Assembly (NCBI GenBank): GCA_029262065.1
Contig: JAJDAC010000044.1
Coordinates: forward strand, 66,827 to 130,826
Direction: 5' to 3'
Source of the DNA: Candidatus Krumholzibacteriota bacterium
GTDB lineage: Bacteria; Krumholzibacteriota; Krumholzibacteriia; JAJRXK01
Length of the DNA stretch: 64,000 nucleotides
Shown here: piece after piece, positions 1 to 64,000 of the stretch
Position numbering within the stretch: the first letter of the stretch is position 1
Layout: each line of letters starts with the position of its first letter
Notes under the pieces: generated by a model
The model's database searches: none
Seen by the model: the letters and a program-made list of their open reading frames with translations, nothing else
Told to the model about the DNA's origin: nothing
Position numbers and translations under genes: made by a program

Positions 1-987
1 GGCCCAGAAGAAACCCTCGGACCGGTTCTCGGTATACGGCTCGTAGTAGATCAGGCCGGCCGTTTCCGTTTCGGTCATGCTGATGGGCACTTCACCCGCG
101 GTCGGTGTAACCGTGGAAGTGATTTCGACGCCGTCACGTAGCCATTTGAATTCGAGCGGAGTATCGATGCTGGCCTTGACCACGGTCTGGATGTCGCGGA
201 ACACCTGGACCGGCTTGCCATCGATGGAGATGATCTCGTCGCCGCGCCGCAGACCGGCCTCGTCGGCGGGTCCGTCCTTGCGTACGCGGCCTACCCGCGT
301 GTCCTGTCGGTACCACATGCCCAGGTCGAGCCGGCCGGCCTCGGTCGTGGTTGGAGTGAGCTCAAGCGTGGATCGACTGCCGTCGCGATCGATCGCAATG
401 GGAACCGGAACGCGACCATCTTCCGCCTCCGAAACCGCCGTGCGCCACGCATCTTCCCAGGTAGCCACCGACACGCCGGCAACCTCGACGATGCGGTCGC
501 CCACCACGAATCCCGCCGCCTCGGCGGCACCATCCTCTTCGACGGTACCAACGACGGTGACCGGATGTACGGGCACGCCCTGGATCCACACCACGCCCAC
601 GCAGATCACGAGCGCCAGAACCAGGTTCATGAGGGGTCCCGCCACGACCACCGCCATGCGCTGCCAGGTGCTCTTGCTGGAAAAATACCGCTCAACGGGA
701 ATTGGGTTCCCCGCGTGATCCAGATCAGATCCCTCGCCCGTACCTATGTCCTGGATGTCTTCCATGACACCCTCGCCCGCCATCTTCACGTAGCCACCGA
801 AAGGCACGGCCGACAGGGCGTATTCGGTTTCGCCGAACTGCTTGCGCAGAAACTTGGGACCGAATCCTACCGAAAACGTCTTGCAGTAGATTCCCACCGA
901 CTTGGCTACCAGGAAGTGGCCGGCTTCGTGCACGACCACCACCACGCCCAGTACGAATCCGAATGCCAGTATTGTGGTCATGGTCAT
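1..987 (-). CDS. rseP: RIP metalloprotease RseP (site-2 protease), C-terminally truncated by the window edge. Start ATG at 987; ORF open to position 1; absent from the ORF track.
   Basis: Manual reverse translation from 987 gives MTMTTILAFGFVLGVVVVVHEAGHFLVAKSVGIYCKTFSVGFGPKF... with the HExxH zinc motif, a PDZ-like region (GDRIVEVAG..., GDEIISIDGKP) and no stop through position 1. It is last in the uppS-cdsA-dxr-rseP order. Confidence 0.85.
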   Translation of the reverse strand, partial: MTMTTILAFGFVLGVVVVVHEAGHFLVAKSVGIYCKTFSVGFGPKFLRKQFGETEYALSAVPFGGYVKMAGEGVMEDIQDIGTGEGSDLDHAGNPIPVERYFSSKSTWQRMAVVVAGPLMNLVLALVICVGVVWIQGVPVHPVTVVGTVEEDGAAEAAGFVVGDRIVEVAGVSVATWEDAWRTAVSEAEDGRVPVPIAIDRDGSRSTLELTPTTTEAGRLDLGMWYRQDTRVGRVRKDGPADEAGLRRGDEIISIDGKPVQVFRDIQTVVKASIDTPLEFKWLRDGVEITSTVTPTAGEVPISMTETETAGLIYYEPYTENRSEGFFWA

Positions 988-1054
988 GGAAGCTTCCTGT
1001 CGATCCAATGAGGCTGGGTACTTGCGTCAAAACGGGTTCGAATTGCGATCGGGC

Positions 1055-2254
1055 TCAGCTCCTACTACGAGCTCGCTCGGCCACTAGTTCCCGCGAACGC
1101 AGCCGTGTCTCGACGTCCAGGGCCAGCGCATCGTCGACGCTGCCAATGGCCGGACGATCGACCTGCACCAGCGCCCGCTCGATCAGCGGCGCGATCTCAA
1201 TAAAAGATAGCTCCCCCCGTAGGAGACCTGCCACCGCCTCCTCGTTGGCGGCGTTCAATACCACCACGGCTGCCCCCCCCGCTTCACCGGCCTGGCGAGC
1301 CAGATCCAAACAAGGGTAGCGGCGCGGGTCCGGCGCCTCGAAGGTCAACTCGGGCGACTCCAGGGGGTTGAATGGCGCCACATCGCACTCCTGATGGGTT
1401 CCACGTGACAGTGCGTAGAGAATAGGCACACGCATGTCCGGCGCTCCGAGTTGCGCCAGAAACGCGCCGTCTCGCAGCTCTACCATGCTGTGGATGATCG
1501 ACTGCCGGTGGATCACCACGTTTACTCGTGCAAGCGGGGTGCCGAATAGCAGGTGGGCTTCGAGCACCTCCAGCCCCTTGTTCATCATCGTGGCCGAATC
1601 CACCGTGATTTTGGGCCCCATGTCCCACGTGGGGTGCCGGAGCACCTCGGCCAATTCGATGTCGCCAAAGGTCTCGGGGTCGCGGTCTCGGAAGGGGCCG
1701 CCTGACGCCGTGAGCCACAGCCGGCGGATCTCATCCTTGGGGTTGCCACGCAGACATTGGGCGATCGCCGAGTGCTCGCTGTCCACCGGCCAGAGCCGGC
1801 CACCACCCCGCTCGGCCGCCTCGAGCACGATCTGGCCCCCAACCACCAGAGCCTCCTTGTTGGCCAATGCCACATCGAGACCCCGCTCGAGCGCCGACAC
1901 GGTCGGCCGCAAACCAGCCGATCCCACCACGCCGTTCAGAACCATCGCTCCGGCCGGAGCGCCCGCCACCAGTTCCAGCAACCCCTCTTCACCGGGCGGT
2001 GCCAGTCGATCCACGAGATCCGAATGGGCCCCGACAAAATCGGCGCGGGCTTCCGGATCGGTCAGACACAGTTGCGCGGCCGGGAATTCGCGCGCCAGCA
2101 ACGCCAACTCGTTACCACGTGTGCGCGCGGATAGAGCTACCAGCTGATAGCGATCCGCGTATCTGCGCACCAGGTCCACGGTGTTCTGGCCAATGGATCC
2201 CGTGGCCCCCAGTAGCGCCAACGGTGAAGATTCAACTCGCATGGAACTACGCAA
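1055..2254 (-). CDS. dxr: 1-deoxy-D-xylulose 5-phosphate reductoisomerase
   Basis: LLGATGSIG NADPH-binding motif, LANKEALV, DSEHSAI, ~390 aa. Start may be the internal Met at 2242 (MRVESSPLALLGATGSIG). Confidence 0.9.
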   Translation of the reverse strand: MRSSMRVESSPLALLGATGSIGQNTVDLVRRYADRYQLVALSARTRGNELALLAREFPAAQLCLTDPEARADFVGAHSDLVDRLAPPGEEGLLELVAGAPAGAMVLNGVVGSAGLRPTVSALERGLDVALANKEALVVGGQIVLEAAERGGGRLWPVDSEHSAIAQCLRGNPKDEIRRLWLTASGGPFRDRDPETFGDIELAEVLRHPTWDMGPKITVDSATMMNKGLEVLEAHLLFGTPLARVNVVIHRQSIIHSMVELRDGAFLAQLGAPDMRVPILYALSRGTHQECDVAPFNPLESPELTFEAPDPRRYPCLDLARQAGEAGGAAVVVLNAANEEAVAGLLRGELSFIEIAPLIERALVQVDRPAIGSVDDALALDVETRLRSRELVAERARSRS

Positions 2255-2257
2255 CTC

Positions 2258-3124
2258 TCATATGACGAAGAACTTGTGGAAATAGTAGATCAGCGGAATC
2301 GAGAAAAACAAACTGTCGAACCGATCCAACGTGCCACCGTGTCCGGGGATGAAACTGCCGCTGTCCTTCAGCTGGCTGTCCCGCTTCATCAGCGACTCCA
2401 CCAGGTCACCGGTGATACCCGCCACCGCGGCCACCACCGCCAGACCCACGGCCATGGGTAGCGTCAGGTAGTCGGCAAACGTGACCTGCGCCACCCACCC
2501 CGCGATGACCGCGAACAGGATCCCGCCCAGGGCTCCCTCGCGACTCTTCTTGGGGCTGACACTAGGAAAGAGCGAGTGACGGCCAAACAAACGTCCAATC
2601 GCGTAGGCGCCCGTGTCGCAACTCCAGGTCAGCAGGAACGCCAGGAATACGAAGCGTGCCCCCATCTCGTAGTCGAGCCCCGCCAGCCGTGGCAGCTCTC
2701 GCAGCAAGATGAAGTGGCTCCCTAACCACCCCACGTAAAGTACTCCAAAAATTGTAGATGCAATACGAACTACGGCTTCTTCAACGCTCCCCCGCAACAG
2801 CTCGAACGTCATCAGGAACAGCAACGCCAGCGCCAGCAGGAAGTTGCTGTACACGCCGGCCCGGAAGTAGGCGTACCAGGACAGAATGAGCACGCAGGCC
2901 ACTCCCACCGCTCGCACCGGCCGGAACCCCTTGTTGCGCAGCAGGCCGTAGAACTCCAGTACGCCGGTTACCAGGATGATGTCCACCAGCAGTACGAAAT
3001 GGTAATCGCCCCGACGAACGATCAGCCAAAGGCAGGGTAGGAATATGGCGGCGGCCAGAAGTCGCGAAGGAAGCGATCCGTCACGCCCGCGCGCGGCTGG
3101 TAGATCGGCGGAGGCGCCGACCAA
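2258..3124 (-). CDS. cdsA: phosphatidate cytidylyltransferase
   Basis: Multi-TM protein with the CdsA signature SPKKSxEGxxGG ... IPGHGGxLDRxDS and a WSCDTGAY motif. It sits between uppS and dxr. Confidence 0.85.
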   Translation of the reverse strand: MVGASADLPAARGRDGSLPSRLLAAAIFLPCLWLIVRRGDYHFVLLVDIILVTGVLEFYGLLRNKGFRPVRAVGVACVLILSWYAYFRAGVYSNFLLALALLFLMTFELLRGSVEEAVVRIASTIFGVLYVGWLGSHFILLRELPRLAGLDYEMGARFVFLAFLLTWSCDTGAYAIGRLFGRHSLFPSVSPKKSREGALGGILFAVIAGWVAQVTFADYLTLPMAVGLAVVAAVAGITGDLVESLMKRDSQLKDSGSFIPGHGGTLDRFDSLFFSIPLIYYFHKFFVI

Positions 3125-3127
3125 GGA

Positions 3128-3886
3128 TCAGACTCCGCCGAAGCGGCGATGGCGTCGCTGGTACGCGTCGATGGCTTCGAGCAGATCGGCCTTGCGAAAA
3201 TCCGGCCAGAGCACGTCGGTTACGTACAACTCGGCGTAGGCCAGTTGCCAGAGCAGGAAGTTGCTCAGGCGCATTTCACCACTCGTGCGAATGAGCAGGT
3301 CGGGATCGGGAAGATCCGGCTCGTACAGATACGCGTGCAGCAGCGACTCGCTCAACTCTTCGGGCTTCATGCGTCCCGCGGCCACGTCTTCGGCGAAGCG
3401 TCGCGCGGCGGTTACGATTTCCTGACGCCCGCCGTAGTTCAGAGCCAGGTTCAACACCATGCCGTCGTTGCCCGCCAGCCGAGCCTGCGCGTCGTGCAAC
3501 GCGTTCAAGGTTCCCTTGGGAATGGTTGCAAGGTTACCGGTGGCGACCAGACGGATGTTGTTGTCCATCAATTCCAGGAATTCGGTCGACAGAACCTCGC
3601 GAAGAAACGCCCACAGGGCTTTCACTTCGTAGCTCGGTCGCTTCCAGTTCTCCATGCTGAACGTGTAGAGCGTCAGTGCCTCCACGCCCAACTCAGCACA
3701 GGTGCGCACGGTCTCGCGTACGGCGTGACGGCCGGTGCGATGTCCCGCGATACGGGGCATGACCCGCCGTCGAGCCCAACGCCCGTTTCCGTCCATGATC
3801 ACAGCGATGTGACGGGGCAGGTTTCCACGCTCAAGAATCTGCTTGGACAGCGTCTCGACGTGTTGTGAGGTGCGCGCGCTACTCAT
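3128..3886 (-). CDS. uppS: isoprenyl transferase / undecaprenyl-diphosphate synthase
   Basis: PRHIAVIMDGNGRWA, NYGGRxE, FLLWQxAYAEL motifs of cis-prenyltransferases. 252 aa. Confidence 0.9.
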   Translation of the reverse strand: MSSARTSQHVETLSKQILERGNLPRHIAVIMDGNGRWARRRVMPRIAGHRTGRHAVRETVRTCAELGVEALTLYTFSMENWKRPSYEVKALWAFLREVLSTEFLELMDNNIRLVATGNLATIPKGTLNALHDAQARLAGNDGMVLNLALNYGGRQEIVTAARRFAEDVAAGRMKPEELSESLLHAYLYEPDLPDPDLLIRTSGEMRLSNFLLWQLAYAELYVTDVLWPDFRKADLLEAIDAYQRRHRRFGGV

Positions 3887-4133
3887 ACGTGGGGGAACAG
3901 CTCAAGGTGTTGGGGCGAATCGACTCAGGCCCCTGCTTTGGGGCGAAAGTCCATGATAGACCACAATGCGGCCGATGACCTGCGAAAGCAACATCCCTTC
4001 CTGATACGCCGCGCAAATAGATTACACTCGTCATTGCATGACCTCGGGATCCATTGGGTTGCTGCGGGGCAGCCAAAATCGGTATCCTTGATTCATCTCT
4101 TCCCTCCATTGCCTGTCAAATGGAGGTCCCCCA

Positions 4134-7100
4134 ATGCGTGAAACAAGTTCTCGACTCGTCCCTACCCTGCTCGCTCTCGTCTTCCTGACCATTCCCGCCG
4201 CCGTCGACGCGGCCGGAAGTACACACTTCCCAGTCGTCCGCCAACCAGAGATCGCGGGAACAACTGCCAACGTGCTGACCAGCACCGGCCGGCCGCTTGG
4301 CAAGAATACGTCCGCGGCCGACACCTTCTGCCTGTACGGCGGGCCCGGATCGTTGGAGGGCAAGTTCCAGACCGCGGTCGGCCTACCCGACTTCCAGGGC
4401 TGGATCGGCGTGGATCACACCGACCTGTCCAACTACTGGCAACTGTCCACATTCTGCGCCAGCAACCTCGACGGCGACGGCAGCAGCGGCGGCGCCGGTG
4501 ACGGCCCGGGCAACGTGGCGTACTGGTGTGGACAGACGGCCGAGCAGCAACCGCTGTGGGTCGCCGCGCCCGGATACGGAAACAACTGGAACGAAGTCAT
4601 CGAATGGACGGCTACCGTGGACGAAAGCGGTGGGCCCGTGGCGCAGACCGTGCAGCTCTCGTTCGCGTTCAACCACGAGAGCGAAGCCGGTTATGACTTC
4701 TTCACGGTCCAATACGACAGCGCGGGCGTGCTGATCCCGCTCTACACGATCGCCGGCGAGTCGTCGTTCACGGCGCCCGGTGTGCAGTACCCGGCGGAAG
4801 TACCAGCGGCTCCCATCCAGTTCACCGGTGGCGACTACGGTGGCCCCAACGGCGACCAGATTCGGCTGCTGTTCCGTTTCACCTCCGATGGCGGCTGGTC
4901 CGACGAAGGCGGCATCCTACCCACCGACTGCGGCGCCGTGCAGGTAGACGACGTGTTGGTCATCTATGAAGACGGCAGCGGAACGCAATCGAGCTTCTCG
5001 GATTTCGACAACAGCAACCACTGGACCCCATTGCTGCCGCCATTCGTTGGCGATTTTTCCGCGCTGTACGGCGGCATCACCGATCTGGATCCCTGCCGCG
5101 GCGCGGACGGTTACGTAGTGGGCTTCCTGGATGTGGGCCAATGCCCCCGAAACGGGCGCAACAACTTCGGGCAGACGCCATGCCAGGTGGCCACCCCTGG
5201 CGGTCTCACCGTGTTCAATGTGAACTACGGCGTGCCCGGGTCGTTCGTCGTGAACTACACCGGTGGGCTTACAAACAACCAGCTGGACCTGAACAACGGC
5301 GTGTGGAGCCCGGAAATCGAATGGGACCTGCCCGGCCCTGAAGACGACGGCGCGTTCGTCGTGGGCGCGAAATTGCGCTTCGACGTTTGGCGCGACCTTC
5401 CGCCCAATAACGGGATGTTCTACAGCTGGAGTGTTCGTTCGCGCGACTCGGCTGGTGTATGGACCCAGCTGCGCAACCGCAACCTGGTCTACTGGGGAGA
5501 CAATCCCACGGAGTGGCAGAGTCGCGAGGTCGACGTAAGCGATCTGCTCGCACTCGACCGGGATCGGGTTCAGATCGAACTCAAGGTGCTCGATATTTCC
5601 CAGATCTTCGGGCCACCGATACTCGCCACGCCCTCCCCGTTCTACGACAACGTAGCACTATACAAGTACGAGATCGGTGGCCCGGTCATCACGTCGCGCA
5701 ACCGCGATCTTTTCCAGGATAGCTTCCCGCAGTCCGGGCAAACCGACTTCAGCTCGTTGGCCGGCCGACAGAACGCGGCTATCCGCCTGGACATGGCTTC
5801 TGACACCCACGTATCGGACACGATCATCGTCCCCGGCGACTCCATCGTCTGCGACGTGAATGCCCTGATACCAGGAAGCACGATTACCGCCGTGGGAATG
5901 AACTACGTGATAGATCAGAACCCGGTATTCGACGACGCACGCGATCCGATAGCGGGTGGAACGACAATGGCGGGCGGCGTCTTTGGCAGTCGCGTCATGG
6001 GAACCGTGGTCGGCCAGCCCACGGGCACCGAAAACCGGTTCTTCTTCGATATGCCTGACGGCGGCAACCACCAGATTCCCGTCCCGGCGGGATCGCGCGT
6101 GTTCTTCCCGGGCGATCGCCTTCGCTACTACCTTTGGGCGACCGATGACTCCGGTCGCTCCACGACGCTGCCGGTCAACACGTCGGCCTTCGACCTGGGG
6201 CAGATGATGGGTGCTACCTACGACCGTCGGTTCACCGTGCGGGCATTGCCCTTGGTGCTCGACACCGCGGGCGACGGACCTAAGATTCTGCTGATCAACG
6301 ACGTCGGCTTTGGTGACGACGAAGCGGCGCTCGACCTGGCGTTGAGACAATCAGAGTCGATGTTCGAATCGTTCGATCGCTACAATGTCATGGATCCTGG
6401 GGCATTTCTCTCCACCGGAATCGGCACGCCGGGTGCCCACGGTGCCACGGCGAATCAGCTCTCGCGCTACGAAGCCATCGTATACCTGGGAGGCTCCCAG
6501 TCGAACGGGACGCTGTTGGCGCCAGGTTTCTTCAACTACAAGGGCGATGACCTTGGCGTGCTTACAAGCTGGTTCAACCAGAGCGGTGATCGGGCGCTGG
6601 CCATATTCGGCGACAATGTCTCCAGCTCGATCCTCTCCGACAACCCAGGTTCGGGACCCAACTTCGTGCAGTCGATTCTGGGCGTGGACGTGATAGATGG
6701 CGACGTACGTGCGGACATCGACAATCAGTTGGCGCCCCGCGTGCAGCCCACCATTTCGGTGCCCTGCTTCGGCCAGTCCTACGTGGCCTACGGAGGCTGT
6801 CAGAACATCCAGACGTTCGACAATATCGACGCATTGCCGGGCGCGGTACGCGCGCACGAACTGCTCGATCTGGTTGGCGTTCCGTACAGTGGAACTGGCC
6901 GCGCGGGATCGGTGTATTGGGACCGAACGGTGGGTGTGGATCGAAAACAGACGGTGGTGTTTCCCTACAGTTTCCTGAGCATTCGCAGCAACGTGAACGC
7001 GGGGGCACTGCCGGGCGGAGTATCGCCGCGCAGCAGGCTTCTCGGTGACGTGCTGTCGTACTGCTTCGCTCAGCCGCTGTTCGGTGAACCGACCGACGCG

Positions 7101-7388
7101 CCGGCGACAGCCCCTTTCGCGAAACTATCGAACGCTCCGAACCCCTTCAACCCCCGAACTACGTTCAAGCTTACGCTGGGCGTTCGGGATCACGCGTCGG
7201 TTCACGTCTACAACCTCAGGGGCGAATTGGTGAAGGTGCTGCAAGAGGGAGTCCTCGACGCGGGGGCCCATGATCTGATATGGGATGGTCGTGACGATCG
7301 AGGGATAGGTGTGGCCAGCGGGGTCTACGTGGTGAAAGCCCTCACGAACGGGCGCGAGATCAACGAGAAGACCGTGCTGTTGAAGTAG
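4134..7388 (+). CDS. large secreted protein of unknown function with a C-terminal Por/T9SS-type (FlgD-Ig-like) sorting domain; paralog of the gene at 60991
   Basis: N-terminal signal peptide (MRETSSRLVPTLLALVFLTIPAAVDAAGS). C-terminus NPFNPRTTFKLTL...VHVYNLRGELVKVL...HDLIWDGRDDRGIGVASGVYVVKAL...KTVLLK matches the T9SS type-A CTD / FlgD-Ig pattern. SD GGAGG upstream. Confidence 0.75.
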   Translation: MRETSSRLVPTLLALVFLTIPAAVDAAGSTHFPVVRQPEIAGTTANVLTSTGRPLGKNTSAADTFCLYGGPGSLEGKFQTAVGLPDFQGWIGVDHTDLSNYWQLSTFCASNLDGDGSSGGAGDGPGNVAYWCGQTAEQQPLWVAAPGYGNNWNEVIEWTATVDESGGPVAQTVQLSFAFNHESEAGYDFFTVQYDSAGVLIPLYTIAGESSFTAPGVQYPAEVPAAPIQFTGGDYGGPNGDQIRLLFRFTSDGGWSDEGGILPTDCGAVQVDDVLVIYEDGSGTQSSFSDFDNSNHWTPLLPPFVGDFSALYGGITDLDPCRGADGYVVGFLDVGQCPRNGRNNFGQTPCQVATPGGLTVFNVNYGVPGSFVVNYTGGLTNNQLDLNNGVWSPEIEWDLPGPEDDGAFVVGAKLRFDVWRDLPPNNGMFYSWSVRSRDSAGVWTQLRNRNLVYWGDNPTEWQSREVDVSDLLALDRDRVQIELKVLDISQIFGPPILATPSPFYDNVALYKYEIGGPVITSRNRDLFQDSFPQSGQTDFSSLAGRQNAAIRLDMASDTHVSDTIIVPGDSIVCDVNALIPGSTITAVGMNYVIDQNPVFDDARDPIAGGTTMAGGVFGSRVMGTVVGQPTGTENRFFFDMPDGGNHQIPVPAGSRVFFPGDRLRYYLWATDDSGRSTTLPVNTSAFDLGQMMGATYDRRFTVRALPLVLDTAGDGPKILLINDVGFGDDEAALDLALRQSESMFESFDRYNVMDPGAFLSTGIGTPGAHGATANQLSRYEAIVYLGGSQSNGTLLAPGFFNYKGDDLGVLTSWFNQSGDRALAIFGDNVSSSILSDNPGSGPNFVQSILGVDVIDGDVRADIDNQLAPRVQPTISVPCFGQSYVAYGGCQNIQTFDNIDALPGAVRAHELLDLVGVPYSGTGRAGSVYWDRTVGVDRKQTVVFPYSFLSIRSNVNAGALPGGVSPRSRLLGDVLSYCFAQPLFGEPTDAPATAPFAKLSNAPNPFNPRTTFKLTLGVRDHASVHVYNLRGELVKVLQEGVLDAGAHDLIWDGRDDRGIGVASGVYVVKALTNGREINEKTVLLK

Positions 7389-7448
7389 CCCGCCGAATCC
7401 TGGAACATCTGGAACCGTGAAATTCCAGCCCCAATAAGCAGGGCGCCG

Positions 7449-8519
7449 ATGAAAACACAATCTGGCACCGCCGCAGAGCGAATCGCACGGCCTCCAGGAA
7501 GCCTGGAGGCTCCGCCGGGTGCACATCCAACGTCACTGAACGTTCTCGCCTACGGTCCCGATACGATCCATGAAGAACAGGACGTGCCGGCGGGTGAGGC
7601 CGCGGGTGTCGTCGGCACGCATCCCGTTACCTGGATCGACCAACAGGGGCTGGCGGATGTGAGCACGTTGAAGGCAATCGGCGAAGCTCTCGGACTCCAC
7701 CAGCTGGCTTTGGAAGACACGCTCAACGTACGGCAGCGCACCAAGCTGGACGAATTCGGCGACTTCTACTTCATCGTCGCCCACATGCCGATCGCCTTTG
7801 ATAGCCTGGAAACCGAGCAGGTCAGCATCTACCTGGGCGCGGGTTTTCTGTTCACGGCCCAGGAGCGACCTGGCGACATGTTCGACCGCGTTCGGGAACG
7901 CATCCGCGAAGGTCGGCCGCGGCTGAGACTGGGCAACGTGGACTACCTGGCCTACGCAATTCTGGATGCCCTCGTCGACTCCTACTTCCCCCTTCTTGAA
8001 AGCATCGCCGAAAGACTGGACGACCTGGAACTCAAGGTGCTCGGCGACTCCAGCCGAGAACACCTCACCAACCTGAACGAGGTCAAGCGAGACCTCATTA
8101 CCCTGCGCCGATACGTAGAGCCGTTGAACGAGGTCGTCTCGGGGCTTCTTCGTCTCGACGAAACAATCATATCCGAGTCCACCAAGGTGTACTTGCGAGA
8201 CCTGGACGATCACTGTAGCCGCGCGTTTGAGCTGGTGGAGTCCTACCGCGACGTAGCCTCGGGGATCATGGATCTGCACCTGTCCATGACGAGCCACCAG
8301 ATGAATGAAGTCATGCGGGTGCTGACCATCATCGCCACGGTGTTCATTCCAATCTCGTTCATCGCGGGCTTATACGGAATGAACTTCGACCCCGAAGCGT
8401 CCCGTTGGAACATGCCCGAGTTGTCATGGGCAATGGGATATCCATTCGCCATTGGCATGATGATTCTGTGCGCCGGCAGCATGCTCACCTACTTCTGGAA
8501 GAAGGGGTGGTTTCGCTGA
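7449..8519 (+). CDS. corA: magnesium/cobalt transporter CorA
   Basis: C-terminal two TM helices with the YGMNF (GMN) signature and an acidic N-terminal cytoplasmic domain. 356 aa. Confidence 0.85.
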   Translation: MKTQSGTAAERIARPPGSLEAPPGAHPTSLNVLAYGPDTIHEEQDVPAGEAAGVVGTHPVTWIDQQGLADVSTLKAIGEALGLHQLALEDTLNVRQRTKLDEFGDFYFIVAHMPIAFDSLETEQVSIYLGAGFLFTAQERPGDMFDRVRERIREGRPRLRLGNVDYLAYAILDALVDSYFPLLESIAERLDDLELKVLGDSSREHLTNLNEVKRDLITLRRYVEPLNEVVSGLLRLDETIISESTKVYLRDLDDHCSRAFELVESYRDVASGIMDLHLSMTSHQMNEVMRVLTIIATVFIPISFIAGLYGMNFDPEASRWNMPELSWAMGYPFAIGMMILCAGSMLTYFWKKGWFR

Positions 8520-9090
8520 TGAACGGAAAGATATCTTCGGCCGCGGTCCTGGGACTGTGCCTGGTTCTGGGCTTGTCCTCCCTTGGATGGTTACTCGGCG
8601 GCTCCCTGGTTCGATTTCGAGCCCTCGAACGCACGGTGACGGTAAAGGGACTATCCGAACAGGAGCAGCCGGCCGACGTAGCCATTTGGCCGCTGCAGTT
8701 CGTGGTGGCGGCTCAGCAACTGTCGCGTTTCGATATTCAGCCACGCAATCGGTAACGGTCTACACGACCAAAGTCGGCGAAGTTCGTAGCGCCGCCCGGC
8801 AACTCGTGGAGCTGGGCAAGGAGGGAATCGTGCTCACCGGCGACGACTACCGCGCACAGACCGAGTACCTGTTCACGCGATTGAACGAGGTGAAGCCGGA
8901 CATGATCGAAGAGGCGACACGCCAGGCCCGTGAGGTAGCCGAGAAGTTCGCCGCCGACTCCAACGGTCGCCTGGGCAAGATCAAGAAGGCCTACCAGGGT
9001 CAGTTCTCCATAAGCAACCGCGACCAGAACACTCCCCACATCAAGAAGCTTCGCGTAGTCACGACGGTCGAGTACTACCTGGTCGACTGA
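8519..9090 (+). pseudogene. SIMPL-domain (YggE/DUF541-like) periplasmic protein, apparently frameshifted near 8700-8760
   Basis: ATG at 8519 overlaps the corA stop (TGATG). Frame A gives TM/signal MNGKISSAAVLGLCLVLGLSS... and RTVTVKGLSEQEQPADVAIWPLQFVVAAQQLS, then a stop at 8755. The C-terminal SIMPL-like half (EVRSAARQLVELGKEGIV...EATRQAREVAEKFAADSNGRLGKIKKAYQGQFSI) continues in another frame to 9090. Confidence 0.45.
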
Positions 9091-9130
9091 GGCGCAGGGT
9101 CTGAACTTTCTCGCACTCGAATACGGCGCG

Positions 9131-9496
9131 TCAGTCCGAGCGCGATTTGTTTTCCTGCAGCGGGAACATCTTCGAGAGAATCGTGGAGAACAGGCTCATG
9201 AGCAGAGCTCCCGCGAACGCGGAACCGAATCCGTGCACGGCGAACCCCGACACCAGGACCGAGGCCAGCGAGAACAAGATCGCGTTCAACACGAAGTAGA
9301 AGATGCCCAGGGTGACCAGCGTGATAGGCAGGGTCAGGATCACCAGTATTGGCTTCAGAACTGTGTTCAGGAACCCCAAGGCCACGGCCGCCAACAACAA
9401 CGCCGGCAGTGAGGTCACCTCCACGCCAGGAAGCGCCCACGCGGTGGCGGCCAGCGCGAGCGATAAGACGATCCACTTGGCCAGGAAACGGTTCAT
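9131..9496 (-). CDS. DUF360 / phage-holin-family-4-like small membrane protein
   Basis: MNRFLAKWIVLSLALAATAWALPGVEV...LGFLNTVLKPILVILTLPITLVTLGIFYFVLNAILFSLASVLVSGFAVHGFGSAFAGALLMSLF is the typical four-TM DUF360 layout. Start chosen at the internal Met 9496 rather than the ORF-track start 9607. Confidence 0.6.
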   Translation of the reverse strand: MNRFLAKWIVLSLALAATAWALPGVEVTSLPALLLAAVALGFLNTVLKPILVILTLPITLVTLGIFYFVLNAILFSLASVLVSGFAVHGFGSAFAGALLMSLFSTILSKMFPLQENKSRSD

Positions 9497-9624
9497 GGTG
9501 GGTTTGCTTCTGGGAGTTGGGAACGATTCGAGAACACGGAACGGCGGACAAGCCATGTAGCATAAGCGGGAGCCCGTCACGCGTCGATGGTCGACCAGAT
9601 TCGGCACGGTACGGGATACAGTCT

Positions 9625-9700
9625 TGTGGATAACTTATTGAATCTAAATGATTTATAGGTCTACATCGCTGCCATTTTGAGGTACAGTGATCTTCGTACT
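9625..9700. promoter_or_regulatory. AT-rich island (locally ~65-70% AT) immediately upstream of the DUF222-HNH gene; putative promoter/UP region or insertion scar
   Basis: ggataacttattgaatctaaatgatttataggtctacatcgctgccattttgaggtacag in an otherwise ~67% GC sequence. Contains TTGAAT and TATAGG hexamers, with suboptimal spacing. Confidence 0.3.
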
Positions 9701-9733
9701 CACGATCCCTGGCCTCCCAGCTAGGACCATCCC

Positions 9734-10969
9734 ATGGACATCGTCGCGTCCCACCGTGCCGCTCGCGCGGCTCACCAGCAATTGATCACCGCGCTTCGCG
9801 AACTGGAAAACGCCGAGCAAAACGCCGTGCTCAGCTTCGCTGAAATTCTGCACGAACAACACTTCCGCCCCTTGGGCTTCGCCTCCATCTGGCACTACGG
9901 CATCGAGGGCTTGGGCTTCTCGAAGTCGAAGACTGCCCAATTCGTCCGTCTCGCCAAGGACGTGAAGCGCCTGCCGTCGTTGGAGCGAGCGCTGACCGAG
10001 AACGAGATCGATTGGACCAAAGCGCGTGAGATCGGCAAGGTCGCCACGGTCGACAGCCAAGATCAATGGATCGCGCGCGCCAAGACGAAGAGTCGGCGCG
10101 AACTGGAAGCTGATGTGCGCAAAGCGCGTAAGCAAGCGCTTTCATCGCCCGTGGCAGCACCGTCAACCGGGTTGCCTTCGTCAGCCGGGTTGCCTTCGTC
10201 AGCCAATCTATCTTCGCCAGCCGCACCAGTCGAGTTGCCGTCGCCCGTCGCGCCAGCCGTGCAAGCCAGCTTCATCGCCTCCGACCAGCTTCCCCAGGCA
10301 GACACGGTTCTGCGCGTCAGTTTCGAACTCACGGCGCTGGAGTTGGCCACGCTCGAGAAGCTCATGGAAAAAGCACAACGCGCGACAGCCAAGCGCAATC
10401 GATCACGGGCCGCCTTGTTGCTATCGGCCTTCGACGCATTGGTTCGGGGAACTCACGACGCCACCGCTGTTCAGGAAACGAACAAACCGGCAGCCGAGTG
10501 TACCCGGGTACACTCCACGCCAGCCCTTGGGCCCGCGTCACCCGCTACCGCGGCTCGGCCTGTCTCGTCGGCGCCACCCGTGCAGGTGGTTGTTCACCGC
10601 TGTGACTCATGCAATCAAGTCAGCGTACCCACCGACCGTGGTGACCTCCCACTCTCGGCCGCCGAAGCCAGCGCGGCTACGTGCGACGCCGTGGAGTTCC
10701 ACGCCACGAAACCAAGCCGCTCACGTATTCCAAGGAAGATCAGAAAACGGGTGCTCGCGCGCGACGGGCAGCGGTGCCGCGTGTGCCGCTCAACACGTTT
10801 CGTCGATGTGCATCACCGCCACAAGGAAGCCGACGGAGGCCCCCACACAGTGGAAAACTGCATGTCGCTGTGCCGGGCGTGTCATGTGAACACGCATCGC
10901 GAGGAGGAACTCCTGGAGCGAGGCGTTGCGCTGGAACGTGAGGTCATGAGCAACGTGGGCGCTGACTGA
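9734..10969 (+). CDS. DUF222-domain HNH endonuclease (REP13E12-family-like)
   Basis: N-terminal DUF222-like helical region. Low-complexity GLPSSAGLPSSANLSSPAAPVELPSPVAP linker. C-terminal HNH nuclease: CRVCRSTRFVDVHHRHKEADGGPHTVENCMSLCRACHVNTHR. Confidence 0.8.
   Translation: MDIVASHRAARAAHQQLITALRELENAEQNAVLSFAEILHEQHFRPLGFASIWHYGIEGLGFSKSKTAQFVRLAKDVKRLPSLERALTENEIDWTKAREIGKVATVDSQDQWIARAKTKSRRELEADVRKARKQALSSPVAAPSTGLPSSAGLPSSANLSSPAAPVELPSPVAPAVQASFIASDQLPQADTVLRVSFELTALELATLEKLMEKAQRATAKRNRSRAALLLSAFDALVRGTHDATAVQETNKPAAECTRVHSTPALGPASPATAARPVSSAPPVQVVVHRCDSCNQVSVPTDRGDLPLSAAEASAATCDAVEFHATKPSRSRIPRKIRKRVLARDGQRCRVCRSTRFVDVHHRHKEADGGPHTVENCMSLCRACHVNTHREEELLERGVALEREVMSNVGAD
10496..10515. 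repeat. perfect 20-bp palindrome GAGTGTACCCGGGTACACTC (copy 1, inside the HNH gene)
   Basis: Exactly self-complementary. A second copy, GAGTATACCCGGGTACACTA (18/20), lies at 59346..59365. Confidence 0.8.
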
Positions 10970-10989
10970 AACCGCTCAGCAAAGCGAAC

Positions 10990-11391
10990 TCAACGACGGG
11001 GTTGCCGGCCGAACTGGAAATAGAACATGAACAGGAGGCCACCGAACGTCGCCGGCAACATCAGATACATCTGACGCGGGCTCACGGCCTGGCCCGATTG
11101 AATGGCGTGCCAGACCACACCGCGGTCCAGGATATACACCGCCAGCATGCCGGCCAGCATGAGCACGAACATGAGAATCTGTATGGCGCGATAGGGCGAC
11201 AGTCGATCGCGCCGACTCCACAGCCAGAAGCCAATCGCGTTGCTCAGCCCGAAGATGCCCAAGACGAGTGCGGCGGTCGCTACGCTAAGCGGGAACGTGA
11301 GTGCGCCAGCCACGAACATCCAACAGCTGCCGCCAAGTTGGCCGCCCAGCCACCCGCCCCTGTTCCACTGCATCTGCGGTGTCGTATCCAT
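10990..11391 (-). CDS. small hypothetical integral membrane protein (about 4 TM)
   Basis: 133-aa ORF with four hydrophobic segments (WMFVAGALTFPLSVATAALVLGIFGL, ILMFVLMLAGMLAVYIL, LMLPATFGGLLFMFYF). No recognisable family. Confidence 0.45.
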   Translation of the reverse strand: MDTTPQMQWNRGGWLGGQLGGSCWMFVAGALTFPLSVATAALVLGIFGLSNAIGFWLWSRRDRLSPYRAIQILMFVLMLAGMLAVYILDRGVVWHAIQSGQAVSPRQMYLMLPATFGGLLFMFYFQFGRQPRR

Positions 11392-11629
11392 GTGTCCTCC
11401 AGCGATTCCGACTTACTCCTGGCCCCCCTCGTCTTTGCATGGATCGGGCCGGGCGGATCACCGGGGTTGATGGTGTAAATCCCGCGAAATAAAGTACTGT
11501 TCGAGACGAATTCTGTCCGGAAATGGTCTTATTCTGGATGTAGCACCGTCCAGAGCGGCTAGACTCATAGCAGCGACCGAAGTAAGGAGGCTGACGCTGA
11601 GTTCATCACGGCACCAGAAAACAGCTCAA

Positions 11630-14260
11630 TTGTTCGCGGAGTTGCTCGATCTTTCGCCTGACCGTCGCGCCCGACGACTTGCCGAAATCTGCGCTGAAGA
11701 CGCCTCGACCGGCGACGAGCTGCGTTCCCTTCTGGGCGCCCATGGCGAGGCCGGCCAGTTTCTCGAGCCCGGCCGAGACGCATCCGTCGATCCGTTCATC
11801 GGACAGCAGATTGATCGCTACCGCGTGGTTCGACTGCTAGGCAAGGGCGGCATGGCCGAGGTCTACCTGGCTGAGCGGGCCGATGCCACCTTCGACAAAC
11901 AAGTCGCTCTGAAGCGAATCCAACCGGGGCTCAACAACGCCTCCGTCGTCTCTCGCTTCCACGCCGAGCGCCAGGCGCTGGCCAACCTGGAACATCCCAA
12001 CATCGCTCGCCTGATCGACGGCGGGTCGGCCGAAGATGGTCGGCCGTTCCTGGTCATGGAGTACGTCGACGGCAGCCGCCTCGACGAACATTGCGACGAC
12101 AAGCAGGCCTCGATCGAAGACCGCCTACGGCTGTTTCTGGACGTGTGCGGAGCCGTGCACTTTGCGCATCAGAACCTCATCGTCCACCGCGACCTGAAAC
12201 CCGCCAACGTGTTCGTCAACGACCAGGGCGTGGTCAAGTTGCTGGACTTCGGTATCGCCAAGTTTCTCGATGCCGATTCCGCCGGCGCCGCCATCGACGC
12301 CACGGCCACGCAACACCGCGTATACACCCCGGCCTACGCCAGTCCCGAGCAAGTGCGCGGTCAACCCATCTCCACGGCCACCGACGTGTACGCGCTGGGT
12401 GTGATTCTGTTCGAGTTGCTCACCGGTCACCGCCCGTACCGCATCAGCCCAACCGCCACGTTCGCCGAGATCAGTCAGGCCATCTGCGACCAACCGCCCG
12501 AGCACCCCAGCCAGGTGCTCACAACGGGCGAGAGCGGCGCCGATACGGCCGATCGAATTGCCAAACTGCGCTCGGTCAGCGCGGCGCAACTGCGCCGCAA
12601 CCTATCCGGCGACCTGGCCATCATCGTTCTCAAGGCACTGCGTAAGGAGAAGGAGCGACGCTACGATTCGGTCGAGGCGATGGCTGAAGACATCCGGCGC
12701 TTCCTGTCTGGCCACCCGGTACTGGCCCGTCCCGATTCAGCCCGCTACCGCGTGGGCAAGTTCGTCCGGCGAAACAAAGCGCTGGTAGCCATGGCGTCGG
12801 TCGCCGCGGTGGTGCTGATCGCCAGCTCGATCGTGAGCAGTGGTCTTTTCGTGCGCGCCGAACGCGCGCGCGCGGCGGAACAGGAGCAACGTCAACAAGC
12901 CGAGCTCAGCAGCGACTTTCTTGAGTCGTTGTTGGGCAACATCAATCCCGACGTGGCCCTCGGACGGGACACCGAGCTCCTGGGCGAAATCCTGAAAGAC
13001 GCCTCGGCGCGCATCGACGATGAACTGGAATCATCGCCACTCATTGCCGCTCGCATGCACGTCGTCATCGGTTCGGCCTACAATTCCATTGGTGAATACG
13101 AGCGGGCCGAGACCCACCTGAACCAGGTAGCCGCGATGCATGCGTCGCAGGGAGATGCGCCGCCGCTCGACGTGGCCGAGCGCTTGGCGGCCCAGGCCAA
13201 TCTGGCGAGCAACGTCGGCAAGAATGATGAGTGCCTCGAATTCGCCAGCCAGGCGATTGAACACTACGAGCAAGAAGGCCAGGGGCGATCACCTTCGGCC
13301 GCTTCCGTGCTTCTCCTCGTAGCGAGAGCCCAGGCAAACCTGGGCAACTACGACGAGGCCATCGCGACACTGGAGGGCATGCTGCCGTGGCTGGAAGCAT
13401 CTCCCGATCTTCAGTCACAACTGGGTGAGTGCCTCAGTAGACTCGGACGTACCTACGCCATCGAAATGCGGTCGGCAGAATCCATCAACACGCTCGAACG
13501 CGCCATCGCGCAGGCCCGCAGTGTTCACGGCGATGAGCATCGACTGGTGGGAACCGCCTACCTCAATCTGGGATGGGCACAGTATCGCAGCGGGCAACCC
13601 GAGGCCGCCGAAGCCAATTTCAGGGAATCGCTACGCATCTGTCGCAAGGTCCTCCCCGCCGACCACCCTGACATCGCCACCTCGATCAATCAACTGGCGG
13701 GCGCGCTGGAGGAACAGGGCAAGCACGAGGAAACCGAAGCACACTTTCTGGATGCGATCGACCGCTTCAAGGCGTCCTACGGCGACAAGCACCCCGACGT
13801 CGGCACGGCCTACAACAACCTGGGCGCGCTCTACGTGAAGATGAAACGGTACGATGAAGCCAGCGCAAACCTGCAGCGTGCGGCCGATACCTACGGGGCG
13901 GTTCTGGGCGAAGACCACGTGTACGTGGGGATCGTGCTGCAGAACCTGGTCGGCGTGTACGACGATCAAGACCGACTATCAGAGGCCCGCGATAGCATCG
14001 AACTTTCCCGCCGAATACTGTCCGAGAGCTTCGGTGAAGACGACATCCGCACGCAGTACATGCATGCGGCCCACGCCATGATTACCGCCAGCGAGGGAAA
14101 ATTCGAGGAAGCCGAACCCGTCCTGCTGGCCGCCGAAAAGGCATTGGCGGAGGCCAAGAATCGCAGGCTGGGTCGATCTCGCCGCTTCCTGGCCCGCTTC
14201 TACGACATGTGGGGCCGGTCCCAGGAAGCGAAACAATGGCGCGATCGAATCGATGAATAG
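11630..14260 (+). CDS. serine/threonine protein kinase with a C-terminal TPR-repeat array
   Basis: Hanks kinase motifs LGKGGMAEVY, ALK, HRDLKPANVF, DFGIAK, SPEQ, followed by a TM segment and multiple TPR-like repeats. TTG start at 11630 after GGAGG (11586-11590); exact start uncertain. Paralog at 56275. Confidence 0.85.
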   Translation: MFAELLDLSPDRRARRLAEICAEDASTGDELRSLLGAHGEAGQFLEPGRDASVDPFIGQQIDRYRVVRLLGKGGMAEVYLAERADATFDKQVALKRIQPGLNNASVVSRFHAERQALANLEHPNIARLIDGGSAEDGRPFLVMEYVDGSRLDEHCDDKQASIEDRLRLFLDVCGAVHFAHQNLIVHRDLKPANVFVNDQGVVKLLDFGIAKFLDADSAGAAIDATATQHRVYTPAYASPEQVRGQPISTATDVYALGVILFELLTGHRPYRISPTATFAEISQAICDQPPEHPSQVLTTGESGADTADRIAKLRSVSAAQLRRNLSGDLAIIVLKALRKEKERRYDSVEAMAEDIRRFLSGHPVLARPDSARYRVGKFVRRNKALVAMASVAAVVLIASSIVSSGLFVRAERARAAEQEQRQQAELSSDFLESLLGNINPDVALGRDTELLGEILKDASARIDDELESSPLIAARMHVVIGSAYNSIGEYERAETHLNQVAAMHASQGDAPPLDVAERLAAQANLASNVGKNDECLEFASQAIEHYEQEGQGRSPSAASVLLLVARAQANLGNYDEAIATLEGMLPWLEASPDLQSQLGECLSRLGRTYAIEMRSAESINTLERAIAQARSVHGDEHRLVGTAYLNLGWAQYRSGQPEAAEANFRESLRICRKVLPADHPDIATSINQLAGALEEQGKHEETEAHFLDAIDRFKASYGDKHPDVGTAYNNLGALYVKMKRYDEASANLQRAADTYGAVLGEDHVYVGIVLQNLVGVYDDQDRLSEARDSIELSRRILSESFGEDDIRTQYMHAAHAMITASEGKFEEAEPVLLAAEKALAEAKNRRLGRSRRFLARFYDMWGRSQEAKQWRDRIDE

Positions 14261-14334
14261 ATGCACGGATTCTCGGGCGACCCCCACCTTTCCTCGGCAG
14301 AGGACCCACCCATGAACAGAGAGGTTCAACAACG

Positions 14335-14979
14335 ATGAAATTGGCTATCTTCACCTCGATTGTCGCATCGGCTCTACTGGCCGCCGCCTTGAACGCCCAC
14401 GCGGGCGATAGCGTGGTGTTCGAGCGCTTTCTGGACGCCGAGCAGTCGGGGCGCTACAGCAACACCAACCCCGATGGCACCACCACGCCGCAGCAGGTAG
14501 CCAATCGGTTGCGCGTTCCCGACGCCGCGTCGGTTACCCAGGTGCGCTGGAACGGTTCGTTCTTCACAGCACCCACCCTCGTAAGGCCGTTTCGTGTGCG
14601 ATTCTTCGATGGAGAAAACCTTCCGAACCAGATGCTCGCCGAGTACACGGTAGACCCCACTCTGACCTCCACGGGCGAGTTCACGACTGGTAGAGAAGTC
14701 TTCGAGTTCGCGGCCGTACTCGACACACCCTTCCTGCTGCAGGGCGGCGAGCGCTACTGGATCAGCATCGTGGCTGAGCACGGTTGGTTCCTATGGTCAC
14801 GATCCCAGTTGTTTGGCGGCGTCGTTTCGATTCGCGCCGGCGACGGTGGAATCTGGGGTGGCGGCGACTCCTTCCCCAACGACCGCGATTGTGCGTTCGC
14901 TCTGATCGGGCAATTCAGCGCGGTGGCCGCCGAGCGCACCAGCGTGGGCCAGGTGAAGGCGCGCTACCAAGACCGTTAG
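14335..14979 (+). CDS. secreted hypothetical protein ending in a conserved ...SVGQVKARY tail
   Basis: Signal peptide MKLAIFTSIVASALLAAALNAHA. GAGAGG SD. 214 aa. C-terminal tail shared with the proteins ending at 37448 (minus) and 41279. Confidence 0.6.
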   Translation: MKLAIFTSIVASALLAAALNAHAGDSVVFERFLDAEQSGRYSNTNPDGTTTPQQVANRLRVPDAASVTQVRWNGSFFTAPTLVRPFRVRFFDGENLPNQMLAEYTVDPTLTSTGEFTTGREVFEFAAVLDTPFLLQGGERYWISIVAEHGWFLWSRSQLFGGVVSIRAGDGGIWGGGDSFPNDRDCAFALIGQFSAVAAERTSVGQVKARYQDR

Positions 14980-15130
14980 AAAAACTCGCGCCCGCGCTGC
15001 GACCAGCTCGGGCAGTCAACTCAGCGAGGACGGGTCCACTTCGGCCCCGTACCTCGCCGTAAGTTGACGGCACGAACCAGCTTCTGCCGGCACGGGAAAC
15101 TCCAACTCGTCGGCGGCGACCCCGGCGCAG

Positions 15131-17515
15131 TCACTTCAAGAGAGCAATCTTTCGCCGCTCGCTGACCCCGGGAGCTTCCAGCCCCACGAAGTACGCGCCC
15201 GACGCAACGGGTCTTCCGGCGTCATCGCGACCATCCCACACCACGCGTTGCACGCCTTCCATGAACGCTTCGTTTGCAAGCTGGCGAACGCGACGCCCGA
15301 GTAGATCAAAGACATCCAGCCTCGCGGTTCCTGCTACGGACATGCGAAATACGATGCTGGTGCTGGGATTGAACGGATTGGGATAGTTCCACAACATCGC
15401 TTTGGCCGGCACCGGGTCGGTCGCCACGGGTCCGCCCAGAAGCAAAACCGTAGCGGAGGCATTGGTCGCGGACCCGCCGATGAAATCCACCACCGCCATG
15501 TCCAACGTGAACCCCGACAGCGAGCTGGGCTGTACCCGCTTGGCCGCGAAAAGGTTGACCGCGACCAGATTCGCCGCGGCCGGGAAGGTCGCAGCGGGAA
15601 ACGTCACTGGTTGCGGAACCACGTGGACGATTACCTCGATACTGCCTCCGGCCGGGACCGCGGGCGTAACCCCGGTGAGGGTCGGCAGACCCTCCAATTC
15701 CACGAACAACAACCCCGATGAGTGGAACAGATCGGCCCGGGCCGTGTCGTAGTGGTTGAACGCATTGAGCTCGACCTGGTATTGCGCGTCGGCCAGGCCC
15801 ATGTTGGTGATGACGTATCTGGCCGGAGCAAAACCATTGTACGGAGTTTCCGAAGATGCTGGTTCCGGCAACACCGCCGTCTGCCGTTGGTCGGTAGGAC
15901 TCACGGCCACTGCGTTCACGCACCCGTAGTCCACGTCCACCGTGTGCCCGTCGATCTTCAGGATGACCTTGTAGATGGCGGTGAACCCTTCGGGGGCCGT
16001 GGGCGGGCAGGTTATCGTGAAATCTTCCCAGAACTTCCCGTTCGCCATGACCGTCACCGTTTGCGGCGTGGAGTCAACGTTGTCCAGGTCGCCGTTGTCG
16101 GTGCCACCGATCGGCGTGTTGGCTCCCAAACCGGTGCGACCGTTCTGAACGATGAAGGTAACCGGCTTGTCCGTGGGATCGACCGTACCGTGCACCTTGA
16201 TGGTTCGCGTCTCGCCGGGTTGGCAGGTCCAACTGTTCACCCACACGCTGCCCTTGTATTGCGGGTCGCCCCGCATGGGTCCGGGATCTTTGGGCCGGTA
16301 CGGCGTGTCTCCCCAGTACACGGTGGGATTCTGGGTATCCACCCAGTCCCAGGCCTCATCCCAGTCGACGCCGTTGGGTGGCTGATTCTTGTCGGCTGAA
16401 TCGTTGTCCCAGCAATCGGAGAACGCACCCGAGAACACACTCCGGTTGCCAATGAACGTTCGGCCACCGCCGGTCTGGGGCAGATCGTAGAAACCACCGC
16501 CCCACCCCACCGTGCATTCATCGGTGGAGCTGATGATGGTTGCGCCCTTGAGCGTCTCGGAGAGCCCGTCAATCAGGCTGCCCGAGTGACACGCCTGAAC
16601 AATCACGCACAACTTGGCGTTCTTGGTAGCCAAGGGCGCCAGAGCCGCCTTCAGTTCGGCCTCGGTAATCTCCTTCTCGGCGTCATTGGCGCCCTGTCCG
16701 AAGAACTTGTTGGGCAGCCCGTGCCCGCCCAGGAACACGAAGATCTTGTCGCACTCGGGCGTGATAGCACATACCTGGGTGACCAGGGCCGTCAAATCAC
16801 TGAGCTTTCCGCCCTTCTTCTTCTTGATGCGAGTGGCTCCCATACCGCGGGCAGCCATCTGTCCCTCGAAGCGGTCGAGGTCATCATTGAATGTGTTGTC
16901 ATTCGATCCAGTGAAGAGCAGAGCGCAGGGATCGCCCTTGAATGCGGTTACCTTGGGAACCGCCACGCGCGGTTCGGACTTGGCCATGGGTGTAACGGTT
17001 TCGGCAATACCGCGCACCAGACCGTCGCTGTTGGTGGGATCGGCCGGCGAGTCGCTGCGGCGGTTTATGAAATATTCCGTCGCGAGCCCACCGATGTTGA
17101 TTTCGAGCCACCAACTCTCGTCGGTCACCGCCGCCGTGGCCGTGGCAAACGGTTGGTTGGCGTCGATGATGGCGAACCGCACGAAGTGGGACCAAAGAGC
17201 AATGGGATCGTCGTCGATCAGGAACACGTACGACTCGTCGGCCGTGTGCACCGCCGTGGTTTGCAGCGGATGATTCTCGAACGCCGGCTCCACGGTCGAA
17301 CCCAGCGGCAACCGTCCTTCGAAACCGGGGCCGGCGCCGAAGTCGACGAACGGGCTCCACACGGGCGTGTCGGGCGCGAGAGTGACCTCCCGCTCGAGCA
17401 CGGCCACCGCCTCGGCGCGGGTCAGCTGGGCGACGGATGAAGAGGGAAGCAGTAGGAGAAGAGCCACGGCCAGAACGGCGCGGGTGGCAATTGGTCGCGG
17501 CGGGGGAAGATGCAT
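15131..17515 (-). CDS. clan-CD cysteine peptidase (legumain C13 / gingipain-caspase-like) with a Por/T9SS-type CTD
   Basis: Signal peptide. His-Gly and Cys catalytic dyad context KIFVFLGGHG ... KLCVIVQACHSGSLIDG (compare legumain EACESGS, caspase QACRG). C-terminal NYPNPFNPSTSIVFRM...LDVFDLLGRRVRQL...VVWDGRDDAGRPVASGAYFV...KIALLK. Confidence 0.75.
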   Translation of the reverse strand: MHLPPPRPIATRAVLAVALLLLLPSSSVAQLTRAEAVAVLEREVTLAPDTPVWSPFVDFGAGPGFEGRLPLGSTVEPAFENHPLQTTAVHTADESYVFLIDDDPIALWSHFVRFAIIDANQPFATATAAVTDESWWLEINIGGLATEYFINRRSDSPADPTNSDGLVRGIAETVTPMAKSEPRVAVPKVTAFKGDPCALLFTGSNDNTFNDDLDRFEGQMAARGMGATRIKKKKGGKLSDLTALVTQVCAITPECDKIFVFLGGHGLPNKFFGQGANDAEKEITEAELKAALAPLATKNAKLCVIVQACHSGSLIDGLSETLKGATIISSTDECTVGWGGGFYDLPQTGGGRTFIGNRSVFSGAFSDCWDNDSADKNQPPNGVDWDEAWDWVDTQNPTVYWGDTPYRPKDPGPMRGDPQYKGSVWVNSWTCQPGETRTIKVHGTVDPTDKPVTFIVQNGRTGLGANTPIGGTDNGDLDNVDSTPQTVTVMANGKFWEDFTITCPPTAPEGFTAIYKVILKIDGHTVDVDYGCVNAVAVSPTDQRQTAVLPEPASSETPYNGFAPARYVITNMGLADAQYQVELNAFNHYDTARADLFHSSGLLFVELEGLPTLTGVTPAVPAGGSIEVIVHVVPQPVTFPAATFPAAANLVAVNLFAAKRVQPSSLSGFTLDMAVVDFIGGSATNASATVLLLGGPVATDPVPAKAMLWNYPNPFNPSTSIVFRMSVAGTARLDVFDLLGRRVRQLANEAFMEGVQRVVWDGRDDAGRPVASGAYFVGLEAPGVSERRKIALLK

Positions 17516-17725
17516 GAAATCCTCCTCGGACAGGACGGGTGGGCAAGATTATTGCCTAATGGTAACACCCATTCCCCCCAGAGTGGGACGGATCGTGCAT
17601 ATCATGGCTCCGGCCCCGGCGGAGCGATAGTGTGATGCGATCGAAACAGTAGGTAGCACGGGGTACGCCGCATCCTAGACTGGGGGTGCAGCCATGGGTT
17701 CCACGGTGAACGACAGGAGTCGGTT

Positions 17726-19996
17726 ATGAGCGCTTTCGACCAACATCTCGCGCAGGTTACCGATTGGTTCGGTGATCCCCGATTCGGTGGGATCGAGCGC
17801 CTACACACTCCCCGCGAAGTGGCCATGCAGCGCGGCACCATCGCAACCGACTATATCGTGGCGCGCGAGGCGGCCGACGCCTTCTACGCGCGGCTGCGCG
17901 AACTGTTCGATCAACGCAGGTCGATCACCACGTTCGGACCCTACTCCCCGGGACAAGCCGTGACCATGAAGCGGCTGGGGCTGGAAGGAATCTACCTGGG
18001 CGGATGGGCAACCTCGGCCAAGGGCTCACAACACGAAGATCCGGGGGCGGATCTGGCCAGCTATCCGCTGAGTCAGGTGCCCAACGAAGCCGCCCCCATC
18101 GTGCGCGCACTGTTGGCCGCCGACAAGAACCAGCAGTTCGCCCGCTCGCGCATGACGCCCGAGCAGCGCGCGGCCGCGCCCGAGATCGACTTCCGACCGT
18201 TCATCATTGCCGACGCCGACACCGGACACGGAGGCGACGCGCACGTGCGCAACCTGGTGCGCCGCTTCGCGGAAATCGGCGTGCCCGGCTACCACATCGA
18301 GGACCAACGACCGGGCGTGAAGAAGTGCGGCCACCAGGGCGGCAAGGTCCTGGTTCCCCTGGACGAGCAGATCAAGCGACTGAACGCCGCTCGCTTCCAG
18401 CTGGACGTCATGGGCATCGCGGGAATCATCGTGGCCCGTACCGACGCCGAGTCGGCGACATTTCTGGAAGGTCGCGGTGACGAACGCGATCAGCCGTTCA
18501 TCCTGGGCGCCACCAACATGGATCTGCCCACCTACAAAACGGCGTACGTTTCCATTCTCAAGGCATTCTACGAGCGCGGCGTGGAAGATATCCGCGGCCA
18601 TCTACTCTATGCGATTTCCGACACTGAGTTCGAAGCCGCCAAGGTGTGGCTGGATCGCGCGGGATTGACGGCAATGATCGACGAAGCGGCCGACAAACTG
18701 CTGAGCAGTACTCAGCCCGCCGTCGAAGCGACCCTGGATGAGGTCGTGAACCGATTCCTCGAGGTATGGCAGGCCGAGGCCGGTCTGAAAACCTACGGCG
18801 AAGCCATCGGCGATGTGCTGGAGTTCCGCGCGACCGAGGGCGAGTCGTTCGACATGGATCTGGCGCAATGGCGCGACTTCGCGACCAAGGCCTCGTTCTA
18901 CGAAGCGCGCGAAAAAGCCAAATCCATGGGTCTGCAGATCATCTGGAACTGCGAACTCACCAAGACCACCGAGGGCTACTATCACATTCGCAGCGGCATC
19001 GACTACGCCATCGCCAAATCGCTGGCGGCCGCCCCGTTCTCCGACCTGCTATGGATGGAAACCAAGACCGCCGATCTGAAGGACGCGCGCAGGTTCGCCG
19101 AAGCCATCCACGCCGAGTATCCCGATCAGATGCTGGCCTACAACCTGTCGCCGTCGTTCAACTGGGACACCACCGGCATGAGCGACGAAGAGATGTCCAG
19201 ATTCCCCCAGGAACTGGGCAAGTTGGGCTACGTCTTCAATTTCATTACCTACGGTGGCCATCAGATCGACGGCCTCGCCGCCGAGGAATTTGCCACCGCG
19301 CTGCGTGAAGACGGCATGTTGGCGCTGGCCCGACTGCAACGGAAGTTCAGGTTGGTCGAGTCACCGTACCGGACACCCCAAACACTGGTGGGCGGACCGC
19401 GCCTCGACGGCGCACTCATGGCCTCCACCGGCCGCACCGCATCGACCAAGGCCATGGGCAAGGGCTCCACGCAATTCCAGCACCTGGTACAAACCGAGGT
19501 ACCGCCGACGCTGCTCGCGGGATGGTTGGACCTGTGGGCCGAGCACTACGACCTGCCCCGAGGTCTACGCGTGGAACTACGCCCCCACACCGCGGCGTCC
19601 GAACTACTGGAACTTCGAATCTTCAGCGCGAAACAAGAAAAAGTGGCCGACGTGGTGTTCGCGAACATCCATGACCGTCGCGGCCACAGCATCCTCTCGG
19701 TGCGCGATCAAAACACCTTCGACACCGCGCTGCGTAAGAAACGGCTCATGTCCATCACGCATCTGTTCCTGATCCACCGCTACAAGGCCTATTCGGTGCA
19801 CTACGTAAGCCCCACCGAAGACAACGAGTACCAGTGCAAGAAAATGCAGGATCACGGCCTGTTTGCCGACGTGCATAGCGAGGTGGGCCATATCATCGTG
19901 GCCACGGTCAATCACGAGCGCGTGGCCAGGCTGCTCGAGTCCGATCAGGTGGCGTTGAAGAAGCTGATCGACAAGACTGAGCCGCCGTCGTCGTAA
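17726..19996 (+). CDS. aceA: isocitrate lyase, long (ICL2/AceAb-like, 756 aa) form
   Basis: ICL signature KKCGHQGGK and [13 protein letters not shown], a TIM-barrel core, plus the eukaryote/mycobacterial-type insertion and C-terminal extension. Confidence 0.9.
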
Positions 19997-20578
19997 CTAC
20001 TCACGGCGGCCGTTGTAGATGGTTCCGCCTGAAGCGACGTACTGCTCGAGAACCTTGGCGGCCTCGCTTCGGCTTACCGCGAGTCGAACGTCGATGGCAC
20101 GATCTTCGAGCGTGCTCACCCAGTTCTGGGGCTTGGCCCCCTCGTCCATGCCAATCCTCTCGGCGTCGTCGCCGGTCGCTCCGCACACGAGACGGCGAAC
20201 GCCAGACCATGGCACCGAGCCCAAGCACATGGCGCAGGGTTCGGTGCTGGACACCAGGACCTTGGGGCTCTCTCCCGGCCCACCCAGGTCGTGGCTCCCA
20301 ACAACTTTCTGGGCTACCGAAAGCGCCACCACCTCGGCGTGCGCGGCCGAACACCGCGCCTCGACCACGACGTTTACGCCTGGCGCCACGAGCCGATGGC
20401 TGTCCATGTCAAAAACGGCCGCGCCAAACGGTCCACCGGTTTTCTCCTCGACGTTTCTGCGCGACAACGCCACCACGAGTTCCATCTTGTCCTCGTCGGT
20501 CCGATAGACCGACGAATCACCAGCCAGTTGCTCCTGCAGCCATTTTGGAAGCTCGAGCGAGATTCCCGGGAACGCCAT
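19997..20578 (-). CDS. CDA-fold nucleobase deaminase (cytosine/guanine deaminase-like)
   Basis: Zinc-binding HAE ... PCAMC motifs. Overall resemblance to FCY1-type cytosine deaminase and B. subtilis GuaD. Start taken at the internal Met (MAFPGISLE...); the ORF-track start is 20626. Confidence 0.7.
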   Translation of the reverse strand: MAFPGISLELPKWLQEQLAGDSSVYRTDEDKMELVVALSRRNVEEKTGGPFGAAVFDMDSHRLVAPGVNVVVEARCSAAHAEVVALSVAQKVVGSHDLGGPGESPKVLVSSTEPCAMCLGSVPWSGVRRLVCGATGDDAERIGMDEGAKPQNWVSTLEDRAIDVRLAVSRSEAAKVLEQYVASGGTIYNGRRE

Positions 20579-20646
20579 GACAGACCCCTCCTCTAGAAGT
20601 CGATTCAGCCGTGGATCATACCGCAATCGCTCGTTAGACTCTCTGT

Positions 20647-22730
<2,084 letters not shown>

Positions 22731-22734
<4 letters not shown>

Positions 22735-23654
22735 TCGGGCTTCCGCTCGTCACGCTTCAGGTCCCACCCCGAAGAATCCGGCGCCGCCAACGCATCCAGA
22801 TCGAGATCGGCCATGATCAGATTTTCATGGCGGGAAACCGAATCGATCTTTCCGTCCGGACCGCAGAAATAACTTTCGCCGAAGTACTCGACGTTCCAGG
22901 GGGGCTCCGCGCCCATCCGATTGGATCCACCGATATAGATGCCGTGTCGCGCCGCTTCGACCGGAAACTCCAGATGCCACATGCGCTGGGATTTCGCACC
23001 GAAGGTTACCGCGGGCGAGAAAACGATCTCCGCACCCCGGCGAGCCAGGGCGGACATCATGCCCTCGAAGTGACGGTCGTAGCAGATGACCACGCCGACA
23101 CGACCGACTGAAGATTGAAACACGGGCCGGATACGAGGATCATCGGGGCCGCAGTTCGCGTCCGAAGGCCAATCACTTCGGTCGTAGTAGAACGTCTCGG
23201 CAAAGCTCCCCATCTCGTTCGAGCCTTGGGGAATGTGGGCTTTTCGGTACTTTCCCAGGATGCTGCCGTCGGCCTCGATGATCACCGCGGTGTTGAAGCG
23301 CGTGCCGCTCGCCGAATCCAATTCGTAGATGGGCGCGACCAGGACCACCGATAGTTCGCGAGCGATCTCCCGCAATCGGCTGACGGTTGGTCCCGATTCC
23401 GCGTTTTCCGCCAGCTGCCGCCACATTTCGTTCTTTTCCAGGGCGAAGTACGGCGCGCAGAACAGCTCTCCCAATCCCACGATCTGCGCCCCAGATCCTT
23501 GGGCGGCGCGAATCAGATCCACGTGGTGCTCGACGTTGGCATTGCGAACCTGATCCAGGCAGCCCGCGAGCTGGGAGAGTCCGGCCACACTGGTCGGCAT
23601 CGGCGCGTACGCGTTTCGCGTCTGGGTCATGGCGGCACGAACGATTCGAGTCAC
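22731..23654 (-). CDS. carbon-nitrogen hydrolase (beta-ureidopropionase / N-carbamoyl-amino-acid amidohydrolase-like)
   Basis: Nitrilase-superfamily E-K-C triad context: GELF (Glu), YRKAHIP (Lys), VVICYDRHF (Cys). 307 aa. 4-nt overlaps with its neighbours. Confidence 0.8.
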
Positions 23655-25012
23655 TCTCGATCAACTCCGGTAAAGAGAACACCCACCGTCTCGTCGGGAC
23701 CCAGGCCTCCGGTGCCACGAAGTTGTTCCAGGCCGGCAAGCCCCGCGGTACCGGTAGCGCATACCCGCCCCGAATCGGACATGGCCTCGTTCCCCGCTTC
23801 GTGCGCCGTCATCAACTCTTGTTCCGAAACAACGAGTGGATGACCACCGGTTTCCAGCATGGCCCGCACGATCGGCAGCCAGTCGTAGGTTTCGTCGTCC
23901 AGGATACCGTAGGCCACGCTGTGCGGCTTGGTTTCCCAGGGCCACATGAACCTCGAGCGGTGGTGGGCCGCATACTCGAGCGCGCGTTCCACGTCGGCGC
24001 CTTTGTCAACGAGAGACGCAACCTTCCCGAACGCGCGTTGGAGCGGCGATGCGCTCGCGGTCTGAACCGCATGGATCACCGGCATTCGCGGCAACAGGCC
24101 GAACGCCAGGGCTTCGCGTAATCCGGCAATGACCGAGGTGGCCAGCGTCCCGCCTCCCACCTGGATGAACAGGCGGTCCAGGGATTCCCCACCAGCCGCG
24201 AGTTGGGCGGCCATTTCATAGCCGATCAGCAGCCCACCCTCGACGACCAGACCATTCTCGCGCGCCTGGACCGTGAACGGAATCGCCCCATCTTCCAGCG
24301 CCTTCTGCAAACCAAGGTAGCACGGGTCGCCCTGCGGCATGTCGGTGGTGCGGACACAGACCTCGAGCTTCGCGCCAAGCTCGCGCAGGCGCGAAATCGT
24401 GGCCGGGTGCCCATCTTCGGGTACGAACGTGGACAGCAACCTATCCGATGCGCGCGCGACGACCGCGGCGCCGATGGCCGCGTTGCCGCAACTGGCGATG
24501 GCCAGACTGCGATCCGCCAGATCGCTGCCAAGGTGCGCCGCCAGTTTCAGATGCAGCATGACCGCAAACAAATGTCGCGCCTTGTGCGACCCGCCAACGT
24601 TGTTCGACTCGTTCTTGATCCAGACCCGAACATCTTCGCGATCGCTCAGATCGTCACTGGGGCCAAAGGGCGTAACCCGAAAACCTCGACCGTCCACGGC
24701 GGCAATCGATGCGTCGAGATCGCGAATCCAATCCACGAACACGGCATCACCCACACCCGATGACATGGCTGTCTGATAGGAGGCCAGGAACCGACGGTAG
24801 CGCACGAACGGGTTGGGATCGTCGTCGACAATTCCCGCCGCGGGTGACAGTGCCCCGGGCTTGGCCGAGACGTGTCGAACGAGTAGGTGATCTACGTCGT
24901 CGTCGTTGCTGGCCGCCGGGCAGCGAAACGGAAACGGGTCTTTGGGGTCCGCTTCGGCGTTGCAGGCCTGACACACGAGCCTTACGGCCGGATCCAATTC
25001 AGACCGTGACAC
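23651..25012 (-). CDS. PLP-dependent fold-type-II enzyme (threonine synthase / diaminopropionate ammonia-lyase-like)
   Basis: VWIKNESNNVGGSHKARH (PLP lysine) ... AIASCGNAAIGAA pattern. Start reassigned to GTG 25012 (preceded by GGGAG) instead of ORF-track 25123, which would overlap the upstream gene by 125 nt. Confidence 0.7.
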   Translation of the reverse strand: MSRSELDPAVRLVCQACNAEADPKDPFPFRCPAASNDDDVDHLLVRHVSAKPGALSPAAGIVDDDPNPFVRYRRFLASYQTAMSSGVGDAVFVDWIRDLDASIAAVDGRGFRVTPFGPSDDLSDREDVRVWIKNESNNVGGSHKARHLFAVMLHLKLAAHLGSDLADRSLAIASCGNAAIGAAVVARASDRLLSTFVPEDGHPATISRLRELGAKLEVCVRTTDMPQGDPCYLGLQKALEDGAIPFTVQARENGLVVEGGLLIGYEMAAQLAAGGESLDRLFIQVGGGTLATSVIAGLREALAFGLLPRMPVIHAVQTASASPLQRAFGKVASLVDKGADVERALEYAAHHRSRFMWPWETKPHSVAYGILDDETYDWLPIVRAMLETGGHPLVVSEQELMTAHEAGNEAMSDSGRVCATGTAGLAGLEQLRGTGGLGPDETVGVLFTGVDRE

Positions 25013-26498
25013 CAGTCTCCCGATTGAATGCTTCGATCTGCTGATCCCAGGCGGGAACCAGGTCTCGAAGGCCGCGCCAGAACGACTGATGGCGTCGCTG
25101 CTCGAATTCTTCCAAGGCCACATTCTGCTGTTCGACCCAGGTAAAGTAACCCAGCTGGAAAATGCGCTCCCGTTCGCGTTGTCCCAGCTCCAGGTAGTGA
25201 TCGATGGACTGAGCCGCCAAGGATCGCCCGAAAACCTCGGCCGCCGCTACCGCGTCGAAGCTGCCTCCAAAGCGGGTTTTCAAGGTCTTGGCCCGCTCGC
25301 TCTTGTACAGCGGAGCGCCATCGGTGGCCACGGTCATGACCACATCGTTGGCCCCCAGCCGGAAGTACTTCGCCGTTTTGATGGCCGCCAGGATGTTACA
25401 GATGCCCGATGTTCCCAACGAGTTGAGCGAATCACAATCTTGTTGGGAGAGACCCTTTCGATCCTTCAGGAACGCCTGGCCCTCTGGACTATTGAAAAGC
25501 AGATCCAGTCCGTCGGTGTCCACGTCGGAAATCGCCGTGACCGCGTCGTTGTTCATGATGTTGTGAATGAGCGGCAGGTGTTTGTCGCCGATTCCCTGGA
25601 TGTTGTGCTCACCGTACCCGTTGTATAGAAGCGTAGGGCACTCGAGCGCCTCTACCGCGACCGTCCGCGAACCAAAGTGGTCTTTCAAATAGTCTCCGGC
25701 GGCAATGGTGCCGGCCGATCCGGTCGCCGACGTGAATGCTCGCAGACGAACAGAATCATTTCCACCCTGATAGTCCAGAAACGCCTGGGCCAGGGCTCGC
25801 CCGGTGCAGGTGTAGTGAACCAGATGATTTCCGAACTCACAGAACTGATTGAAGATCACATTCTGGGGATCGTGTTCCAGGGCGTTGCAGGCGTCGTAGA
25901 TCTCTTTGACGTTGCTCTCGGTGCCGGGCGTGCGAACAATGTCGCTCTCGGCTTCCACCCAGTGCGAAAGCCAATCGAATCGCTCCTGACTCATTCCCTC
26001 GGGCAGAATCGCCGTGCCCCGACAACGGAGCAGTCGGGAAATGGCGATGCCACCGCGACAGTAGTTGCCGGTGGAAGGCCAGATGGCACGGTGCTGCGCC
26101 GGATCGAACTGTCCAGTGACAATTCGTGGCACCAAGCAGCCATAGGCGGCCAGGACCTTGTGGGCGCCAATCATGGGAAAGCGATCGCCCAAAAGAACAA
26201 CGATACGGGCGGAGATACCGGTCAGCGCCTTGGGCACCACCCAGTACTGCGGGCAGTCCACCAAGGAACGTCGATCAGGACCGTTGTACCAATGGACGCG
26301 AAATAGATTGAGTGGGTGCGGATCGTCCGGGTCGACATCGGCGAGGGCCCGTTGCACGTTCTCGGGAATACGGCTGGGATTGGCCAGCTGGTCGATGGTT
26401 GGCAGCAACACGGACGCGTCCCGCAGTCGTTCGATCGACGAGCCATATACTTCGGCGTTCTTGATGGTCTTCTCCAGGCCCAGCTTCGTCACGCTCAT
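24999..26498 (-). CDS. PLP-dependent fold-type-II enzyme (cysteine synthase/CBS/threonine dehydratase-like), 499 aa
   Basis: MIGAHKVLAAYG (candidate PLP Lys) ... PSTGNYCRGGIAIS ... TSATGSAGTIAAG glycine-rich loop order typical of fold II. Confidence 0.65.
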   Translation of the reverse strand: MSVTKLGLEKTIKNAEVYGSSIERLRDASVLLPTIDQLANPSRIPENVQRALADVDPDDPHPLNLFRVHWYNGPDRRSLVDCPQYWVVPKALTGISARIVVLLGDRFPMIGAHKVLAAYGCLVPRIVTGQFDPAQHRAIWPSTGNYCRGGIAISRLLRCRGTAILPEGMSQERFDWLSHWVEAESDIVRTPGTESNVKEIYDACNALEHDPQNVIFNQFCEFGNHLVHYTCTGRALAQAFLDYQGGNDSVRLRAFTSATGSAGTIAAGDYLKDHFGSRTVAVEALECPTLLYNGYGEHNIQGIGDKHLPLIHNIMNNDAVTAISDVDTDGLDLLFNSPEGQAFLKDRKGLSQQDCDSLNSLGTSGICNILAAIKTAKYFRLGANDVVMTVATDGAPLYKSERAKTLKTRFGGSFDAVAAAEVFGRSLAAQSIDHYLELGQRERERIFQLGYFTWVEQQNVALEEFEQRRHQSFWRGLRDLVPAWDQQIEAFNRETGVTV

Positions 26499-27724
26499 CT
26501 CCTCTGCTCGAGCCGCGACCAGAGACGAGAGGCCTCGGCTTCGGCGCGAGTTCGAATGTATTCCATGTCGGCCGAGGTGAGCTTTCCCTCCGCGACCACC
26601 AATCTTCCTCCGACCACAACGTGGCGAACCCTATCGCCTTCCACCACGATCAGGTCGGCCATCGATCCCGGCGCGAGATCGAAATCCGCGTCGAAGATCT
26701 CGCCCATCAACTTGCGGCCGGCATCCAGCCGGCCGTCGACGGCTTCTGAACGCTCGCCATGCTCCGCCGCATCCAAGGCCAGAACCGCCCGCTCTTCTTT
26801 CATATAGGCAGGGTAGCCGTCGGTGCCCAGGGCCACGCGCTTGCTCTCGCGAATCGATCGCGGGTAGCCCACGCCATTGCCCCGATTGGAACGCGGATTC
26901 TGCACGATCCAAAGTCCTGCTTCGTCGATCGCGCGTACGGACTCAGCCGAGGTGTGAACGCAGTGGGCCAGAATCGACCCGGCCGGCGCCACATTCAGTC
27001 GCCGAAGCCGATCCCACGGATCGAGGTAGCCCCGGGCCTGGGCATCGACCACGTCGGCCATGTCCTCGGCCACATGGATGTGCAGGGGTACGTCCAACTC
27101 ACGACAAACGTCGCCGACTTCGCGCAGGGTTTCATCGGAAACGGTGAACGAAGCATGCACACCTACCATGCCCCTCACCAGTGGCCGGCGATTCTCGCGT
27201 ACGAAGCGGCGGCACTCGCGCATCCCTTCGGCGGCTTCGTCGCGCCCCCGATTTCTTTCGGTTGCTCCGTACGCTATCACGGCGCGAATCCCAAGTTGAG
27301 AAGCGACGTCTGCAATCACGTCGAGCGAACCGTCGATGAAGTTGGGCGACTCGTGATGGTCAACAAGGCTCGTGGTGCCGTACAGCAGTGCGTTGGCCAG
27401 GTAGAACTCGGCCGATGCGCGCAACGCAGCTTCATCGAGGGCCTCGTCCAACGGCCACCAGACCCGTTCCAGAATCTGAACGAAATTTTCGGGCGCCATG
27501 GCCGGAGCGGGCATGTCGAACGGGGCCAACCCGCTGTACACGTGGGTATGGGAATTCACGAATCCCGGCTGAATGCGACCGCCCGTGCAATCGACCGCCT
27601 GTGCCCCGCTGGTCCCGGCGCCTTGCGCGGTTTTCGAGTTCCGGGTTTCGCGAATGCGATCCCCCTCGATGAAAACCGTGAGTCCGGTTTCATCTGGACC
27701 AAGGATCAGACCCGGCTGGCTCAT
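26495..27724 (-). CDS. amidohydrolase of the chlorohydrolase / cytosine-guanine deaminase superfamily (SsnA-like)
   Basis: Metal-binding HTHVYSG near the N-terminus, ...HIHVAED..., ...LGTDGY.... 409 aa. Sits beside the XdhD-like and YgfK-like genes as ssnA does in E. coli. Confidence 0.7.
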   Translation of the reverse strand: MSQPGLILGPDETGLTVFIEGDRIRETRNSKTAQGAGTSGAQAVDCTGGRIQPGFVNSHTHVYSGLAPFDMPAPAMAPENFVQILERVWWPLDEALDEAALRASAEFYLANALLYGTTSLVDHHESPNFIDGSLDVIADVASQLGIRAVIAYGATERNRGRDEAAEGMRECRRFVRENRRPLVRGMVGVHASFTVSDETLREVGDVCRELDVPLHIHVAEDMADVVDAQARGYLDPWDRLRRLNVAPAGSILAHCVHTSAESVRAIDEAGLWIVQNPRSNRGNGVGYPRSIRESKRVALGTDGYPAYMKEERAVLALDAAEHGERSEAVDGRLDAGRKLMGEIFDADFDLAPGSMADLIVVEGDRVRHVVVGGRLVVAEGKLTSADMEYIRTRAEAEASRLWSRLEQRR

Positions 27725-30387
27725 TTGCCGTTCCGCTTGGGCCGAATCTTCCCCACCGACATTGCGCGCGCGGCCGGAGAGTCTTTCATGGGCAGGGTAT
27801 AGCGACGAATGCCATCGAAGGCCTCGAGCGCGCCGGCCACGGCGCCAGCCGTGGGAACCAGGCCGATTTCGCCAACCCCCTTGGCACCAAACGGACCCTC
27901 GGGCTCAGCGTCTTCGACCAGAATGACGTCCACGTCGGGCATGTCACGGGCACGTAGCACGCCGATCTCCTTCAGCTTGAACGTCACCGGCATGCCGTTG
28001 TCGCACGGCAATTCTTCGGTAAGGGCATAGCCCAGCCCCATGTGGACCGAGCCTTCAATCTGCCCCTCACACAGAGCGGGATTCACGGCGCGGCCGACGT
28101 CGTGGGCCGCGAGGAATCGATCGACACGTCCGTTCTCGTCCAGAATGCAAACCTGGGCGGCGTAGCCGTACGAAGTATGGGTCTTTTCCTTGCCGGTCTT
28201 GCTCTTGCCCGGTGCGTTCGTATCGTCGATGACGACATCGCCCTGGTACACCTGCCCCACCAGGTCCTTCAGTTGTTTTCCGGCGTCCAACTGGGCTCGC
28301 AACTTTATCGCCGCCGCTACCACGGCCCTTCCGCCCAACAACGTGGCCCGCGAACCGGTGGTCTGCCCCGAGCCAAGCTCGAAGGTCGAGTTTACCTTGA
28401 CCCGGAACAGATCGGGCGCGAGTCCGGTGACCTCCACCGCGAACTGAACCAAGACCGTAAGCAGGCCCTGTCCCATTTCGGTGTAGCCGTTGTAGATGGT
28501 GACGGTGCCGTCGTCTTCCACCACCAACCGGGACTTGCCCCACTCTTCGGCACCATTGCCAATGCCGCTGTTCTTGATTCCGCAGCCAATTCCCACGGCC
28601 TTGCCCGACTTCACGGCCGCGTAGTACGGGTCCTTGACCGCGGCCAGACATCGCTTGAGCCCCACGGACTTTTCCAGGATCTGGCCGCTGCTGACCTGCG
28701 ACCCCACTTCCACCGCGTTGCGCCAGCGAATTTCCCAGGCGTCGATCCCCGCCTTGTTGGCCAGCGCGTCCATGCAGCCTTCCATGGCGAAATGGGCTTG
28801 ATTGGCCCCGAACCCTCGCATGGCGCCGCAAGGTGGATTGTTGGTATAGGCACCCACGGAAACAACGTCTACCGCTGGCACCTTGTACGGACCGCAGCTA
28901 TGCCCCGCCGCGCGTTCCATGACCTTGGCGCCCACCGATGCGTACGCCCCGGAATCGCCGACAATGCGCGCCTTCACGGCCGTAAGCAAACCATCGGCAT
29001 CACAGCCAACGGTGTATTCCATCTTTATGGGATGCCGTTTCGGGTGAAGTCGAATCGACTCCTCGCGGCTGAGCGTGAGCTTGACGGGCTTGCCGACCTT
29101 GAAACACAGCAAGGCCGTCTGCGACTGGACGGACATGTCTTCCTTGCCGCCAAAAGCGCCGCCGTTGGGAACCAACTCTACGAAGATCTTCTCTTGGGGC
29201 AGTCCCAGGAAGTCGGCCACCTGACGCCGGTCGTCGAACACGCCCTGGCCCTGCGAAAGAAGTCGAATCGACCCGCCCTCCATGGGGGCGGCAATGGCGC
29301 TTTCCGGTTCCAGGAACATGTGCTCGATACGCTGCGTTTCCCAGGTACCGCTGACCACGTGGGCGCTCGCATTCAGCGCCGCGTCCGCGTCACCGCGTTG
29401 GATGACCGTGCGCGATAGCTCGTTCGGATGCTTCGGATTGACCTGCGGCGCACCCGGCTTGAGCGAACTTTCGGCATCGAGCACGGCGTCGAGAACCTCG
29501 TACTGCACTTCGATGAGGTCCACCGCGCGACGCGCGGTAGTCCGATCGACCGCCGCCACCGCGGCCAGCACATCTCCCACGTACCGCGCCTCTTCGCCCT
29601 GGGCCACGAAGCCAGGCCAATCCTTCAGAATGAGCCCGTACCAGCGTTCACCAGGTACGTCGGCCGCGGTGACCACTGCCTCCACGCCGTCGAGGGCCAT
29701 GGCTTTGCGCGTGTCGATCTTCACGATCTTTGCCCGCGCGTGATCCGATAATTTCACCGCACCGTGCAACATTCCGGGCATCTGTATGTCGGCCACGTAG
29801 GGACGATCGCCCATGGCCAGGTCCACGCCATCGTATTTGCCCAGGCTGTCGCCCACGCCACCCGCCGTGGTGATCTGGGGCTCCCCTTCGCCCCGCCATG
29901 CTTTGGCCATGAGCTCGAACGCGTCCAGGATCTTGGTGTAGCCAGTGCAACGGCACAGATGTATGTCGATGGCCTTGGCCACTTCCGCGCGCGTCGGCGA
30001 CGGATTAGCGTCGAGCAGGGCCTTCGCTCGCAACGCCATGCCCGGTATGCAGAACCCGCACTGTAGTCCGGCCGCCGCCACGAACGCGTCGGCAATACGC
30101 TTGCGGTCCAGCGGCTCCAGCCCCTCGAGAGTTGTAATGGACTTGCCCGCGGACTTCTCGGCCGGAGCGGCGCAACTGACTCGCGGTTTGCCATCCACCA
30201 GCACCAGACAACATCCGCACTGGCCCTGCGGCTGGCATCCATCTTTGGGCGAGATGACGTCGCAACGATCGCGAAGGGCGTCCAGCAGGGACTCGTCTGG
30301 TCGAACCTCGATCTTGGTCGGCGCGCCGTTGAGCGTAAACTCCATCTTGTGCGTCGACCCGTTGGTGGGCCCTTGACTGTCGGTCAT
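27721..30387 (-). CDS. fused [2Fe-2S]-molybdopterin hydroxylase (XdhD-like xanthine-dehydrogenase-family protein)
   Basis: N-terminal 2Fe-2S ferredoxin cysteines (CQPQGQCGCCLV...; GLQCGFCIPGM) fused to the aldehyde-oxidase/XDH a/b hammerhead and MoCo-binding domains. Start set at Met 30387 (ATGA overlap with the upstream gene), not ORF-track 30777. Confidence 0.8.
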   Translation of the reverse strand: MTDSQGPTNGSTHKMEFTLNGAPTKIEVRPDESLLDALRDRCDVISPKDGCQPQGQCGCCLVLVDGKPRVSCAAPAEKSAGKSITTLEGLEPLDRKRIADAFVAAAGLQCGFCIPGMALRAKALLDANPSPTRAEVAKAIDIHLCRCTGYTKILDAFELMAKAWRGEGEPQITTAGGVGDSLGKYDGVDLAMGDRPYVADIQMPGMLHGAVKLSDHARAKIVKIDTRKAMALDGVEAVVTAADVPGERWYGLILKDWPGFVAQGEEARYVGDVLAAVAAVDRTTARRAVDLIEVQYEVLDAVLDAESSLKPGAPQVNPKHPNELSRTVIQRGDADAALNASAHVVSGTWETQRIEHMFLEPESAIAAPMEGGSIRLLSQGQGVFDDRRQVADFLGLPQEKIFVELVPNGGAFGGKEDMSVQSQTALLCFKVGKPVKLTLSREESIRLHPKRHPIKMEYTVGCDADGLLTAVKARIVGDSGAYASVGAKVMERAAGHSCGPYKVPAVDVVSVGAYTNNPPCGAMRGFGANQAHFAMEGCMDALANKAGIDAWEIRWRNAVEVGSQVSSGQILEKSVGLKRCLAAVKDPYYAAVKSGKAVGIGCGIKNSGIGNGAEEWGKSRLVVEDDGTVTIYNGYTEMGQGLLTVLVQFAVEVTGLAPDLFRVKVNSTFELGSGQTTGSRATLLGGRAVVAAAIKLRAQLDAGKQLKDLVGQVYQGDVVIDDTNAPGKSKTGKEKTHTSYGYAAQVCILDENGRVDRFLAAHDVGRAVNPALCEGQIEGSVHMGLGYALTEELPCDNGMPVTFKLKEIGVLRARDMPDVDVILVEDAEPEGPFGAKGVGEIGLVPTAGAVAGALEAFDGIRRYTLPMKDSPAARAMSVGKIRPKRNGK

Positions 30388-31265
30388 TGGGCCTCCTCGG
30401 CCGCCGTCAGAGATCCGTAGGCTTCCGGACGTCGATCGCGATAGAACTGCCACTGGGCGCGAACTTCGCCAATCATGTCCAGGTCGAGGTCGGCCACAAC
30501 CAACTCGTCCTTGTCGCGTGAACCCAGGCTCAGTATCTCGCCGCGCGGATCGCAGAAATAGGAGCTGCCGTAGAACTCGCCGATATCCCACGGCTTCTCG
30601 AATCCCACGCGGTTGTTGGTTCCCACGAAGTATCCGTTGGCCACGGCGTGGGAAACCTGTTCCAGCTTCCAAAGATATTCCGAGTGGCCCGCGGTTGTCG
30701 CCGACGGGATGAACACGATTTCCGCGCCCGCAAGACCCAATGCCCGCGCGCCCTCGGGGAAGTGGCGATCGTAGCAAATGTAGACGCCTACCTTGCCGTA
30801 CCTGGTCTGGAACACGGGGTAACCCAGATTACCGGGCTTGAAATAGAACTTCTCCCAGAACCCGGGCAGACAGTGGGGAATGTGGGTCTTGCGATACTTT
30901 CCCAGGTAGCTGCCATCGGCGTCGATGACCGCCGCCGTGTTGTAGTAGACGCCGGTCATCTCTTCTTCGTACACCGGCACGATCAAGACCATACCGTGCT
31001 TCTTGGCCAACGCCTGCATGGCCTTGGTCGTGGGCCCGTCGGGTACGGGTTCGGTGAGATCGTACCAGCGCGTGTCCTGTTCGGCGCAGAAGTAGGGCCC
31101 GTAGAAGAGTTCCTGCAGGCACAGAATCTGAACACCGTCTCGCGCGGCGTCTTCGATCAGGGACAAGTGCTTGCCCATCATCATTTCCTTGAGCTCGTCG
31201 TTGCCCATTCCCCGGCTATCCGGACATGAAACCTGCGTCAGTCCGCACTTCACGATTCGCGTCAC
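30384..31265 (-). CDS. carbon-nitrogen hydrolase (beta-ureidopropionase-like), paralog of the gene at 22731
   Basis: QELF (Glu), YRKTHIP (Lys), VYICYDRHF (Cys). 293 aa. Confidence 0.8.
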   Translation of the reverse strand: MTRIVKCGLTQVSCPDSRGMGNDELKEMMMGKHLSLIEDAARDGVQILCLQELFYGPYFCAEQDTRWYDLTEPVPDGPTTKAMQALAKKHGMVLIVPVYEEEMTGVYYNTAAVIDADGSYLGKYRKTHIPHCLPGFWEKFYFKPGNLGYPVFQTRYGKVGVYICYDRHFPEGARALGLAGAEIVFIPSATTAGHSEYLWKLEQVSHAVANGYFVGTNNRVGFEKPWDIGEFYGSSYFCDPRGEILSLGSRDKDELVVADLDLDMIGEVRAQWQFYRDRRPEAYGSLTAAEEAQ

Positions 31266-32143
31266 GATCCACTCCCTGCCGTTGAGTTGGGGCCGGTTTC
31301 CCCGGATATCATGTTCAGAAGCATGCGCCGCACGACGCGACCAAGCACGAAGGAGCGGTACTCGGCCGTAGAGCGGACATCATCAATAGGCGCTACCTCG
31401 GTCGATGCAATGCGTCCGGCCTCGTCGGCCAACGAAGGCTCGAGCCTGGCGCCGCGAACCCGCGCCTCGGTACGGTCCAGACGCACCGGCGTGGCCGCCA
31501 CGCTTCCCGCGCCGATGCGGATCTCGGCGACACTATCGTCGACGATCGTTGCACAGAGCCCAACGACCACCTTGCTGATGGCCTGGGCCGCGCGGGTCCC
31601 AACCTTCTTATACATCTGCACGGTATTCGCAGCCGGTTTCTGAATTCGAACCCGCGTGATCAATTCGCCCGGCCGCAGGTCCACGCGGCGGTAGCCCAGA
31701 TGCATGGCTTCGTAGGGAATGATCCGGGGACCAGCCGCTCCGCGCACTTCGACCTGGGCCCCCAGGGCCAAGAGTACCGGAAGCGAGTCTCCCGCCGGCG
31801 AAGCGTTGGCGATGTTGCCACCGATGGTGGCTCGATTCTGAATCTGCCAACCACCGACGGTGCCCGCAACCTCGGCCAGCATGGGATAGTTCTTCTGAAC
31901 CTCCGCGTGATTCAGGATCTCGCGAAACTTCGTTGTCGCTCCGATGGAAATAGCGTCGTCACTCACCGCAATGCCGTGCAGTTCGGGCACGGCCAGAAGA
32001 TCGAGTACGGCGTCGTGACGTCGGCCCATGGCGTAGTCGACCACCATGAGATCGGTACAACCCGCCACCAACACCGTGTCGGGGTGGTCAGCCAGAATCT
32101 GCAGAGCTTCGTCGAGGTTGCTGGGGGTGTAGGCCAGGGTCAC
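31262..32143 (-). CDS. molybdenum hydroxylase FAD-binding (medium, CoxM/XdhB-like) subunit
   Basis: FAD-binding PCMH domain: LVAGCTDL, ATIGGNIANASPAGD; CO-dehydrogenase flavoprotein C-terminal domain. Confidence 0.85.
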   Translation of the reverse strand: MTLAYTPSNLDEALQILADHPDTVLVAGCTDLMVVDYAMGRRHDAVLDLLAVPELHGIAVSDDAISIGATTKFREILNHAEVQKNYPMLAEVAGTVGGWQIQNRATIGGNIANASPAGDSLPVLLALGAQVEVRGAAGPRIIPYEAMHLGYRRVDLRPGELITRVRIQKPAANTVQMYKKVGTRAAQAISKVVVGLCATIVDDSVAEIRIGAGSVAATPVRLDRTEARVRGARLEPSLADEAGRIASTEVAPIDDVRSTAEYRSFVLGRVVRRMLLNMISGETGPNSTAGSGS

Positions 32144-32619
32144 GATTCATCGCCCCCCGGCAGGAGGGCTTCGACCGAACGTAGAATGCCTTCGTATCCG
32201 GTGCACCGACACAGGTTCCCACCAAGCGCTTCGCGCACTTCCGTCCGATTTGGAGCGGGATTGCGATCGAGCAGGGCCCGCAGGGTAATCAGGATTCCCG
32301 GCGTGCAGGCGCCGCACTGGACACCGCCTGCTTCCACGAAAGCTTCCTGGATGGGATCAAGAACGCCGCCTGTCTCGAGATCTTCGATCGTCCGCACGGT
32401 ACGGCCACGAACCTGGATAAGCGGAACCAAGCAGGAACACACGGGCTCGTCGTCCAGCAACACCGCGCACGCTCCGCACTCCCCCTCTCCACATCCTTCT
32501 TTCGACCCGGGAAGCTCGCAATGTTCGCGAACCACGTCCAATAGCCGGGACATGGGATCCAGGTCCACTTTCACGGCCTTGCCGTTGAGTGAGAACGAGA
32601 TGCCTCCCTTCCCCGTCAT
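32140..32619 (-). CDS. molybdenum hydroxylase [2Fe-2S] (small, CoxS/XdhC-like) subunit
   Basis: CGEGECGACAV (plant-type ferredoxin cluster) and CGACTPG (second cluster). 159 aa. Confidence 0.9.
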   Translation of the reverse strand: MTGKGGISFSLNGKAVKVDLDPMSRLLDVVREHCELPGSKEGCGEGECGACAVLLDDEPVCSCLVPLIQVRGRTVRTIEDLETGGVLDPIQEAFVEAGGVQCGACTPGILITLRALLDRNPAPNRTEVREALGGNLCRCTGYEGILRSVEALLPGGDES

Positions 32620-35009
32620 GCTGGACCGCCCTCTGCCGGCTTGGCTGAACCCGCGCGGTCGTTCGACACGACGCGACCGGCCATGCGATCGGAGAACAGT
32701 CTCTCGGGAGTGGCCGGTATGCCCGCGGCCACGATTCCCGTGGCGTTCTCGATGGCGGAAAGCACCGCGGGCGCTCCACCGTCCATGGGAATCTCACCAA
32801 CGCCCTTGGCACCAAACGCTCCACTGGGAGTTGGATTTTCTATGAGAACCGTATCCATGTCCGGCGTGTCCCGTATGGTCGGAATGATGTACGTGGCCAG
32901 ACGGTCGTTCATGTAGGCGCCGTCTTTCAACTTTATCTCTTCCATGAATCCGTAGCCCAAAGCCTGGAGGGTGCCGCCCTCGACCTGTCCGCGGCACATG
33001 GCCGGATGGATGGCCTTGCCCACATCGTACACGAGGGTCGCATCGGTCAGCGATACCGCCAGCGTGTCGGGATCGACTTCCAGCTCGATGATATCGCAGG
33101 CCCAGCCGTAGGCCGAATACGCCGCTCCGCGGTAGGTCTCTTCGTCGAACTCGATTCCGGGCATGGCTTCGAACCGTTCGGTGATATCCAACGTGCCGTA
33201 GGAAGCAACGTAGGCCGCGGCGATGTCCGAGAAGCTACCCAATACGGCTCCCGATTCATCCAGCAATTGTCCGGCCTTCAGTTCCAGCTCGTTCGTTTCT
33301 GGCCCACAGTCAATGGGCGACGCCGCATCCGACTTGGCGAACTGCATGAGCTGGTCGGCCAGACCCTTGCCCGCTCGTACGAGAATGCCGCCCACCACCA
33401 TGACCGTACGCGAGGCCACCGTCGGGCCCGAGTCGGGAACCTCAACTGTATCGGGATTCACGACCACAATGTCGGCGGCGGTAACACCCACGGCATCGGC
33501 CACCATCTGCTGCAGAACCATGGTCGTGCCCTGGCCAAACTCTGTAGCCGCCACCCGCACTTCGACCGCGCCGGCCTCGTTGAGCCGGATGGTAACCGGT
33601 GAGTTCATACGTTGTTCACCATTGCCCGTGAAGCCCGATCCGTGCCAGACGAGCGATAGACCAAGCCCGCGAACCGGCCGTCCGTCGTCGGGTGCGTTGG
33701 CCCGAGCGTTCTCGAATTGTTGCCACCGTTCGCGAAAGCGGGTGCGGGTCTCGGCTTCCTGCAGACACTCGATCGCGCTGACGCTTTCTTTCAGTACCTG
33801 TCCAGTGGGTGTGGTGTCTCCAACCCGGTAGGCGTTGCGTTCGCGGATGGTGTACGGGTCGATCCCAAGTCTCCGGCCAATACGATCCATTTGGCGTTCG
33901 GCTGCGAACTGCGATTGCGGCGCGCCGAAACCACGAAAGGCGCCGTTGGGGACGGTGTTGGTGGCAAGGACGCGGCCTTGGATTCGAACGTTGGGGCAGG
34001 CATACGGGCCCGCCGCGTGGATGACCGCGCGTGAAAGCACCACCGGCGACAACGTGATGTAGGCGCCGCCGTCGAGCACAACCTCGATGTCCTGAGCCAA
34101 CAATCGGCCGTCGGCGGCAACACCGGTACGAATGCGGACACGCGACGGATGCCGCTTCGTAGTAGCCACGATGTCTTCGTGCCGGTCGTAGACAATCTTT
34201 ACCGGACGCTTGATCTTGCGAGCCAGAAGCGCGGCGTGCGCACCCAACATGTCGGGGAAGTCTTCCTTACCACCGAAGCCACCACCGGTGGCGACGTGCC
34301 GCACGCGAACCATATCCGGTTCCAGACTCAGCGCGTGCGCCAGCGCGTGCTGCACGTAATAAGGACACTGCATGGAGCCCACGATTTCCACCGAGCCGTC
34401 GTCCTGGGGAATGGCGATCATCCCCTGGGGCTCGATGTAGATATGCTCCTGCCACCCGGTTTCGTACTCACCCTCAACAATGTGGTCGGCATCGGCGAGA
34501 CCCTGATCGACGTCTCCCCAATCGATGTTGGAAGAGGCCAGAACGTTGACCTGGCCGCCAACCCGCGGATCGCCGCGCAGCGCGTCATCCAAAGTCAGGG
34601 CGCCGGGAACTTCGGTGTAGGTCACGTCAACGCGGTCCGCGGCCGCGCGGGCCCGTTCACGGGTCGGGGCTACGACAATCGCCACCGCCTCCCCCACATG
34701 ATGAACCTCTTCGGCGGCCAGGATGGGCCAATCCTCGGCGATGAGCTTGACCACATTGGGCCCGGGCAGGTCGGCCGCGGTAATGGCGGCCACTTCAGGG
34801 TCGGCCTGACGCGCCCGGCTGAAATCGATGGAATCGATACGCGCGGCCGGATGGGGCGAGCGCACGGTAGCTCCGTGCCACATGCCCGGCACGTTCAGGT
34901 CGTCAACGTAGCGGGCGGCGCCGGTGACCTTGTCGCGCCCGTCGATTCGAGGGCGACTCTGGCCAACTTCCCGCGGCCGAGGCGGTTGAGTCATGTATTG
35001 GGCTCCCAA
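32616..35009 (-). CDS. molybdenum hydroxylase molybdopterin-binding (large, CoxL/XdhA-like) subunit
   Basis: 797 aa with the a/b hammerhead and MoCo-binding domains (GGGFGGK, AFRGFG, ...GEIP...). Completes a 2Fe-2S/FAD/Mo three-subunit enzyme. Confidence 0.9.
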   Translation of the reverse strand: MGAQYMTQPPRPREVGQSRPRIDGRDKVTGAARYVDDLNVPGMWHGATVRSPHPAARIDSIDFSRARQADPEVAAITAADLPGPNVVKLIAEDWPILAAEEVHHVGEAVAIVVAPTRERARAAADRVDVTYTEVPGALTLDDALRGDPRVGGQVNVLASSNIDWGDVDQGLADADHIVEGEYETGWQEHIYIEPQGMIAIPQDDGSVEIVGSMQCPYYVQHALAHALSLEPDMVRVRHVATGGGFGGKEDFPDMLGAHAALLARKIKRPVKIVYDRHEDIVATTKRHPSRVRIRTGVAADGRLLAQDIEVVLDGGAYITLSPVVLSRAVIHAAGPYACPNVRIQGRVLATNTVPNGAFRGFGAPQSQFAAERQMDRIGRRLGIDPYTIRERNAYRVGDTTPTGQVLKESVSAIECLQEAETRTRFRERWQQFENARANAPDDGRPVRGLGLSLVWHGSGFTGNGEQRMNSPVTIRLNEAGAVEVRVAATEFGQGTTMVLQQMVADAVGVTAADIVVVNPDTVEVPDSGPTVASRTVMVVGGILVRAGKGLADQLMQFAKSDAASPIDCGPETNELELKAGQLLDESGAVLGSFSDIAAAYVASYGTLDITERFEAMPGIEFDEETYRGAAYSAYGWACDIIELEVDPDTLAVSLTDATLVYDVGKAIHPAMCRGQVEGGTLQALGYGFMEEIKLKDGAYMNDRLATYIIPTIRDTPDMDTVLIENPTPSGAFGAKGVGEIPMDGGAPAVLSAIENATGIVAAGIPATPERLFSDRMAGRVVSNDRAGSAKPAEGGPA

Positions 35010-35098
35010 AGATGAACGATTCCTGAACGGATCAGTTTAGCCGAAGATCACGCCAGTGTACTATTACCAGTCCACCCCCAGACCGCAGATCGAGTTGA

Positions 35099-36055
35099 AT
35101 GAGCCTGAATCTTCTGGAACACATCGCCAGGTCCGAACGGGCATTTCTGGCCACGATCCTTGCCACGCAAGGCCATACGTACAAGAAGGCAGGAGCCAAG
35201 GCGCTGTTCGAGGCCGGCAAACCCACTCCGGTCTATGGCAACCTGGGGTCACAGTGCGTTGACCAACGACTCATTGAGCTTGGCACGCAAGCTCTGGAGA
35301 CCGGATGCCCTGTGCAATTCCACGTCGACCTGGCCGACGAGAACGACGTGGTCTTTGGCTACGGGGCGTACTGCGGGGGCCAGCTCGACATTCTTCTGGA
35401 GCCGTTGGGCGAGCCGGAGCGATTGGCGTACCGGGAAGTTGGGATCCAGCTCGAGTCAGGGTCACCATGTGTATTGACCCACGATCGGGTCCATGGCGGT
35501 CTGCAGGTGCAATCAGTCCATCCACGACTTGCCGAAGCCCACCTTTCCCGAGCCACCGTGACCATCGAGGATGCCAACGAGCGACGGTTCACGGAAATCT
35601 GGCCCGACCCCATGCGGGTCGTACTCTTCGGCTCCACCCCCCTTTCACGGGAGCTGGCGCTACGTCTGCGAGAGCTGGATTTTCGACCAACGGTCGTCGA
35701 TTGGCGTGAGTCTCATCTCAAGGTGCAGCAGAATTCGCTGGAGACCGAACTCATTGAGCCTGGAGACCTTGGCAATGTCGTCACACCGGACACCTGCGTT
35801 CTCGTCGTCTCGCACGTGTTCGAACGCGATCGGCAGGCAATTGAATCGGCGCTGACGGCCAAGTCAGGATTTGTGGGCCTTCTCAGCTCGTCGGTCCGGC
35901 GCGAGAAGATGTTTGCGGAGTTGCAGGGCCAGGGGATCGACGCTGAAACAATCGAACGGATCCACTCACCATTGGGCATCGACATCCAAGGTCAGACCGA
36001 TCAGGAGATCGCAGTAAGCGTGGTGGCCCAACTCATCCGATTTCGCAACGGGTGA
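35099..36055 (+). CDS. xdhC: XdhC/CoxI-family molybdenum-cofactor insertion chaperone
   Basis: N-terminal XdhC/CoxI domain (ERAFLATILATQGHTYKKAGAKALF) and a C-terminal Rossmann-like XdhC domain. Divergent from the hydroxylase operon. Confidence 0.8.
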   Translation: MSLNLLEHIARSERAFLATILATQGHTYKKAGAKALFEAGKPTPVYGNLGSQCVDQRLIELGTQALETGCPVQFHVDLADENDVVFGYGAYCGGQLDILLEPLGEPERLAYREVGIQLESGSPCVLTHDRVHGGLQVQSVHPRLAEAHLSRATVTIEDANERRFTEIWPDPMRVVLFGSTPLSRELALRLRELDFRPTVVDWRESHLKVQQNSLETELIEPGDLGNVVTPDTCVLVVSHVFERDRQAIESALTAKSGFVGLLSSSVRREKMFAELQGQGIDAETIERIHSPLGIDIQGQTDQEIAVSVVAQLIRFRNG

Positions 36056-36092
36056 TCGCCTGACTTCCCGTTGCCCACAACGAAGCGCCGGG

Positions 36093-36695
36093 CTAGTCCA
36101 AAAGAGGGCCCAGTCGCTTCAGGTCTTCAGGAGTATCTACATCGCAAAACACGCGGGCGTCTGGCACGTGAACCGTGCGCGTGGTTTCACGAACGGCATC
36201 GAGCACCTGGGTACCCTTGGCACCATCGTCGAGTGCCAGGAAGTTCGCGAACAACTCGCGGGGAATGATCTTCGGGTGGTAGTGTCGACCATTGTTTTCC
36301 GAAACAACCACCGAATGGGTCTCGTCGAAGACGCGTATCAGATCATCGATCAGTCCAGATGGCACCAGCGGCATATCCGCCAGGAACATCATGGCACCGT
36401 CCACCCCAGGCGGCAGTTCCCGCAGCCCGGCCTTCACCGAAGACATCTGCCCCCGCTGAGCTCGCTGGTTTTCCACAAACCGAACTCGGCGATCGGCCTC
36501 CGGCAACAATGGAGTGACGATGTCTACGATGCTTCGTTGGGACGGTGCGACGATCACGAGAATCGACGTCAGTGACGATGCGAGACACGCACGCAGACTG
36601 TAATAGATGAGAGGCTTCCCACCGACTTCGTGCAACCGCTTGTCAGTACCGAAGCGCTCGCTGCTGCCCGCGGCCAAGAGGATTCCGTGAACCAT
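36093..36695 (-). CDS. mocA: molybdenum cofactor cytidylyl/guanylyl-transferase (MocA/MobA-like NTP transferase)
   Basis: ILLAAGSSERFGTDK N-terminal nucleotidyltransferase signature. 200 aa. Confidence 0.75.
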   Translation of the reverse strand: MVHGILLAAGSSERFGTDKRLHEVGGKPLIYYSLRACLASSLTSILVIVAPSQRSIVDIVTPLLPEADRRVRFVENQRAQRGQMSSVKAGLRELPPGVDGAMMFLADMPLVPSGLIDDLIRVFDETHSVVVSENNGRHYHPKIIPRELFANFLALDDGAKGTQVLDAVRETTRTVHVPDARVFCDVDTPEDLKRLGPLLD

Positions 36696-36718
36696 TGCCG
36701 TTGCGACCTCTAATCATG

Positions 36719-37447
36719 TCAGGCCGTGTAGCGGTCGTTGAACCAAGGTTCGGCCGAGTTGGAATACCCCCGGGTCTCCCAGAATCCGGGGTGATCCTCC
36801 GCAAGGAATTCGATGCGACGGATCCACTTGGCGCCCTTCCAAGCGTACAGCTTCGGAGTGATCATGCGCAGCGGACCACCGTGCTCGCGCGGTAGCGGCT
36901 GACCTTCCCATTGGTGAACCAATAGAACATCGTCTTCCATGGCTCGGTCGAGCGGCAGATTGGTGGTATAGGGTACGTCGTGCCGGGGCTCGCTGTCGTA
37001 GCCCGTACAAAGAACGAAGCGGGCGGCTTCCAGGGGCACTGCGCGAGCGGCAATCTCGGAGAAACGAACCCCCGCCCAGCGATTGTCCATGCGACTCCAG
37101 GTGGTCACGCAATGGAAATCGCTTACATCTTCGACCTGGGGAAGCGCCAGGAGTTCGGACCATTTCAAGGTGAAGGGATTTTCCACTTCCCCTCCGACCT
37201 CAAGCTCCCACTTGTCCAAGGGGATCTCCGGAACGTGTCCCAGATCCAGCACGGGCCAACGATCAACTTGGTGTTGCCCCACGGGAAGCGTTGGCATTCC
37301 GTGGCGGTTGGTCTCGCCGCTTCCCTCAGGTGACTTGCCCGCGAAACGAACGTCCACCGTTTGGGGTTCACGCTGACGCATGCGCTCGATGAAGCGCATG
37401 CGCTTGGCGACCATGGCGTCGTGGTGTTCGGCATCGGCGTGCGACAC
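36719..37447 (-). CDS. sulfite-oxidase-fold molybdopterin-dependent oxidoreductase (single Mo domain, YuiH/YedY-like)
   Basis: SUOX-fold signature DFHCVTTWS and ...LYAWKGAKWI.... 242 aa. GTG start abutting the stop of the upstream LTD gene. Confidence 0.75.
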   Translation of the reverse strand: MSHADAEHHDAMVAKRMRFIERMRQREPQTVDVRFAGKSPEGSGETNRHGMPTLPVGQHQVDRWPVLDLGHVPEIPLDKWELEVGGEVENPFTLKWSELLALPQVEDVSDFHCVTTWSRMDNRWAGVRFSEIAARAVPLEAARFVLCTGYDSEPRHDVPYTTNLPLDRAMEDDVLLVHQWEGQPLPREHGGPLRMITPKLYAWKGAKWIRRIEFLAEDHPGFWETRGYSNSAEPWFNDRYTA

Positions 37448-38134
37448 CTAGAATCGGCCCTTGACCGCACCCCAGGAGTGGCGCAGGACGGCAACCGCTG
37501 AGCATTGTCCCATGGGCGCATTCTCTGGGTCGGAGAATCGCGTCTCACCGGGATCGGGAGCACTCCGTATGTCCCAGGTTCCCAGGAACGTAACCCTCTC
37601 GATCGATAACCCGGTGGCCGTGACAGTCGGCACGTCCACGTCACCGGCGCTACCTGTCTCGTCCGGCAAGCCCCAGGTGTTCTGCTCACCGTAGATCACG
37701 ACGTCCAAAGGGGTCGCCACGGTGACGTCCACCGTACCCGCCGCGAACAACGCAACGCCGTCGGCTACCGGCCCCCCATTTTGGATGTCGGGATCAAAGT
37801 TCACAGTCTGTTGAAACGCAGGGCTACCGTTTGCCGGTTCCGAGAACGGACCGCCAACCACGAATCGCCCGCACGATGGAATGACACCATCGAGAACAAT
37901 GGTCGACCATCCGTAGTCGAAACCACCGGTGGCCAGAATCGCACCCGTCAAATCGATAGAGAGCGTCTCGCTGAAGTTCGTGAGCTCCACCCACTCGTAG
38001 CCGTCGTCCCCGCCGGGATGGCAGAAGTAGACTTCGGTGATGTGGACATTCTCGATACCGACCTGTGCCACGGCCGGTGAAAACCAGCACAGAATAAGGA
38101 GATAAGAGAGCTTGGCATACCAACGCGGGACCAT
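37448..38134 (-). CDS. secreted lamin-tail-domain (LTD) protein ending in ...SWGAVKGRF
   Basis: Signal peptide. LTD signature ITEVYFCHPGGDDGYEWVELTNFSETLSIDLTGAIL. C-terminal tail related to those of the proteins ending at 14979 and 41279. Confidence 0.65.
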   Translation of the reverse strand: MVPRWYAKLSYLLILCWFSPAVAQVGIENVHITEVYFCHPGGDDGYEWVELTNFSETLSIDLTGAILATGGFDYGWSTIVLDGVIPSCGRFVVGGPFSEPANGSPAFQQTVNFDPDIQNGGPVADGVALFAAGTVDVTVATPLDVVIYGEQNTWGLPDETGSAGDVDVPTVTATGLSIERVTFLGTWDIRSAPDPGETRFSDPENAPMGQCSAVAVLRHSWGAVKGRF

Positions 38135-38388
38135 CTAGCACCTCGCTCGTGTCTAGGGAACGGGCAACACGGGAGAGAGTAGCAAAATTCCGGGTTCCCA
38201 TCAGAGATAGATTCCGTTGGGGCCAATCGAGTAGCGAATCTTACCTTACCGCTTGCCATCCGCGCTGCCGTGTACTCGACGACCTTGTACGGCTCGCCTG
38301 TACCGAAGGTCGCCGGCGTCGAATCAGTGAGAAGCGAGCAATGTGTGATACCCTGGCAGCCTTCCCTCCTCGGCATCAGTAGATCGTT

Positions 38389-40173
38389 ATGGTTCTGCTT
38401 TCACTGGTCCTGTCTTTTGGAGTGGTCATGCTTGGGTTATCGCGCTATCTGCGTTCTTTCCTGCTGTTCGCGGCCTGTCTGGCCCAGGTTACGATCGCCA
38501 ATGCTCAGTGGCATCATCATACCCACGGCGTCCCCATTACGGTTGCGCAAGGGCTCCAGCTCCACCCCCGTGCCGTCGCCGACGGCTCGGGCGGGTTGAT
38601 CATCACGTGGCTGGATAATCGGGCGTCCCCGCTTTCTGCGCAGGTCTACGCTCAGCGGATCGACTCCGGGGGATTCGTGCAGTGGACCTACAACGGCGTT
38701 GGCGTATCGTCGGCCACCGCCGACGCTGCGAGTCTTGCCATGGTCACGGACGGTGCCGGGGGGGCGATGGTCGCGTGGAACGACGAGCGCAACGGAGACT
38801 TTGATATCTACGCGCAGAGAGTGAACGGAGCCGGTGCTTCCCTGTGGGGGATGGATGACCTCGGCCTATGTACCGAAGCCGGCGACCAGCAGACTCCGTT
38901 CATGATCAGGTCGGGCACGGACCGGGCTCTCCTCGCGTGGGGAGACTCACGTATTTCCGTGGCGGATCAGGACATCTATGCCCAGAGCACGAGCGACTCT
39001 GGCGTTCCCCAGTGGACCGCGAACGGCGTGTCGGTTTCGAGTGCTCCGAGTCGCCAGTGGTTACCGAGCGGAATGGTCCCGGACGGCGCCGGCGGCGCGA
39101 TCGTGACCTGGATGGACCTTCGTAACGGTGGCAACGCCTGGGATCTGTACACGCAACGGCTCGATAGCCAGGGTGTTCCTCAATGGGCGAACGACGGAGT
39201 GCTCCTGACGGGAGCGGCGTCGAGTCAGACCACCGCCGCCAGCATCCCCGACGGTGCCGGAGGGGCAATCACGGTGTGGCAAGACACACGTAACGGCCAG
39301 CAGGACATCTACATCCAAAGGGTCAACAGCGCCGGTGTTCCGCAATGGACGGCCGATGGTGTTCCCGTGGCTATTGCACCGCGAAACAAGTTCGATCCCA
39401 CGATCATTGCCGATGGAACCGGAGGCGCAATCGTCGCCTGGCATGATTACCGGAACTGGAACTTCAGTGCGAACGCGGACATCTACATTCAGCGCATCGA
39501 CGGCTCCGGCACGGCGCAGTGGACGTCCAACGGTATCGGTCTCTGTACCACACCGCGCCAACAGTACTATCCGCAATTGGCCGCAGACGGCTCGGGAGGC
39601 GCCTTCGTTGTTTGGGCCGATGAACGGGATGAGCCCGTCAGCAACTATTGGGATATCCGCGTCCAAGCCGTCGACGCGCAGGGTACGCCGCGTTGGCTCA
39701 ACGAAGAGGGCGATTTCAACGGGGTCATCATGTACCGGGGGTCGTATCAGGGACAGATTCACCCGCAGATCGTCTCGAATGAGCCGGGGCGGGCAATCGT
39801 GGTTTGGCATGGCTTTCGAAACAGCCCCAACGCGGACATCTTCGCGCAGCGCGTTGTTATCGGTGAGCTGACGGACGCACCCGAGACGGCGGAGCCCGCT
39901 TCGCTGGTGGTGCGAGGAATATCTCCGAATCCCTTCTCCAGTCATGGGTCCCTGGCGATCGACCTGAAGTCTGGCGCCACGGTTCGCGTGGAGCTCTTCG
40001 ATTTGGCCGGCCGAAGGGTTCGTTCCACCACGCGCCACGAGGCTGCCGGCACACACACCTTCGTTCTTGACGGCCGTGACGACGAGGGGCGCGCGCTTCC
40101 AAATGGAGTGTACTTCTGCCGGGTCCACGCCCAGGGAGAGACGCGCACCGCCAAGGTCGGAATCCTGCGGTAA
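38389..40173 (+). CDS. secreted beta-propeller-like repeat protein with a Por/T9SS-type CTD
   Basis: About 8 tandem ~50-aa repeats of the form DG(A/S)GGA(I/M)V(A/T)W.D.RNG..DIY.QR....G..QW..NGV. C-terminal ISPNPFSSHGSLAIDL...VELFDLAGRRV...FVLDGRDDEGRALPNGVYFCRV...KVGILR. Confidence 0.7.
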   Translation: MVLLSLVLSFGVVMLGLSRYLRSFLLFAACLAQVTIANAQWHHHTHGVPITVAQGLQLHPRAVADGSGGLIITWLDNRASPLSAQVYAQRIDSGGFVQWTYNGVGVSSATADAASLAMVTDGAGGAMVAWNDERNGDFDIYAQRVNGAGASLWGMDDLGLCTEAGDQQTPFMIRSGTDRALLAWGDSRISVADQDIYAQSTSDSGVPQWTANGVSVSSAPSRQWLPSGMVPDGAGGAIVTWMDLRNGGNAWDLYTQRLDSQGVPQWANDGVLLTGAASSQTTAASIPDGAGGAITVWQDTRNGQQDIYIQRVNSAGVPQWTADGVPVAIAPRNKFDPTIIADGTGGAIVAWHDYRNWNFSANADIYIQRIDGSGTAQWTSNGIGLCTTPRQQYYPQLAADGSGGAFVVWADERDEPVSNYWDIRVQAVDAQGTPRWLNEEGDFNGVIMYRGSYQGQIHPQIVSNEPGRAIVVWHGFRNSPNADIFAQRVVIGELTDAPETAEPASLVVRGISPNPFSSHGSLAIDLKSGATVRVELFDLAGRRVRSTTRHEAAGTHTFVLDGRDDEGRALPNGVYFCRVHAQGETRTAKVGILR

Positions 40174-40262
40174 CCGTGCAGGCACGTTCGTCAACAAGAC
40201 CGACAACATCGTGGTACAATGGACTCCCTCCCTCCCGAACCCAGTCCGAGAGGTCTTTCCTT

Positions 40263-41279
40263 ATGTACAGGTTCCTGACACTTTACCTCCTCGTGAGCTT
40301 GCCTCTAGGTGCCCACGCCTCGATCCTCCAGGAAGGAGAGATCGGCGTATTCGGCGACGCCGAGGCCACGCAAATCGAAGCAGCCTTCGAAGTGGGCGTG
40401 CCCTTTGCCGTCCATATCGTTGCGCGCCCTGGGCCGCTGGGAATGACGGCGTGGGAAACGTCGATATCATTTCCTTCGGAGTTCCTTCTTCTCAACGTTG
40501 AATTCGAGTCCTCTACTTCGATCGACGTAGGGATCGGCGACAACAATCTCATCATAGGAATCGGCGATGGCTGCCAAACCGGCAATGCCAACGGCCTGGT
40601 TCCGCTGGCCAAGGTGTGGCTCCTTCAATTCCAATACGGCGTGGGAGGATCGCTTTGCCTGGGCGCCAGCAGTCCGTCGAGCGTTGGTTCCTCGGGACCG
40701 GCGTTTTCCAATTGTCTCAATCAGGTGGCGCCAATGAACCTGGCCAGCAACGGCTGCGTCCGACTGGGAACGGGGCTATGCGAAGGCGTCCTTCTCGCTC
40801 GCACTGCGCTGGGCTTCGAAGACGTCGACGGAACGGCGGGGGCAGTCCTGCCCATGGATTTCCAGGGTTTCTCGTTCGACTTCCTCGACTGCGTCGGACA
40901 GCGCGGCAACCTGACCACCTTCGAAGTCGACATCTCATGGGATCCGGCTGTCGCTACGTTGGCTTCGGTGGTGCCTAAAGATATTCCGACCGACTGGACT
41001 CTCAGCTCGACAATCGGCGTAGGAGTGGCCTCGCTCACGCTCTCCGGCGGAAATCCGTTTCCGATCGATGCGAACTTCACACTCCCCCAGTCGTTTGCCA
41101 CTCTCAACTGGCAAACGAGTTCCACGCCTGGCGCTACCGTGGTGCGAATCGATCACAGCGAACTGAATTTCGTGTACGGGGGCACCGGCCCAATTACAAC
41201 TTCGTTTGGGGGGTCACTCTCCACCATGCCGGTGGCCACGGACCAAACGAGTTTCGGAGCGGTGAAAGCTCGATTCTGA
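40263..41279 (+). CDS. secreted hypothetical protein ending in ...TSFGAVKARF
   Basis: Start moved to ATG 40263 (signal peptide MYRFLTLYLLVSLPLGAHAS, GAGAGG SD). The ORF-track start 40176 overlaps the upstream gene. 338 aa, no known domain. Confidence 0.6.
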   Translation: MYRFLTLYLLVSLPLGAHASILQEGEIGVFGDAEATQIEAAFEVGVPFAVHIVARPGPLGMTAWETSISFPSEFLLLNVEFESSTSIDVGIGDNNLIIGIGDGCQTGNANGLVPLAKVWLLQFQYGVGGSLCLGASSPSSVGSSGPAFSNCLNQVAPMNLASNGCVRLGTGLCEGVLLARTALGFEDVDGTAGAVLPMDFQGFSFDFLDCVGQRGNLTTFEVDISWDPAVATLASVVPKDIPTDWTLSSTIGVGVASLTLSGGNPFPIDANFTLPQSFATLNWQTSSTPGATVVRIDHSELNFVYGGTGPITTSFGGSLSTMPVATDQTSFGAVKARF

Positions 41280-41336
41280 GCGTGGTCCTCTGCCGTTCCT
41301 GGATGACGCGACTGCCAACAGTAGAACCAAAGCAAA

Positions 41337-41361
41337 GAGCCTCCCGCTGGACGGGAGGCTC
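41337..41361 (+). terminator. GC-rich hairpin GAGCCTCCCG-ctgga-CGGGAGGCTC between convergent genes (bidirectional terminator candidate)
   Basis: 10-bp perfect stem, 5-nt loop, 58 nt after the stop at 41279. No U-tract on the plus strand; weak T-run on the minus strand. Same stem sequence as the terminator at 53967. Confidence 0.5.
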
Positions 41362-41387
41362 GGTTGGCTAGAGCGCGATCGGTCGGA

Positions 41388-42992
41388 CTACTGAAGCGTA
41401 ACCAACACCGTGATCCGGTCGGTCTTACCGGTCATGTCCTGAAGCGCCTTGCCCACGATGGTTCCGACCTTGGGGTCATCCGCGCGCATGGCGTGGCCGG
41501 CGGTCGCCGAGGTTACAAGCAGATCGCCGGCTCGCACGGGACCGTTTTCGGCGGACACCTTGCACGGCACGATGCCCACGACGGCGAGCGGAATCTGATC
41601 GTAGTCGCCGGCAATGTCGATGGCCTTGCGAGGATTGCCCTCGGCGTCCGCACCCACCTCGCGCAAGTCCCAGTCGGTCTCGGTGCCCAGCAGGCCGGGG
41701 CGCGTGCTGTAGATACCCGCCACCAGCCGCGAATGGGCCGCACTCGACTTCACGAATCCGCGGGCGGAGCGCGGGTCGATCACGACCACGTCGCCGGCCT
41801 CGACCGAGGCTTTGCCCGTCGTGACGTGGACCAGCTCAGCAAAGTCGGCGCCACCGGTGGTGACGACTCCGTCGAGAGACAGGTCGCCGTCGGCCCAAAC
41901 CCGGAGCTTGACGTCACCATTGTTCCACTGCGCCTCCAGGAACTGCGCGTTGGGGTCCGAGGTTGAGTCGAGCTCGAGCTCGATCAGGTCGGCCCCGCCC
42001 ACCGAAGCCGGCACGCGCTCGATATGCACCACGTTGGCGGCGGTCGACACATCTTCCACCTCGAACCGGTAGAACGGATCCAGCTTGCCCACGGCCAGGT
42101 TCACGTTCACTCCAAATTCTCCGGTGTTGTTCACGGCCACCGCATCGACGAAGGCGCCGTTCGGCGAATCCAATGAGTGGCCGTCCCCGGTCGCCGTGTT
42201 GGCCGTGGTCTGGGTCGTTCCATCGGGAAACCGGACTCCACCCAACTTGGAGTGGATCACGCCGTTCACTTCCAGCTTCGAGGCCGGGATCGCATCTCCG
42301 ATCCCGATGCCCACGTTGCCTTCATCAGTCACCGTGAACCGTGTCCCACTCAGATCGAGTTTCCAGTCTCCGGTCGCTCCATCCACGTAGTGCCAACCAG
42401 TCTGCCCCGTTCCGGCATAGTAGCCGTAGAACGGTTTGCCCAGATCACCCTCGGTGCTCACGTACATCCCGCCGTAACCCGACTGGATGGGCGCGTGCAC
42501 TCCGAACCACTCCGAACCCACGACGTAATCGCGATTGATACCCACGAAACCAGGGTTGGTGTTTGTGATCGCCGTGCCGTTGGTTTGCCAGGGGCTGTTC
42601 AGGGCGTGCAGTGCGTAAGGCGCCGGCTGCACGGGCTGGCGGGGCGTAAGCAATTCGAAGGGCAGCGTGTCGGTGGGGTCGTGCGGATCGCGCACTTCTA
42701 TTTCGAGCCAGCGCTCCTGCCCATCAAAGGCGTTGGCGCCGAAATCCAACTGCACCGAGAAGACGCCGCGGCTCACCGTCACGTTCGTCATCGACAACGA
42801 CGTTCCGATGACGGTACCGCCGGCACTCGCGTCGTGCATGGTGAACCTGAAATCGACGGCGCCATCCACCTGGATACCGCTGTTCTGCAGTTCTCCCTGG
42901 TAGCTGAAGCTCGAGCCCACGGCTGCGGCCTGGGCCTGGCTGGCCAGAACGCCCAGAAAGAGGATCGATAGGAAGCAACGAGTGCGAAGCAT
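41388..42992 (-). CDS. secreted hypothetical protein, tail-fibre/beta-helix-like
   Basis: Signal peptide MLRTRCFLSILFLGVLASQAQA. Gly/Thr/Asn-rich repeat-like body (GNVGIGIGDAIPASKLEVNGVI...). 534 aa. No catalytic motif recognised. Confidence 0.55.
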   Translation of the reverse strand: MLRTRCFLSILFLGVLASQAQAAAVGSSFSYQGELQNSGIQVDGAVDFRFTMHDASAGGTVIGTSLSMTNVTVSRGVFSVQLDFGANAFDGQERWLEIEVRDPHDPTDTLPFELLTPRQPVQPAPYALHALNSPWQTNGTAITNTNPGFVGINRDYVVGSEWFGVHAPIQSGYGGMYVSTEGDLGKPFYGYYAGTGQTGWHYVDGATGDWKLDLSGTRFTVTDEGNVGIGIGDAIPASKLEVNGVIHSKLGGVRFPDGTTQTTANTATGDGHSLDSPNGAFVDAVAVNNTGEFGVNVNLAVGKLDPFYRFEVEDVSTAANVVHIERVPASVGGADLIELELDSTSDPNAQFLEAQWNNGDVKLRVWADGDLSLDGVVTTGGADFAELVHVTTGKASVEAGDVVVIDPRSARGFVKSSAAHSRLVAGIYSTRPGLLGTETDWDLREVGADAEGNPRKAIDIAGDYDQIPLAVVGIVPCKVSAENGPVRAGDLLVTSATAGHAMRADDPKVGTIVGKALQDMTGKTDRITVLVTLQ

Positions 42993-43024
42993 GACGGTTC
43001 TCCTGTCGGGGTCGATGTGCCGGT

Positions 43025-43561
43025 CTACTTGACCAGCGTAGCCTTGCGCACGGCCGCGAAGTTGCCTGAGCGCATCTGGATGTGATAGCTGCCGCTGGCG
43101 ATGCTTTGCCCACGGTTGTCCCTACCGTCCCACTCGAAGTCATGCGGGCCGGCGGGAAGGGTTTGGTTGATCAGTTCGCGCACAAGTCGACCCGCCACGT
43201 TGTAGACACGCACGGTGGTGGGCCCGGGTTGGGCCAACTCGAAGCGGACCCTGGTCTTGGGGTTGAACGGGTTGGGCGAAGGGTCTCCCATGCGGTACAC
43301 GAGCGACGGAACCGTTGGCTCCACCGCGGTGACGCTCTGGGGAGTGGCCCAGAATCCGCCCCGCAGCTCCAGCGTGCCGCCGCTGGCGACGCCAACGTCG
43401 GGCTGGGCGATGGTGCCGGTAACCTGCAGGGACGGGCCCTGGCTGACGAAACCGCCCCCGTCGAGGGTGGAATTGGTGAGTTCGATCGCGGCCATGGCAG
43501 TGACCGCGCCAAGCACGACGGCCACGAGGCCGCCGGCTGACGAACGGCGTAAGACGGACAT
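43025..43561 (-). CDS. small secreted protein consisting mainly of a Por/T9SS-type CTD
   Basis: Start at the internal Met (MSVLRRSSAGGLVAVVLGAVTAMAA, signal peptide). CTD SPNPFNPKTRVRFEL...VRVYNVAGRLVREL...HDFEWDGRDNRGQSIASGSYH...KATLVK. Confidence 0.55.
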   Translation of the reverse strand: MSVLRRSSAGGLVAVVLGAVTAMAAIELTNSTLDGGGFVSQGPSLQVTGTIAQPDVGVASGGTLELRGGFWATPQSVTAVEPTVPSLVYRMGDPSPNPFNPKTRVRFELAQPGPTTVRVYNVAGRLVRELINQTLPAGPHDFEWDGRDNRGQSIASGSYHIQMRSGNFAAVRKATLVK

Positions 43562-43673
43562 GGAGCCCTCCTTTGATGTGGGTCCAGCCGTCTCATTTGG
43601 CTTCGCCGGCGGATCTCCCGGCACGCCGGTTAATTTTCTTTCGTCGGAGATCCGCCTTCACGCCGAACGGGGC

Positions 43674-45014
43674 TCACTTGAGCAGCGTGATCTTCACACG
43701 GTTGACATTGCCGTTCGCCGCAAGCTTCGCGTGGTACACGCCGCTGGGCACGAGCGCGCCATCCTGCCGGTGGCCTGACCAGAACACCTCGTGCGTGCCG
43801 GAGGTCATCCAACCATCCAGGACCGTCGCAACGTGGCGCCCGACGGCATCGTAGATGGTCACCTGCGCCCTCCCCTCGTCAGCCATTTCAAGCCGCAACG
43901 TCGTGCGGGGATTGAAGGGGTTCGGAAAGGCGCTGATCCGATACGTCAACTCTGGCGCACTTTCGGCCGCGACCGGCGCGCTTACGACGTCCCATCCCAT
44001 CAACCCCATGGCGCGGAGGTCGTTGGCGGTGGAGAGCCGAAGCTCACCCCTGTTCATGGTGGGATCCATCACACCCAGGTAGGTACCAGAGTATTCGTCC
44101 GCCTTCCAGTGGCCGGCCTGCCGGAAGTCACCAAAGAAGATCCCGGTCGACATGGCCAGGTCCTGCGTACCATCGAAGAGAACCTGGACGGGTGCCAGAT
44201 CGCCAGTTGCAAGGACCCGGGGCTCGTTGGTGAAATCGACCGAGCCCGCGCCGGGCACGAACCGGAACAGATCCAGTGGCAAGGGTTCTACTACCTTGGT
44301 CTGGTTGAAATTGCGAACGATGTCAACGTTGTCGACTTCACTGAAAAAGCCCAGAGCGTGAGCCAGTTCGTGAAATGCAGCGCCCTGGAAATCGTACTGA
44401 CTGGGTTCGATACCGTCGCTGCGATCAAAGTCGAAGGCAGCGCCGCTTTGGAATGTAATTGTGGCGTCTGGATTCGGGTCGTCGAAACTCATGTCGAAGC
44501 CCAGGGCACGCAAGTTGGCCTTGGAGGCGGCCATTCCATTCTGGAAAACGAAGCCCGGCGGCGTCATTGCGCTGAACTGCGCGAGCGTTGGCAGCAGTTG
44601 GACGATCGCTTCGTTGGGCCCGGCATCTGCGACCATTGCGTTGCGAATTGAATCGTAGTCGTCGAAGAACAGGCTGAACGCCGTGCTCGCGAGGCTCGGC
44701 GACGACCCCAGGTCCACGTCGATGACGACGGTGACTGGATCCTGGAGGATGGATTCCCATTCCGCGACCGCCGCGTTCCAGGCCGCCAGCGCCGCGGGGT
44801 TGGCTTGTAGTCCAGGCCCCACGTTGGCCACGATGTCGAACGTCCGCTTGCCGGGGATCGATTTGATCCTCTGGACGCCGGATGGCAGTGGACGCGCGGG
44901 GTAGCTTGACAGGCTCAAACCGCACTGGCTCGCGATATCGTCGTTTGCGTCAGCGACAGTCTGCGAAGGAACAATAACGAGAAGAAGAGCCGTGCACAGC
45001 GCGAGAACCTTCAT
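43674..45014 (-). CDS. secreted HExxH zinc metalloprotease-like protein with a Por/T9SS-type CTD
   Basis: Signal peptide MKVLALCTALLLVIV. FHELAHALGF zincin motif. C-terminal FPNPFNPRTTLRLEM...VTIYDAVGRHVATVL...HEVFWSGHRQDGALVPSGVYH...VKITLLK. Confidence 0.65.
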   Translation of the reverse strand: MKVLALCTALLLVIVPSQTVADANDDIASQCGLSLSSYPARPLPSGVQRIKSIPGKRTFDIVANVGPGLQANPAALAAWNAAVAEWESILQDPVTVVIDVDLGSSPSLASTAFSLFFDDYDSIRNAMVADAGPNEAIVQLLPTLAQFSAMTPPGFVFQNGMAASKANLRALGFDMSFDDPNPDATITFQSGAAFDFDRSDGIEPSQYDFQGAAFHELAHALGFFSEVDNVDIVRNFNQTKVVEPLPLDLFRFVPGAGSVDFTNEPRVLATGDLAPVQVLFDGTQDLAMSTGIFFGDFRQAGHWKADEYSGTYLGVMDPTMNRGELRLSTANDLRAMGLMGWDVVSAPVAAESAPELTYRISAFPNPFNPRTTLRLEMADEGRAQVTIYDAVGRHVATVLDGWMTSGTHEVFWSGHRQDGALVPSGVYHAKLAANGNVNRVKITLLK

Positions 45015-45093
45015 GGGAACTCCTTAGGCGGGATTCGTGGAGAAAGGTGCACCGCGGAGTCCATTCGATGCACGTTTTCTGCCCCCACGCAGG

Positions 45094-48000
45094 TCAGCGG
45101 ACCACAGCCACCGTACGCCTCTCCTCCTGGGTACGGCCATCCGCGTAACGAACGTTGAGTACCGCCAGGTAAACGCCATTGCGCACCGTGCGGCCCTTTC
45201 CGTTTCGACCGTCCCAGACAGCGCTGGTGACCAGACCAGCGGGCAAGTCGTCGCCGTCGAGCAATGTAATGACACGGTTGCCGGTGAGGTCGAACAGCGC
45301 CAACGATACTTCCGCGTTCGCTTCCAGATTGAACGCGAAGTTCGTGAGTTCACGTCCCGCGGCGAAAGGATTCGGATAGTTCACGTAGCTCTCGCTCAAG
45401 CCCTGCGCACTGAACGTTCCCGATTTCGTCTGCAACGGAAACGCCTGACTGGTTGCCGCCGACACCTGGATCTGGAGCTGGGCGCTGAGCGGCTGGATTA
45501 CGTCTACATCGACCTGATCGATCTGCAGGAAGAACTGATCGGTCGCGGGATCGTCCACCAGGTCGATGAAAAGCTGCAGCGACCGAACGGTGGCGGCCTC
45601 TACCTCGAGTGGCGGAGAAAAGTCCACGGTGGCCGGCTCGCCCGTCATCAGCGTATCCGAACTCGCGAGCATGGCTTCGCCGTCGGTTACGTACACGCGA
45701 CGGAGAACCTGGGCATCGGGAAGAGCGCCGCCGCTCTCATCCATCGTCCGCATCGTCAGCGACCGCAGACGGATTGGTCCGGCTTCTTGGTCGGCAATGT
45801 TCTCGAGCGAAAGCTCCCCCACCGCTACGTCGCGCCCCGAACGGGATAGCACCGCGGGCATCGTGCTCGAAAGACCCACTTCAAGGTCGCGCGCGGTGGG
45901 TACGAACTGGGTAACGCCCGACGACAGAGGGAATGTCTGTCCTGAAACGGCCGAAGGTTCAATGGGAGTGCCCGAATTGGCGTCGACGATGACCATGTCT
46001 TCGGCCAGGAACGTCAACTCGAAGAACGACGTGGGCGCACTCGCCTCCGAATCGATTCGCAGTTCGACGTTCACCGTATCGGCCGGATCCAACCAAAGCG
46101 AAGGAATCGCCACGATGAACGGTTGGGCGCCAGCCGGAAAGGTCGATATGGTCTGGGCCAACTGATCATCCACGTACACATCCACGGCGTCGAGAAACAC
46201 GTCCGGAGCCAGGGCGACGCGTCGCTCGTCGAAACATCGAACGGCAAAGGAATCGAGGCGTATCTGCGCCGTACCGGCAGAACCGGGATGAACTATCTGG
46301 ATCGACACTGCTTGCACGTCCGCCGCGCCCAGACCTACCGCCGGAGGAAACAACGGAGCCGCGGCCATCTGGACCGCATCGGCCGCGACTTCGACCACGA
46401 CGTCGTGACCACGCGAGCCTTGCACGTAGGTGACGGGAACGATTTCATGAGCATTGGGATCGCGCGCTTCGATCGTGCTCGGAACTCCGAGCTGGGCGTG
46501 GAACGTCCCGATCGGAGCGTCAGGGTTCAGCTCAGCCATCAGTCGCACCGCAATGGGTGTGTTCACCGGCACCGAGATCTGTGGGCTGAATTCCAACACC
46601 AGAACCGTATCGGCAGTCGCCTGGACCACCTGATCGAAGTGGGTTTGGAAGGCCGTCTCGACTTTCAACTGACCCAGATAGTCCGCCGGATTGGCGAGAG
46701 GATTGTCACCGGTGTCCGTGAGGTGGACTTCCAGCCGCGAAACCCGCACGTCCGTTGTCAGGCCGTCGATCCCTGCACTGTGCAGCGACGTGTCCAGCAG
46801 TACCAAACCGGGTTGCCCTGGGTTGACTCTCGAAACCAGCGGGGTAGGAACGGTTACATCGAGTGCGGTCGGCGAGGCCAGGACCGTGACCAGGCCGCCC
46901 CGGATAGGAAACTCGTCCTCTTCGAGTGCGACAGACACGGGAGCACCTGAATTTGCGTCGGTACCCACGATCCAACTGGCGTCGGCCAGTACGATGCGGA
47001 AGTTGGGGACGACCGTGTCCGGGGTGACACCAATCTCGACGCGGATCGATACGGGCTCGGAGGTAGTGACCTGCACCGGCGTAGCGGGCACCATGACCAC
47101 TTCCGACTCGGTATTCGGCAGACTACTGGAATCGAAGTAGACGGTGGCGCCCTCCTTCATGACGATGCGTGAGAGGACCGAGCTGGGCACGATCGGCTGG
47201 CCCTGGTCATCCTCGACCGCCAGTCGCAGACTTTCCAGATGGATGTTCGCACCGTCCGCATCACCGAAGTTGGTCAGGGTGAGCACCATCCGGTCGATGT
47301 CCTGCTGACCCCGGTTCACCGTGAATGGAATCGACCCCACGGCAATCAGACCCATTTCGTCCGGACTCGAGAAAACCCGATGCTGACCCGAAGACGCGGG
47401 CAACGAAGATCGGGTGATGCTCGTAGACACCTCGGTTCCACTGGCATCGCCAACCAGCTGCACGGCGCCGGGACTGTCCCCGGCAAACGTCCACACGAAC
47501 TCGACCGACGCACCGTCGACGAGGTCGGCCGAGGCCGGGGTTGGACCGGTCACCAGGGAAATGCTTCCACTACCACTGGAACTCAACGCTCCGGGAGTGA
47601 CCGCCACGAAGTCGCCACCGCTTCGGTTGCGTACGGCCATGCGCACCTCGAAACTCTGACCGACCGTACTTACGCCACGTTCGAACTCGAGCGATGCGAT
47701 CAGCGGCGCGGTACTCAACAATATCGTGTTGTCGACGTCGACGGAGACGTCGCGGGGTCCATCATTGTCGGACTGGACCTGCACGCCTCCGGGCACGATC
47801 GAAAGCCGCACGGTGGAAGAATCGGTGGCCGAAGCCGCGGCGGTCAGGCCTACGAAGAACCGCCCGCCGGGTGCGACCAGAGATTCAACCAGGAATGGAC
47901 TGACCCACGTACCGGTGCCACCCACCGGAGTGAACGCTCCCAGATCGCTTTCGGGGCCGGGCTCGAAAATGCCGTTGCCGTCGTCCCTGTACAATCTGAG

Positions 48001-51000
48001 TTCGCCTATGTCTGTTGCGGTGGCAGTGCCCAGATTGGCGAGAGTGAGGCCATCGAGCGTGTCCCCCGAGAAACCGTTGGCCGGAATGACCACGTCCATG
48101 GCCAGCACGGGGCCTTCACTGGGCCCAAGCACAATCGGTGATACCGAGCGAGACAAGATCTGGATCGCGAGCATTCCGTCTATGGTCCATGCGTTCTGAC
48201 TGGTCAGGGGAAACTGACCCGCGACGATCGTGTCGCCGGAAAACCCCATCTCGGTAATCGAGGAGATGCGGGCTGACACCGCGTCGGAGTCGACAACGTT
48301 CTCCGGAGCGAAATCGGCCGTCACCCATATTTGAACCGATGATTCCTGCGGCAGTCCCAATGCGAACCCAGAAAAAACCGCGCGTCCCAGGCTCACGCTG
48401 GTAGACGAAATGCGCGAGTCCAGACTGGGCCCGTCGATCGTCCCGTTCGCGTTGGTGTCCACGATGAGGTTCATGTTGCGGAAGGCGTCGTCAAATCCCG
48501 GGCCTGACCCCAGCGAATGCTCGATGACGACCTCGACGCGGTTGAGATCACGGATCTGTTCGTAGTCGTTGGTCAAAACGATATCGAGCAGAGGCACATC
48601 CCGAGCGTCTGGATCGACCGCGCCGCCCATGACCGGCGACGACGCGACAGTGACGCGATCGGGAACCGAGACCGAACGTGAGGACGGTTCGGCCACCGCC
48701 AGATCGATCGGCCCGTGATTGCCGGTTGCCATGCCCAACCCGCCGTAGGGCGTGGGCGGAATCCCAAGTTGCAGCCGCTCCCCTCCCACCGCGTCGGCGT
48801 GGATGTCGACCGCCACGAAGATCCGCTGGCCTCCAACGCCCACCGGAACCTCGATACCCGTCAGCTCCCAGCGTGCCCCGGAAAACGCGAACTGCCCCAG
48901 CGGCGTATCGAGATTGGTGTCGAAGTTTCCGTCGCCGTCGTCGGACCACGCTTTCATGGCTGAAATGAAGCTCGCGTCGAATTGGCTCTCGTAGTTGACG
49001 ACGTTGATCACCTGAATCGAGTCGTCCTGGTAGCCGTTGCGGGGCGCGATGAAATCGAGAGCGAGGTTGTCTTGCGAACCTATGAGATAGGTAGTGGACG
49101 GCAGGGGGATGATCTGGATCTGTGCAGCCGACATTCCCGTGACCTCGAACGACCCGCTGGGATCGATCGGAAAGGCTCCTTGAACGGATTGGCCCGTGGC
49201 GATCACGATCTCGCTGGCGTCGGCGATGCGCAGATCGAGTTGGTCGGTGTCGCGAGAAAGAATCGAGGCTCCCGCGTGAACTTCGAATACGCGCTCGGTG
49301 CCGGCGGGAATTTCGGCTTGCAGGTTCGCGAACGTCGCCTCGCCCAGCACCATGCTCGCGGTGGCTACCTGCGCTCCGTCGAACAACAACGAGAGCTGAC
49401 TAAATTGAGCGTCCAGCTCTGCGCGCGTGGGCGTGGACGTTGTGACCGTCGCATCGGCGATCGTCAGGCTCGTGACCCGACGCGCACCGGTACCTGTATT
49501 TCCAAGCGTAACGCGCAGCATGGACTGTGGCGCGCCACCGGGAAGAAGCTGGGCGCTGCTCTGGCTCGATTGGACCAGCACGACGTCTTCGGCCATCGCG
49601 CCCGCGACCAGGACCGAATCCTGGCTGGTGTCGTTGGCAGCGTTCGGGTCGTACAGTTCGCTGCCCGTGATCGACGCGGTATTCACGATCTGGGAGCCCT
49701 CGGATCCCGGCAGCACCCGGGCCTGCAGATCCAAAAATACGCTATCGCCCGTCGCAATCGCCTGCGTGTTCCATAGGTTGGTGGTGTTGCTGTATCCGCC
49801 CTGAGACGGGTTGGCCGCGACGAAGTCCAGGTCGGGGGGAAGCGCGTCGGTCACATCGACCCAGCTCGTGTCGTTGGGGCCGTCGTTGTTGACCACGATG
49901 TGGAAGTTGACCACGTCGTTCACGGCTGGTACCGGGTTATCTACGGTTTTCGAGACCCGCAGATCAGCGGTGAGTACCTGAGCCACGCCCGAGTCCTGGT
50001 CGTCGGTCGCGTTGGCGTCGATCGATCCGGCGTCGCTGGCGGTGGCCGTATGGGTGACCTGGGCCGGGGCGCTGGCATTGACCAGTAGTTCGAACTGCAG
50101 CGTCGTGCTGTCTCCAGGCGCCAGCTGGCCCGCGAACCAGGTAGCCCCGGAGTACGAACCCTGCTGGGCCGAACTGCTCAGCACCTGTAGTCCCGGCGAA
50201 AAACCGTTGGCCACTCGCGGATCGCCAGCCGGGTCGGGCCCAGCATTCCTCAACACCACCGTGGACTGGATCGTGTCGCCCACGGTGACCGATGGAGAAT
50301 CGAAGGTGACGCGCGCCGACAGGTCGGCGACGTCATTGGTCAGCGTGTAGCCGAGTGTGATCTTGGGGCGTTGGCCGATGGGAGAAGCTTCGCGGCTCTT
50401 GATCGCCTCGGGTCCGCCGCCTCCGTCGGCGATCAGCATGATGCCGTCGTTGGTTCCCGATACCCACTGTTGCACCAGGTCCGTCAGATCGAAGGTCTCA
50501 AGGCTACCATCTACTGCAAACGATAGTTCCACGGACGGGTCGAAGATCGTGGCGGCGTTTGTCCAGGTCGCGGTGTTTTCCGACCACGCGCCGGAAACCC
50601 GATGCACCTCTAGTGAAGTAGCGCCCGCGCTCAAGGGCCACAGATTCACGAATGCCGTATCGATCACCGCACCCGCGGGAACCAGTGACAGGTCCCATTT
50701 CAGGAGAGCTCGTCGGTCGGTAACTCCGTTGGTTTCGACCAGAAGCTCCGGGTCCGTTCCGTAGTTCGCCCCTGGATTGCCCTGATCCAACCACGTATCG
50801 GCTACGACGACGAAAGAACCTGCGAAGTAAGTCAGTCCAACACTGGCGGAATTGTCGTTGGAGTTCGGGTCGCTTTGGTCGGTGCTGGACACCGAGGCAG
50901 TATGCTGTTCGTTGGGAGCACCGGTCACCGGCCCTACCAGGTAGGTGATGTCGAGGCGAATCGTGCTTCCCGTGCCGACATCTCCCACGCTCCAAGTCTC

Positions 51001-58899: not shown

Positions 58900-59321
58900 A
58901 ACTCGAGCAGGCGATCGACCTTCTCGCGCACATCGGGTTCCATGGCCACGGCTTTCATGGTCTTCAAGTCGACGAAGACCTTGGTGATGGTACCGGCGGC
59001 GAGAACTTGCGCGTCTTGCCCCTCGTCAGGACGGACGATCTCGAACCGCCAGGTCCAGCTCCGTTCGCTGCGCCGCAGGATCTGGGCTCGGACCTCGATG
59101 GTGTCGCCGTGCCGGATGGGACCCGTGAAGTCGCTCTCGCAGTGGACGATGGGCGCGCCGACCCCTCGCTTCTCGAAGAATTCCTGGAACGGGATCTTCA
59201 AGACCTCGTGGAAGAAGTCCTCGTAGGCCAGGTGGAAGTAGTGGAAGACGCGCGGGTAGTAGACGAGTCCCGCGTGGTCGGTATGACCAAACGGAACGCG
59301 CATCCGATAGCGATGGATCAA
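58896..59321 (-). CDS. hotdog-fold acyl-CoA thioesterase (4HBT/YbgC-like)
   Basis: 141 aa. VPFGHTDHAGLVYYPRVFHYF N-terminal signature of 4HBT thioesterases. Confidence 0.75.
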   Translation of the reverse strand: MIHRYRMRVPFGHTDHAGLVYYPRVFHYFHLAYEDFFHEVLKIPFQEFFEKRGVGAPIVHCESDFTGPIRHGDTIEVRAQILRRSERSWTWRFEIVRPDEGQDAQVLAAGTITKVFVDLKTMKAVAMEPDVREKVDRLLEF

Positions 59322-59345
59322 GAGAAGCCCCTGCTGGTTGAGGTG

Positions 59346-59365
59346 GTCAACATACGAGTATACCC
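59346..59365. repeat. near-palindrome GAGTATACCCGGGTACACTA (copy 2 of the 10496 palindrome) in the thioesterase / lipoprotein divergent intergenic region
   Basis: 18/20 identical to GAGTGTACCCGGGTACACTC. The central 14 nt TACCCGGGTACACT are identical. Confidence 0.75.
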
Positions 59366-59516
59366 GGGTACACTACGGCGTCGCTCCGTTCAAGAACTTA
59401 TGGGATCCAAGTCCGTGGACCGTGTCAACGAACGAAGAATCTGGTCACAGGAGTCGCGCAGCTCCGACCTCTTCCCTGAAGCCACCCTCGATCGACTCAT
59501 CCATCGGAGAATCTGA

Positions 59517-60716
59517 ATGCGCCTCTTTGCCACCCTGCTCCTTTTCCTAGCCCTTGTCGCCTGCGGCAGTGACGACCCGATGGGCCCCAGCGCGCCCCGA
59601 ACCGTATCTGGAACCGTAACCAAAGGACCCGTGCTAGCGGCGTCCGTCAGCTTGCTGGCCGTAGATGCCAGTGGCAACCCCGGTTCCGTCGTGGCCGGGC
59701 CCTTTGCCACCGACGCAGAGGGACGTTGGTCAGGGACGGTGTCCGCCAATCAGAGCGGTCCCTTCTTCTTGCTCGCCACCGGTGGGTCCTACGAAGACGA
59801 GGCCACCGGGGCCACGGTCGACATCGGATCCGGCACCATGATGGGTTACTCCACCGGCGGATCCGGCGTGGTGTCGCCCTACACCCAGCTGCTCGTTGAC
59901 GTGGTTGACGCCGCCGATGCTTCCTGGAGTTCGTCAGCTGCGTGGACGGAAGCCATCGCCAACTTCGAACAGAATTTCGGCTTCGACCCCACCCGCGACG
60001 TGCCCTCGAGCGCGGGCACGGAAGCAGAGCGGAGATACCTTGGCGCACTCGGCGGGCTTTCGTTGCTCATCGACGACAGCGCCGCCCTATCGGGGCTGAG
60101 TGGGGTGGGCCTTTTCGAACTTGTGATGGCTCTGGTCGCGGACATGGCCGACGGGAGTCTCGACGGCGAACGCCTGGACGGATCGACGATCTTGATCGAC
60201 GGCAGCATCGTCGTGCTTCCGGGCATCGATGTGGGAAGCCTTGGCCTCCTGGTCGACGCCATGAATGACTACGCCGAATCGATCGCCGCGTTGTCCGATC
60301 TCTTTTACGACCCGCTGGATCTCGACTTCAGTGAACTCTACGCCCCCATCGTGGGTGGCACCGGTCAACTGACTTTGGGCGGCCCCGGCGAAAGCAGTTT
60401 GCCGGAAAGTAGTTTCGATGCCGCGAGCGTGACATCGCCAACCGAGGACATCCACTTCTGGCGCATGCCGATCAGCTCCGGAGTCTTGTCCGTGAACATT
60501 GTGGACGCGGTGGGCACCGGCGGATTCTTTCGATCCGTGCTCTTCGGCTACAGCGATGCTTCCGACAACCTGGTGACCTGGGAAGCTCTCTATACCTCCA
60601 ACGGAGGCGCCGTAACCAAGGTCGGCAACGAGTTCACGCTGGTGGACGTGACGCTGGGCTCGAACCACGGACTGGGAAACCTGACGTTGAACGGAGTTCT
60701 TACGTTCGGTGACTGA
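59517..60716 (+). CDS. lipoprotein of unknown function with an N-terminal carboxypeptidase-regulatory-like (CarbopepD_reg) beta-sandwich
   Basis: Lipobox LALVAC. TVSGTVTKGPVLAASVSLLAVDASGNPG...TDAEGRWSG. 399 aa. Confidence 0.6.
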   Translation: MRLFATLLLFLALVACGSDDPMGPSAPRTVSGTVTKGPVLAASVSLLAVDASGNPGSVVAGPFATDAEGRWSGTVSANQSGPFFLLATGGSYEDEATGATVDIGSGTMMGYSTGGSGVVSPYTQLLVDVVDAADASWSSSAAWTEAIANFEQNFGFDPTRDVPSSAGTEAERRYLGALGGLSLLIDDSAALSGLSGVGLFELVMALVADMADGSLDGERLDGSTILIDGSIVVLPGIDVGSLGLLVDAMNDYAESIAALSDLFYDPLDLDFSELYAPIVGGTGQLTLGGPGESSLPESSFDAASVTSPTEDIHFWRMPISSGVLSVNIVDAVGTGGFFRSVLFGYSDASDNLVTWEALYTSNGGAVTKVGNEFTLVDVTLGSNHGLGNLTLNGVLTFGD

Positions 60717-60724
60717 TACCAAGG

Positions 60725-60753
60725 GGCTCACGCCTTGAAATGAGGCGTGAGCC
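60725..60753 (+). terminator. stable hairpin GGCTCACGCCT-tgaaatg-AGGCGTGAGCC 8 nt after the stop of the 59517 gene (terminator candidate without a clear U-tract)
   Basis: 11-bp perfect GC-rich stem, 7-nt loop. Downstream gaagctactcttg is only weakly T-rich. Confidence 0.4.
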
Positions 60754-60990
60754 GAAGCTACTCTTGAACACCATTCCCACCTGCGCATCCCAACCAAGCG
60801 AACTGCTCGTCTCATGCCAAGGGCGATAGCCCGGGCCAGTTGACCACCCCCCATCCAATTCGATACCCTGTCTTGAGAAGTCGTCGGGCCCAACTCCCCC
60901 TGCCCACCATGGGCCCGATCACTGCGACGGCCTATCCTCCCCAGACCGCGCAGTCCATATGTACGGATGACTACGCCCAGGAGGCATAGC

Positions 60991-63900
60991 ATGCGGTCCC
61001 TATTCATCTGGCAGGCCCTTTCTCTTCTTCTCCTATGTTCCGCCACGCCGAGTGCGGCAGCGAGAAACCTCGAATCGAGCGGGGCACCCGAATTCCGTGA
61101 GGTCCCACGCGGGCTCACCCCGGAAGACCTCGACCGCCAGGTCATCAGCAGCCGCTCGACTGGCACCACAGCGAAGTCGGGACAACGGTTCTACCTGTAC
61201 GGCGCACCGGGAACCCTCGACGGTACGTTCCAGACCTCCCAGGGGGTTCCCGACTGGCAGGGATGGGCCACAAAGGACTACACCTACGATGCCGCCCACT
61301 GGCACGTGTCCGATTTCAACGCCGCGAACCTGAACGAAAACGGCGCGGGAAACATGGGCATGTGGTGCGGAGACAATCCCGCCACCGGATGGGCGGCACC
61401 GCCAGGCTACGGAAACGGCTGGCGCGACTACCTTGTGTGGCGATCTGGACCAATTGCCGACCCTTCGCAGGGGCAGACCATCGATCTCGATTTCTTCTTC
61501 AACTACGAAACCGAGCCGGGCTACGACTTCTTCAAGGTCGAATATCTCAACAGCACGGGCTGGAACACCGTGTACGCGGTGTACGGAACGAACAAGGTGG
61601 GCGGAACGGGCGGGGTGTTCCCGACGCCGGGCGTCCAGTACTCCACAGTGGGCGCACCGCCCATCGAGTATCTTGGCAACGACTACGCCGGCGATGGTAA
61701 CGATGAAATCGTGCTACGCCTGACCTTCACGTCCGACGGGATCGGAGCGGACGAAACCGGCATCTACTTCCTCACCGACGCCGGGGCCGTACAAGTGGAC
61801 GACGTCTCCGTGTCCTACGAAGACGCCGGCCCCCAGGTCGATTTCTCCGACTTCGAAGGATCCGGGCCCTTCAGTTGGCAGCCAGAACTCGCACCGTTTG
61901 TCGGGGACTTCGCCAAGATCTTCCAGAATCTGACCGATCTCGACGATTGCCGTGACAACCGCTCGCCGCAAATGACGTTCATCGACGACGGCACGTCGCC
62001 CAGCAATGCGCCGGGACAATCCACCGGCGGAAGCACCTCACCGGAGTGGTCCTACGGTACCCCCGGGGGCTGGACCACGAACGACAGCGGCGGGCTGGCC
62101 GGCGAGGGATACTATCTGTACAACGAATTGCGATCGCCGGGATTTCCCATCGACCTTCCCGGTACCGAAGATGACAGCGAGCACTTCGTGTACGTGGTGG
62201 AATGGGAGGCCTTCGAACATCACCCGCAGATCACGCCTACTTTGTTTCCGTGGCTCCTGGGATCGCTCGACGGAGGCGTGAACTACAACCGGTTCTTCAG
62301 AGTAACCTTTCCTGGCTATGCCCTACCCACTCCTCCGCGGGACTACGCTCGAAGCGCCTACACAGATTTCTACCTGATACAGACACCAACTCATCTCAAG
62401 CTCCTTCTTCGCTTCTACGACAGTGATACCTACGGGGAGACCTACGACGCAACGCCTGCGCCCTTCCTCGACAACGTACGTGTGTACAAGGAGCTGTCGG
62501 GGCCCATCATTTCCGCCAACCACTGGCAACTGTTCCAGGACGCCTTCCCGGCCAACGGCAGTCTCGATGTGAGTACAATGGCGGCACGCGATGCGCTCGA
62601 CGTGCGCCTCGACAGCGCCGAGGACAACCCTTGGGGCGATGGGAACGCGGCCGTGTTCACGATCGAGCCGGTGGCCTACGGAGCCGGGGGCACTTCGTAT
62701 GTCCTGCACTGGACCCTCGACAAGAACCCACTCTTCGAAGACGCCATTCGAACTCTGCCGGCCGGGTCGACCGTGTCGGTGGGTACCGGACCAAACGGCT
62801 GGGACCAAGTGACCGGCACGGCATCACGAACGTCGCTGGGCAACTCGCTGTGGTCGTTCGACCTGCCCGACCAGGACTTCTTCTACCCGGGCGACCGGCT
62901 CAGGTACTACATCGAAGCGCAGTCCTTGGAATTCATGGCGCAGACAGGGGGACCCGTGTCGACGCTGCCCGCGGACCTCACCGGCTACAGCGACGGTGTG
63001 GGCTACGACCCATTGTTCACCGTGCGGGCACTGCCCACCATTACGGATACGGCCGGAAGCCACCCTGCGATACTACTCGTCGACTACGACCAGAACGGCG
63101 ACTCAGCCAAACTGTGGAAGCAGACACTCGGCCAGATCGGCCTGGAGTTCGACCGCGATGTGGATGTGTTCCTCGGTCGTGGCCTCGAGGCAAACCTGGC
63201 CAGTACCAACCTGGGCGCCAATGTCGCCCAACTCGGCGGATACTCGTGTGTGTTGATGTCCACGAGGGTATGGCCTCACCTAGACGATTACGACATGCTC
63301 GAGCAGTGGCACGCCGGGCCCGGAGACAAGCTGGCGGCTTTCTTCGGCGACGATGTGGTGACCGCGGCGCCAACTACGTTTCGTAGCGACGTCATGGGCG
63401 TGCAGTACCTACAGTCGAGCGCGTCGAGCCTGGTTGGCAACCAGAAGGCGCCGCTCGTGAATCCACAGCAGGCACCGTTCGCCACCGGCTTCGTCGCGAA
63501 CGCCGGCTGCTATCTCCGCGGTCTCGACGCCATCTTGCCAACGGCTGGATCCACAGCGCCCCACGCATACGACGACGGCGCGGGAGGAACCTATCCTGCT
63601 ACCGTCGCGTCGGTGCTTTGGGACAGGATCGATGGCAGTAGTAACCGGATCATCGACGTGACCTTTCCCTACGGGTTGGATGCGATCGAGAACGAGCACG
63701 CCAAGACGCCAGGAGCGTCTGCGCGGGCGGAGTTATTGGCCGAGGTACTGGGCCTGGCGGCGCACTCGGGCGGAACGCCCACGCCGGCGCCGGTGCCGCA
63801 GCTTGCCGGTATCTACGGCCTGCAGGCACTACCCAACCCCTTCAACCCCCGCACCGAGATCAGTTTCCGGTTGGGTCAGGCCGGTGACACCCAGGTCCAG

Positions 63901-64000
63901 GTGTTCGATGTACGCGGCCGTCACGTGGCCGAGCTGCACCGCGGCCACCTGGACGCTGGTGATCATCGGCTGCTTTGGTCGGGACAGAGTGCCCGGGGCG
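60991..64000 (+). CDS. large secreted protein, paralog of the 4134..7388 gene, with a Por/T9SS-type CTD. 3' end beyond the window; absent from the ORF track.
   Basis: ATG 60991 after AGGAGG. Signal peptide MRSLFIWQALSLLLLCSATPSAAA. Shared motifs with the 4134 protein: FYLYGAPGTLDGTFQT, PPGYGNGW, GYDFFKVEY, DAGAVQVDDVSVSYED, FSDFEGSG...APFVGDF, DRLRYYIEAQ, FTVRALPTITDTAG. CTD ALPNPFNPRTEISFRL...VQVFDVRGRHVAEL is still open at 64000. Confidence 0.7.
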   Translation, partial: MRSLFIWQALSLLLLCSATPSAAARNLESSGAPEFREVPRGLTPEDLDRQVISSRSTGTTAKSGQRFYLYGAPGTLDGTFQTSQGVPDWQGWATKDYTYDAAHWHVSDFNAANLNENGAGNMGMWCGDNPATGWAAPPGYGNGWRDYLVWRSGPIADPSQGQTIDLDFFFNYETEPGYDFFKVEYLNSTGWNTVYAVYGTNKVGGTGGVFPTPGVQYSTVGAPPIEYLGNDYAGDGNDEIVLRLTFTSDGIGADETGIYFLTDAGAVQVDDVSVSYEDAGPQVDFSDFEGSGPFSWQPELAPFVGDFAKIFQNLTDLDDCRDNRSPQMTFIDDGTSPSNAPGQSTGGSTSPEWSYGTPGGWTTNDSGGLAGEGYYLYNELRSPGFPIDLPGTEDDSEHFVYVVEWEAFEHHPQITPTLFPWLLGSLDGGVNYNRFFRVTFPGYALPTPPRDYARSAYTDFYLIQTPTHLKLLLRFYDSDTYGETYDATPAPFLDNVRVYKELSGPIISANHWQLFQDAFPANGSLDVSTMAARDALDVRLDSAEDNPWGDGNAAVFTIEPVAYGAGGTSYVLHWTLDKNPLFEDAIRTLPAGSTVSVGTGPNGWDQVTGTASRTSLGNSLWSFDLPDQDFFYPGDRLRYYIEAQSLEFMAQTGGPVSTLPADLTGYSDGVGYDPLFTVRALPTITDTAGSHPAILLVDYDQNGDSAKLWKQTLGQIGLEFDRDVDVFLGRGLEANLASTNLGANVAQLGGYSCVLMSTRVWPHLDDYDMLEQWHAGPGDKLAAFFGDDVVTAAPTTFRSDVMGVQYLQSSASSLVGNQKAPLVNPQQAPFATGFVANAGCYLRGLDAILPTAGSTAPHAYDDGAGGTYPATVASVLWDRIDGSSNRIIDVTFPYGLDAIENEHAKTPGASARAELLAEVLGLAAHSGGTPTPAPVPQLAGIYGLQALPNPFNPRTEISFRLGQAGDTQVQVFDVRGRHVAELHRGHLDAGDHRLLWSGQSARG

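What the first reader, a model, noticed from the sequence alone, without database searches (positions are those of the whole stretch)
4134..7388. Paralogous pair of large CTD-bearing secreted proteins bracketing the window (4134..7388 and 60991..>64000)
The two proteins share a collinear series of motifs over >900 aa. They both carry a signal peptide and a Por/T9SS-type CTD. I cannot place either in a known family. The central part (ILLINDVGFGDDEAALD...AIVYLGGSQSNGT...LAIFGDNV) is faintly reminiscent of ThuA / class-I glutamine-amidotransferase-like folds. A duplicated, diverged, secreted family of this size is a candidate for a lineage-specific extracellular enzyme or adhesin.
Basis: partly seen in the sequence, partly recalled or inferred. 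Interest (0 to 1): 0.55.

Follow-up and report, generated by a model that had tools for sequence, protein, structure and literature searches.

The report
Unnamed family of T9SS-exported surface proteins
The two big genes at the ends of the window are distant copies of a widespread, never-studied family of exported bacterial surface proteins built from sugar/protein-binding-type modules plus an amidotransferase-like domain that lacks the usual catalytic cysteine; it is a real but fairly ordinary "protein of unknown function" case.

Summary
ORF A (4134..7388, 1084 aa) and ORF B (60991..>64000; 1030 aa in full) align over about 1030 columns at 35% identity (E 2e-146). Both start with a Sec-type signal peptide and end in a T9SS type-A / FlgD-Ig-like C-terminal domain.

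No Pfam or NCBIfam model covers the ~930-aa core. They belong to a large unnamed family: 994 representatives at 50% identity, almost all 1000-1100 aa, all called "hypothetical".

An AlphaFold2 model (pLDDT 81, pTM 0.75) shows five parts:
- an InhA/MAM-like jelly roll;
- a second β-sandwich;
- a third β-sandwich;
- a 270-aa α/β domain;
- the CTD.

The α/β domain modelled alone (pLDDT 87) matches class-I glutamine-amidotransferase-like folds: STM3548, the GH42 middle domain, HisH, and more weakly ThuA-like. The nucleophile-elbow Cys is replaced by a mostly conserved Asp, and no zinc motif exists.

The most likely role is a T9SS-exported, surface-displayed binding or scaffold protein. An unrecognised hydrolase is the main rival.

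A and B are old paralogues, not a recent duplicate. B has lost several near-invariant residues.

This is a new member of a known kind, of modest interest.

The parts
4134..7388 (+). ORF A, 1084 aa, complete (stop included)
   Evidence: the ORF listing. Identical to database protein P0001.
4134..4211 (+). ORF A Sec-type signal peptide (residues ~1-26, predicted cleavage after VDA)
   Evidence: Sequence inspection. pLDDT is below 50 over residues 1-44 apart from a short helix.
4314..5033 (+). Domain 1 (residues ~61-300): all-beta jelly roll, InhA/MAM-like, with near-invariant acidic residues (E184, D188, D252, D257, D272)
   Evidence: DSSP of the model. PF20773 hits 6 of 46 members, best E 1e-4. 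Foldseek matches the InhA2 zymogen 4yu5/4yu6 and meprins at prob 0.99-1.0. Conservation.
5034..5678 (+). Domain 2 (residues ~301-515): second beta-sandwich, ending in the conserved FDNV strand and containing C321
   Evidence: No profile similarity to domain 1.
5679..6248 (+). Domain 3 (residues ~516-705): third beta-sandwich with conserved PGDS, NPxF..R, DLPD and PGDxLRYY motifs
6249..7103 (+). Domain 4 (residues ~706-990): class-I glutamine-amidotransferase-like alpha/beta domain. It has FGD (D827) where the nucleophile-elbow Cys would be, and invariant D748 and Y779.
   Evidence: Domain model pLDDT 87.4, pTM 0.89. Foldseek against PDB. Conservation.
7119..7385 (+). C-terminal sorting domain (residues ~996-1084), Ig-like beta-sandwich, PNPFNPxT start, G1030 and K1079 conserved
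   Evidence: PF13860 at 35.7 bits; TIGR04183 at 20.8 bits. The family profile hits the PorZ CTD 5m11 and FlgD structures. Conservation.
60991..64000 (+). ORF B, first 1003 of 1030 codons (runs off the window end)
   Evidence: Translation. Identical to P0146 over residues 1-1003.
61468..61827 (+). ORF B residues 160-279: weak InhA-like MAM match
   Evidence: PF20773 E 0.28, below threshold. Aligned with domain 1 of A.
63016..63804 (+). ORF B GATase-like domain (residues 676-938), shorter than in A and lacking the conserved GPSSxVSNGIGSxGxHGA loop
63832..64000 (+). ORF B start of the CTD (truncated by the window end)
   Evidence: Full-length P0146 passes TIGR04183 at 26.1 bits.

Best explanation
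A and B are two distant paralogues of a large, unnamed family of ~1050-aa proteins. The proteins are exported across the inner membrane by Sec, through an N-terminal signal peptide. They are exported across the outer membrane by a type IX secretion system, through a type-A C-terminal sorting domain, and end up on the cell surface or in the medium. The mature protein is a compact four-domain body: an InhA/MAM-like jelly roll, two further beta-sandwiches, and a class-I glutamine-amidotransferase-like alpha/beta domain that lacks the catalytic Cys. I consider it most likely a surface-displayed binding protein. In that reading the beta-sandwiches capture a glycan or protein ligand, as they do in MAM/CBM modules and phage tail fibres. 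The GATase-like domain would act as a non-amidotransferase scaffold, oligomerisation or ligand-binding module, as the homologous-fold middle domain does in GH42 glycosidases. Shown: homology, domain folds, sorting signals, absence of the Cys nucleophile and of HExxH, family size. Inferred: the T9SS route, surface location, binding role, and the role of the GATase-like domain.
For: Paralogy: 35% identity over 1032 columns, E 2e-146. Signal peptides; 118 of 125 family members have a hydrophobic N-terminus. CTD: PF13860 passes in A. TIGR04183 passes in full-length B and in 8 of 8 other members. The family profile hits the PorZ CTD 5m11. The Gly (G1030, 99%) and C-terminal Lys (K1079, 94%) correspond to the motifs shown to matter for T9SS CTDs (PMC11285876). 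Three other proteins in the same window carry the same CTD; two pass TIGR04183 and one is just below. Folds: full model pLDDT 81.4, pTM 0.75. InhA2 and meprin MAM matches have prob 0.99-1.0, and PF20773 hits 6 of 46 members. Viral matches are phage tail fibres, minor tail proteins and CBM-CenC proteins. The domain-4 model has pLDDT 87.4 and matches STM3548 (E 2.7e-6, TMt 0.57), the GH42 middle domain (E 8e-5), HisH and the CTP-synthase glutaminase domain. Larger relatives keep the four-domain core and add beta-helix, DUF11, FG-GAP or cohesin/dockerin modules, all extracellular adhesion or polysaccharide-type modules. No catalytic signature: 0 of 125 have HExxH. FGD replaces G-x-C-x-G. No enzyme family is hit by Pfam or NCBIfam.
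Against: The family is much more uniform than typical adhesins. Domain order is fixed and length is 991-1159 aa (median 1077). There are no internal repeats. About 158 positions are at least 80% conserved across 125 diverse members, many of them Asp, Arg, Gln or Ser in loops that follow the beta-strands of domain 4. That pattern fits an enzyme or a conserved machine part at least as well as a binding protein. No ligand, partner or conserved gene neighbourhood was found. The presence of T9SS machinery in this genome could not be checked. All full-length Foldseek matches have TM about 0.1, because they chain beta-sandwich hits together, so they say little beyond 'array of beta-sandwiches'.
Confidence: 0.5

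Rival explanations
1. The family is an unrecognised extracellular enzyme whose active site lies in the GATase-like domain. An Asp (D827) replaces the usual Cys or Ser at or next to the nucleophile elbow. A His (H908) lies on a late beta-strand where class-I GATases carry their His-Glu. Other members of this fold are Ser or Cys hydrolases, including the peptidases PepE, LD-carboxypeptidase and PfpI (established knowledge). The beta-sandwiches would deliver a polymeric substrate.
For: The most conserved stretch of the protein is the set of loops after the parallel strands of domain 4: ND after beta1, GPSSxVSNGIGSxGxHGA after beta2, LSDG..NDKxDD after beta3 and FGD after beta4. D748 and Y779 are invariant, D806 is 98% conserved and D827 is 86%. 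The strand-G-D-N-helix topology resembles a nucleophile elbow. The family shows enzyme-like uniformity of length and architecture.
Against: D827 is Asp in only 107 of 125 members and H908 is His in only 92 of 125, with Ala in 27. A catalytic dyad should be nearly invariant. The equivalence of these residues to triad positions rests on secondary-structure order, not on a superposition, because no coordinates were available. The closest structural neighbours (STM3548, GH42 middle domain, ThuA-like) have no demonstrated catalytic activity (PMC13432705). ORF B lacks the conserved beta2 loop altogether.
Confidence: 0.25
2. The family is a conserved cell-envelope machine component of this FCB-group lineage, for example a PorU- or PorZ-like accessory of the T9SS attachment complex that keeps its CTD, rather than a cargo with an external substrate.
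For: The best full-length PDB match is PorU (6za2, E 4e-8, prob 0.9), which is of similar size. The CTD scores against the CTD portions of the PorU and PorZ models. Architecture is highly conserved, with one to three copies per genome.
Against: NF033707 (PorU) scores 27.9 bits against a cut-off of 420, and the match covers only the CTD. TM-score to PorU is 0.10. Domain 4 alone does not retrieve any gingipain, PorU or caspase-like structure in the top 50. There is no conserved His-Cys pair of clan CD type. C889 is conserved, but it pairs in occurrence with C321 in domain 2 (120 of 125 members have both), which looks more like a disulfide. The gene is not next to any T9SS gene in the window or in the other four loci whose gene tables were examined.
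Confidence: 0.1
3. The proteins are degenerate relatives of immune-inhibitor-A (M6) metallopeptidases, comparable to the NCBIfam 'T9SS-dependent M6-like inactivated metalloprotease'.
For: There is an InhA-like MAM domain. NF052323 has a similar length (1043 positions) and the same kind of CTD.
Against: NF052323 matches only the CTD, at 18-35 bits against a cut-off of 600, and gives no hit at all for A. Residues 1-705 are all-beta, with no metzincin-type alpha/beta catalytic domain. 0 of 125 members have HExxH.
Confidence: 0.05

Closest known systems
T9SS type-A CTD cargo proteins (TIGR04183 / PF18962; e.g. P. gingivalis RgpB, and PorU/PorZ, which keep their CTD)
   Same: N-terminal signal peptide plus a C-terminal ~85-aa Ig-like beta-sandwich. 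The Gly in the beta3-beta4 loop and the Lys in the last strand are conserved. Full-length B and other members pass TIGR04183.
   Different: The host is not Bacteroidota; the closest genomes are Krumholzibacteriia MAGs. The CTD scores better on PF13860 FlgD_ig than on PF18962. ORF A falls just below both T9SS cut-offs. The passenger part is unrelated to any characterised cargo.
Immune inhibitor A (InhA, peptidase M6) MAM-like domain, PF20773; eukaryotic MAM domains (meprin, enteropeptidase)
   Same: Domain 1 has the same jelly-roll fold and weak sequence similarity, including the D/E-rich motifs.
   Different: There is no M6 catalytic domain and no HExxH. The MAM-like domain sits at the N-terminus rather than after a peptidase domain.
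Class-I glutamine-amidotransferase-like superfamily: STM3548 (2gk3), STM1381 (3soz), GH42 middle/trimerisation domain (5xb7), HisH, ThuA-like (4e5v)
   Same: Domain 4 has this alpha/beta fold (Foldseek prob 1.0, TM 0.44-0.61).
   Different: There is no sequence-level match to any Pfam or PDB member. Asp replaces the Cys nucleophile. The location is extracellular. A long conserved loop after beta2 is not reported for the neighbours. ThuA-like is only a marginal match (E 0.027).
PorU, the T9SS sortase (6za2, NF033707)
   Same: Similar size, a multi-beta-sandwich plus alpha/beta plus CTD layout, and the best full-length Foldseek E-value.
   Different: TM is 0.10. The HMM match is confined to the CTD. 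There is no gingipain-type catalytic domain or His-Cys dyad.

Membership tests
T9SS type-A sorting-domain cargo (TIGR04183 / PF18962) | C-terminal domain reaches the curated score of TIGR04183 (23 bits) or PF18962 (27 bits) | tested here: met
   Full-length ORF B (P0146) scores 26.1 bits on TIGR04183. Eight of eight other members score 27-42 bits. P0069 and P0064 pass PF18962. ORF A itself is just below: 20.8 bits on TIGR04183 and 12.6 on PF18962.
T9SS type-A sorting-domain cargo (TIGR04183 / PF18962) | N-terminal Sec signal peptide | tested here: met
   Both N-termini have a basic n-region, a hydrophobic core and an Ala-rich cleavage region. This was judged by inspection; no dedicated predictor was available.
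T9SS type-A sorting-domain cargo (TIGR04183 / PF18962) | Conserved Gly in the beta3-beta4 loop and Lys in the last strand of the CTD | tested here: met
   G1030 is 99% conserved and K1079 is 94% across 125 members. The motifs are described in PMC11285876. The positional equivalence is inferred from strand order.
T9SS type-A sorting-domain cargo (TIGR04183 / PF18962) | T9SS machinery (SprA, PorV, PorU, GldKLMN) encoded in the same genome | not testable with these tools
   Only 64 kb of the genome is available, and none of the window proteins that were scanned (about 30 of its ORFs) matched a T9SS machinery family over its core. Indirect support comes from three further proteins in the window with the same CTD.
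FlgD (flagellar hook assembly protein) | Full-length match to FlgD equivalog models | tested here: not met
   NF005176 scores 29.5 bits against a cut-off of 230, and only the Ig-like domain matches. PF13860, the domain alone, passes at 35.7 against 27.
Class-I glutamine amidotransferase (catalytic) | Alpha/beta fold of the superfamily | tested here: met
   Foldseek of the domain model gives STM3548 at E 2.7e-6, the GH42 middle domain at 8e-5, HisH at 3e-3 and CTP-synthase glutaminase at 1e-2.
Class-I glutamine amidotransferase (catalytic) | Cys nucleophile in a G-x-C-x-G elbow after the central strand, plus a His-Glu pair | tested here: not met
   The strand at 820-825 is followed by G826-D827-N828. 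D827 is Asp in 107 of 125 members and never Cys. H908 is His in 92 of 125 and position 909 is Glu in 45 of 125.
ThuA-like (PF06283) | Match to the Pfam model or clear structural similarity | tested here: not met
   No Pfam hit at E <= 0.1 in any of 46 members. The structural match to 4e5v is marginal (E 0.027, prob 0.66, TM 0.42) and is outranked by 17 other chains.
Peptidase M6 (InhA) / NF052323 M6-like inactivated metalloprotease | M6 catalytic domain (HExxH in active members) and a full-length HMM match | tested here: not met
   0 of 125 members have HExxH. The N-terminal 700 residues are all-beta. NF052323 matches only the CTD, at 18-35 bits against 600. Only the MAM-like domain is shared.
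PorU sortase (peptidase C25, NF033707) | Gingipain-type catalytic domain with a His-Cys dyad and a full-length HMM match | tested here: not met
   NF033707 scores 27.9 bits against 420 and covers only the CTD. There is no Peptidase_C25 Pfam hit. Domain 4 retrieves no clan-CD structure.

The most novel reading that the evidence does not exclude
The family could be a new class of extracellular enzyme or conserved envelope-machine component in Krumholzibacteriota-like FCB bacteria. In that reading a class-I GATase-like domain has been rebuilt around an Asp/His site in place of Cys-His-Glu and is stapled to beta-sandwich domain 2 by a conserved C321-C889 disulfide. This would explain why about 1000 diverged members keep the same four-domain body and about 158 conserved positions.
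Probability: 0.2. Interest if true: 0.55.

Novelty: new member of a known kind. Interest (0 to 1): 0.3.

Why it matters
CTD-tagged surface and secreted proteins are how FCB-group bacteria, including uncultured phyla such as Krumholzibacteriota, interact with polymers and particles in sediments and soils. This family is abundant in metagenomes (about 1000 clusters at 50% identity). It is large and strongly conserved, and no Pfam or NCBIfam model describes its core. Defining its domain structure gives a basis for a family model and for choosing targets for expression. If the amidotransferase-like domain proves catalytic, it would add a new chemistry to that fold. If it does not, the family is one more multi-module binding protein.

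Tried and rejected
- **Sequence searches of the PDB.** Searches with A, with the family profile and with the domain-4 profile found only FlgD and PorZ CTD matches and an insignificant neuropilin MAM hit.
- **Internal duplication.** hhalign between the five domain profiles found nothing; all probabilities were below 1%.
- **Conserved gene neighbourhood.** The window and the four homologue loci whose gene tables were examined share no neighbours. The one exception is an M28 peptidase upstream in two mutually syntenic genomes. Two look-ups found no record.
- **Horizontal transfer or an island.** GC is flat at 0.60-0.63 across the window.
- **Promoter and terminator scan around A.** Results were not above the shuffle expectation.
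- **Recent tandem-type duplication.** Rejected by a neighbour-joining tree of 125 members. A lies in a 21-leaf clade and B in a 40-leaf clade, and other genomes have their own independent duplicates. No bootstrap was run, and B is a long branch.
- **Zinc metallopeptidase.** No HExxH in 125 members.
- **PorU-like sortase.** Rejected (see membership test).
- **Literature searches.** FlgD-Ig / Krumholzibacteriota, T9SS in candidate phyla, and STM3548 gave no functional information on this family. STM3548 itself is uncharacterised. The PorU structure paper is not held.
Full report
**Observation**

ORF A occupies 4134..7388 on the + strand (ATG start, 1084 aa). From 60991 the + strand is open to the end of the window for 1003 codons. 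A database protein, P0146, is identical over all 1003 residues and is 1030 aa long, so the window lacks only the last 27 residues of ORF B. BLASTP of A against B gives one collinear alignment of 1032 columns with 35% identity and E 2e-146.

Both proteins begin with a typical Sec signal peptide. GC content is flat at 0.60-0.63 across the window, so neither gene sits in a compositional island.

**Sorting domain**

Pfam finds only PF13860 (FlgD Ig-like) at the C-terminus of A, at 35.7 bits against a cut-off of 27. PF18962 and TIGR04183 fall below their cut-offs in A, at 12.6 and 20.8 bits. Truncated B also scores low. Full-length B passes TIGR04183 at 26.1 bits against 23, as do all eight other family members tested, at 27-42 bits.

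A profile of the family also hits the CTD of P. gingivalis PorZ (5m11) and FlgD Ig domains in the PDB. G1030 (99%) and K1079 (94%) are conserved. They correspond to the Gly of the beta3-beta4 loop and the Lys of the last strand, which mutagenesis showed to matter in T9SS CTDs (PMC11285876).

Three other proteins in the window end in the same domain:
- a C13-like peptidase at 15131..17515;
- a 594-aa protein at 38389..40173;
- an NF038122 metalloprotease at 43674..45014.

The CTD is therefore the general sorting tag of this organism, and A and B are best read as T9SS type-A cargo. I could not test whether the genome encodes the T9SS machinery.

**Family**

A word-indexed search found about 70 full-length relatives (30-55% identity, 1010-1130 aa). 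Wherever a source names them they are 'hypothetical', and only the CTD is annotated. A profile of the α/β domain alone, searched against 1.84 billion cluster representatives, found 994 proteins at E <= 1e-3 and 384 at E <= 1e-30. In nearly all complete ones the domain sits at about 650-1000 of a 1000-1100-aa protein.

The nearest genome-resolved relatives are two paralogues in a Krumholzibacteriia MAG. I infer from this that the source is that phylum or a neighbour in the FCB group.

A few giant relatives keep the same core. They add beta-helix plus DUF11, FG-GAP, or cohesin/dockerin modules next to it, N-terminal to the core or between it and the CTD. One 777-aa relative has only domains 3-4 plus the CTD. 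The gene neighbourhood is not conserved.

**Structure**

AlphaFold2 with a 46-sequence alignment gave a confident model (pLDDT 81.4, pTM 0.75). Its parts are:
- signal peptide and a disordered linker (residues 1-60);
- beta-sandwich 1 (61-300);
- beta-sandwich 2 (301-515);
- beta-sandwich 3 (516-705);
- an α/β domain (716-985);
- the Ig-like CTD (996-1084).

Domain 1 is InhA/MAM-like. PF20773 is hit in 6 of 46 members (best E 1e-4). Foldseek matches the B. anthracis InhA2 zymogen and meprins at probability 0.99-1.0.

The other full-length matches all have TM about 0.1. They are PorU, GH2 glycosidases, complement C3b, and phage tail-fibre, minor-tail and CBM-CenC proteins. They reflect chained beta-sandwich similarity.

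The α/β domain modelled alone (pLDDT 87.4, pTM 0.89) matches class-I glutamine-amidotransferase-like structures:

| Structure | Foldseek E-value |
|---|---|
| STM3548 (2gk3; TMt 0.57) | 2.7e-6 |
| STM1381 (3soz) | 2e-5 |
| GH42 middle domain (5xb7) | 8e-5 |
| HisH (7ac8) | 3e-3 |
| CTP-synthase glutaminase domain (2vkt) | 1e-2 |
| Homoserine O-succinyltransferase (7cbe) | 2.4e-2 |
| ThuA-like protein (4e5v) | 2.7e-2 |

No gingipain, PorU or caspase-like structure appears among the top 50.

**Catalytic signatures**

- None of 125 full-length members has HExxH.
- In domain 4 the central strand (820-825) is followed by G826-D827-N828 and a helix. This is the topology of the nucleophile elbow, but with Asp (107 of 125) and never Cys.
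- A His on a late strand (H908) is present in 92 of 125, with Ala in 27.
- D748 and Y779 are invariant and D806 is 98% conserved. The loops after the parallel strands are the most conserved part of the protein.
- C321 in domain 2 and C889 in domain 4 are both Cys in 120 of 125 members. This suggests an inter-domain disulfide, which is an inference because I had no coordinates.

The domain is therefore not an amidotransferase. A different, unrecognised active or binding site at the canonical location cannot be excluded. The nearest solved structure, STM3548, has no known function (PMC13432705).

**Relationship of A and B**

In a neighbour-joining tree of 125 members, A falls in a 21-leaf clade with its 47-55% identical relatives and B falls in a 40-leaf clade. 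Their common ancestor subtends 61 leaves. Each ranks only about 57th to 80th among the other's neighbours. Other genomes carry their own duplicates within single clades.

The pair is therefore an old duplication, or two retained lineages of a recurrently duplicating family. It is not a recent event. The tree has no bootstrap support, and B is a long branch.

B has replaced several residues that are near-invariant elsewhere: R435G, Q480K, D569N and S570A. It also lacks the conserved GPSSxVSNGIGSxGxHGA loop of domain 4. This points to relaxed or altered function. A itself deviates at D259, which is Gly in A and Asp in 122 of 125 members.

**Interpretation**

The steps that are shown are homology, the domain folds, the sorting signals, the lack of Cys and Zn catalytic motifs, and the size and uniformity of the family. 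The steps that are inferred are export through a T9SS, surface display, and function.

I favour a surface-displayed binding or scaffold protein (confidence 0.5). In that reading the MAM/CBM-like beta-sandwiches bind a ligand and the GATase-like domain is non-catalytic, as in GH42. The main rival is a new hydrolase centred on domain 4 (0.25). The enzyme-like uniformity of the family and the conserved strand-end loops support it, and the incomplete conservation of D827 and H908 weakens it. A PorU/PorZ-like machine component (0.1) and a degenerate M6 peptidase (0.05) are poorly supported.

**Comparison and novelty**

The passenger region belongs to no curated family, and I found no paper on it. 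All of its folds and its secretion tag are known kinds. It is best filed as a new, unnamed member of the class of T9SS CTD cargo proteins, with an unreported domain combination. Interest is modest. The family is abundant and well conserved in uncultured FCB bacteria and deserves a family model. Nothing here is mechanistically surprising yet.

Noticed in passing
window 15131..17515 (-): A 794-aa protein with a weak Peptidase_C13 (legumain-like, clan CD) match at residues 254-375 and a T9SS type-A CTD (TIGR04183 23.2 bits against a cut-off of 23). A clan-CD peptidase carrying this CTD is the sort of protein one would examine as a PorU-like sortase candidate in this lineage.
   Followed up: partly
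window 43674..45014 (-) and 38389..40173 (+): Two more CTD-tagged proteins. One is a 446-aa NF038122-family metalloprotease (206.9 bits). The other is a 594-aa protein with beta-propeller-repeat hints and a strong TIGR04183 match (34.6 bits). The window is rich in putative T9SS cargo.
   Followed up: partly
window 45094..52416 (-): A giant 2440-aa ORF with three DUF11 repeats, a CBM96 and a weak CARDB match, presumably a surface protein. DUF11 also appears in a giant fusion relative of the studied family (P0180).
   Followed up: no
window 11630..14260 (+) and 56275..58899 (+): Two paralogous Ser/Thr protein kinase plus TPR-array proteins (876 and 874 aa). The second lies about 2 kb upstream of ORF B.
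   Followed up: no
window 59517..60716 (+), 58818..59516 (+), 52351..53892 (+), 41388..42992 (-), 40176..41279 (+): Five sizeable ORFs (232-534 aa) with no Pfam or NCBIfam match. The 399-aa and 232-aa ORFs lie directly upstream of ORF B on the same strand.
   Followed up: partly
window 27721..30777 (-) and 32616..35009 (-): Two molybdopterin-dependent xanthine-dehydrogenase / aldehyde-oxidase family proteins. The first is fused to 2Fe-2S domains. Smaller ORFs lie between them.
   Followed up: no
window 17726..19996 (+): An unusually long (756 aa) isocitrate-lyase-family protein, with the ICL match split into two stretches.
   Followed up: no
window 9734..10969 (+) and 9131..9607 (-): A 411-aa protein with a C-terminal HNH endonuclease motif, next to a small ORF that the Logan gene table annotates as Phage_holin_4_2. 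This may be a mobile or phage remnant just downstream of corA.
   Followed up: no
ORF A residues 321 and 889 (window 5094..5096 and 6798..6800): Two Cys residues in different domains are both present in 120 of 125 family members. This suggests a conserved inter-domain disulfide, which could not be checked without model coordinates.
   Followed up: partly

Follow-up and report, generated by a model that had tools for sequence, protein, structure and literature searches.

A palindrome embedded in the genes of an HNH nuclease family is a candidate binding site of the encoded proteins

In the analysed stretch of 64,000 nt from a Candidatus Krumholzibacteriota bacterium (hereafter "the window"), a perfect 20-bp palindrome lies inside the gene of an HNH protein. 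From sequence comparisons, we propose that it is the cognate binding site of this protein, embedded in the protein's own gene, and that a second copy in the window is a dispersed site; we put the probability of this reading at roughly 60%. The points shown here in its favour are the conserved position of the site, the change of both arms from lineage to lineage, and the recurrence of the same palindrome outside the gene. The comparisons point to a protein-and-site pairing, so far undescribed, that is common to well over a thousand related genes.

Host gene and the two copies in the window

The sequence-only reading had placed the palindrome GAGTGTACCCGGGTACACTC (copy 1) at positions 10496-10515 in an HNH gene, and it is found exactly there. 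The ORF (9734-10969, forward strand) encodes 411 aa and matches the Pfam family HNH (PF01844, E 2.4e-7). Copy 1, to which no strand is assigned, is translated as E-C-T-R-V-H-S. Its location within a linker is borne out by the AF2 model (mean pLDDT 82.5), in which residues 241-280 have pLDDT values of 42-55, with values <50 at aa 247-262, and are modelled as disordered. The DNA for the disordered linker (aa ~247-282) extends from 10472 to 10579 (+).

Upstream of the linker, the N-terminal domain (aa 1-139; 9734-10150, +) consists of a long helix followed by a predicted DNA-binding domain of the ParB/Noc/Spo0J type. The best non-HNH Foldseek matches of the protein are all DNA-binding domains of ParB, Noc, or Spo0J (PDB entries 6s6h, 6y93, 7ol9, 4umk, and 1vz0), with probabilities of 0.96-1.0 and TM values (target) of 0.57-0.72. 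The weak points of this assignment are the Foldseek E values, only 0.04-0.2, and the match to HTH_ParB (PF17762), which was found in four of four homologues with E values of 0.005-0.024, under the curated cut-off. A ParB-type HTH is thus a feature of the protein with moderate support. Its predicted recognition helix comprises aa 64-79 (KSKTAQFVRLAKDVKR; 9923-9970, +; AF2 secondary structure). The matches listed include none to the N-terminal ParB-CTPase (Srx-like) domain (ParBc, PF02195), and AF2 shows a single long helix (aa 3-41) ahead of the HTH. A mid-protein RHH domain akin to the RHH protein of Solirubrobacterales is not supported (hhalign probability 0.4%).

Downstream of the linker, a zinc ribbon and an HNH nuclease domain follow (aa ~283-395; 10580-10918, +), as indicated by Pfam and by Foldseek matches to McrA (6ghc) and to the HNH domain of IscB. 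The conserved catalytic and zinc-binding residues are C348, C351, H360, H361, N375, C380, C383, H384, and H388; the catalytic His/Asn/His and the CxxC pairs vary little or not at all among 76 sequences. The gene had been labelled "DUF222-HNH". The HNH part of the label stands, whereas DUF222 (PF02720) is matched by some homologues only: aa 1-138 of the window protein gave no match even at E<=10. Precomputed PF02720 matches exist for many homologues, and homologue P0013 exceeds the gathering score (26.8 bits versus a cut-off of 24.4). The window protein is described here as a distant DUF222-HNH relative. An exact-protein look-up found no identical protein on record, and the defence-system and NCBIfam libraries matched at the level of the HNH domain only. 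The neighbouring genes encode two membrane proteins, one holin-like and the other small; no ParA/Soj partner was found adjacent to it.

Copy 2 (GAGTATACCCGGGTACACTA, no strand assigned) is identical to copy 1 at 18 of 20 positions, including the reported identical run of 14 nt, TACCCGGGTACACT. It exists as described, but at 59356-59375, 10 nt away from the coordinates 59346-59365 given by the sequence-only reading. It indeed lies in the divergent intergenic region between a gene for a 4HBT-type thioesterase (58896-59321, -; Pfam 4HBT_2, E 2.5e-17) and a lipobox-bearing ORF without a Pfam family (59517-60716, +), 35 nt from the start of the former and 141 nt from the start of the latter; both genes are given as context only. 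A scan of 59200-59600 called no sigma-70 promoter or terminator at copy 2. Nothing resembling an intrinsic terminator was seen in this interval, and neither copy is followed by a T-run. Across the whole window, no Rfam family reached the gathering score. BLAST of the window against all loci revealed no flank similarity that would indicate a larger repeat unit around the window copies.

The two copies had been judged to be far beyond chance. For the palindrome alone this does not hold: it is not significant by itself, because 22 of 200 windows simulated with a Markov-1 model (~11%) contain a perfect 20-bp palindrome. The second 18/20 copy, in contrast, is rare: none of 100 dinucleotide shuffles produced a match to copy 1 with three or fewer mismatches, and TACCCGGGTA is seen twice in the window versus 0.018 times expected. 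A codon bias rich in CCCGGG, which had been named as a possible trivial cause, fails as an explanation, because the window has fewer occurrences of CCCGGG than expected (23 versus 42).

Position and sequence of the palindrome in the family

The family comprises 1,523 cluster representatives at E<=1e-30. We collected 96 homologues of the window protein, and related loci were gathered via a 13-sequence subset of a 76-sequence alignment. Across the family, conservation of the linker is confined to the peptide encoded by the palindrome. In 59 of 67 family proteins, the linker contains a pentapeptide that forces reverse-complement codons (CTRVH, GPRGP, APRGA, SPRGD, CPRGH, TPRGV, RPRGR, FTRVK, and others). 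Of all Arg-centred pentapeptides of the 67 proteins, 26.8% of those in the linker are of this kind, versus 1.7% of those elsewhere (p 2e-44). The corresponding values for an independent set of 113 cluster representatives are 12.3% and 2.1% (p 1e-23), and the positions form a sharp peak. At the DNA level, a perfect palindrome (12 bp or longer) is present at a relative gene position of 0.5-0.8 in 59 of 88 loci, and the majority of the remaining loci have apparently truncated genes. In some loci, the internal palindrome is in a different reading frame (GCC ACG TGG); a three-frame peptide test of palindrome compatibility has a background of 10% and is uninformative. An orthologue with 37% protein identity shares the 16-mer, at the homologous place in its linker, and has no other DNA-level BLAST match to the window. 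This 16-mer uses the codons TGT and GTA, in a gene with ~80% G+C at third codon positions.

The sequence of the internal palindrome varies by lineage, and both arms change together. The 47 distinct internal sites all have the same bases at +-1 and +-3 (C.C/G.G, with the slash at the centre), and position +-2 toggles between C and A. The types include GTTTACAC/GTGTAAAC and TTTCCCC/GGGGAAA. These palindromes are perfect and have no loop; the typical form is GAGT...ACTC. Some are lengthened by unrelated complementary flanks (loci L126, L023, L089, and L019; 28 bp in the first two). The neighbours of the HNH gene are not conserved, so that the gene is the sole constant partner of the palindrome. 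The family is apparently single-copy and set among housekeeping genes; no full-length homologues were found on plasmids.

The proposal that the palindrome is a small dispersed repeat agrees with the distribution of the window 16-mer, which is multi-copy in genomes of Krumholzibacteriota/Eisenbacteria and mostly intergenic. Among the matches listed, single genomes have at least 4-8 exact copies, versus ~0.005 expected. On chromosome OZ245046.1, the sites are at 0.87, 1.31, 3.97, and 5.69 Mb, positions that do not cluster near the origin; the window has two copies per 64 kb. The suspected tie to the HNH gene is likewise supported, by the family-wide position and by the match of internal and external copies in each lineage: the 12-mer core of the own lineage occurs outside the gene 4.1 times per 100 kb, versus 0.10 for the cores of other lineages (40x). 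The dispersed copies of L126 match the internal one except at one symmetric pair.

In about 15 loci (e.g. L135 and L136), a second copy is located 130-270 bp upstream of the HNH gene. This upstream copy is absent from the window and from the nearest characterised orthologue; the window and L009 have the internal site only. Dispersed copies occupy all types of intergenic regions, including those of convergent gene pairs, and no common function was found among the genes beside them. Tandem arrays with near-identical spacers occur with periods of 38 nt (L022), 33 nt (L191), and 77 nt (L120). Asymmetric variants that break the hairpin (GTCTAC...GTACAC) are common among the dispersed copies, an expected outcome if sites with only one good half are tolerated. 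A variant in Solirubrobacterales, GTATACCCGGGTATAC, precedes a small ribbon-helix-helix gene by 7-11 nt. Viral contigs yielded six matches, which were unremarkable.

Predicted binding site and alternative explanations

In this reading, the HNH protein combines a ParB/Noc-type HTH with a zinc ribbon and the nuclease domain, and the palindrome is its predicted site, resembling parS or NBS. By analogy with ParB on parS and Noc on NBS, each half-site of the 16-20-bp palindrome would be occupied by one of two HTH copies. The site is in the DNA for the linker that separates the DNA-binding and nuclease halves; the linker peptide is free to vary, and therefore the DNA can stay a perfect palindrome. 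The earlier suggestion of an operator for a dimeric transcription factor survives in modified form, in that the likely binder is the ParB/Noc-like domain of the HNH protein itself, and the genes adjacent to the dispersed copies share no function.

Auxiliary operators inside coding regions are known, e.g. lac O2 in lacZ and gal OI in galE. Similarly, some members of the HNH family have one site upstream and another within the transcribed part, a few hundred bp further on, a pair that suggests autoregulation by looping or by a roadblock. Binding to both sites could thereby keep a potentially toxic nuclease in check, and the scattered sites may anchor or direct the nuclease on the chromosome. In contrast to the lac and gal cases, the putative regulator is the product of the operator-bearing gene and has a nuclease domain, and the window and L009 lack the upstream partner.

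The likeness to ParB-parS and Noc-NBS includes the predicted HTH fold of the DNA-binding domain and the 16-bp two-fold symmetric palindrome. NBS sites, like those of the HNH family, are scattered round the chromosome. In B. subtilis, a parS site lies within the coding sequence of spo0J itself. The A/C toggle in the inner C-x-C/G-x-G matches the difference between parS and NBS, with the consensus sites CAC/GTG and CCC/GGG, respectively (PMC7383237). The half-site differs beyond these inner three bases, however, and the HNH protein has neither a ParB-CTPase domain nor a ParA partner, and carries the zinc ribbon and HNH nuclease in place of the C-terminal dimerisation domain. Also unlike ParB and Noc, the in-gene position is conserved family-wide, while the site sequence diversifies fast. 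The reported fusions of the ParB-CTPase fold to HNH (PMC12704722) concern the other ParB domain, not the HTH.

A tentative alternative is a mobile hairpin of the REP/REPIN kind, i.e. a palindrome copied around the genome as a single strand, with the HNH gene as its mobiliser and the internal copy as the master. It overlaps with the binding-site reading, and puts propagation and structure first instead of duplex binding. Copies in every intergenic type with functionally unrelated neighbours, the tandem arrays, and the concerted evolution of internal and dispersed copies are compatible with it, as is the hairpin of L126 (-24 kcal/mol, z -4.7). Changes are always two-sided; those at outer positions between close relatives, together with the unrelated complementary flanks, fit a hairpin or copying at least as well as protein read-out. 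As in REP/REPIN-RAYT systems, short palindromic repeats, mostly intergenic and sometimes clustered, are paired with a single-copy, vertically inherited gene of the nuclease type, and the lineage-specific repeat matches the copies at the gene. However, the associated gene encodes an HNH nuclease with a ParB-type HTH; a Y1/HUH transposase of the IS200/IS605 type is absent, and HNH nucleases have no known mechanism for copying a site of 16 bp. The GTAG/CGTC head is also absent, and the palindrome lies inside the ORF instead of flanking it. In place of the imperfect stem-loops of REP/REPIN, the sites are perfect and loop-less, with an invariant core that a hairpin does not need. Asymmetric variants with a C-C mismatch are frequent, the + strand of copy 2 does not fold, and the window has just two copies; the number per genome (at least 4-8 among the matches listed) may be lower than the tens to hundreds of REP/REPIN. 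A slightly more speculative version is a self-propagating site-nuclease pair, in which the ParB-HTH/HNH nuclease has the master palindrome inside its ORF and seeds or homogenises the chromosomal copies (arrays, promoter-proximal, and distal ones). Such a pair would be a REPIN/RAYT-like domesticated system on entirely different enzymology, and the DUF222/REP13E12 genes of actinobacteria might belong to it as well.

It is unlikely that the palindrome acts as a hairpin in the mRNA or during transcription that attenuates or pauses expression of the nuclease half, with the dispersed copies as unrelated look-alikes or terminators. The site is exactly between the two halves, both arms change jointly throughout the family, and a stem of 8-12 bp with a CCGG loop is predicted (-15.7 kcal/mol in the window, -24.1 in L126); but the z-score in the window is only -2.1, T-run terminators were not found, and the invariant core bases as well as the lineage-specific upstream and distant intergenic copies are left unexplained. 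Even less credit is due to an operator of an unrelated global regulator, or a site of a restriction-modification system or another host factor, that lies in the HNH gene by happenstance. The palindromic sequence and the divergent region around copy 2 would suit it, and the Solirubrobacterales variant implies that similar sites can be used by other proteins. The palindrome type, however, tracks the HNH gene and no neighbour, a conserved neighbouring regulator is absent, the flanking genes share no function, and the HNH family and the RHH protein gave no match when their profiles were compared. Specific candidates were ruled out by context, i.e. a LexA box of the GTAC-N4-GTAC type (no SOS genes nearby), sigma-54 enhancer sites (no GG-N10-GC promoter nearby), and an operator of the CsoR/RicR type, which has the pattern TACCC...GGGTA (a regulator of this type is missing from the context, and the variant of Solirubrobacterales goes with the small RHH gene). 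An accidental resemblance of two unrelated 20-mers can be considered refuted: single palindromes of this length are not rare in such windows, but the shuffles, the copy number of the 16-mer, and a position conserved over hundreds of homologues contradict it.

In the literature found, DUF222 is a domain of unknown function. The mycobacterial REP13E12 (13E12) repeat family of DUF222-HNH proteins also has a helical N-terminal domain followed by HNH, and several homologues of the window protein exceed the Pfam DUF222 threshold; in contrast to that multi-copy family, the present one is apparently single-copy, and the window protein has no PF02720 match. REP13E12 is also where phiRv1 integrates. Proteins of the DUF222-HNH type are common, and the analysis supplies a concrete, testable model for the family, with a predicted ParB/Noc-fold reader domain and an attached putative site-specific nuclease. 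The predicted cognate site of each member can be read from the linker of its own gene, often from the protein sequence alone. The genes are also a clear case in which a DNA element within the coding sequence is conserved and the peptide encoded there may vary freely. Should the nuclease cut or nick the 16-20-bp sites, rare-cutting enzymes with predictable targets could be drawn from the family; should it propagate the sites, the family would represent a new kind of genome-resident repeat system.

Recognition helix and site type

The predicted protein-site pairs, of which there are dozens in nature, could be used to study how the specificity of ParB-type HTH domains evolves. Residue 69, in the predicted recognition helix, is the alignment column that best predicts the palindrome type. 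Sequence comparison is suggestive of a residue-to-base code for this helix: in 63 proteins, residue 69 splits TRV-type from PRG-type sites perfectly, with at least four independent switches on the tree. A simple version of the code, in which Gln69 equals A at base four counted from the centre, was valid for the first protein set and broke in the wider DNA set. The exceptions in the wider metagenomic set are GTCCACCC with Glu69 and GCCAC types with Gln69, and because of this failure the correlation may be largely phylogenetic. Arg68 accompanies GG in two separate clades.

Two copies of a palindrome in the window

Copy 1 (GAGTGTACCCGGGTACACTC, 10496-10515) is a perfect 20-bp palindrome inside the HNH gene, as the sequence-only reading had claimed. 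Copy 2 (GAGTATACCCGGGTACACTA, 59356-59375), which lies 10 nt beyond the coordinates given there, is the sole additional match in the window at ≤3 mismatches; the two copies share 18 of 20 positions and a common run of 14 nt. The pair had been described as far beyond chance, which holds for the recurrence and not for the palindrome itself. A single perfect 20-bp palindrome is unremarkable, as the longest palindrome reached ≥20 bp in 22 of 200 sequences simulated from the window with a Markov-1 model. The recurrence is unusual: no shuffle of the window sequence contained a match to the 20-mer, and TACCCGGGTA was seen twice in the window versus 0.018 expected. A CCCGGG-rich codon bias, considered earlier as an explanation, is ruled out because CCCGGG is under-represented (23 seen versus 42 expected under a first-order Markov model of the whole window). 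A SmaI/XmaI-type restriction system in the lineage could be behind this avoidance. Additional 16-bp perfect palindromes at 1946-1961 and 41968-41983 (CGCTCCGGCCGGAGCG, TCGAGCTCGAGCTCGA) are within chance expectation in number.

The ORF hosting copy 1 (9734-10969, + strand, 411 aa) has a Pfam HNH domain, and copy 1 encodes the peptide E-C-T-R-V-H-S. Copy 2 had been placed in a divergent promoter region; it is indeed intergenic, between a 4HBT thioesterase gene (58896-59321, − strand) and a lipobox ORF (59517-60716, + strand). No sigma-70 promoter, terminator or Rfam family was called at either copy. The flanking DNA of the two copies is unrelated. Positions 52770-62347 are 99.99% identical to the Logan metagenome contig SRR15505514, and the next-best DNA matches to the window (66-75%) are to a Krumholzibacteriota MAG, which makes the source an uncultured relative of Krumholzibacteriota/Eisenbacteria. 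Each of two Ser/Thr-kinase-TPR paralogues (11630-14260 and 56275-58899, both + strand, 31% identity) has a palindrome copy at a distance of no more than ~1.2 kb, and at locus L025 a copy is found 38 nt 3′ of a similar kinase gene (L025:1399-4401); this proximity may be due to chance, such kinases appearing common in these genomes. The window also contains a very long ORF of 2,440 aa (45094-52416, − strand).

Dispersed copies in Krumholzibacteriota and Eisenbacteria

The 16-mer GTRTACCCGGGTAYAC was scanned in one genome per species, yielding at least 118 loci. Because an estimated ~550 chance matches are expected over 596 Gb, the total is uninformative, and the clustering within genomes is informative. 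By chance, ~0.005 copies per genome are estimated; at least eight were found in one Krumholzibacteriia MAG, at least seven in the unclassified MAG MEGAHIT-group-1.1038, and at least four on one Eiseniibacteriota chromosome (at 0.87, 1.31, 3.97 and 5.69 Mb). Among the matches listed, other Eisenbacteria and Krumholzibacteriota MAGs also carry the 16-mer, which is a dispersed repeat in this group.

The sequence-only reading had proposed a genome-wide search for positions relative to genes. Among the matches listed, the majority of copies are intergenic (GC3-based gene call), in divergent, tandem and convergent regions alike. No shared function was found among the genes facing the dispersed sites, whose products include an aminotransferase, GyrA, NnrU, a methyltransferase, an RND pump, TrkH, Endo_dU, a flagellar rod protein and a CMD protein. 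At L022, L120, L109 and L103, among others, copies are clustered in tandem and separated by near-identical spacers. The periods of tandem arrays are 38 nt (L022:860-1110), 33 nt (L191:788-854), 77 nt (L120:107-199) and 116 nt (L029:2684, 2800), and the two units in L029 are distinguished by a two-sided T>C / A>G change.

At L109, two copies (3722-3785 and 3846-3922) separated by 48 nt precede a tRNA-Arg(CCT) gene by 60-125 nt. The Eiseniibacteriota chromosome OZ245046.1, with GTGTACCCGGGTACAC copies, has a second palindrome family (TTGCACCCGGGTGCAA / AACACCCGGGTGCAA) in tandem arrays (L065:1589-1815; L047:3328, 3587), suggesting that one genome can hold more than one site type, and perhaps several HNH paralogues as well. 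In Solirubrobacterales, the variant GTATACCCGGGTATAC precedes, by 7-11 nt, the start codon of a conserved gene for a 75-aa ribbon-helix-helix-like protein (MAKVMVSMPDELLAEVDAEARR...SRSAVLRGFA; loci L010, L012, L033, L067, L075, L105-L108, L112 and L114). The gene was recovered by script in 9 of these 11 genomes, and the variant probably serves an unrelated protein as an autoregulatory operator.

The palindrome within HNH-family genes

At L009, from an Eisenbacteria MAG, the GTRTACCCGGGTAYAC match lies inside a 411-aa HNH ORF that is 37% identical to the window protein, with no DNA-level BLAST similarity to the window. The site is at the position homologous to copy 1 and again encodes CTRVHS, in an otherwise unconserved linker. 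Given the high third-position G+C, TGT and GTA are rare codons, so selection acts on the DNA and not on the peptide. L019 is another 16-mer match inside an HNH homologue.

Nearly all of the 96 homologues from two protein searches have a pentapeptide X1-[P/T/A/S]-R-[G/V/A/L]-X5 directly ahead of the zinc-ribbon strand, the residues of which are reverse-complement codon partners (CTRVH/Q, GTRVP, VTRVT, FTRVK/N, STRVD, APRGA, GPRGP, SPRGD/E, CPRGH, TPRGV, RPRGR, SARAD, SSRLD). A compatible pentapeptide was present in the linker of 59 of 67 proteins, and the compatible share of Arg-centred pentapeptides was 26.8% in the linker versus 1.7% over the remainder of these proteins (p 2e-44). Independently, 113 further cluster representatives gave 12.3% and 2.1% (p 1e-23), with a sharp positional peak 61-75 residues before the LARD motif.

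At the DNA level (loci of eight genes and 80 metagenomic loci), a perfect palindrome of ≥12 bp was found at relative gene position 0.5-0.8 in 59 of 88 loci, and most of the others contain apparently truncated genes. The half-site types include GTGTACCC|, GTGCACCC|, GTCCACCC|, GTCCCCCC|, CCGCCCCC|, GTTTACAC|, TGTACAC|, GTTGCCAC| and TTTCCCC|. GCCAC|GTGGC types use a different reading frame (A-T-W), which again shows a constraint at the DNA level. In 47 distinct internal sites, ±1 and ±3 are invariant (C.C|G.G), ±2 is C or A, ±7 is T/A in 42, and two or three pair types occur between the core and ±7, with changes invariably on both arms; the inner six pairs are perfect by selection, so that their sequence and not their pairing is informative. 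The family comprises 1,523 cluster representatives (50% identity, E≤1e-30), and from these comparisons the embedded palindrome appears to be a family-wide feature.

Some genes contain 2-5 in-frame tandem internal copies (P0059, L169, L194-197, L202). Linkers may be very long (L202:2700-3000, L180:10640-10970, L193:800-1100), with in-frame palindrome arrays (L202, MRTRVFTGE repeats) or low-complexity repeats (GTAA, TGTHTAVS), and the linker is hypervariable. A second copy at the ORF 3′ end (second SPRGD) in L136 (10927-10948), P0065, P0066 and P0071 means that the nuclease-coding half is bracketed by two sites.

The HNH protein and its putative site

Dispersed palindromes close to an HNH gene are of the type carried inside it. 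In L135, the internal site is CACCCGCCCCCGGGGGCGGGTG, and of seven copies of the CGCCCCCGGGGGCG type, two fall in the intergenic DNA upstream of the gene. In L136, GTCCCCCCGGGGGGAC occurs ahead of the HNH gene, within its linker and at its 3′ end. The internal palindrome of L126 spans 28 bp and is of the GTGCAC type, while two variants with GTCCAC are intergenic. In the DNA outside the HNH genes of 59 loci (485 kb), a lineage's own 12-mer core occurred 20 times (4.1 per 100 kb), versus 0.10 per 100 kb for each of the other lineages' cores. In about 15 loci a copy precedes the HNH gene by 130-270 bp, and in others copies lie several kb off; no upstream copy was found in the window or L009. As the neighbours, largely ordinary housekeeping and metabolic genes, vary by locus, the HNH gene is the palindrome's only constant partner. 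An mRNA hairpin by itself does not explain the external copies, and the + strand of copy 2 does not fold.

The AF2 model of the HNH protein (76-sequence alignment) has a mean pLDDT of 82.5, and the palindrome-encoded residues lie in a disordered segment (aa 247-262, pLDDT <50). In Foldseek searches against the PDB, the C-terminus matched McrA and IscB-type HNH domains, and the N-terminal domain matched a long series of DNA-binding domains from ParB, Spo0J and Noc, among them the parS/NBS co-crystals 6s6h, 6y93, 7ol9 and 4umk (probability 0.96-1.0, target-normalised TM up to 0.72, weak E values of 0.04-0.2). Pfam HTH_ParB covered the N-terminal region in four of four divergent homologues, with E values of 0.005-0.024 that do not reach the curated cut-off. 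The N-terminal domain has a predicted ParB/Noc-type fold. The protein lacks a ParB-CTPase domain, its HNH part has conserved catalytic residues and zinc ligands, and the defence and NCBIfam libraries recognised the HNH domain alone.

On their 16-bp palindromes, TGTTTCAC-GTGAAACA and TATTTCCC-GGGAAATA, ParB and Noc sit as two symmetric monomers whose recognition helix enters the major groove (PMC7383237). The HNH-family sites resemble parS/NBS in their invariant C.C|G.G core, and their A/C choice at ±2 parallels the difference between parS and NBS. Residue 69, in the predicted recognition helix (64-79), is the column of the 76-protein alignment that best predicts the inner pair type: Gln69 accompanies ACCC|GGGT sites in 17/17 cases and CCCC|GGGG sites in 0/46, with at least four independent switches on a neighbour-joining tree, and Arg68 goes with GG at the outer positions in two separate clades. 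A wider DNA set breaks the rule (GTCCACCC with Glu69; GCCAC types with Gln69), and the correlation is suggestive as a hint, not as a code.

The reading with the best support makes the palindrome the cognate ParB/Noc-type site to which the HNH protein would bind, retained within the protein's own gene, with copy 2 as a dispersed site of the same kind. The loci compared show a conserved position, two-sided sequence change and lineage-specific recurrence outside the gene, and the N-terminal domain shows the ParB/Noc-type fold in the model. The HTH would bind the palindrome, upstream and internal sites could mediate autoregulation of the HNH gene, and scattered sites could be targets for the nuclease. 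A REP/RAYT-like structural or propagating element may also be involved, perhaps complementary to the binding site. Strict symmetry at the fast-changing outer positions, palindromes extended by unrelated complementary flanks, tandem arrays and adjoining genes that form no coherent set suit such an element at least as well as a binding site.

The literature found lists DUF222 among domains of unknown function. No mention of HNH partners was found in the REP/RAYT literature, nor was a description of an HNH family with its own palindromic site in the linker, with incomplete coverage and a possible earlier description. Published ParB-HNH fusions involve the CTPase fold (PMC12704722), in contrast to the family described here. 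We rate the system as a putative protein-site pair of the ParB/Noc type whose population features resemble those of REP/RAYT.

What the first reader, a model, noticed from the sequence alone, without database searches (positions are those of the whole stretch)
14335..14979. Three unrelated secreted proteins end in the same C-terminal tail xVAxxxSxGxVKxR[FY], a candidate undescribed sorting signal
Protein 14335..14979 ends AVAAERTSVGQVKARYQDR. The LTD protein 37448..38134 ends AVAVLRHSWGAVKGRF. Protein 40263..41279 ends PVATDQTSFGAVKARF. The N-terminal parts are unrelated (unknown domain, lamin-tail domain, unknown). All three have signal peptides. The shared tail differs from the Por-type CTDs abundant in the same window and from PEP-CTERM, LPXTG or GlyGly-CTERM. 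The terminal aromatic residue and alternating pattern resemble an outer-membrane beta-signal, but the proteins are small and non-barrel-like. This could mark a dedicated export, anchoring or processing pathway.
Basis: seen in the sequence. Interest (0 to 1): 0.65.

Follow-up and report, generated by a model that had tools for sequence, protein, structure and literature searches.

The report
Undescribed short C-terminal protein-sorting tail
Three unrelated secreted proteins in this window end in a local variant of a very widespread, apparently undescribed 17-residue C-terminal tag (…P-V-E-x-S/T-W-G-x-I/V-K-x-x-Y/F-R) that sits where homologous proteins carry known surface-sorting signals, so it is probably a new kind of address label for the bacterial cell envelope.

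Summary
Exactly three of 765 ORFs in the window end in [ST]xGxVKxR[FY] (expected 3e-4 by composition). All three have signal peptides and unrelated bodies.

The window tails are a divergent local form of a much larger family, consensus P-[TV]-[PA]-V-E-x-[TSA]-[TS]-W-G-x-[IV]-K-[AS]-[LMI]-[YF]-R-COOH. A tail HMM run on 18,169 six-frame ORFs gave 154 hits, all within 6 residues of the stop. Tail proteins fall into 55 unrelated clusters, and most have Sec signal peptides.

The tail is interchangeable with known sorting signals:
- PEP-CTERM in homologues of the lamin-tail-domain (LTD) protein.
- The type IX secretion (T9SS) C-terminal domain (CTD) in paralogues, in one case on the same contig.
- It follows a bona fide choice-of-anchor V domain.

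It has no transmembrane helix and no Arg cluster. It shows no similarity to PEP-CTERM or CTD profiles, and no Pfam, NCBIfam, PDB or literature match. AlphaFold2 (AF2) models it as a disordered linker plus a short helix.

No cognate machinery was found. Function as an envelope sorting or anchoring tag is inferred, not shown.

The parts
14335..14979 (+). Gene for tail protein 1 (214 aa): signal peptide, beta-rich body with sub-threshold DUF7901 / choice-of-anchor-R similarity, then the C-terminal tail
   Evidence: ORF and translation. Pfam DUF7901 at 20.1 bits and NCBIfam choice_anch_R at 18.3 bits, both below their cut-offs. No homologue other than itself among 5.8 billion proteins.
14917..14976 (+). 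Tail of protein 1: SAVAAERTSVGQVKARYQDR. It is a divergent variant (W->V) with a 3-residue extension after the Tyr
   Evidence: It scores 5.8 bits against the canonical tail HMM, at the C-terminus.
37448..38134 (-). Gene for tail protein 2 (228 aa): signal peptide, lamin-tail-domain beta-sandwich, disordered linker, then the tail
   Evidence: The AF2 model has pLDDT 73, residues 200-220 below 50, and a helix at 221-227.
37451..37501 (-). Tail of protein 2: SAVAVLRHSWGAVKGRF
   Evidence: It aligns column for column with the ...[ST]WGx[ILV]Kxx[YF]R tails of LTD orthologues. It scores 10.1 bits against the tail HMM.
40263..41279 (+). Gene for tail protein 3 (338 aa; this start is the one called in the public record): signal peptide, body with no family match, then the tail
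   Evidence: With the tail removed, the body has one weak phmmer hit (E = 0.004) to another tail protein, in L155.
41226..41276 (+). Tail of protein 3: MPVATDQTSFGAVKARF (W->F variant)
   Evidence: It scores 8.3 bits against the tail HMM.
15131..17515 (-). Context: a secreted Peptidase_C13 protein ending in a T9SS-type CTD (FlgD_ig). It is one example of the alternative C-terminal signal used in the same genome
38389..40173 (+). Context: a 594-aa secreted protein ending in a T9SS-type CTD, lying between tail genes 2 and 3
   Evidence: C-terminus ...NGVYFCRVHAQGETRTAKVGILR. It is grouped with 50 CTD-type ORFs.

Best explanation
The tail is a modular C-terminal envelope-sorting or anchoring tag of a new, non-tripartite type.

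Proposed mechanism:
1. The proteins cross the inner membrane through Sec, using type I signal peptides.
2. Their folded, adhesin-like or beta-sandwich bodies are followed by a flexible Pro/Thr/Glu-rich linker, often just after a Cys.
3. The chain ends in a roughly 10-residue peptide, [ST]-W-G-x-[IV]-K-x-x-[YF]-R-COOH, that can form a short helix.
4. A dedicated but still unidentified envelope factor reads this peptide as a linear motif at or next to the free C-terminus. It then retains the cargo at, or passes it to, the cell envelope or surface.
5. The tail thus fills the role that a T9SS CTD or PEP-CTERM fills in homologous proteins.

I lean slightly towards non-covalent docking rather than cleavage and covalent attachment.

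Shown: the motif is real, strictly C-terminal, attached to many unrelated secreted proteins, and interchangeable with known sorting signals.

Inferred: that it directs localisation, the identity of its reader, and whether it is cleaved.

The three window proteins carry a divergent lineage-specific form (S-[WFV]-G-x-V-K-x-R-[FY]).
For: 1. More than chance: 3 terminal matches in the window against 3.4e-4 expected.
2. Strictly C-terminal: across 1.1 Mb of related genome loci there were 11 terminal and 3 internal regex matches. In metagenome loci the counts were 94 and 5. A tail HMM on 18,169 six-frame ORFs gave 154 hits of at least 10 bits, all within 6 residues of the stop.
Of those loci, 115 hold a tail ORF and 23 hold two or three. 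Their GC content ranges from 46 to 79%.
4. Conserved beyond what the pattern forced: V at -14, P/A at -15, T/V at -16, A/S at -4 and L/M/I at -3.
5. Secreted cargo: 65 of 73 complete tail ORFs have signal-peptide-like N-termini, and only about 7 of 65 look lipobox-like.
6. Modular: 73 tail proteins form 55 unrelated clusters once the tail is removed. Their bodies are typical surface domains: LTD, Chlam_PMP/beta-helix, DUF11, PKD and a cohesin-like domain.
7. Choice of anchor:
   - LTD homologues end either in the tail or in PEP-CTERM.
   - A protein with a choice-of-anchor V domain (102.7 bits against a cut-off of 42) ends in the tail.
   - Two paralogues on one contig (L207) share 48% identity over 227 aa. 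One ends in the tail, the other in PKD plus a FlgD_ig CTD.
   - The L200 beta-helix protein ends in the tail, while its L105 homologue ends in Por_Secre_tail. The switch is at the same junction.
8. Not part of the folded domain: AF2 gives the LTD sandwich, then 20 disordered residues, then a helix at 221-227.
9. No existing model: nothing in NCBIfam r20 or Pfam hits the tail in 19 tail proteins, with NCBIfam scanned to E<=10 or 1 and Pfam to 0.01 or 1. No PDB chain matches at E<=10. No paper holds the motif strings or tail peptides.
10. Favouring docking over obligatory cleavage: rare proteins carry two copies, in tandem, at the N- and C-termini, or at the end of each duplicated domain.
Against: - No cognate receptor or enzyme was found. 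Families among the +-1 neighbours do not differ significantly from genes three or more positions away: TPR 8/104 against 3/107, FlgD_ig 11 against 10, Pkinase 2 against 3.
- There is no experimental evidence of localisation or processing for any member, and every member comes from an uncultured organism.
- The window's own tails are weak matches to the canonical HMM (5.8-10.1 bits). Two of them lack the terminal Arg. Their membership rests on the LTD orthologue alignment and on intermediate variants.
- A tail-profile search of 1.84 billion representative proteins gave only 14 hits at E<=1e-3. A profile this short cannot reach significance there, so the abundance estimate rests on the pattern scan alone.
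- Internal copies show that a free C-terminus is not absolutely required.
Confidence: 0.6

Rival explanations
1. It is a cleaved, covalently processed sorting signal. A dedicated endopeptidase or transpeptidase removes the tail and attaches the cargo. Attachment could be by lipidation of the frequent upstream Cys (MYXO-CTERM/CAAX-like) or through the invariant Lys to peptidoglycan (Lpp-like).
For: The tail replaces PEP-CTERM and the T9SS CTD, both of which are cleaved signals. A Cys lies 9-12 residues upstream of the Trp in about half of the tails: 84 of 151 have one within 20 aa, and CxnC pairs occur. Cys-containing signature motifs define the MYXO-CTERM class (bioRxiv 10.1101/2023.06.07.544157). 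The Lys is conserved in every variant seen, including the W->L/F/V/M and G->D/S variants. From my own knowledge, the ...K-x-x-Y-R end recalls the Lpp C-terminus ...K-Y-R-K.
Against: There is no transmembrane helix or Arg cluster to hold the signal in the membrane for an intramembrane enzyme. The Cys is absent from about 45% of tails, including window protein 3. In the beta-helix family the Cys belongs to the preceding domain and is also present in the CTD-bearing homologue. No peptidase or transpeptidase recurs next to tail genes. Tandem and N-terminal copies exist.
Confidence: 0.25
2. It is an in-plane amphipathic membrane anchor. The last ~10 residues fold into a helix that inserts into a membrane leaflet, like the MinD, FtsA or PBP5 C-terminal helices, with no protein partner.
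For: AF2 models WGAVKGR as a short helix after a disordered linker. The Trp, Ile/Val, Leu and Tyr could form one face, and Lys and Arg could snorkel (sequence reading).
Against: The helical hydrophobic moment of the last 10 residues is 0.46, against 0.36 +- 0.17 for shuffles, and 29% of shuffles reach it. Conservation is of residue identity (W, G, K, Y/F, R and the upstream E and S/T) rather than of a hydrophobicity pattern. The segment is very short.
Confidence: 0.08
3. It is a beta-signal-like or C-terminal peptide ligand for quality control or signalling. Examples would be recognition by BAM, by a PDZ protease of the DegS type or by periplasmic TPR sensors (Ser/Thr kinase-TPR, GT-C-TPR proteins), or a degron.
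For: Two window tails end in an aromatic residue. Genes for Ser/Thr kinases with a TM segment and TPR repeats, and for PMT_2+TPR proteins, lie next to several tail genes: the window, L010, L011, L146, L100, L132, L161, L168 and L083.
Against: 99% of canonical tails end in Arg. The cargos are beta-sandwich or beta-helix proteins, not barrels. TPR enrichment among neighbours is not significant: 8/104 against 3/107, Fisher p of about 0.1 by my own arithmetic. This reading does not explain the exchange with a T9SS CTD or PEP-CTERM.
Confidence: 0.05
4. It is chance similarity, or the conserved end of one homologous domain.
For: The motif is short, and the window tails are weak HMM matches.
Against: P is about 7e-12 in the window. 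There are 154 terminal and no truly internal hits. The tail proteins form 55 unrelated clusters. A disordered linker separates the tail from the domain.
Confidence: 0.01

Closest known systems
PEP-CTERM / exosortase sorting signal (TIGR02595, PF07589)
   Same: Both sit at the extreme C-terminus of Sec-exported, often adhesin-like proteins and occur in many paralogues per genome. PEP-CTERM occupies the same position in LTD homologues. The front half of the tail, P-V-E-P-S-T-W, superficially resembles VPEPSTW.
   Different: The tail has no transmembrane helix and no Arg cluster. Profile-profile comparison shows no similarity (hhalign probability 0.1%). No exosortase was seen nearby.
T9SS type A C-terminal domain (Por_Secre_tail PF18962 / FlgD_ig PF13860-like CTD)
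   Same: Both occur in the same organisms: 43 of 124 tail loci also hold CTD proteins, and so does the window. The two are interchangeable in paralogues at the same junction. Both end in a basic residue.
   Different: The CTD is a folded Ig-like domain of about 60-90 residues with motifs B, D and E (PMC11969387). The tail is about 17 residues of linker plus a short helix. There is no profile similarity to the last 32 residues of 50 CTDs.
[quoted passage not shown]
   Same: They are short C-terminal tags with a frequent Cys, sometimes two, just upstream of the signature. They also follow 'choice-of-anchor' domains; the L154 protein's second-best NCBIfam hit is a MYXO-CTERM-anchored family.
   Different: Those signals are defined by motif + TM helix + Arg cluster and an invariant Cys (bioRxiv 10.1101/2023.06.07.544157). 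Here the TM helix and Arg cluster are absent, and the Cys is present in only about 55% of tails.
Short C-terminal targeting peptides read by a receptor (PTS1/Pex5 TPR, encapsulin cargo-loading peptides, PDZ ligands) - an analogy from my own knowledge
   Same: Each is a linear motif of about 10 residues on a flexible linker at the C-terminus, portable between unrelated cargos.
   Different: Those systems are cytoplasmic or eukaryotic. The cargos here have Sec signal peptides, and the motif sequence is unrelated.

Membership tests
PEP-CTERM (exosortase substrate) | [quoted passage not shown] | tested here: not met
   The median of the maximal 15-residue Kyte-Doolittle mean in the last 35 aa is 0.53, and only 9 residues follow the Trp.
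PEP-CTERM (exosortase substrate) | C-terminal cluster of Arg/Lys after the helix | tested here: not met
   A single terminal Arg in 99% of canonical tails, and none in two of the three window tails.
PEP-CTERM (exosortase substrate) | Sequence or profile match to PEP-CTERM models | tested here: not met
   No PF07589 or NCBIfam PEP-CTERM hit on the tail proteins scanned. hhalign against the PEP-CTERM tails of LTD homologues gave probability 0.1%.
PEP-CTERM (exosortase substrate) | Co-occurrence with an exosortase gene in the genome | not testable with these tools
   Only loci of 20 kb or less were available. No whole genomes of tail-bearing organisms could be read.
T9SS type A CTD | Folded Ig-like C-terminal domain of about 60-90 aa with motifs B, D and E | tested here: not met
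   The tail is about 17 aa. AF2 shows a disordered linker and a 7-residue helix. There is no Por_Secre_tail or FlgD_ig hit on tail proteins, whereas their CTD-bearing homologues do hit. hhalign against the C-termini of CTDs gave probability 0.3%.
Tripartite Cys-containing signals (MYXO-CTERM class) | [quoted passage not shown] | tested here: not met
   A Cys lies within 20 aa upstream in 84 of 151 tails. It is absent in window protein 3.
Tripartite Cys-containing signals (MYXO-CTERM class) | TM segment plus Arg-rich cluster | tested here: not met
.
Outer-membrane protein beta-signal | Last strand of a beta-barrel, ending in an aromatic residue (usually Phe) | tested here: not met
   The terminal residue is Arg in 99% of canonical tails. 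The cargos are beta-sandwich or beta-helix proteins, and the segment is modelled as a helix. Only the window variant ends in Phe.
C-terminal amphipathic membrane-targeting helix (MinD/FtsA/PBP5 type) | High helical hydrophobic moment, with the pattern conserved rather than residue identity | tested here: inconclusive
   The moment is 0.46 against 0.36 +- 0.17 for shuffles. A helix is predicted. Conservation is of residue identity.
Generic C-terminal protein-sorting tag (Haft's criteria: C-terminal location, many unrelated paralogous cargos with signal peptides, alternation with other sorting signals) | Strict C-terminal location | tested here: met
   154 of 154 HMM hits of at least 10 bits lie within 6 aa of the stop.
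Generic C-terminal protein-sorting tag | Unrelated cargos with N-terminal signal peptides | tested here: met
   55 clusters among 73 proteins. 65 of 73 have signal-peptide-like starts, by a heuristic.
Generic C-terminal protein-sorting tag | Replaced by other sorting signals in homologues (choice of anchor) | tested here: met
   PEP-CTERM, T9SS CTD and a choice-of-anchor V domain.
Generic C-terminal protein-sorting tag | A cognate sorting enzyme or receptor co-distributed with the tag | not testable with these tools
   Neighbourhood analysis found no candidate. Phylogenetic profiling needs whole genomes.

The most novel reading that the evidence does not exclude
The tail defines a wholly new envelope-sorting system in uncultured bacteria such as Krumholzibacteriota and relatives that also use T9SS-type CTDs. 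It would be a non-tripartite, TM-less 17-residue C-terminal address read by its own, still unknown machinery, running in parallel with T9SS in the same cells and directing a separate class of small surface proteins.
Probability: 0.4. Interest if true: 0.85.

Novelty: new variant of a known kind. Interest (0 to 1): 0.7.

Why it matters
C-terminal sorting tags such as LPXTG, PEP-CTERM, GlyGly-CTERM, MYXO-CTERM and the T9SS CTD have each led to the discovery of a dedicated sorting machine, and they are key to predicting what sits on a cell surface.

It marks many small proteins with no other annotation. It swaps with both the T9SS CTD and PEP-CTERM. It is missed by Pfam, and by the NCBIfam models that NCBI uses to name proteins in its genome annotation.

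An HMM for the tail would immediately annotate a large set of 'hypothetical proteins' as envelope-targeted. Because it lacks the TM helix and Arg cluster common to the sortase-type signals, its mechanism is likely to differ from theirs.

Tried and rejected
1. Tail-profile search with the search for homologous proteins. It needs a query of at least 40 aa and E<=10. Only 25 word-sharing candidates were collected and none scored, so the search was wasted.
2. Tail-profile search of 1.84 billion representative proteins. 
3. Homologues of protein 1: none apart from itself.
4. Naming the source organism: cluster look-ups returned no names, and the genome-collection scan did not return the source genome. 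The closest named tail-bearing genomes are Krumholzibacteriia MAGs and MAGs labelled 'uncultured Fibrobacteraceae'.
5. Partner by neighbourhood. Recurrent neighbours were T9SS-CTD proteins, PMT_2/TPR proteins, Ser/Thr kinase-TPR proteins, ECF sigma factors and sigma-54 activators. A +-1 neighbour set compared with a control set three or more genes away showed no significant enrichment. The idea of a TPR 'reader' was rejected as unsupported.
6. Descent from PEP-CTERM (PVEPSTW against VPEPSTW): no profile similarity.
7. A truncated T9SS CTD: no profile similarity. The 'short CTDs' in the literature are still about 60 aa with motifs B, D and E.
8. Amphipathic anchor: the hydrophobic moment is not distinguishable from shuffles.
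9. AF2 of protein 3 without an alignment: pLDDT 35.6, uninformative.
10. PDB profile search: nothing at E<=10.
11. Literature searches: nothing relevant for Krumholzibacteria plus C-terminal plus secretion, the motif strings, tail peptides or 'choice-of-anchor'.

Full report
**Observation**

The lamin-tail-domain (LTD) gene is on the minus strand. Their ends are:
- ...SAVAAERTSVGQVKARYQDR (14335-14979, +)
- ...SAVAVLRHSWGAVKGRF (37448-38134, -)
- ...MPVATDQTSFGAVKARF (40263-41279, +; this start is the one used in the public record)

Of 765 six-frame ORFs of at least 50 aa in the window (61.9% GC), only these three contain [ST]xGxVKxR[FY], each at the very end. Composition predicts 3.4e-4 such ends, so P(>=3) is about 7e-12. 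All three start with plausible type I signal peptides.

Their bodies are unrelated:
- Protein 1 has sub-threshold DUF7901 / choice-of-anchor-R similarity.
- Protein 2 has a weak LTD match.
- Protein 3 matches nothing.

**The window tails belong to a larger family**

Protein 1 has no homologue but itself. The LTD protein has 43 homologues, and their C-termini split into classes:
- About ten end in ...[ST]WGx[ILV]Kxx[YF]R.
- About a dozen end in a classical PEP-CTERM (VPEP, then a hydrophobic helix, then RR), one of them with a precomputed PF07589 hit.
- Others end in a TM helix plus basic residues, or in nothing.

In the alignment of the tail-bearing orthologues, the window tail occupies the same columns as the canonical tail.

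A scan of one genome per GTDB species with this alignment returned 80 LTD loci. In their 1.1 Mb, a loose regex for the tail matched 11 ORF ends and only 3 internal positions. The terminal hits were concentrated as follows:
- A Krumholzibacteriia metagenome-assembled genome (MAG), L010.
- Three MAGs labelled 'uncultured Fibrobacteraceae': L003 with five tail ORFs in 20 kb (a sixth, more divergent one appeared later in the HMM scan), L009 and L011.

All of these have signal peptides and unrelated bodies. Another NCBI MAG locus (L083) has two adjacent tail genes among T9SS-CTD genes.

**Scale and specificity**

I searched for a DNA pattern encoding [DE]xx[ST]WGx[ILV]Kxx[YF]R followed by a stop codon. 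It matched 5 stretches in the viral collection, two of them the same protein; three matches, on two distinct proteins, lie on ORFs with no signal peptide and look like chance.
- 115 of the 120 loci carry a tail-ending ORF.
- 23 of them carry two or three.
- Their GC content ranges from 46 to 79%.

Positions the pattern did not constrain are also conserved. The 17-residue consensus is P-[TV]-[PA]-V-E-x-[TSA]-[TS]-W-G-x-[IV]-K-[AS]-[LMI]-[YF]-R-COOH.

It gave 154 hits of at least 10 bits. Every one lies within 6 residues of the stop codon. Below 5 bits, hits are mostly internal, as expected for noise.

The window tails score 10.1, 8.3 and 5.8 bits. They are a divergent local form. Intermediate variants link them to the canonical form: SFGQVKALFR, SSWGGVKARYR, WSVGAVKSHWR and SWGHLKSRYEGGS.

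**Cargo**

- 65 of 73 complete tail ORFs have a signal-peptide-like start, by a heuristic.
- Few have a lipobox.
- Median length is 256 aa.
- After removing the tail, 73 proteins fall into 55 clusters at E<=1e-5.
- Recognisable domains are surface-type: Chlam_PMP/beta-helix, LTD, DUF11, PKD, a weak cohesin match, and a full-score choice-of-anchor V domain.

**Choice of anchor**

Besides the exchange with PEP-CTERM in LTD homologues, the tail swaps with the T9SS C-terminal domain.
- On contig L207, two paralogues share 48% identity over 227 aa. One then ends ...ESASWGQIKSLYR. The other continues with PKD and a FlgD_ig CTD.
- The L200 beta-helix protein is 36% identical over 364 aa to the L105 protein. 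The similarity ends at ...GCE(x4)E. L200 then has the tail, while L105 has a Por_Secre_tail/FlgD_ig domain.

T9SS-type CTD proteins make up about 10% of the genes scanned in tail loci, whether adjacent to tail genes or not. They also occur several times in the window. The same cells therefore use both signals.

**Structure and physical properties**

The AF2 model of the window LTD protein, built with its 11-sequence alignment, has pLDDT 73. It shows the LTD beta-sandwich, residues about 200-220 with pLDDT below 50, and a short helix at 221-227 covering WGAVKGR. The tail is therefore not part of the domain.

There is no transmembrane segment and no Arg cluster. The helical hydrophobic moment of the last ten residues is not distinguishable from shuffles. 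A Cys lies 9-12 residues upstream of the Trp in about half of the tails. It is not invariant, and in the beta-helix family it belongs to the preceding domain.

**Comparison with known systems**

- Tripartite signals are defined by signature motif + TM helix + Arg cluster (Haft, bioRxiv 10.1101/2023.06.07.544157). The tail fails that test.
- Profile-profile comparison with PEP-CTERM tails shows no similarity.
- Profile-profile comparison with the last 32 residues of 50 CTDs shows no similarity.
- Even 'short' T9SS CTDs are about 60 aa with motifs B, D and E (PMC11969387).
- The beta-signal idea fails because canonical tails end in Arg and the cargos are not barrels.
- No NCBIfam (release 20, June 2026) or Pfam model hits the tail in 19 tail proteins; NCBIfam was scanned to E<=10 (to 1 for the window three) and Pfam to 0.01 (to 1 for the window three).
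- No PDB chain matches at E<=10.
- No paper in the library contains the motif strings or typical tail peptides.

Clustering of all ORFs in 124 tail loci showed these recurrent neighbours:
- T9SS-CTD proteins
- GT-C (PMT_2)+TPR proteins
- Ser/Thr kinase-TM-TPR proteins
- ECF sigma factors

The periplasmic TPR domains were an attractive candidate reader. In a controlled comparison, however, TPR families matched 8 of 104 immediate neighbours against 3 of 107 genes three or more positions away. That difference is not significant, and no peptidase or sortase-like family recurred.

The one exhaustive profile search gave 14 hits at E<=1e-3, about half of them tails at protein C-termini. It also revealed rare proteins with two copies of the motif:
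- Tandem tails in P0051.
- One copy after the lipobox and one at the C-terminus in P0053.
- One copy at the end of each duplicated domain in P0050 and P0058.

That search favours multi-copy proteins. The copies still show the motif is a self-contained unit, which fits a docking peptide somewhat better than an obligatorily cleaved signal.

**Verdict**

The window carries three members, in a divergent lineage-specific form, of a large and apparently undescribed family of short C-terminal tags. These tags are attached to unrelated Sec-exported proteins and are interchangeable with PEP-CTERM and T9SS CTDs.

My best explanation is that the tag is an envelope sorting or anchoring signal read by an unidentified factor (confidence 0.6). 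Whether it is cleaved, where the cargo ends up and what reads it are all inferences. They need whole-genome profiling and experiments.

Noticed in passing
window 15131-17515 (-): A 794-aa secreted Peptidase_C13 (legumain/GPI-transamidase family) protein with a T9SS-type FlgD_ig CTD lies next to tail gene 1, in convergent orientation. A clan CD peptidase beside a C-terminally tagged protein is suggestive, but no such neighbour recurred in other loci.
   Followed up: partly
window 11630-14260 (+) and 56275-58899 (+): Two paralogous Ser/Thr kinases, each with a TM segment and a long TPR region. Similar kinases lie near tail genes in L010, L011, L146, L193 and L082, in L082 together with an ECF sigma factor. 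They are not enriched relative to control genes.
   Followed up: yes
L100:5063-7108, L132:10495-12711, L089:3042-4424, L083:11863-13311 (PMT_2); L161:1471-2478, L168:1161-2498, L104:3-2777 (TPR): GT-C glycosyltransferase (PMT_2, TMTC-like) and/or TPR proteins lie within a few genes of tail genes in several unrelated loci, most of them immediately adjacent. TPR families overall were 8/104 in neighbours against 3/107 in controls, which is not significant on this sample but worth retesting on whole genomes.
   Followed up: partly
window 45094-52416 (-): A giant 2440-aa protein with DUF11 repeats and a CBM96 domain. It is followed on the same strand by two small FlgD_ig proteins (43674-45014 and 43025-43624).
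   Followed up: no
window 41388-42992 (-): A 534-aa secreted protein with no Pfam match lies convergent with tail gene 3. It has homologues in two other tail loci (L121, L169).
   Followed up: no
P0054, P0051, P0053: Proteins with repeated tail motifs. P0054 has four tandem TDSTWGQLKSLMEEDEG units. P0051 is a lipoprotein with two tails in tandem. P0053 has one motif right after the lipobox and one at the C-terminus.
   Followed up: partly
L087 (IMGVR_UViG_3300037264_001440): A contig filed in the viral collection carries two overlapping ORFs with genuine tails: 5566-6423, which has a signal-peptide-like start, and 5021-5722. It is probably bacterial DNA or a prophage flank in IMG/VR.
   Followed up: no
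window 36719-37447 (-) and 36093-36695 (-): The LTD tail gene abuts a 242-aa ORF on the same strand, its stop codon immediately followed by that ORF's start. By eye the ORF looks like a sulfite-oxidase/MsrP-type molybdopterin oxidoreductase, but it was not scanned on its own. A MobA-like NTP transferase follows it. The window also holds several xanthine-dehydrogenase-family Mo enzymes (27721-30777, 32616-35009).
   Followed up: no
L002, L082, P0006/P0007: In some Krumholzibacteriia LTD orthologues the tail reads ...VEP[LM][ST]LDALKSVYR (W->L, G->D). The K-x-x-Y-R core therefore outlasts the W-G pair.
   Followed up: partly
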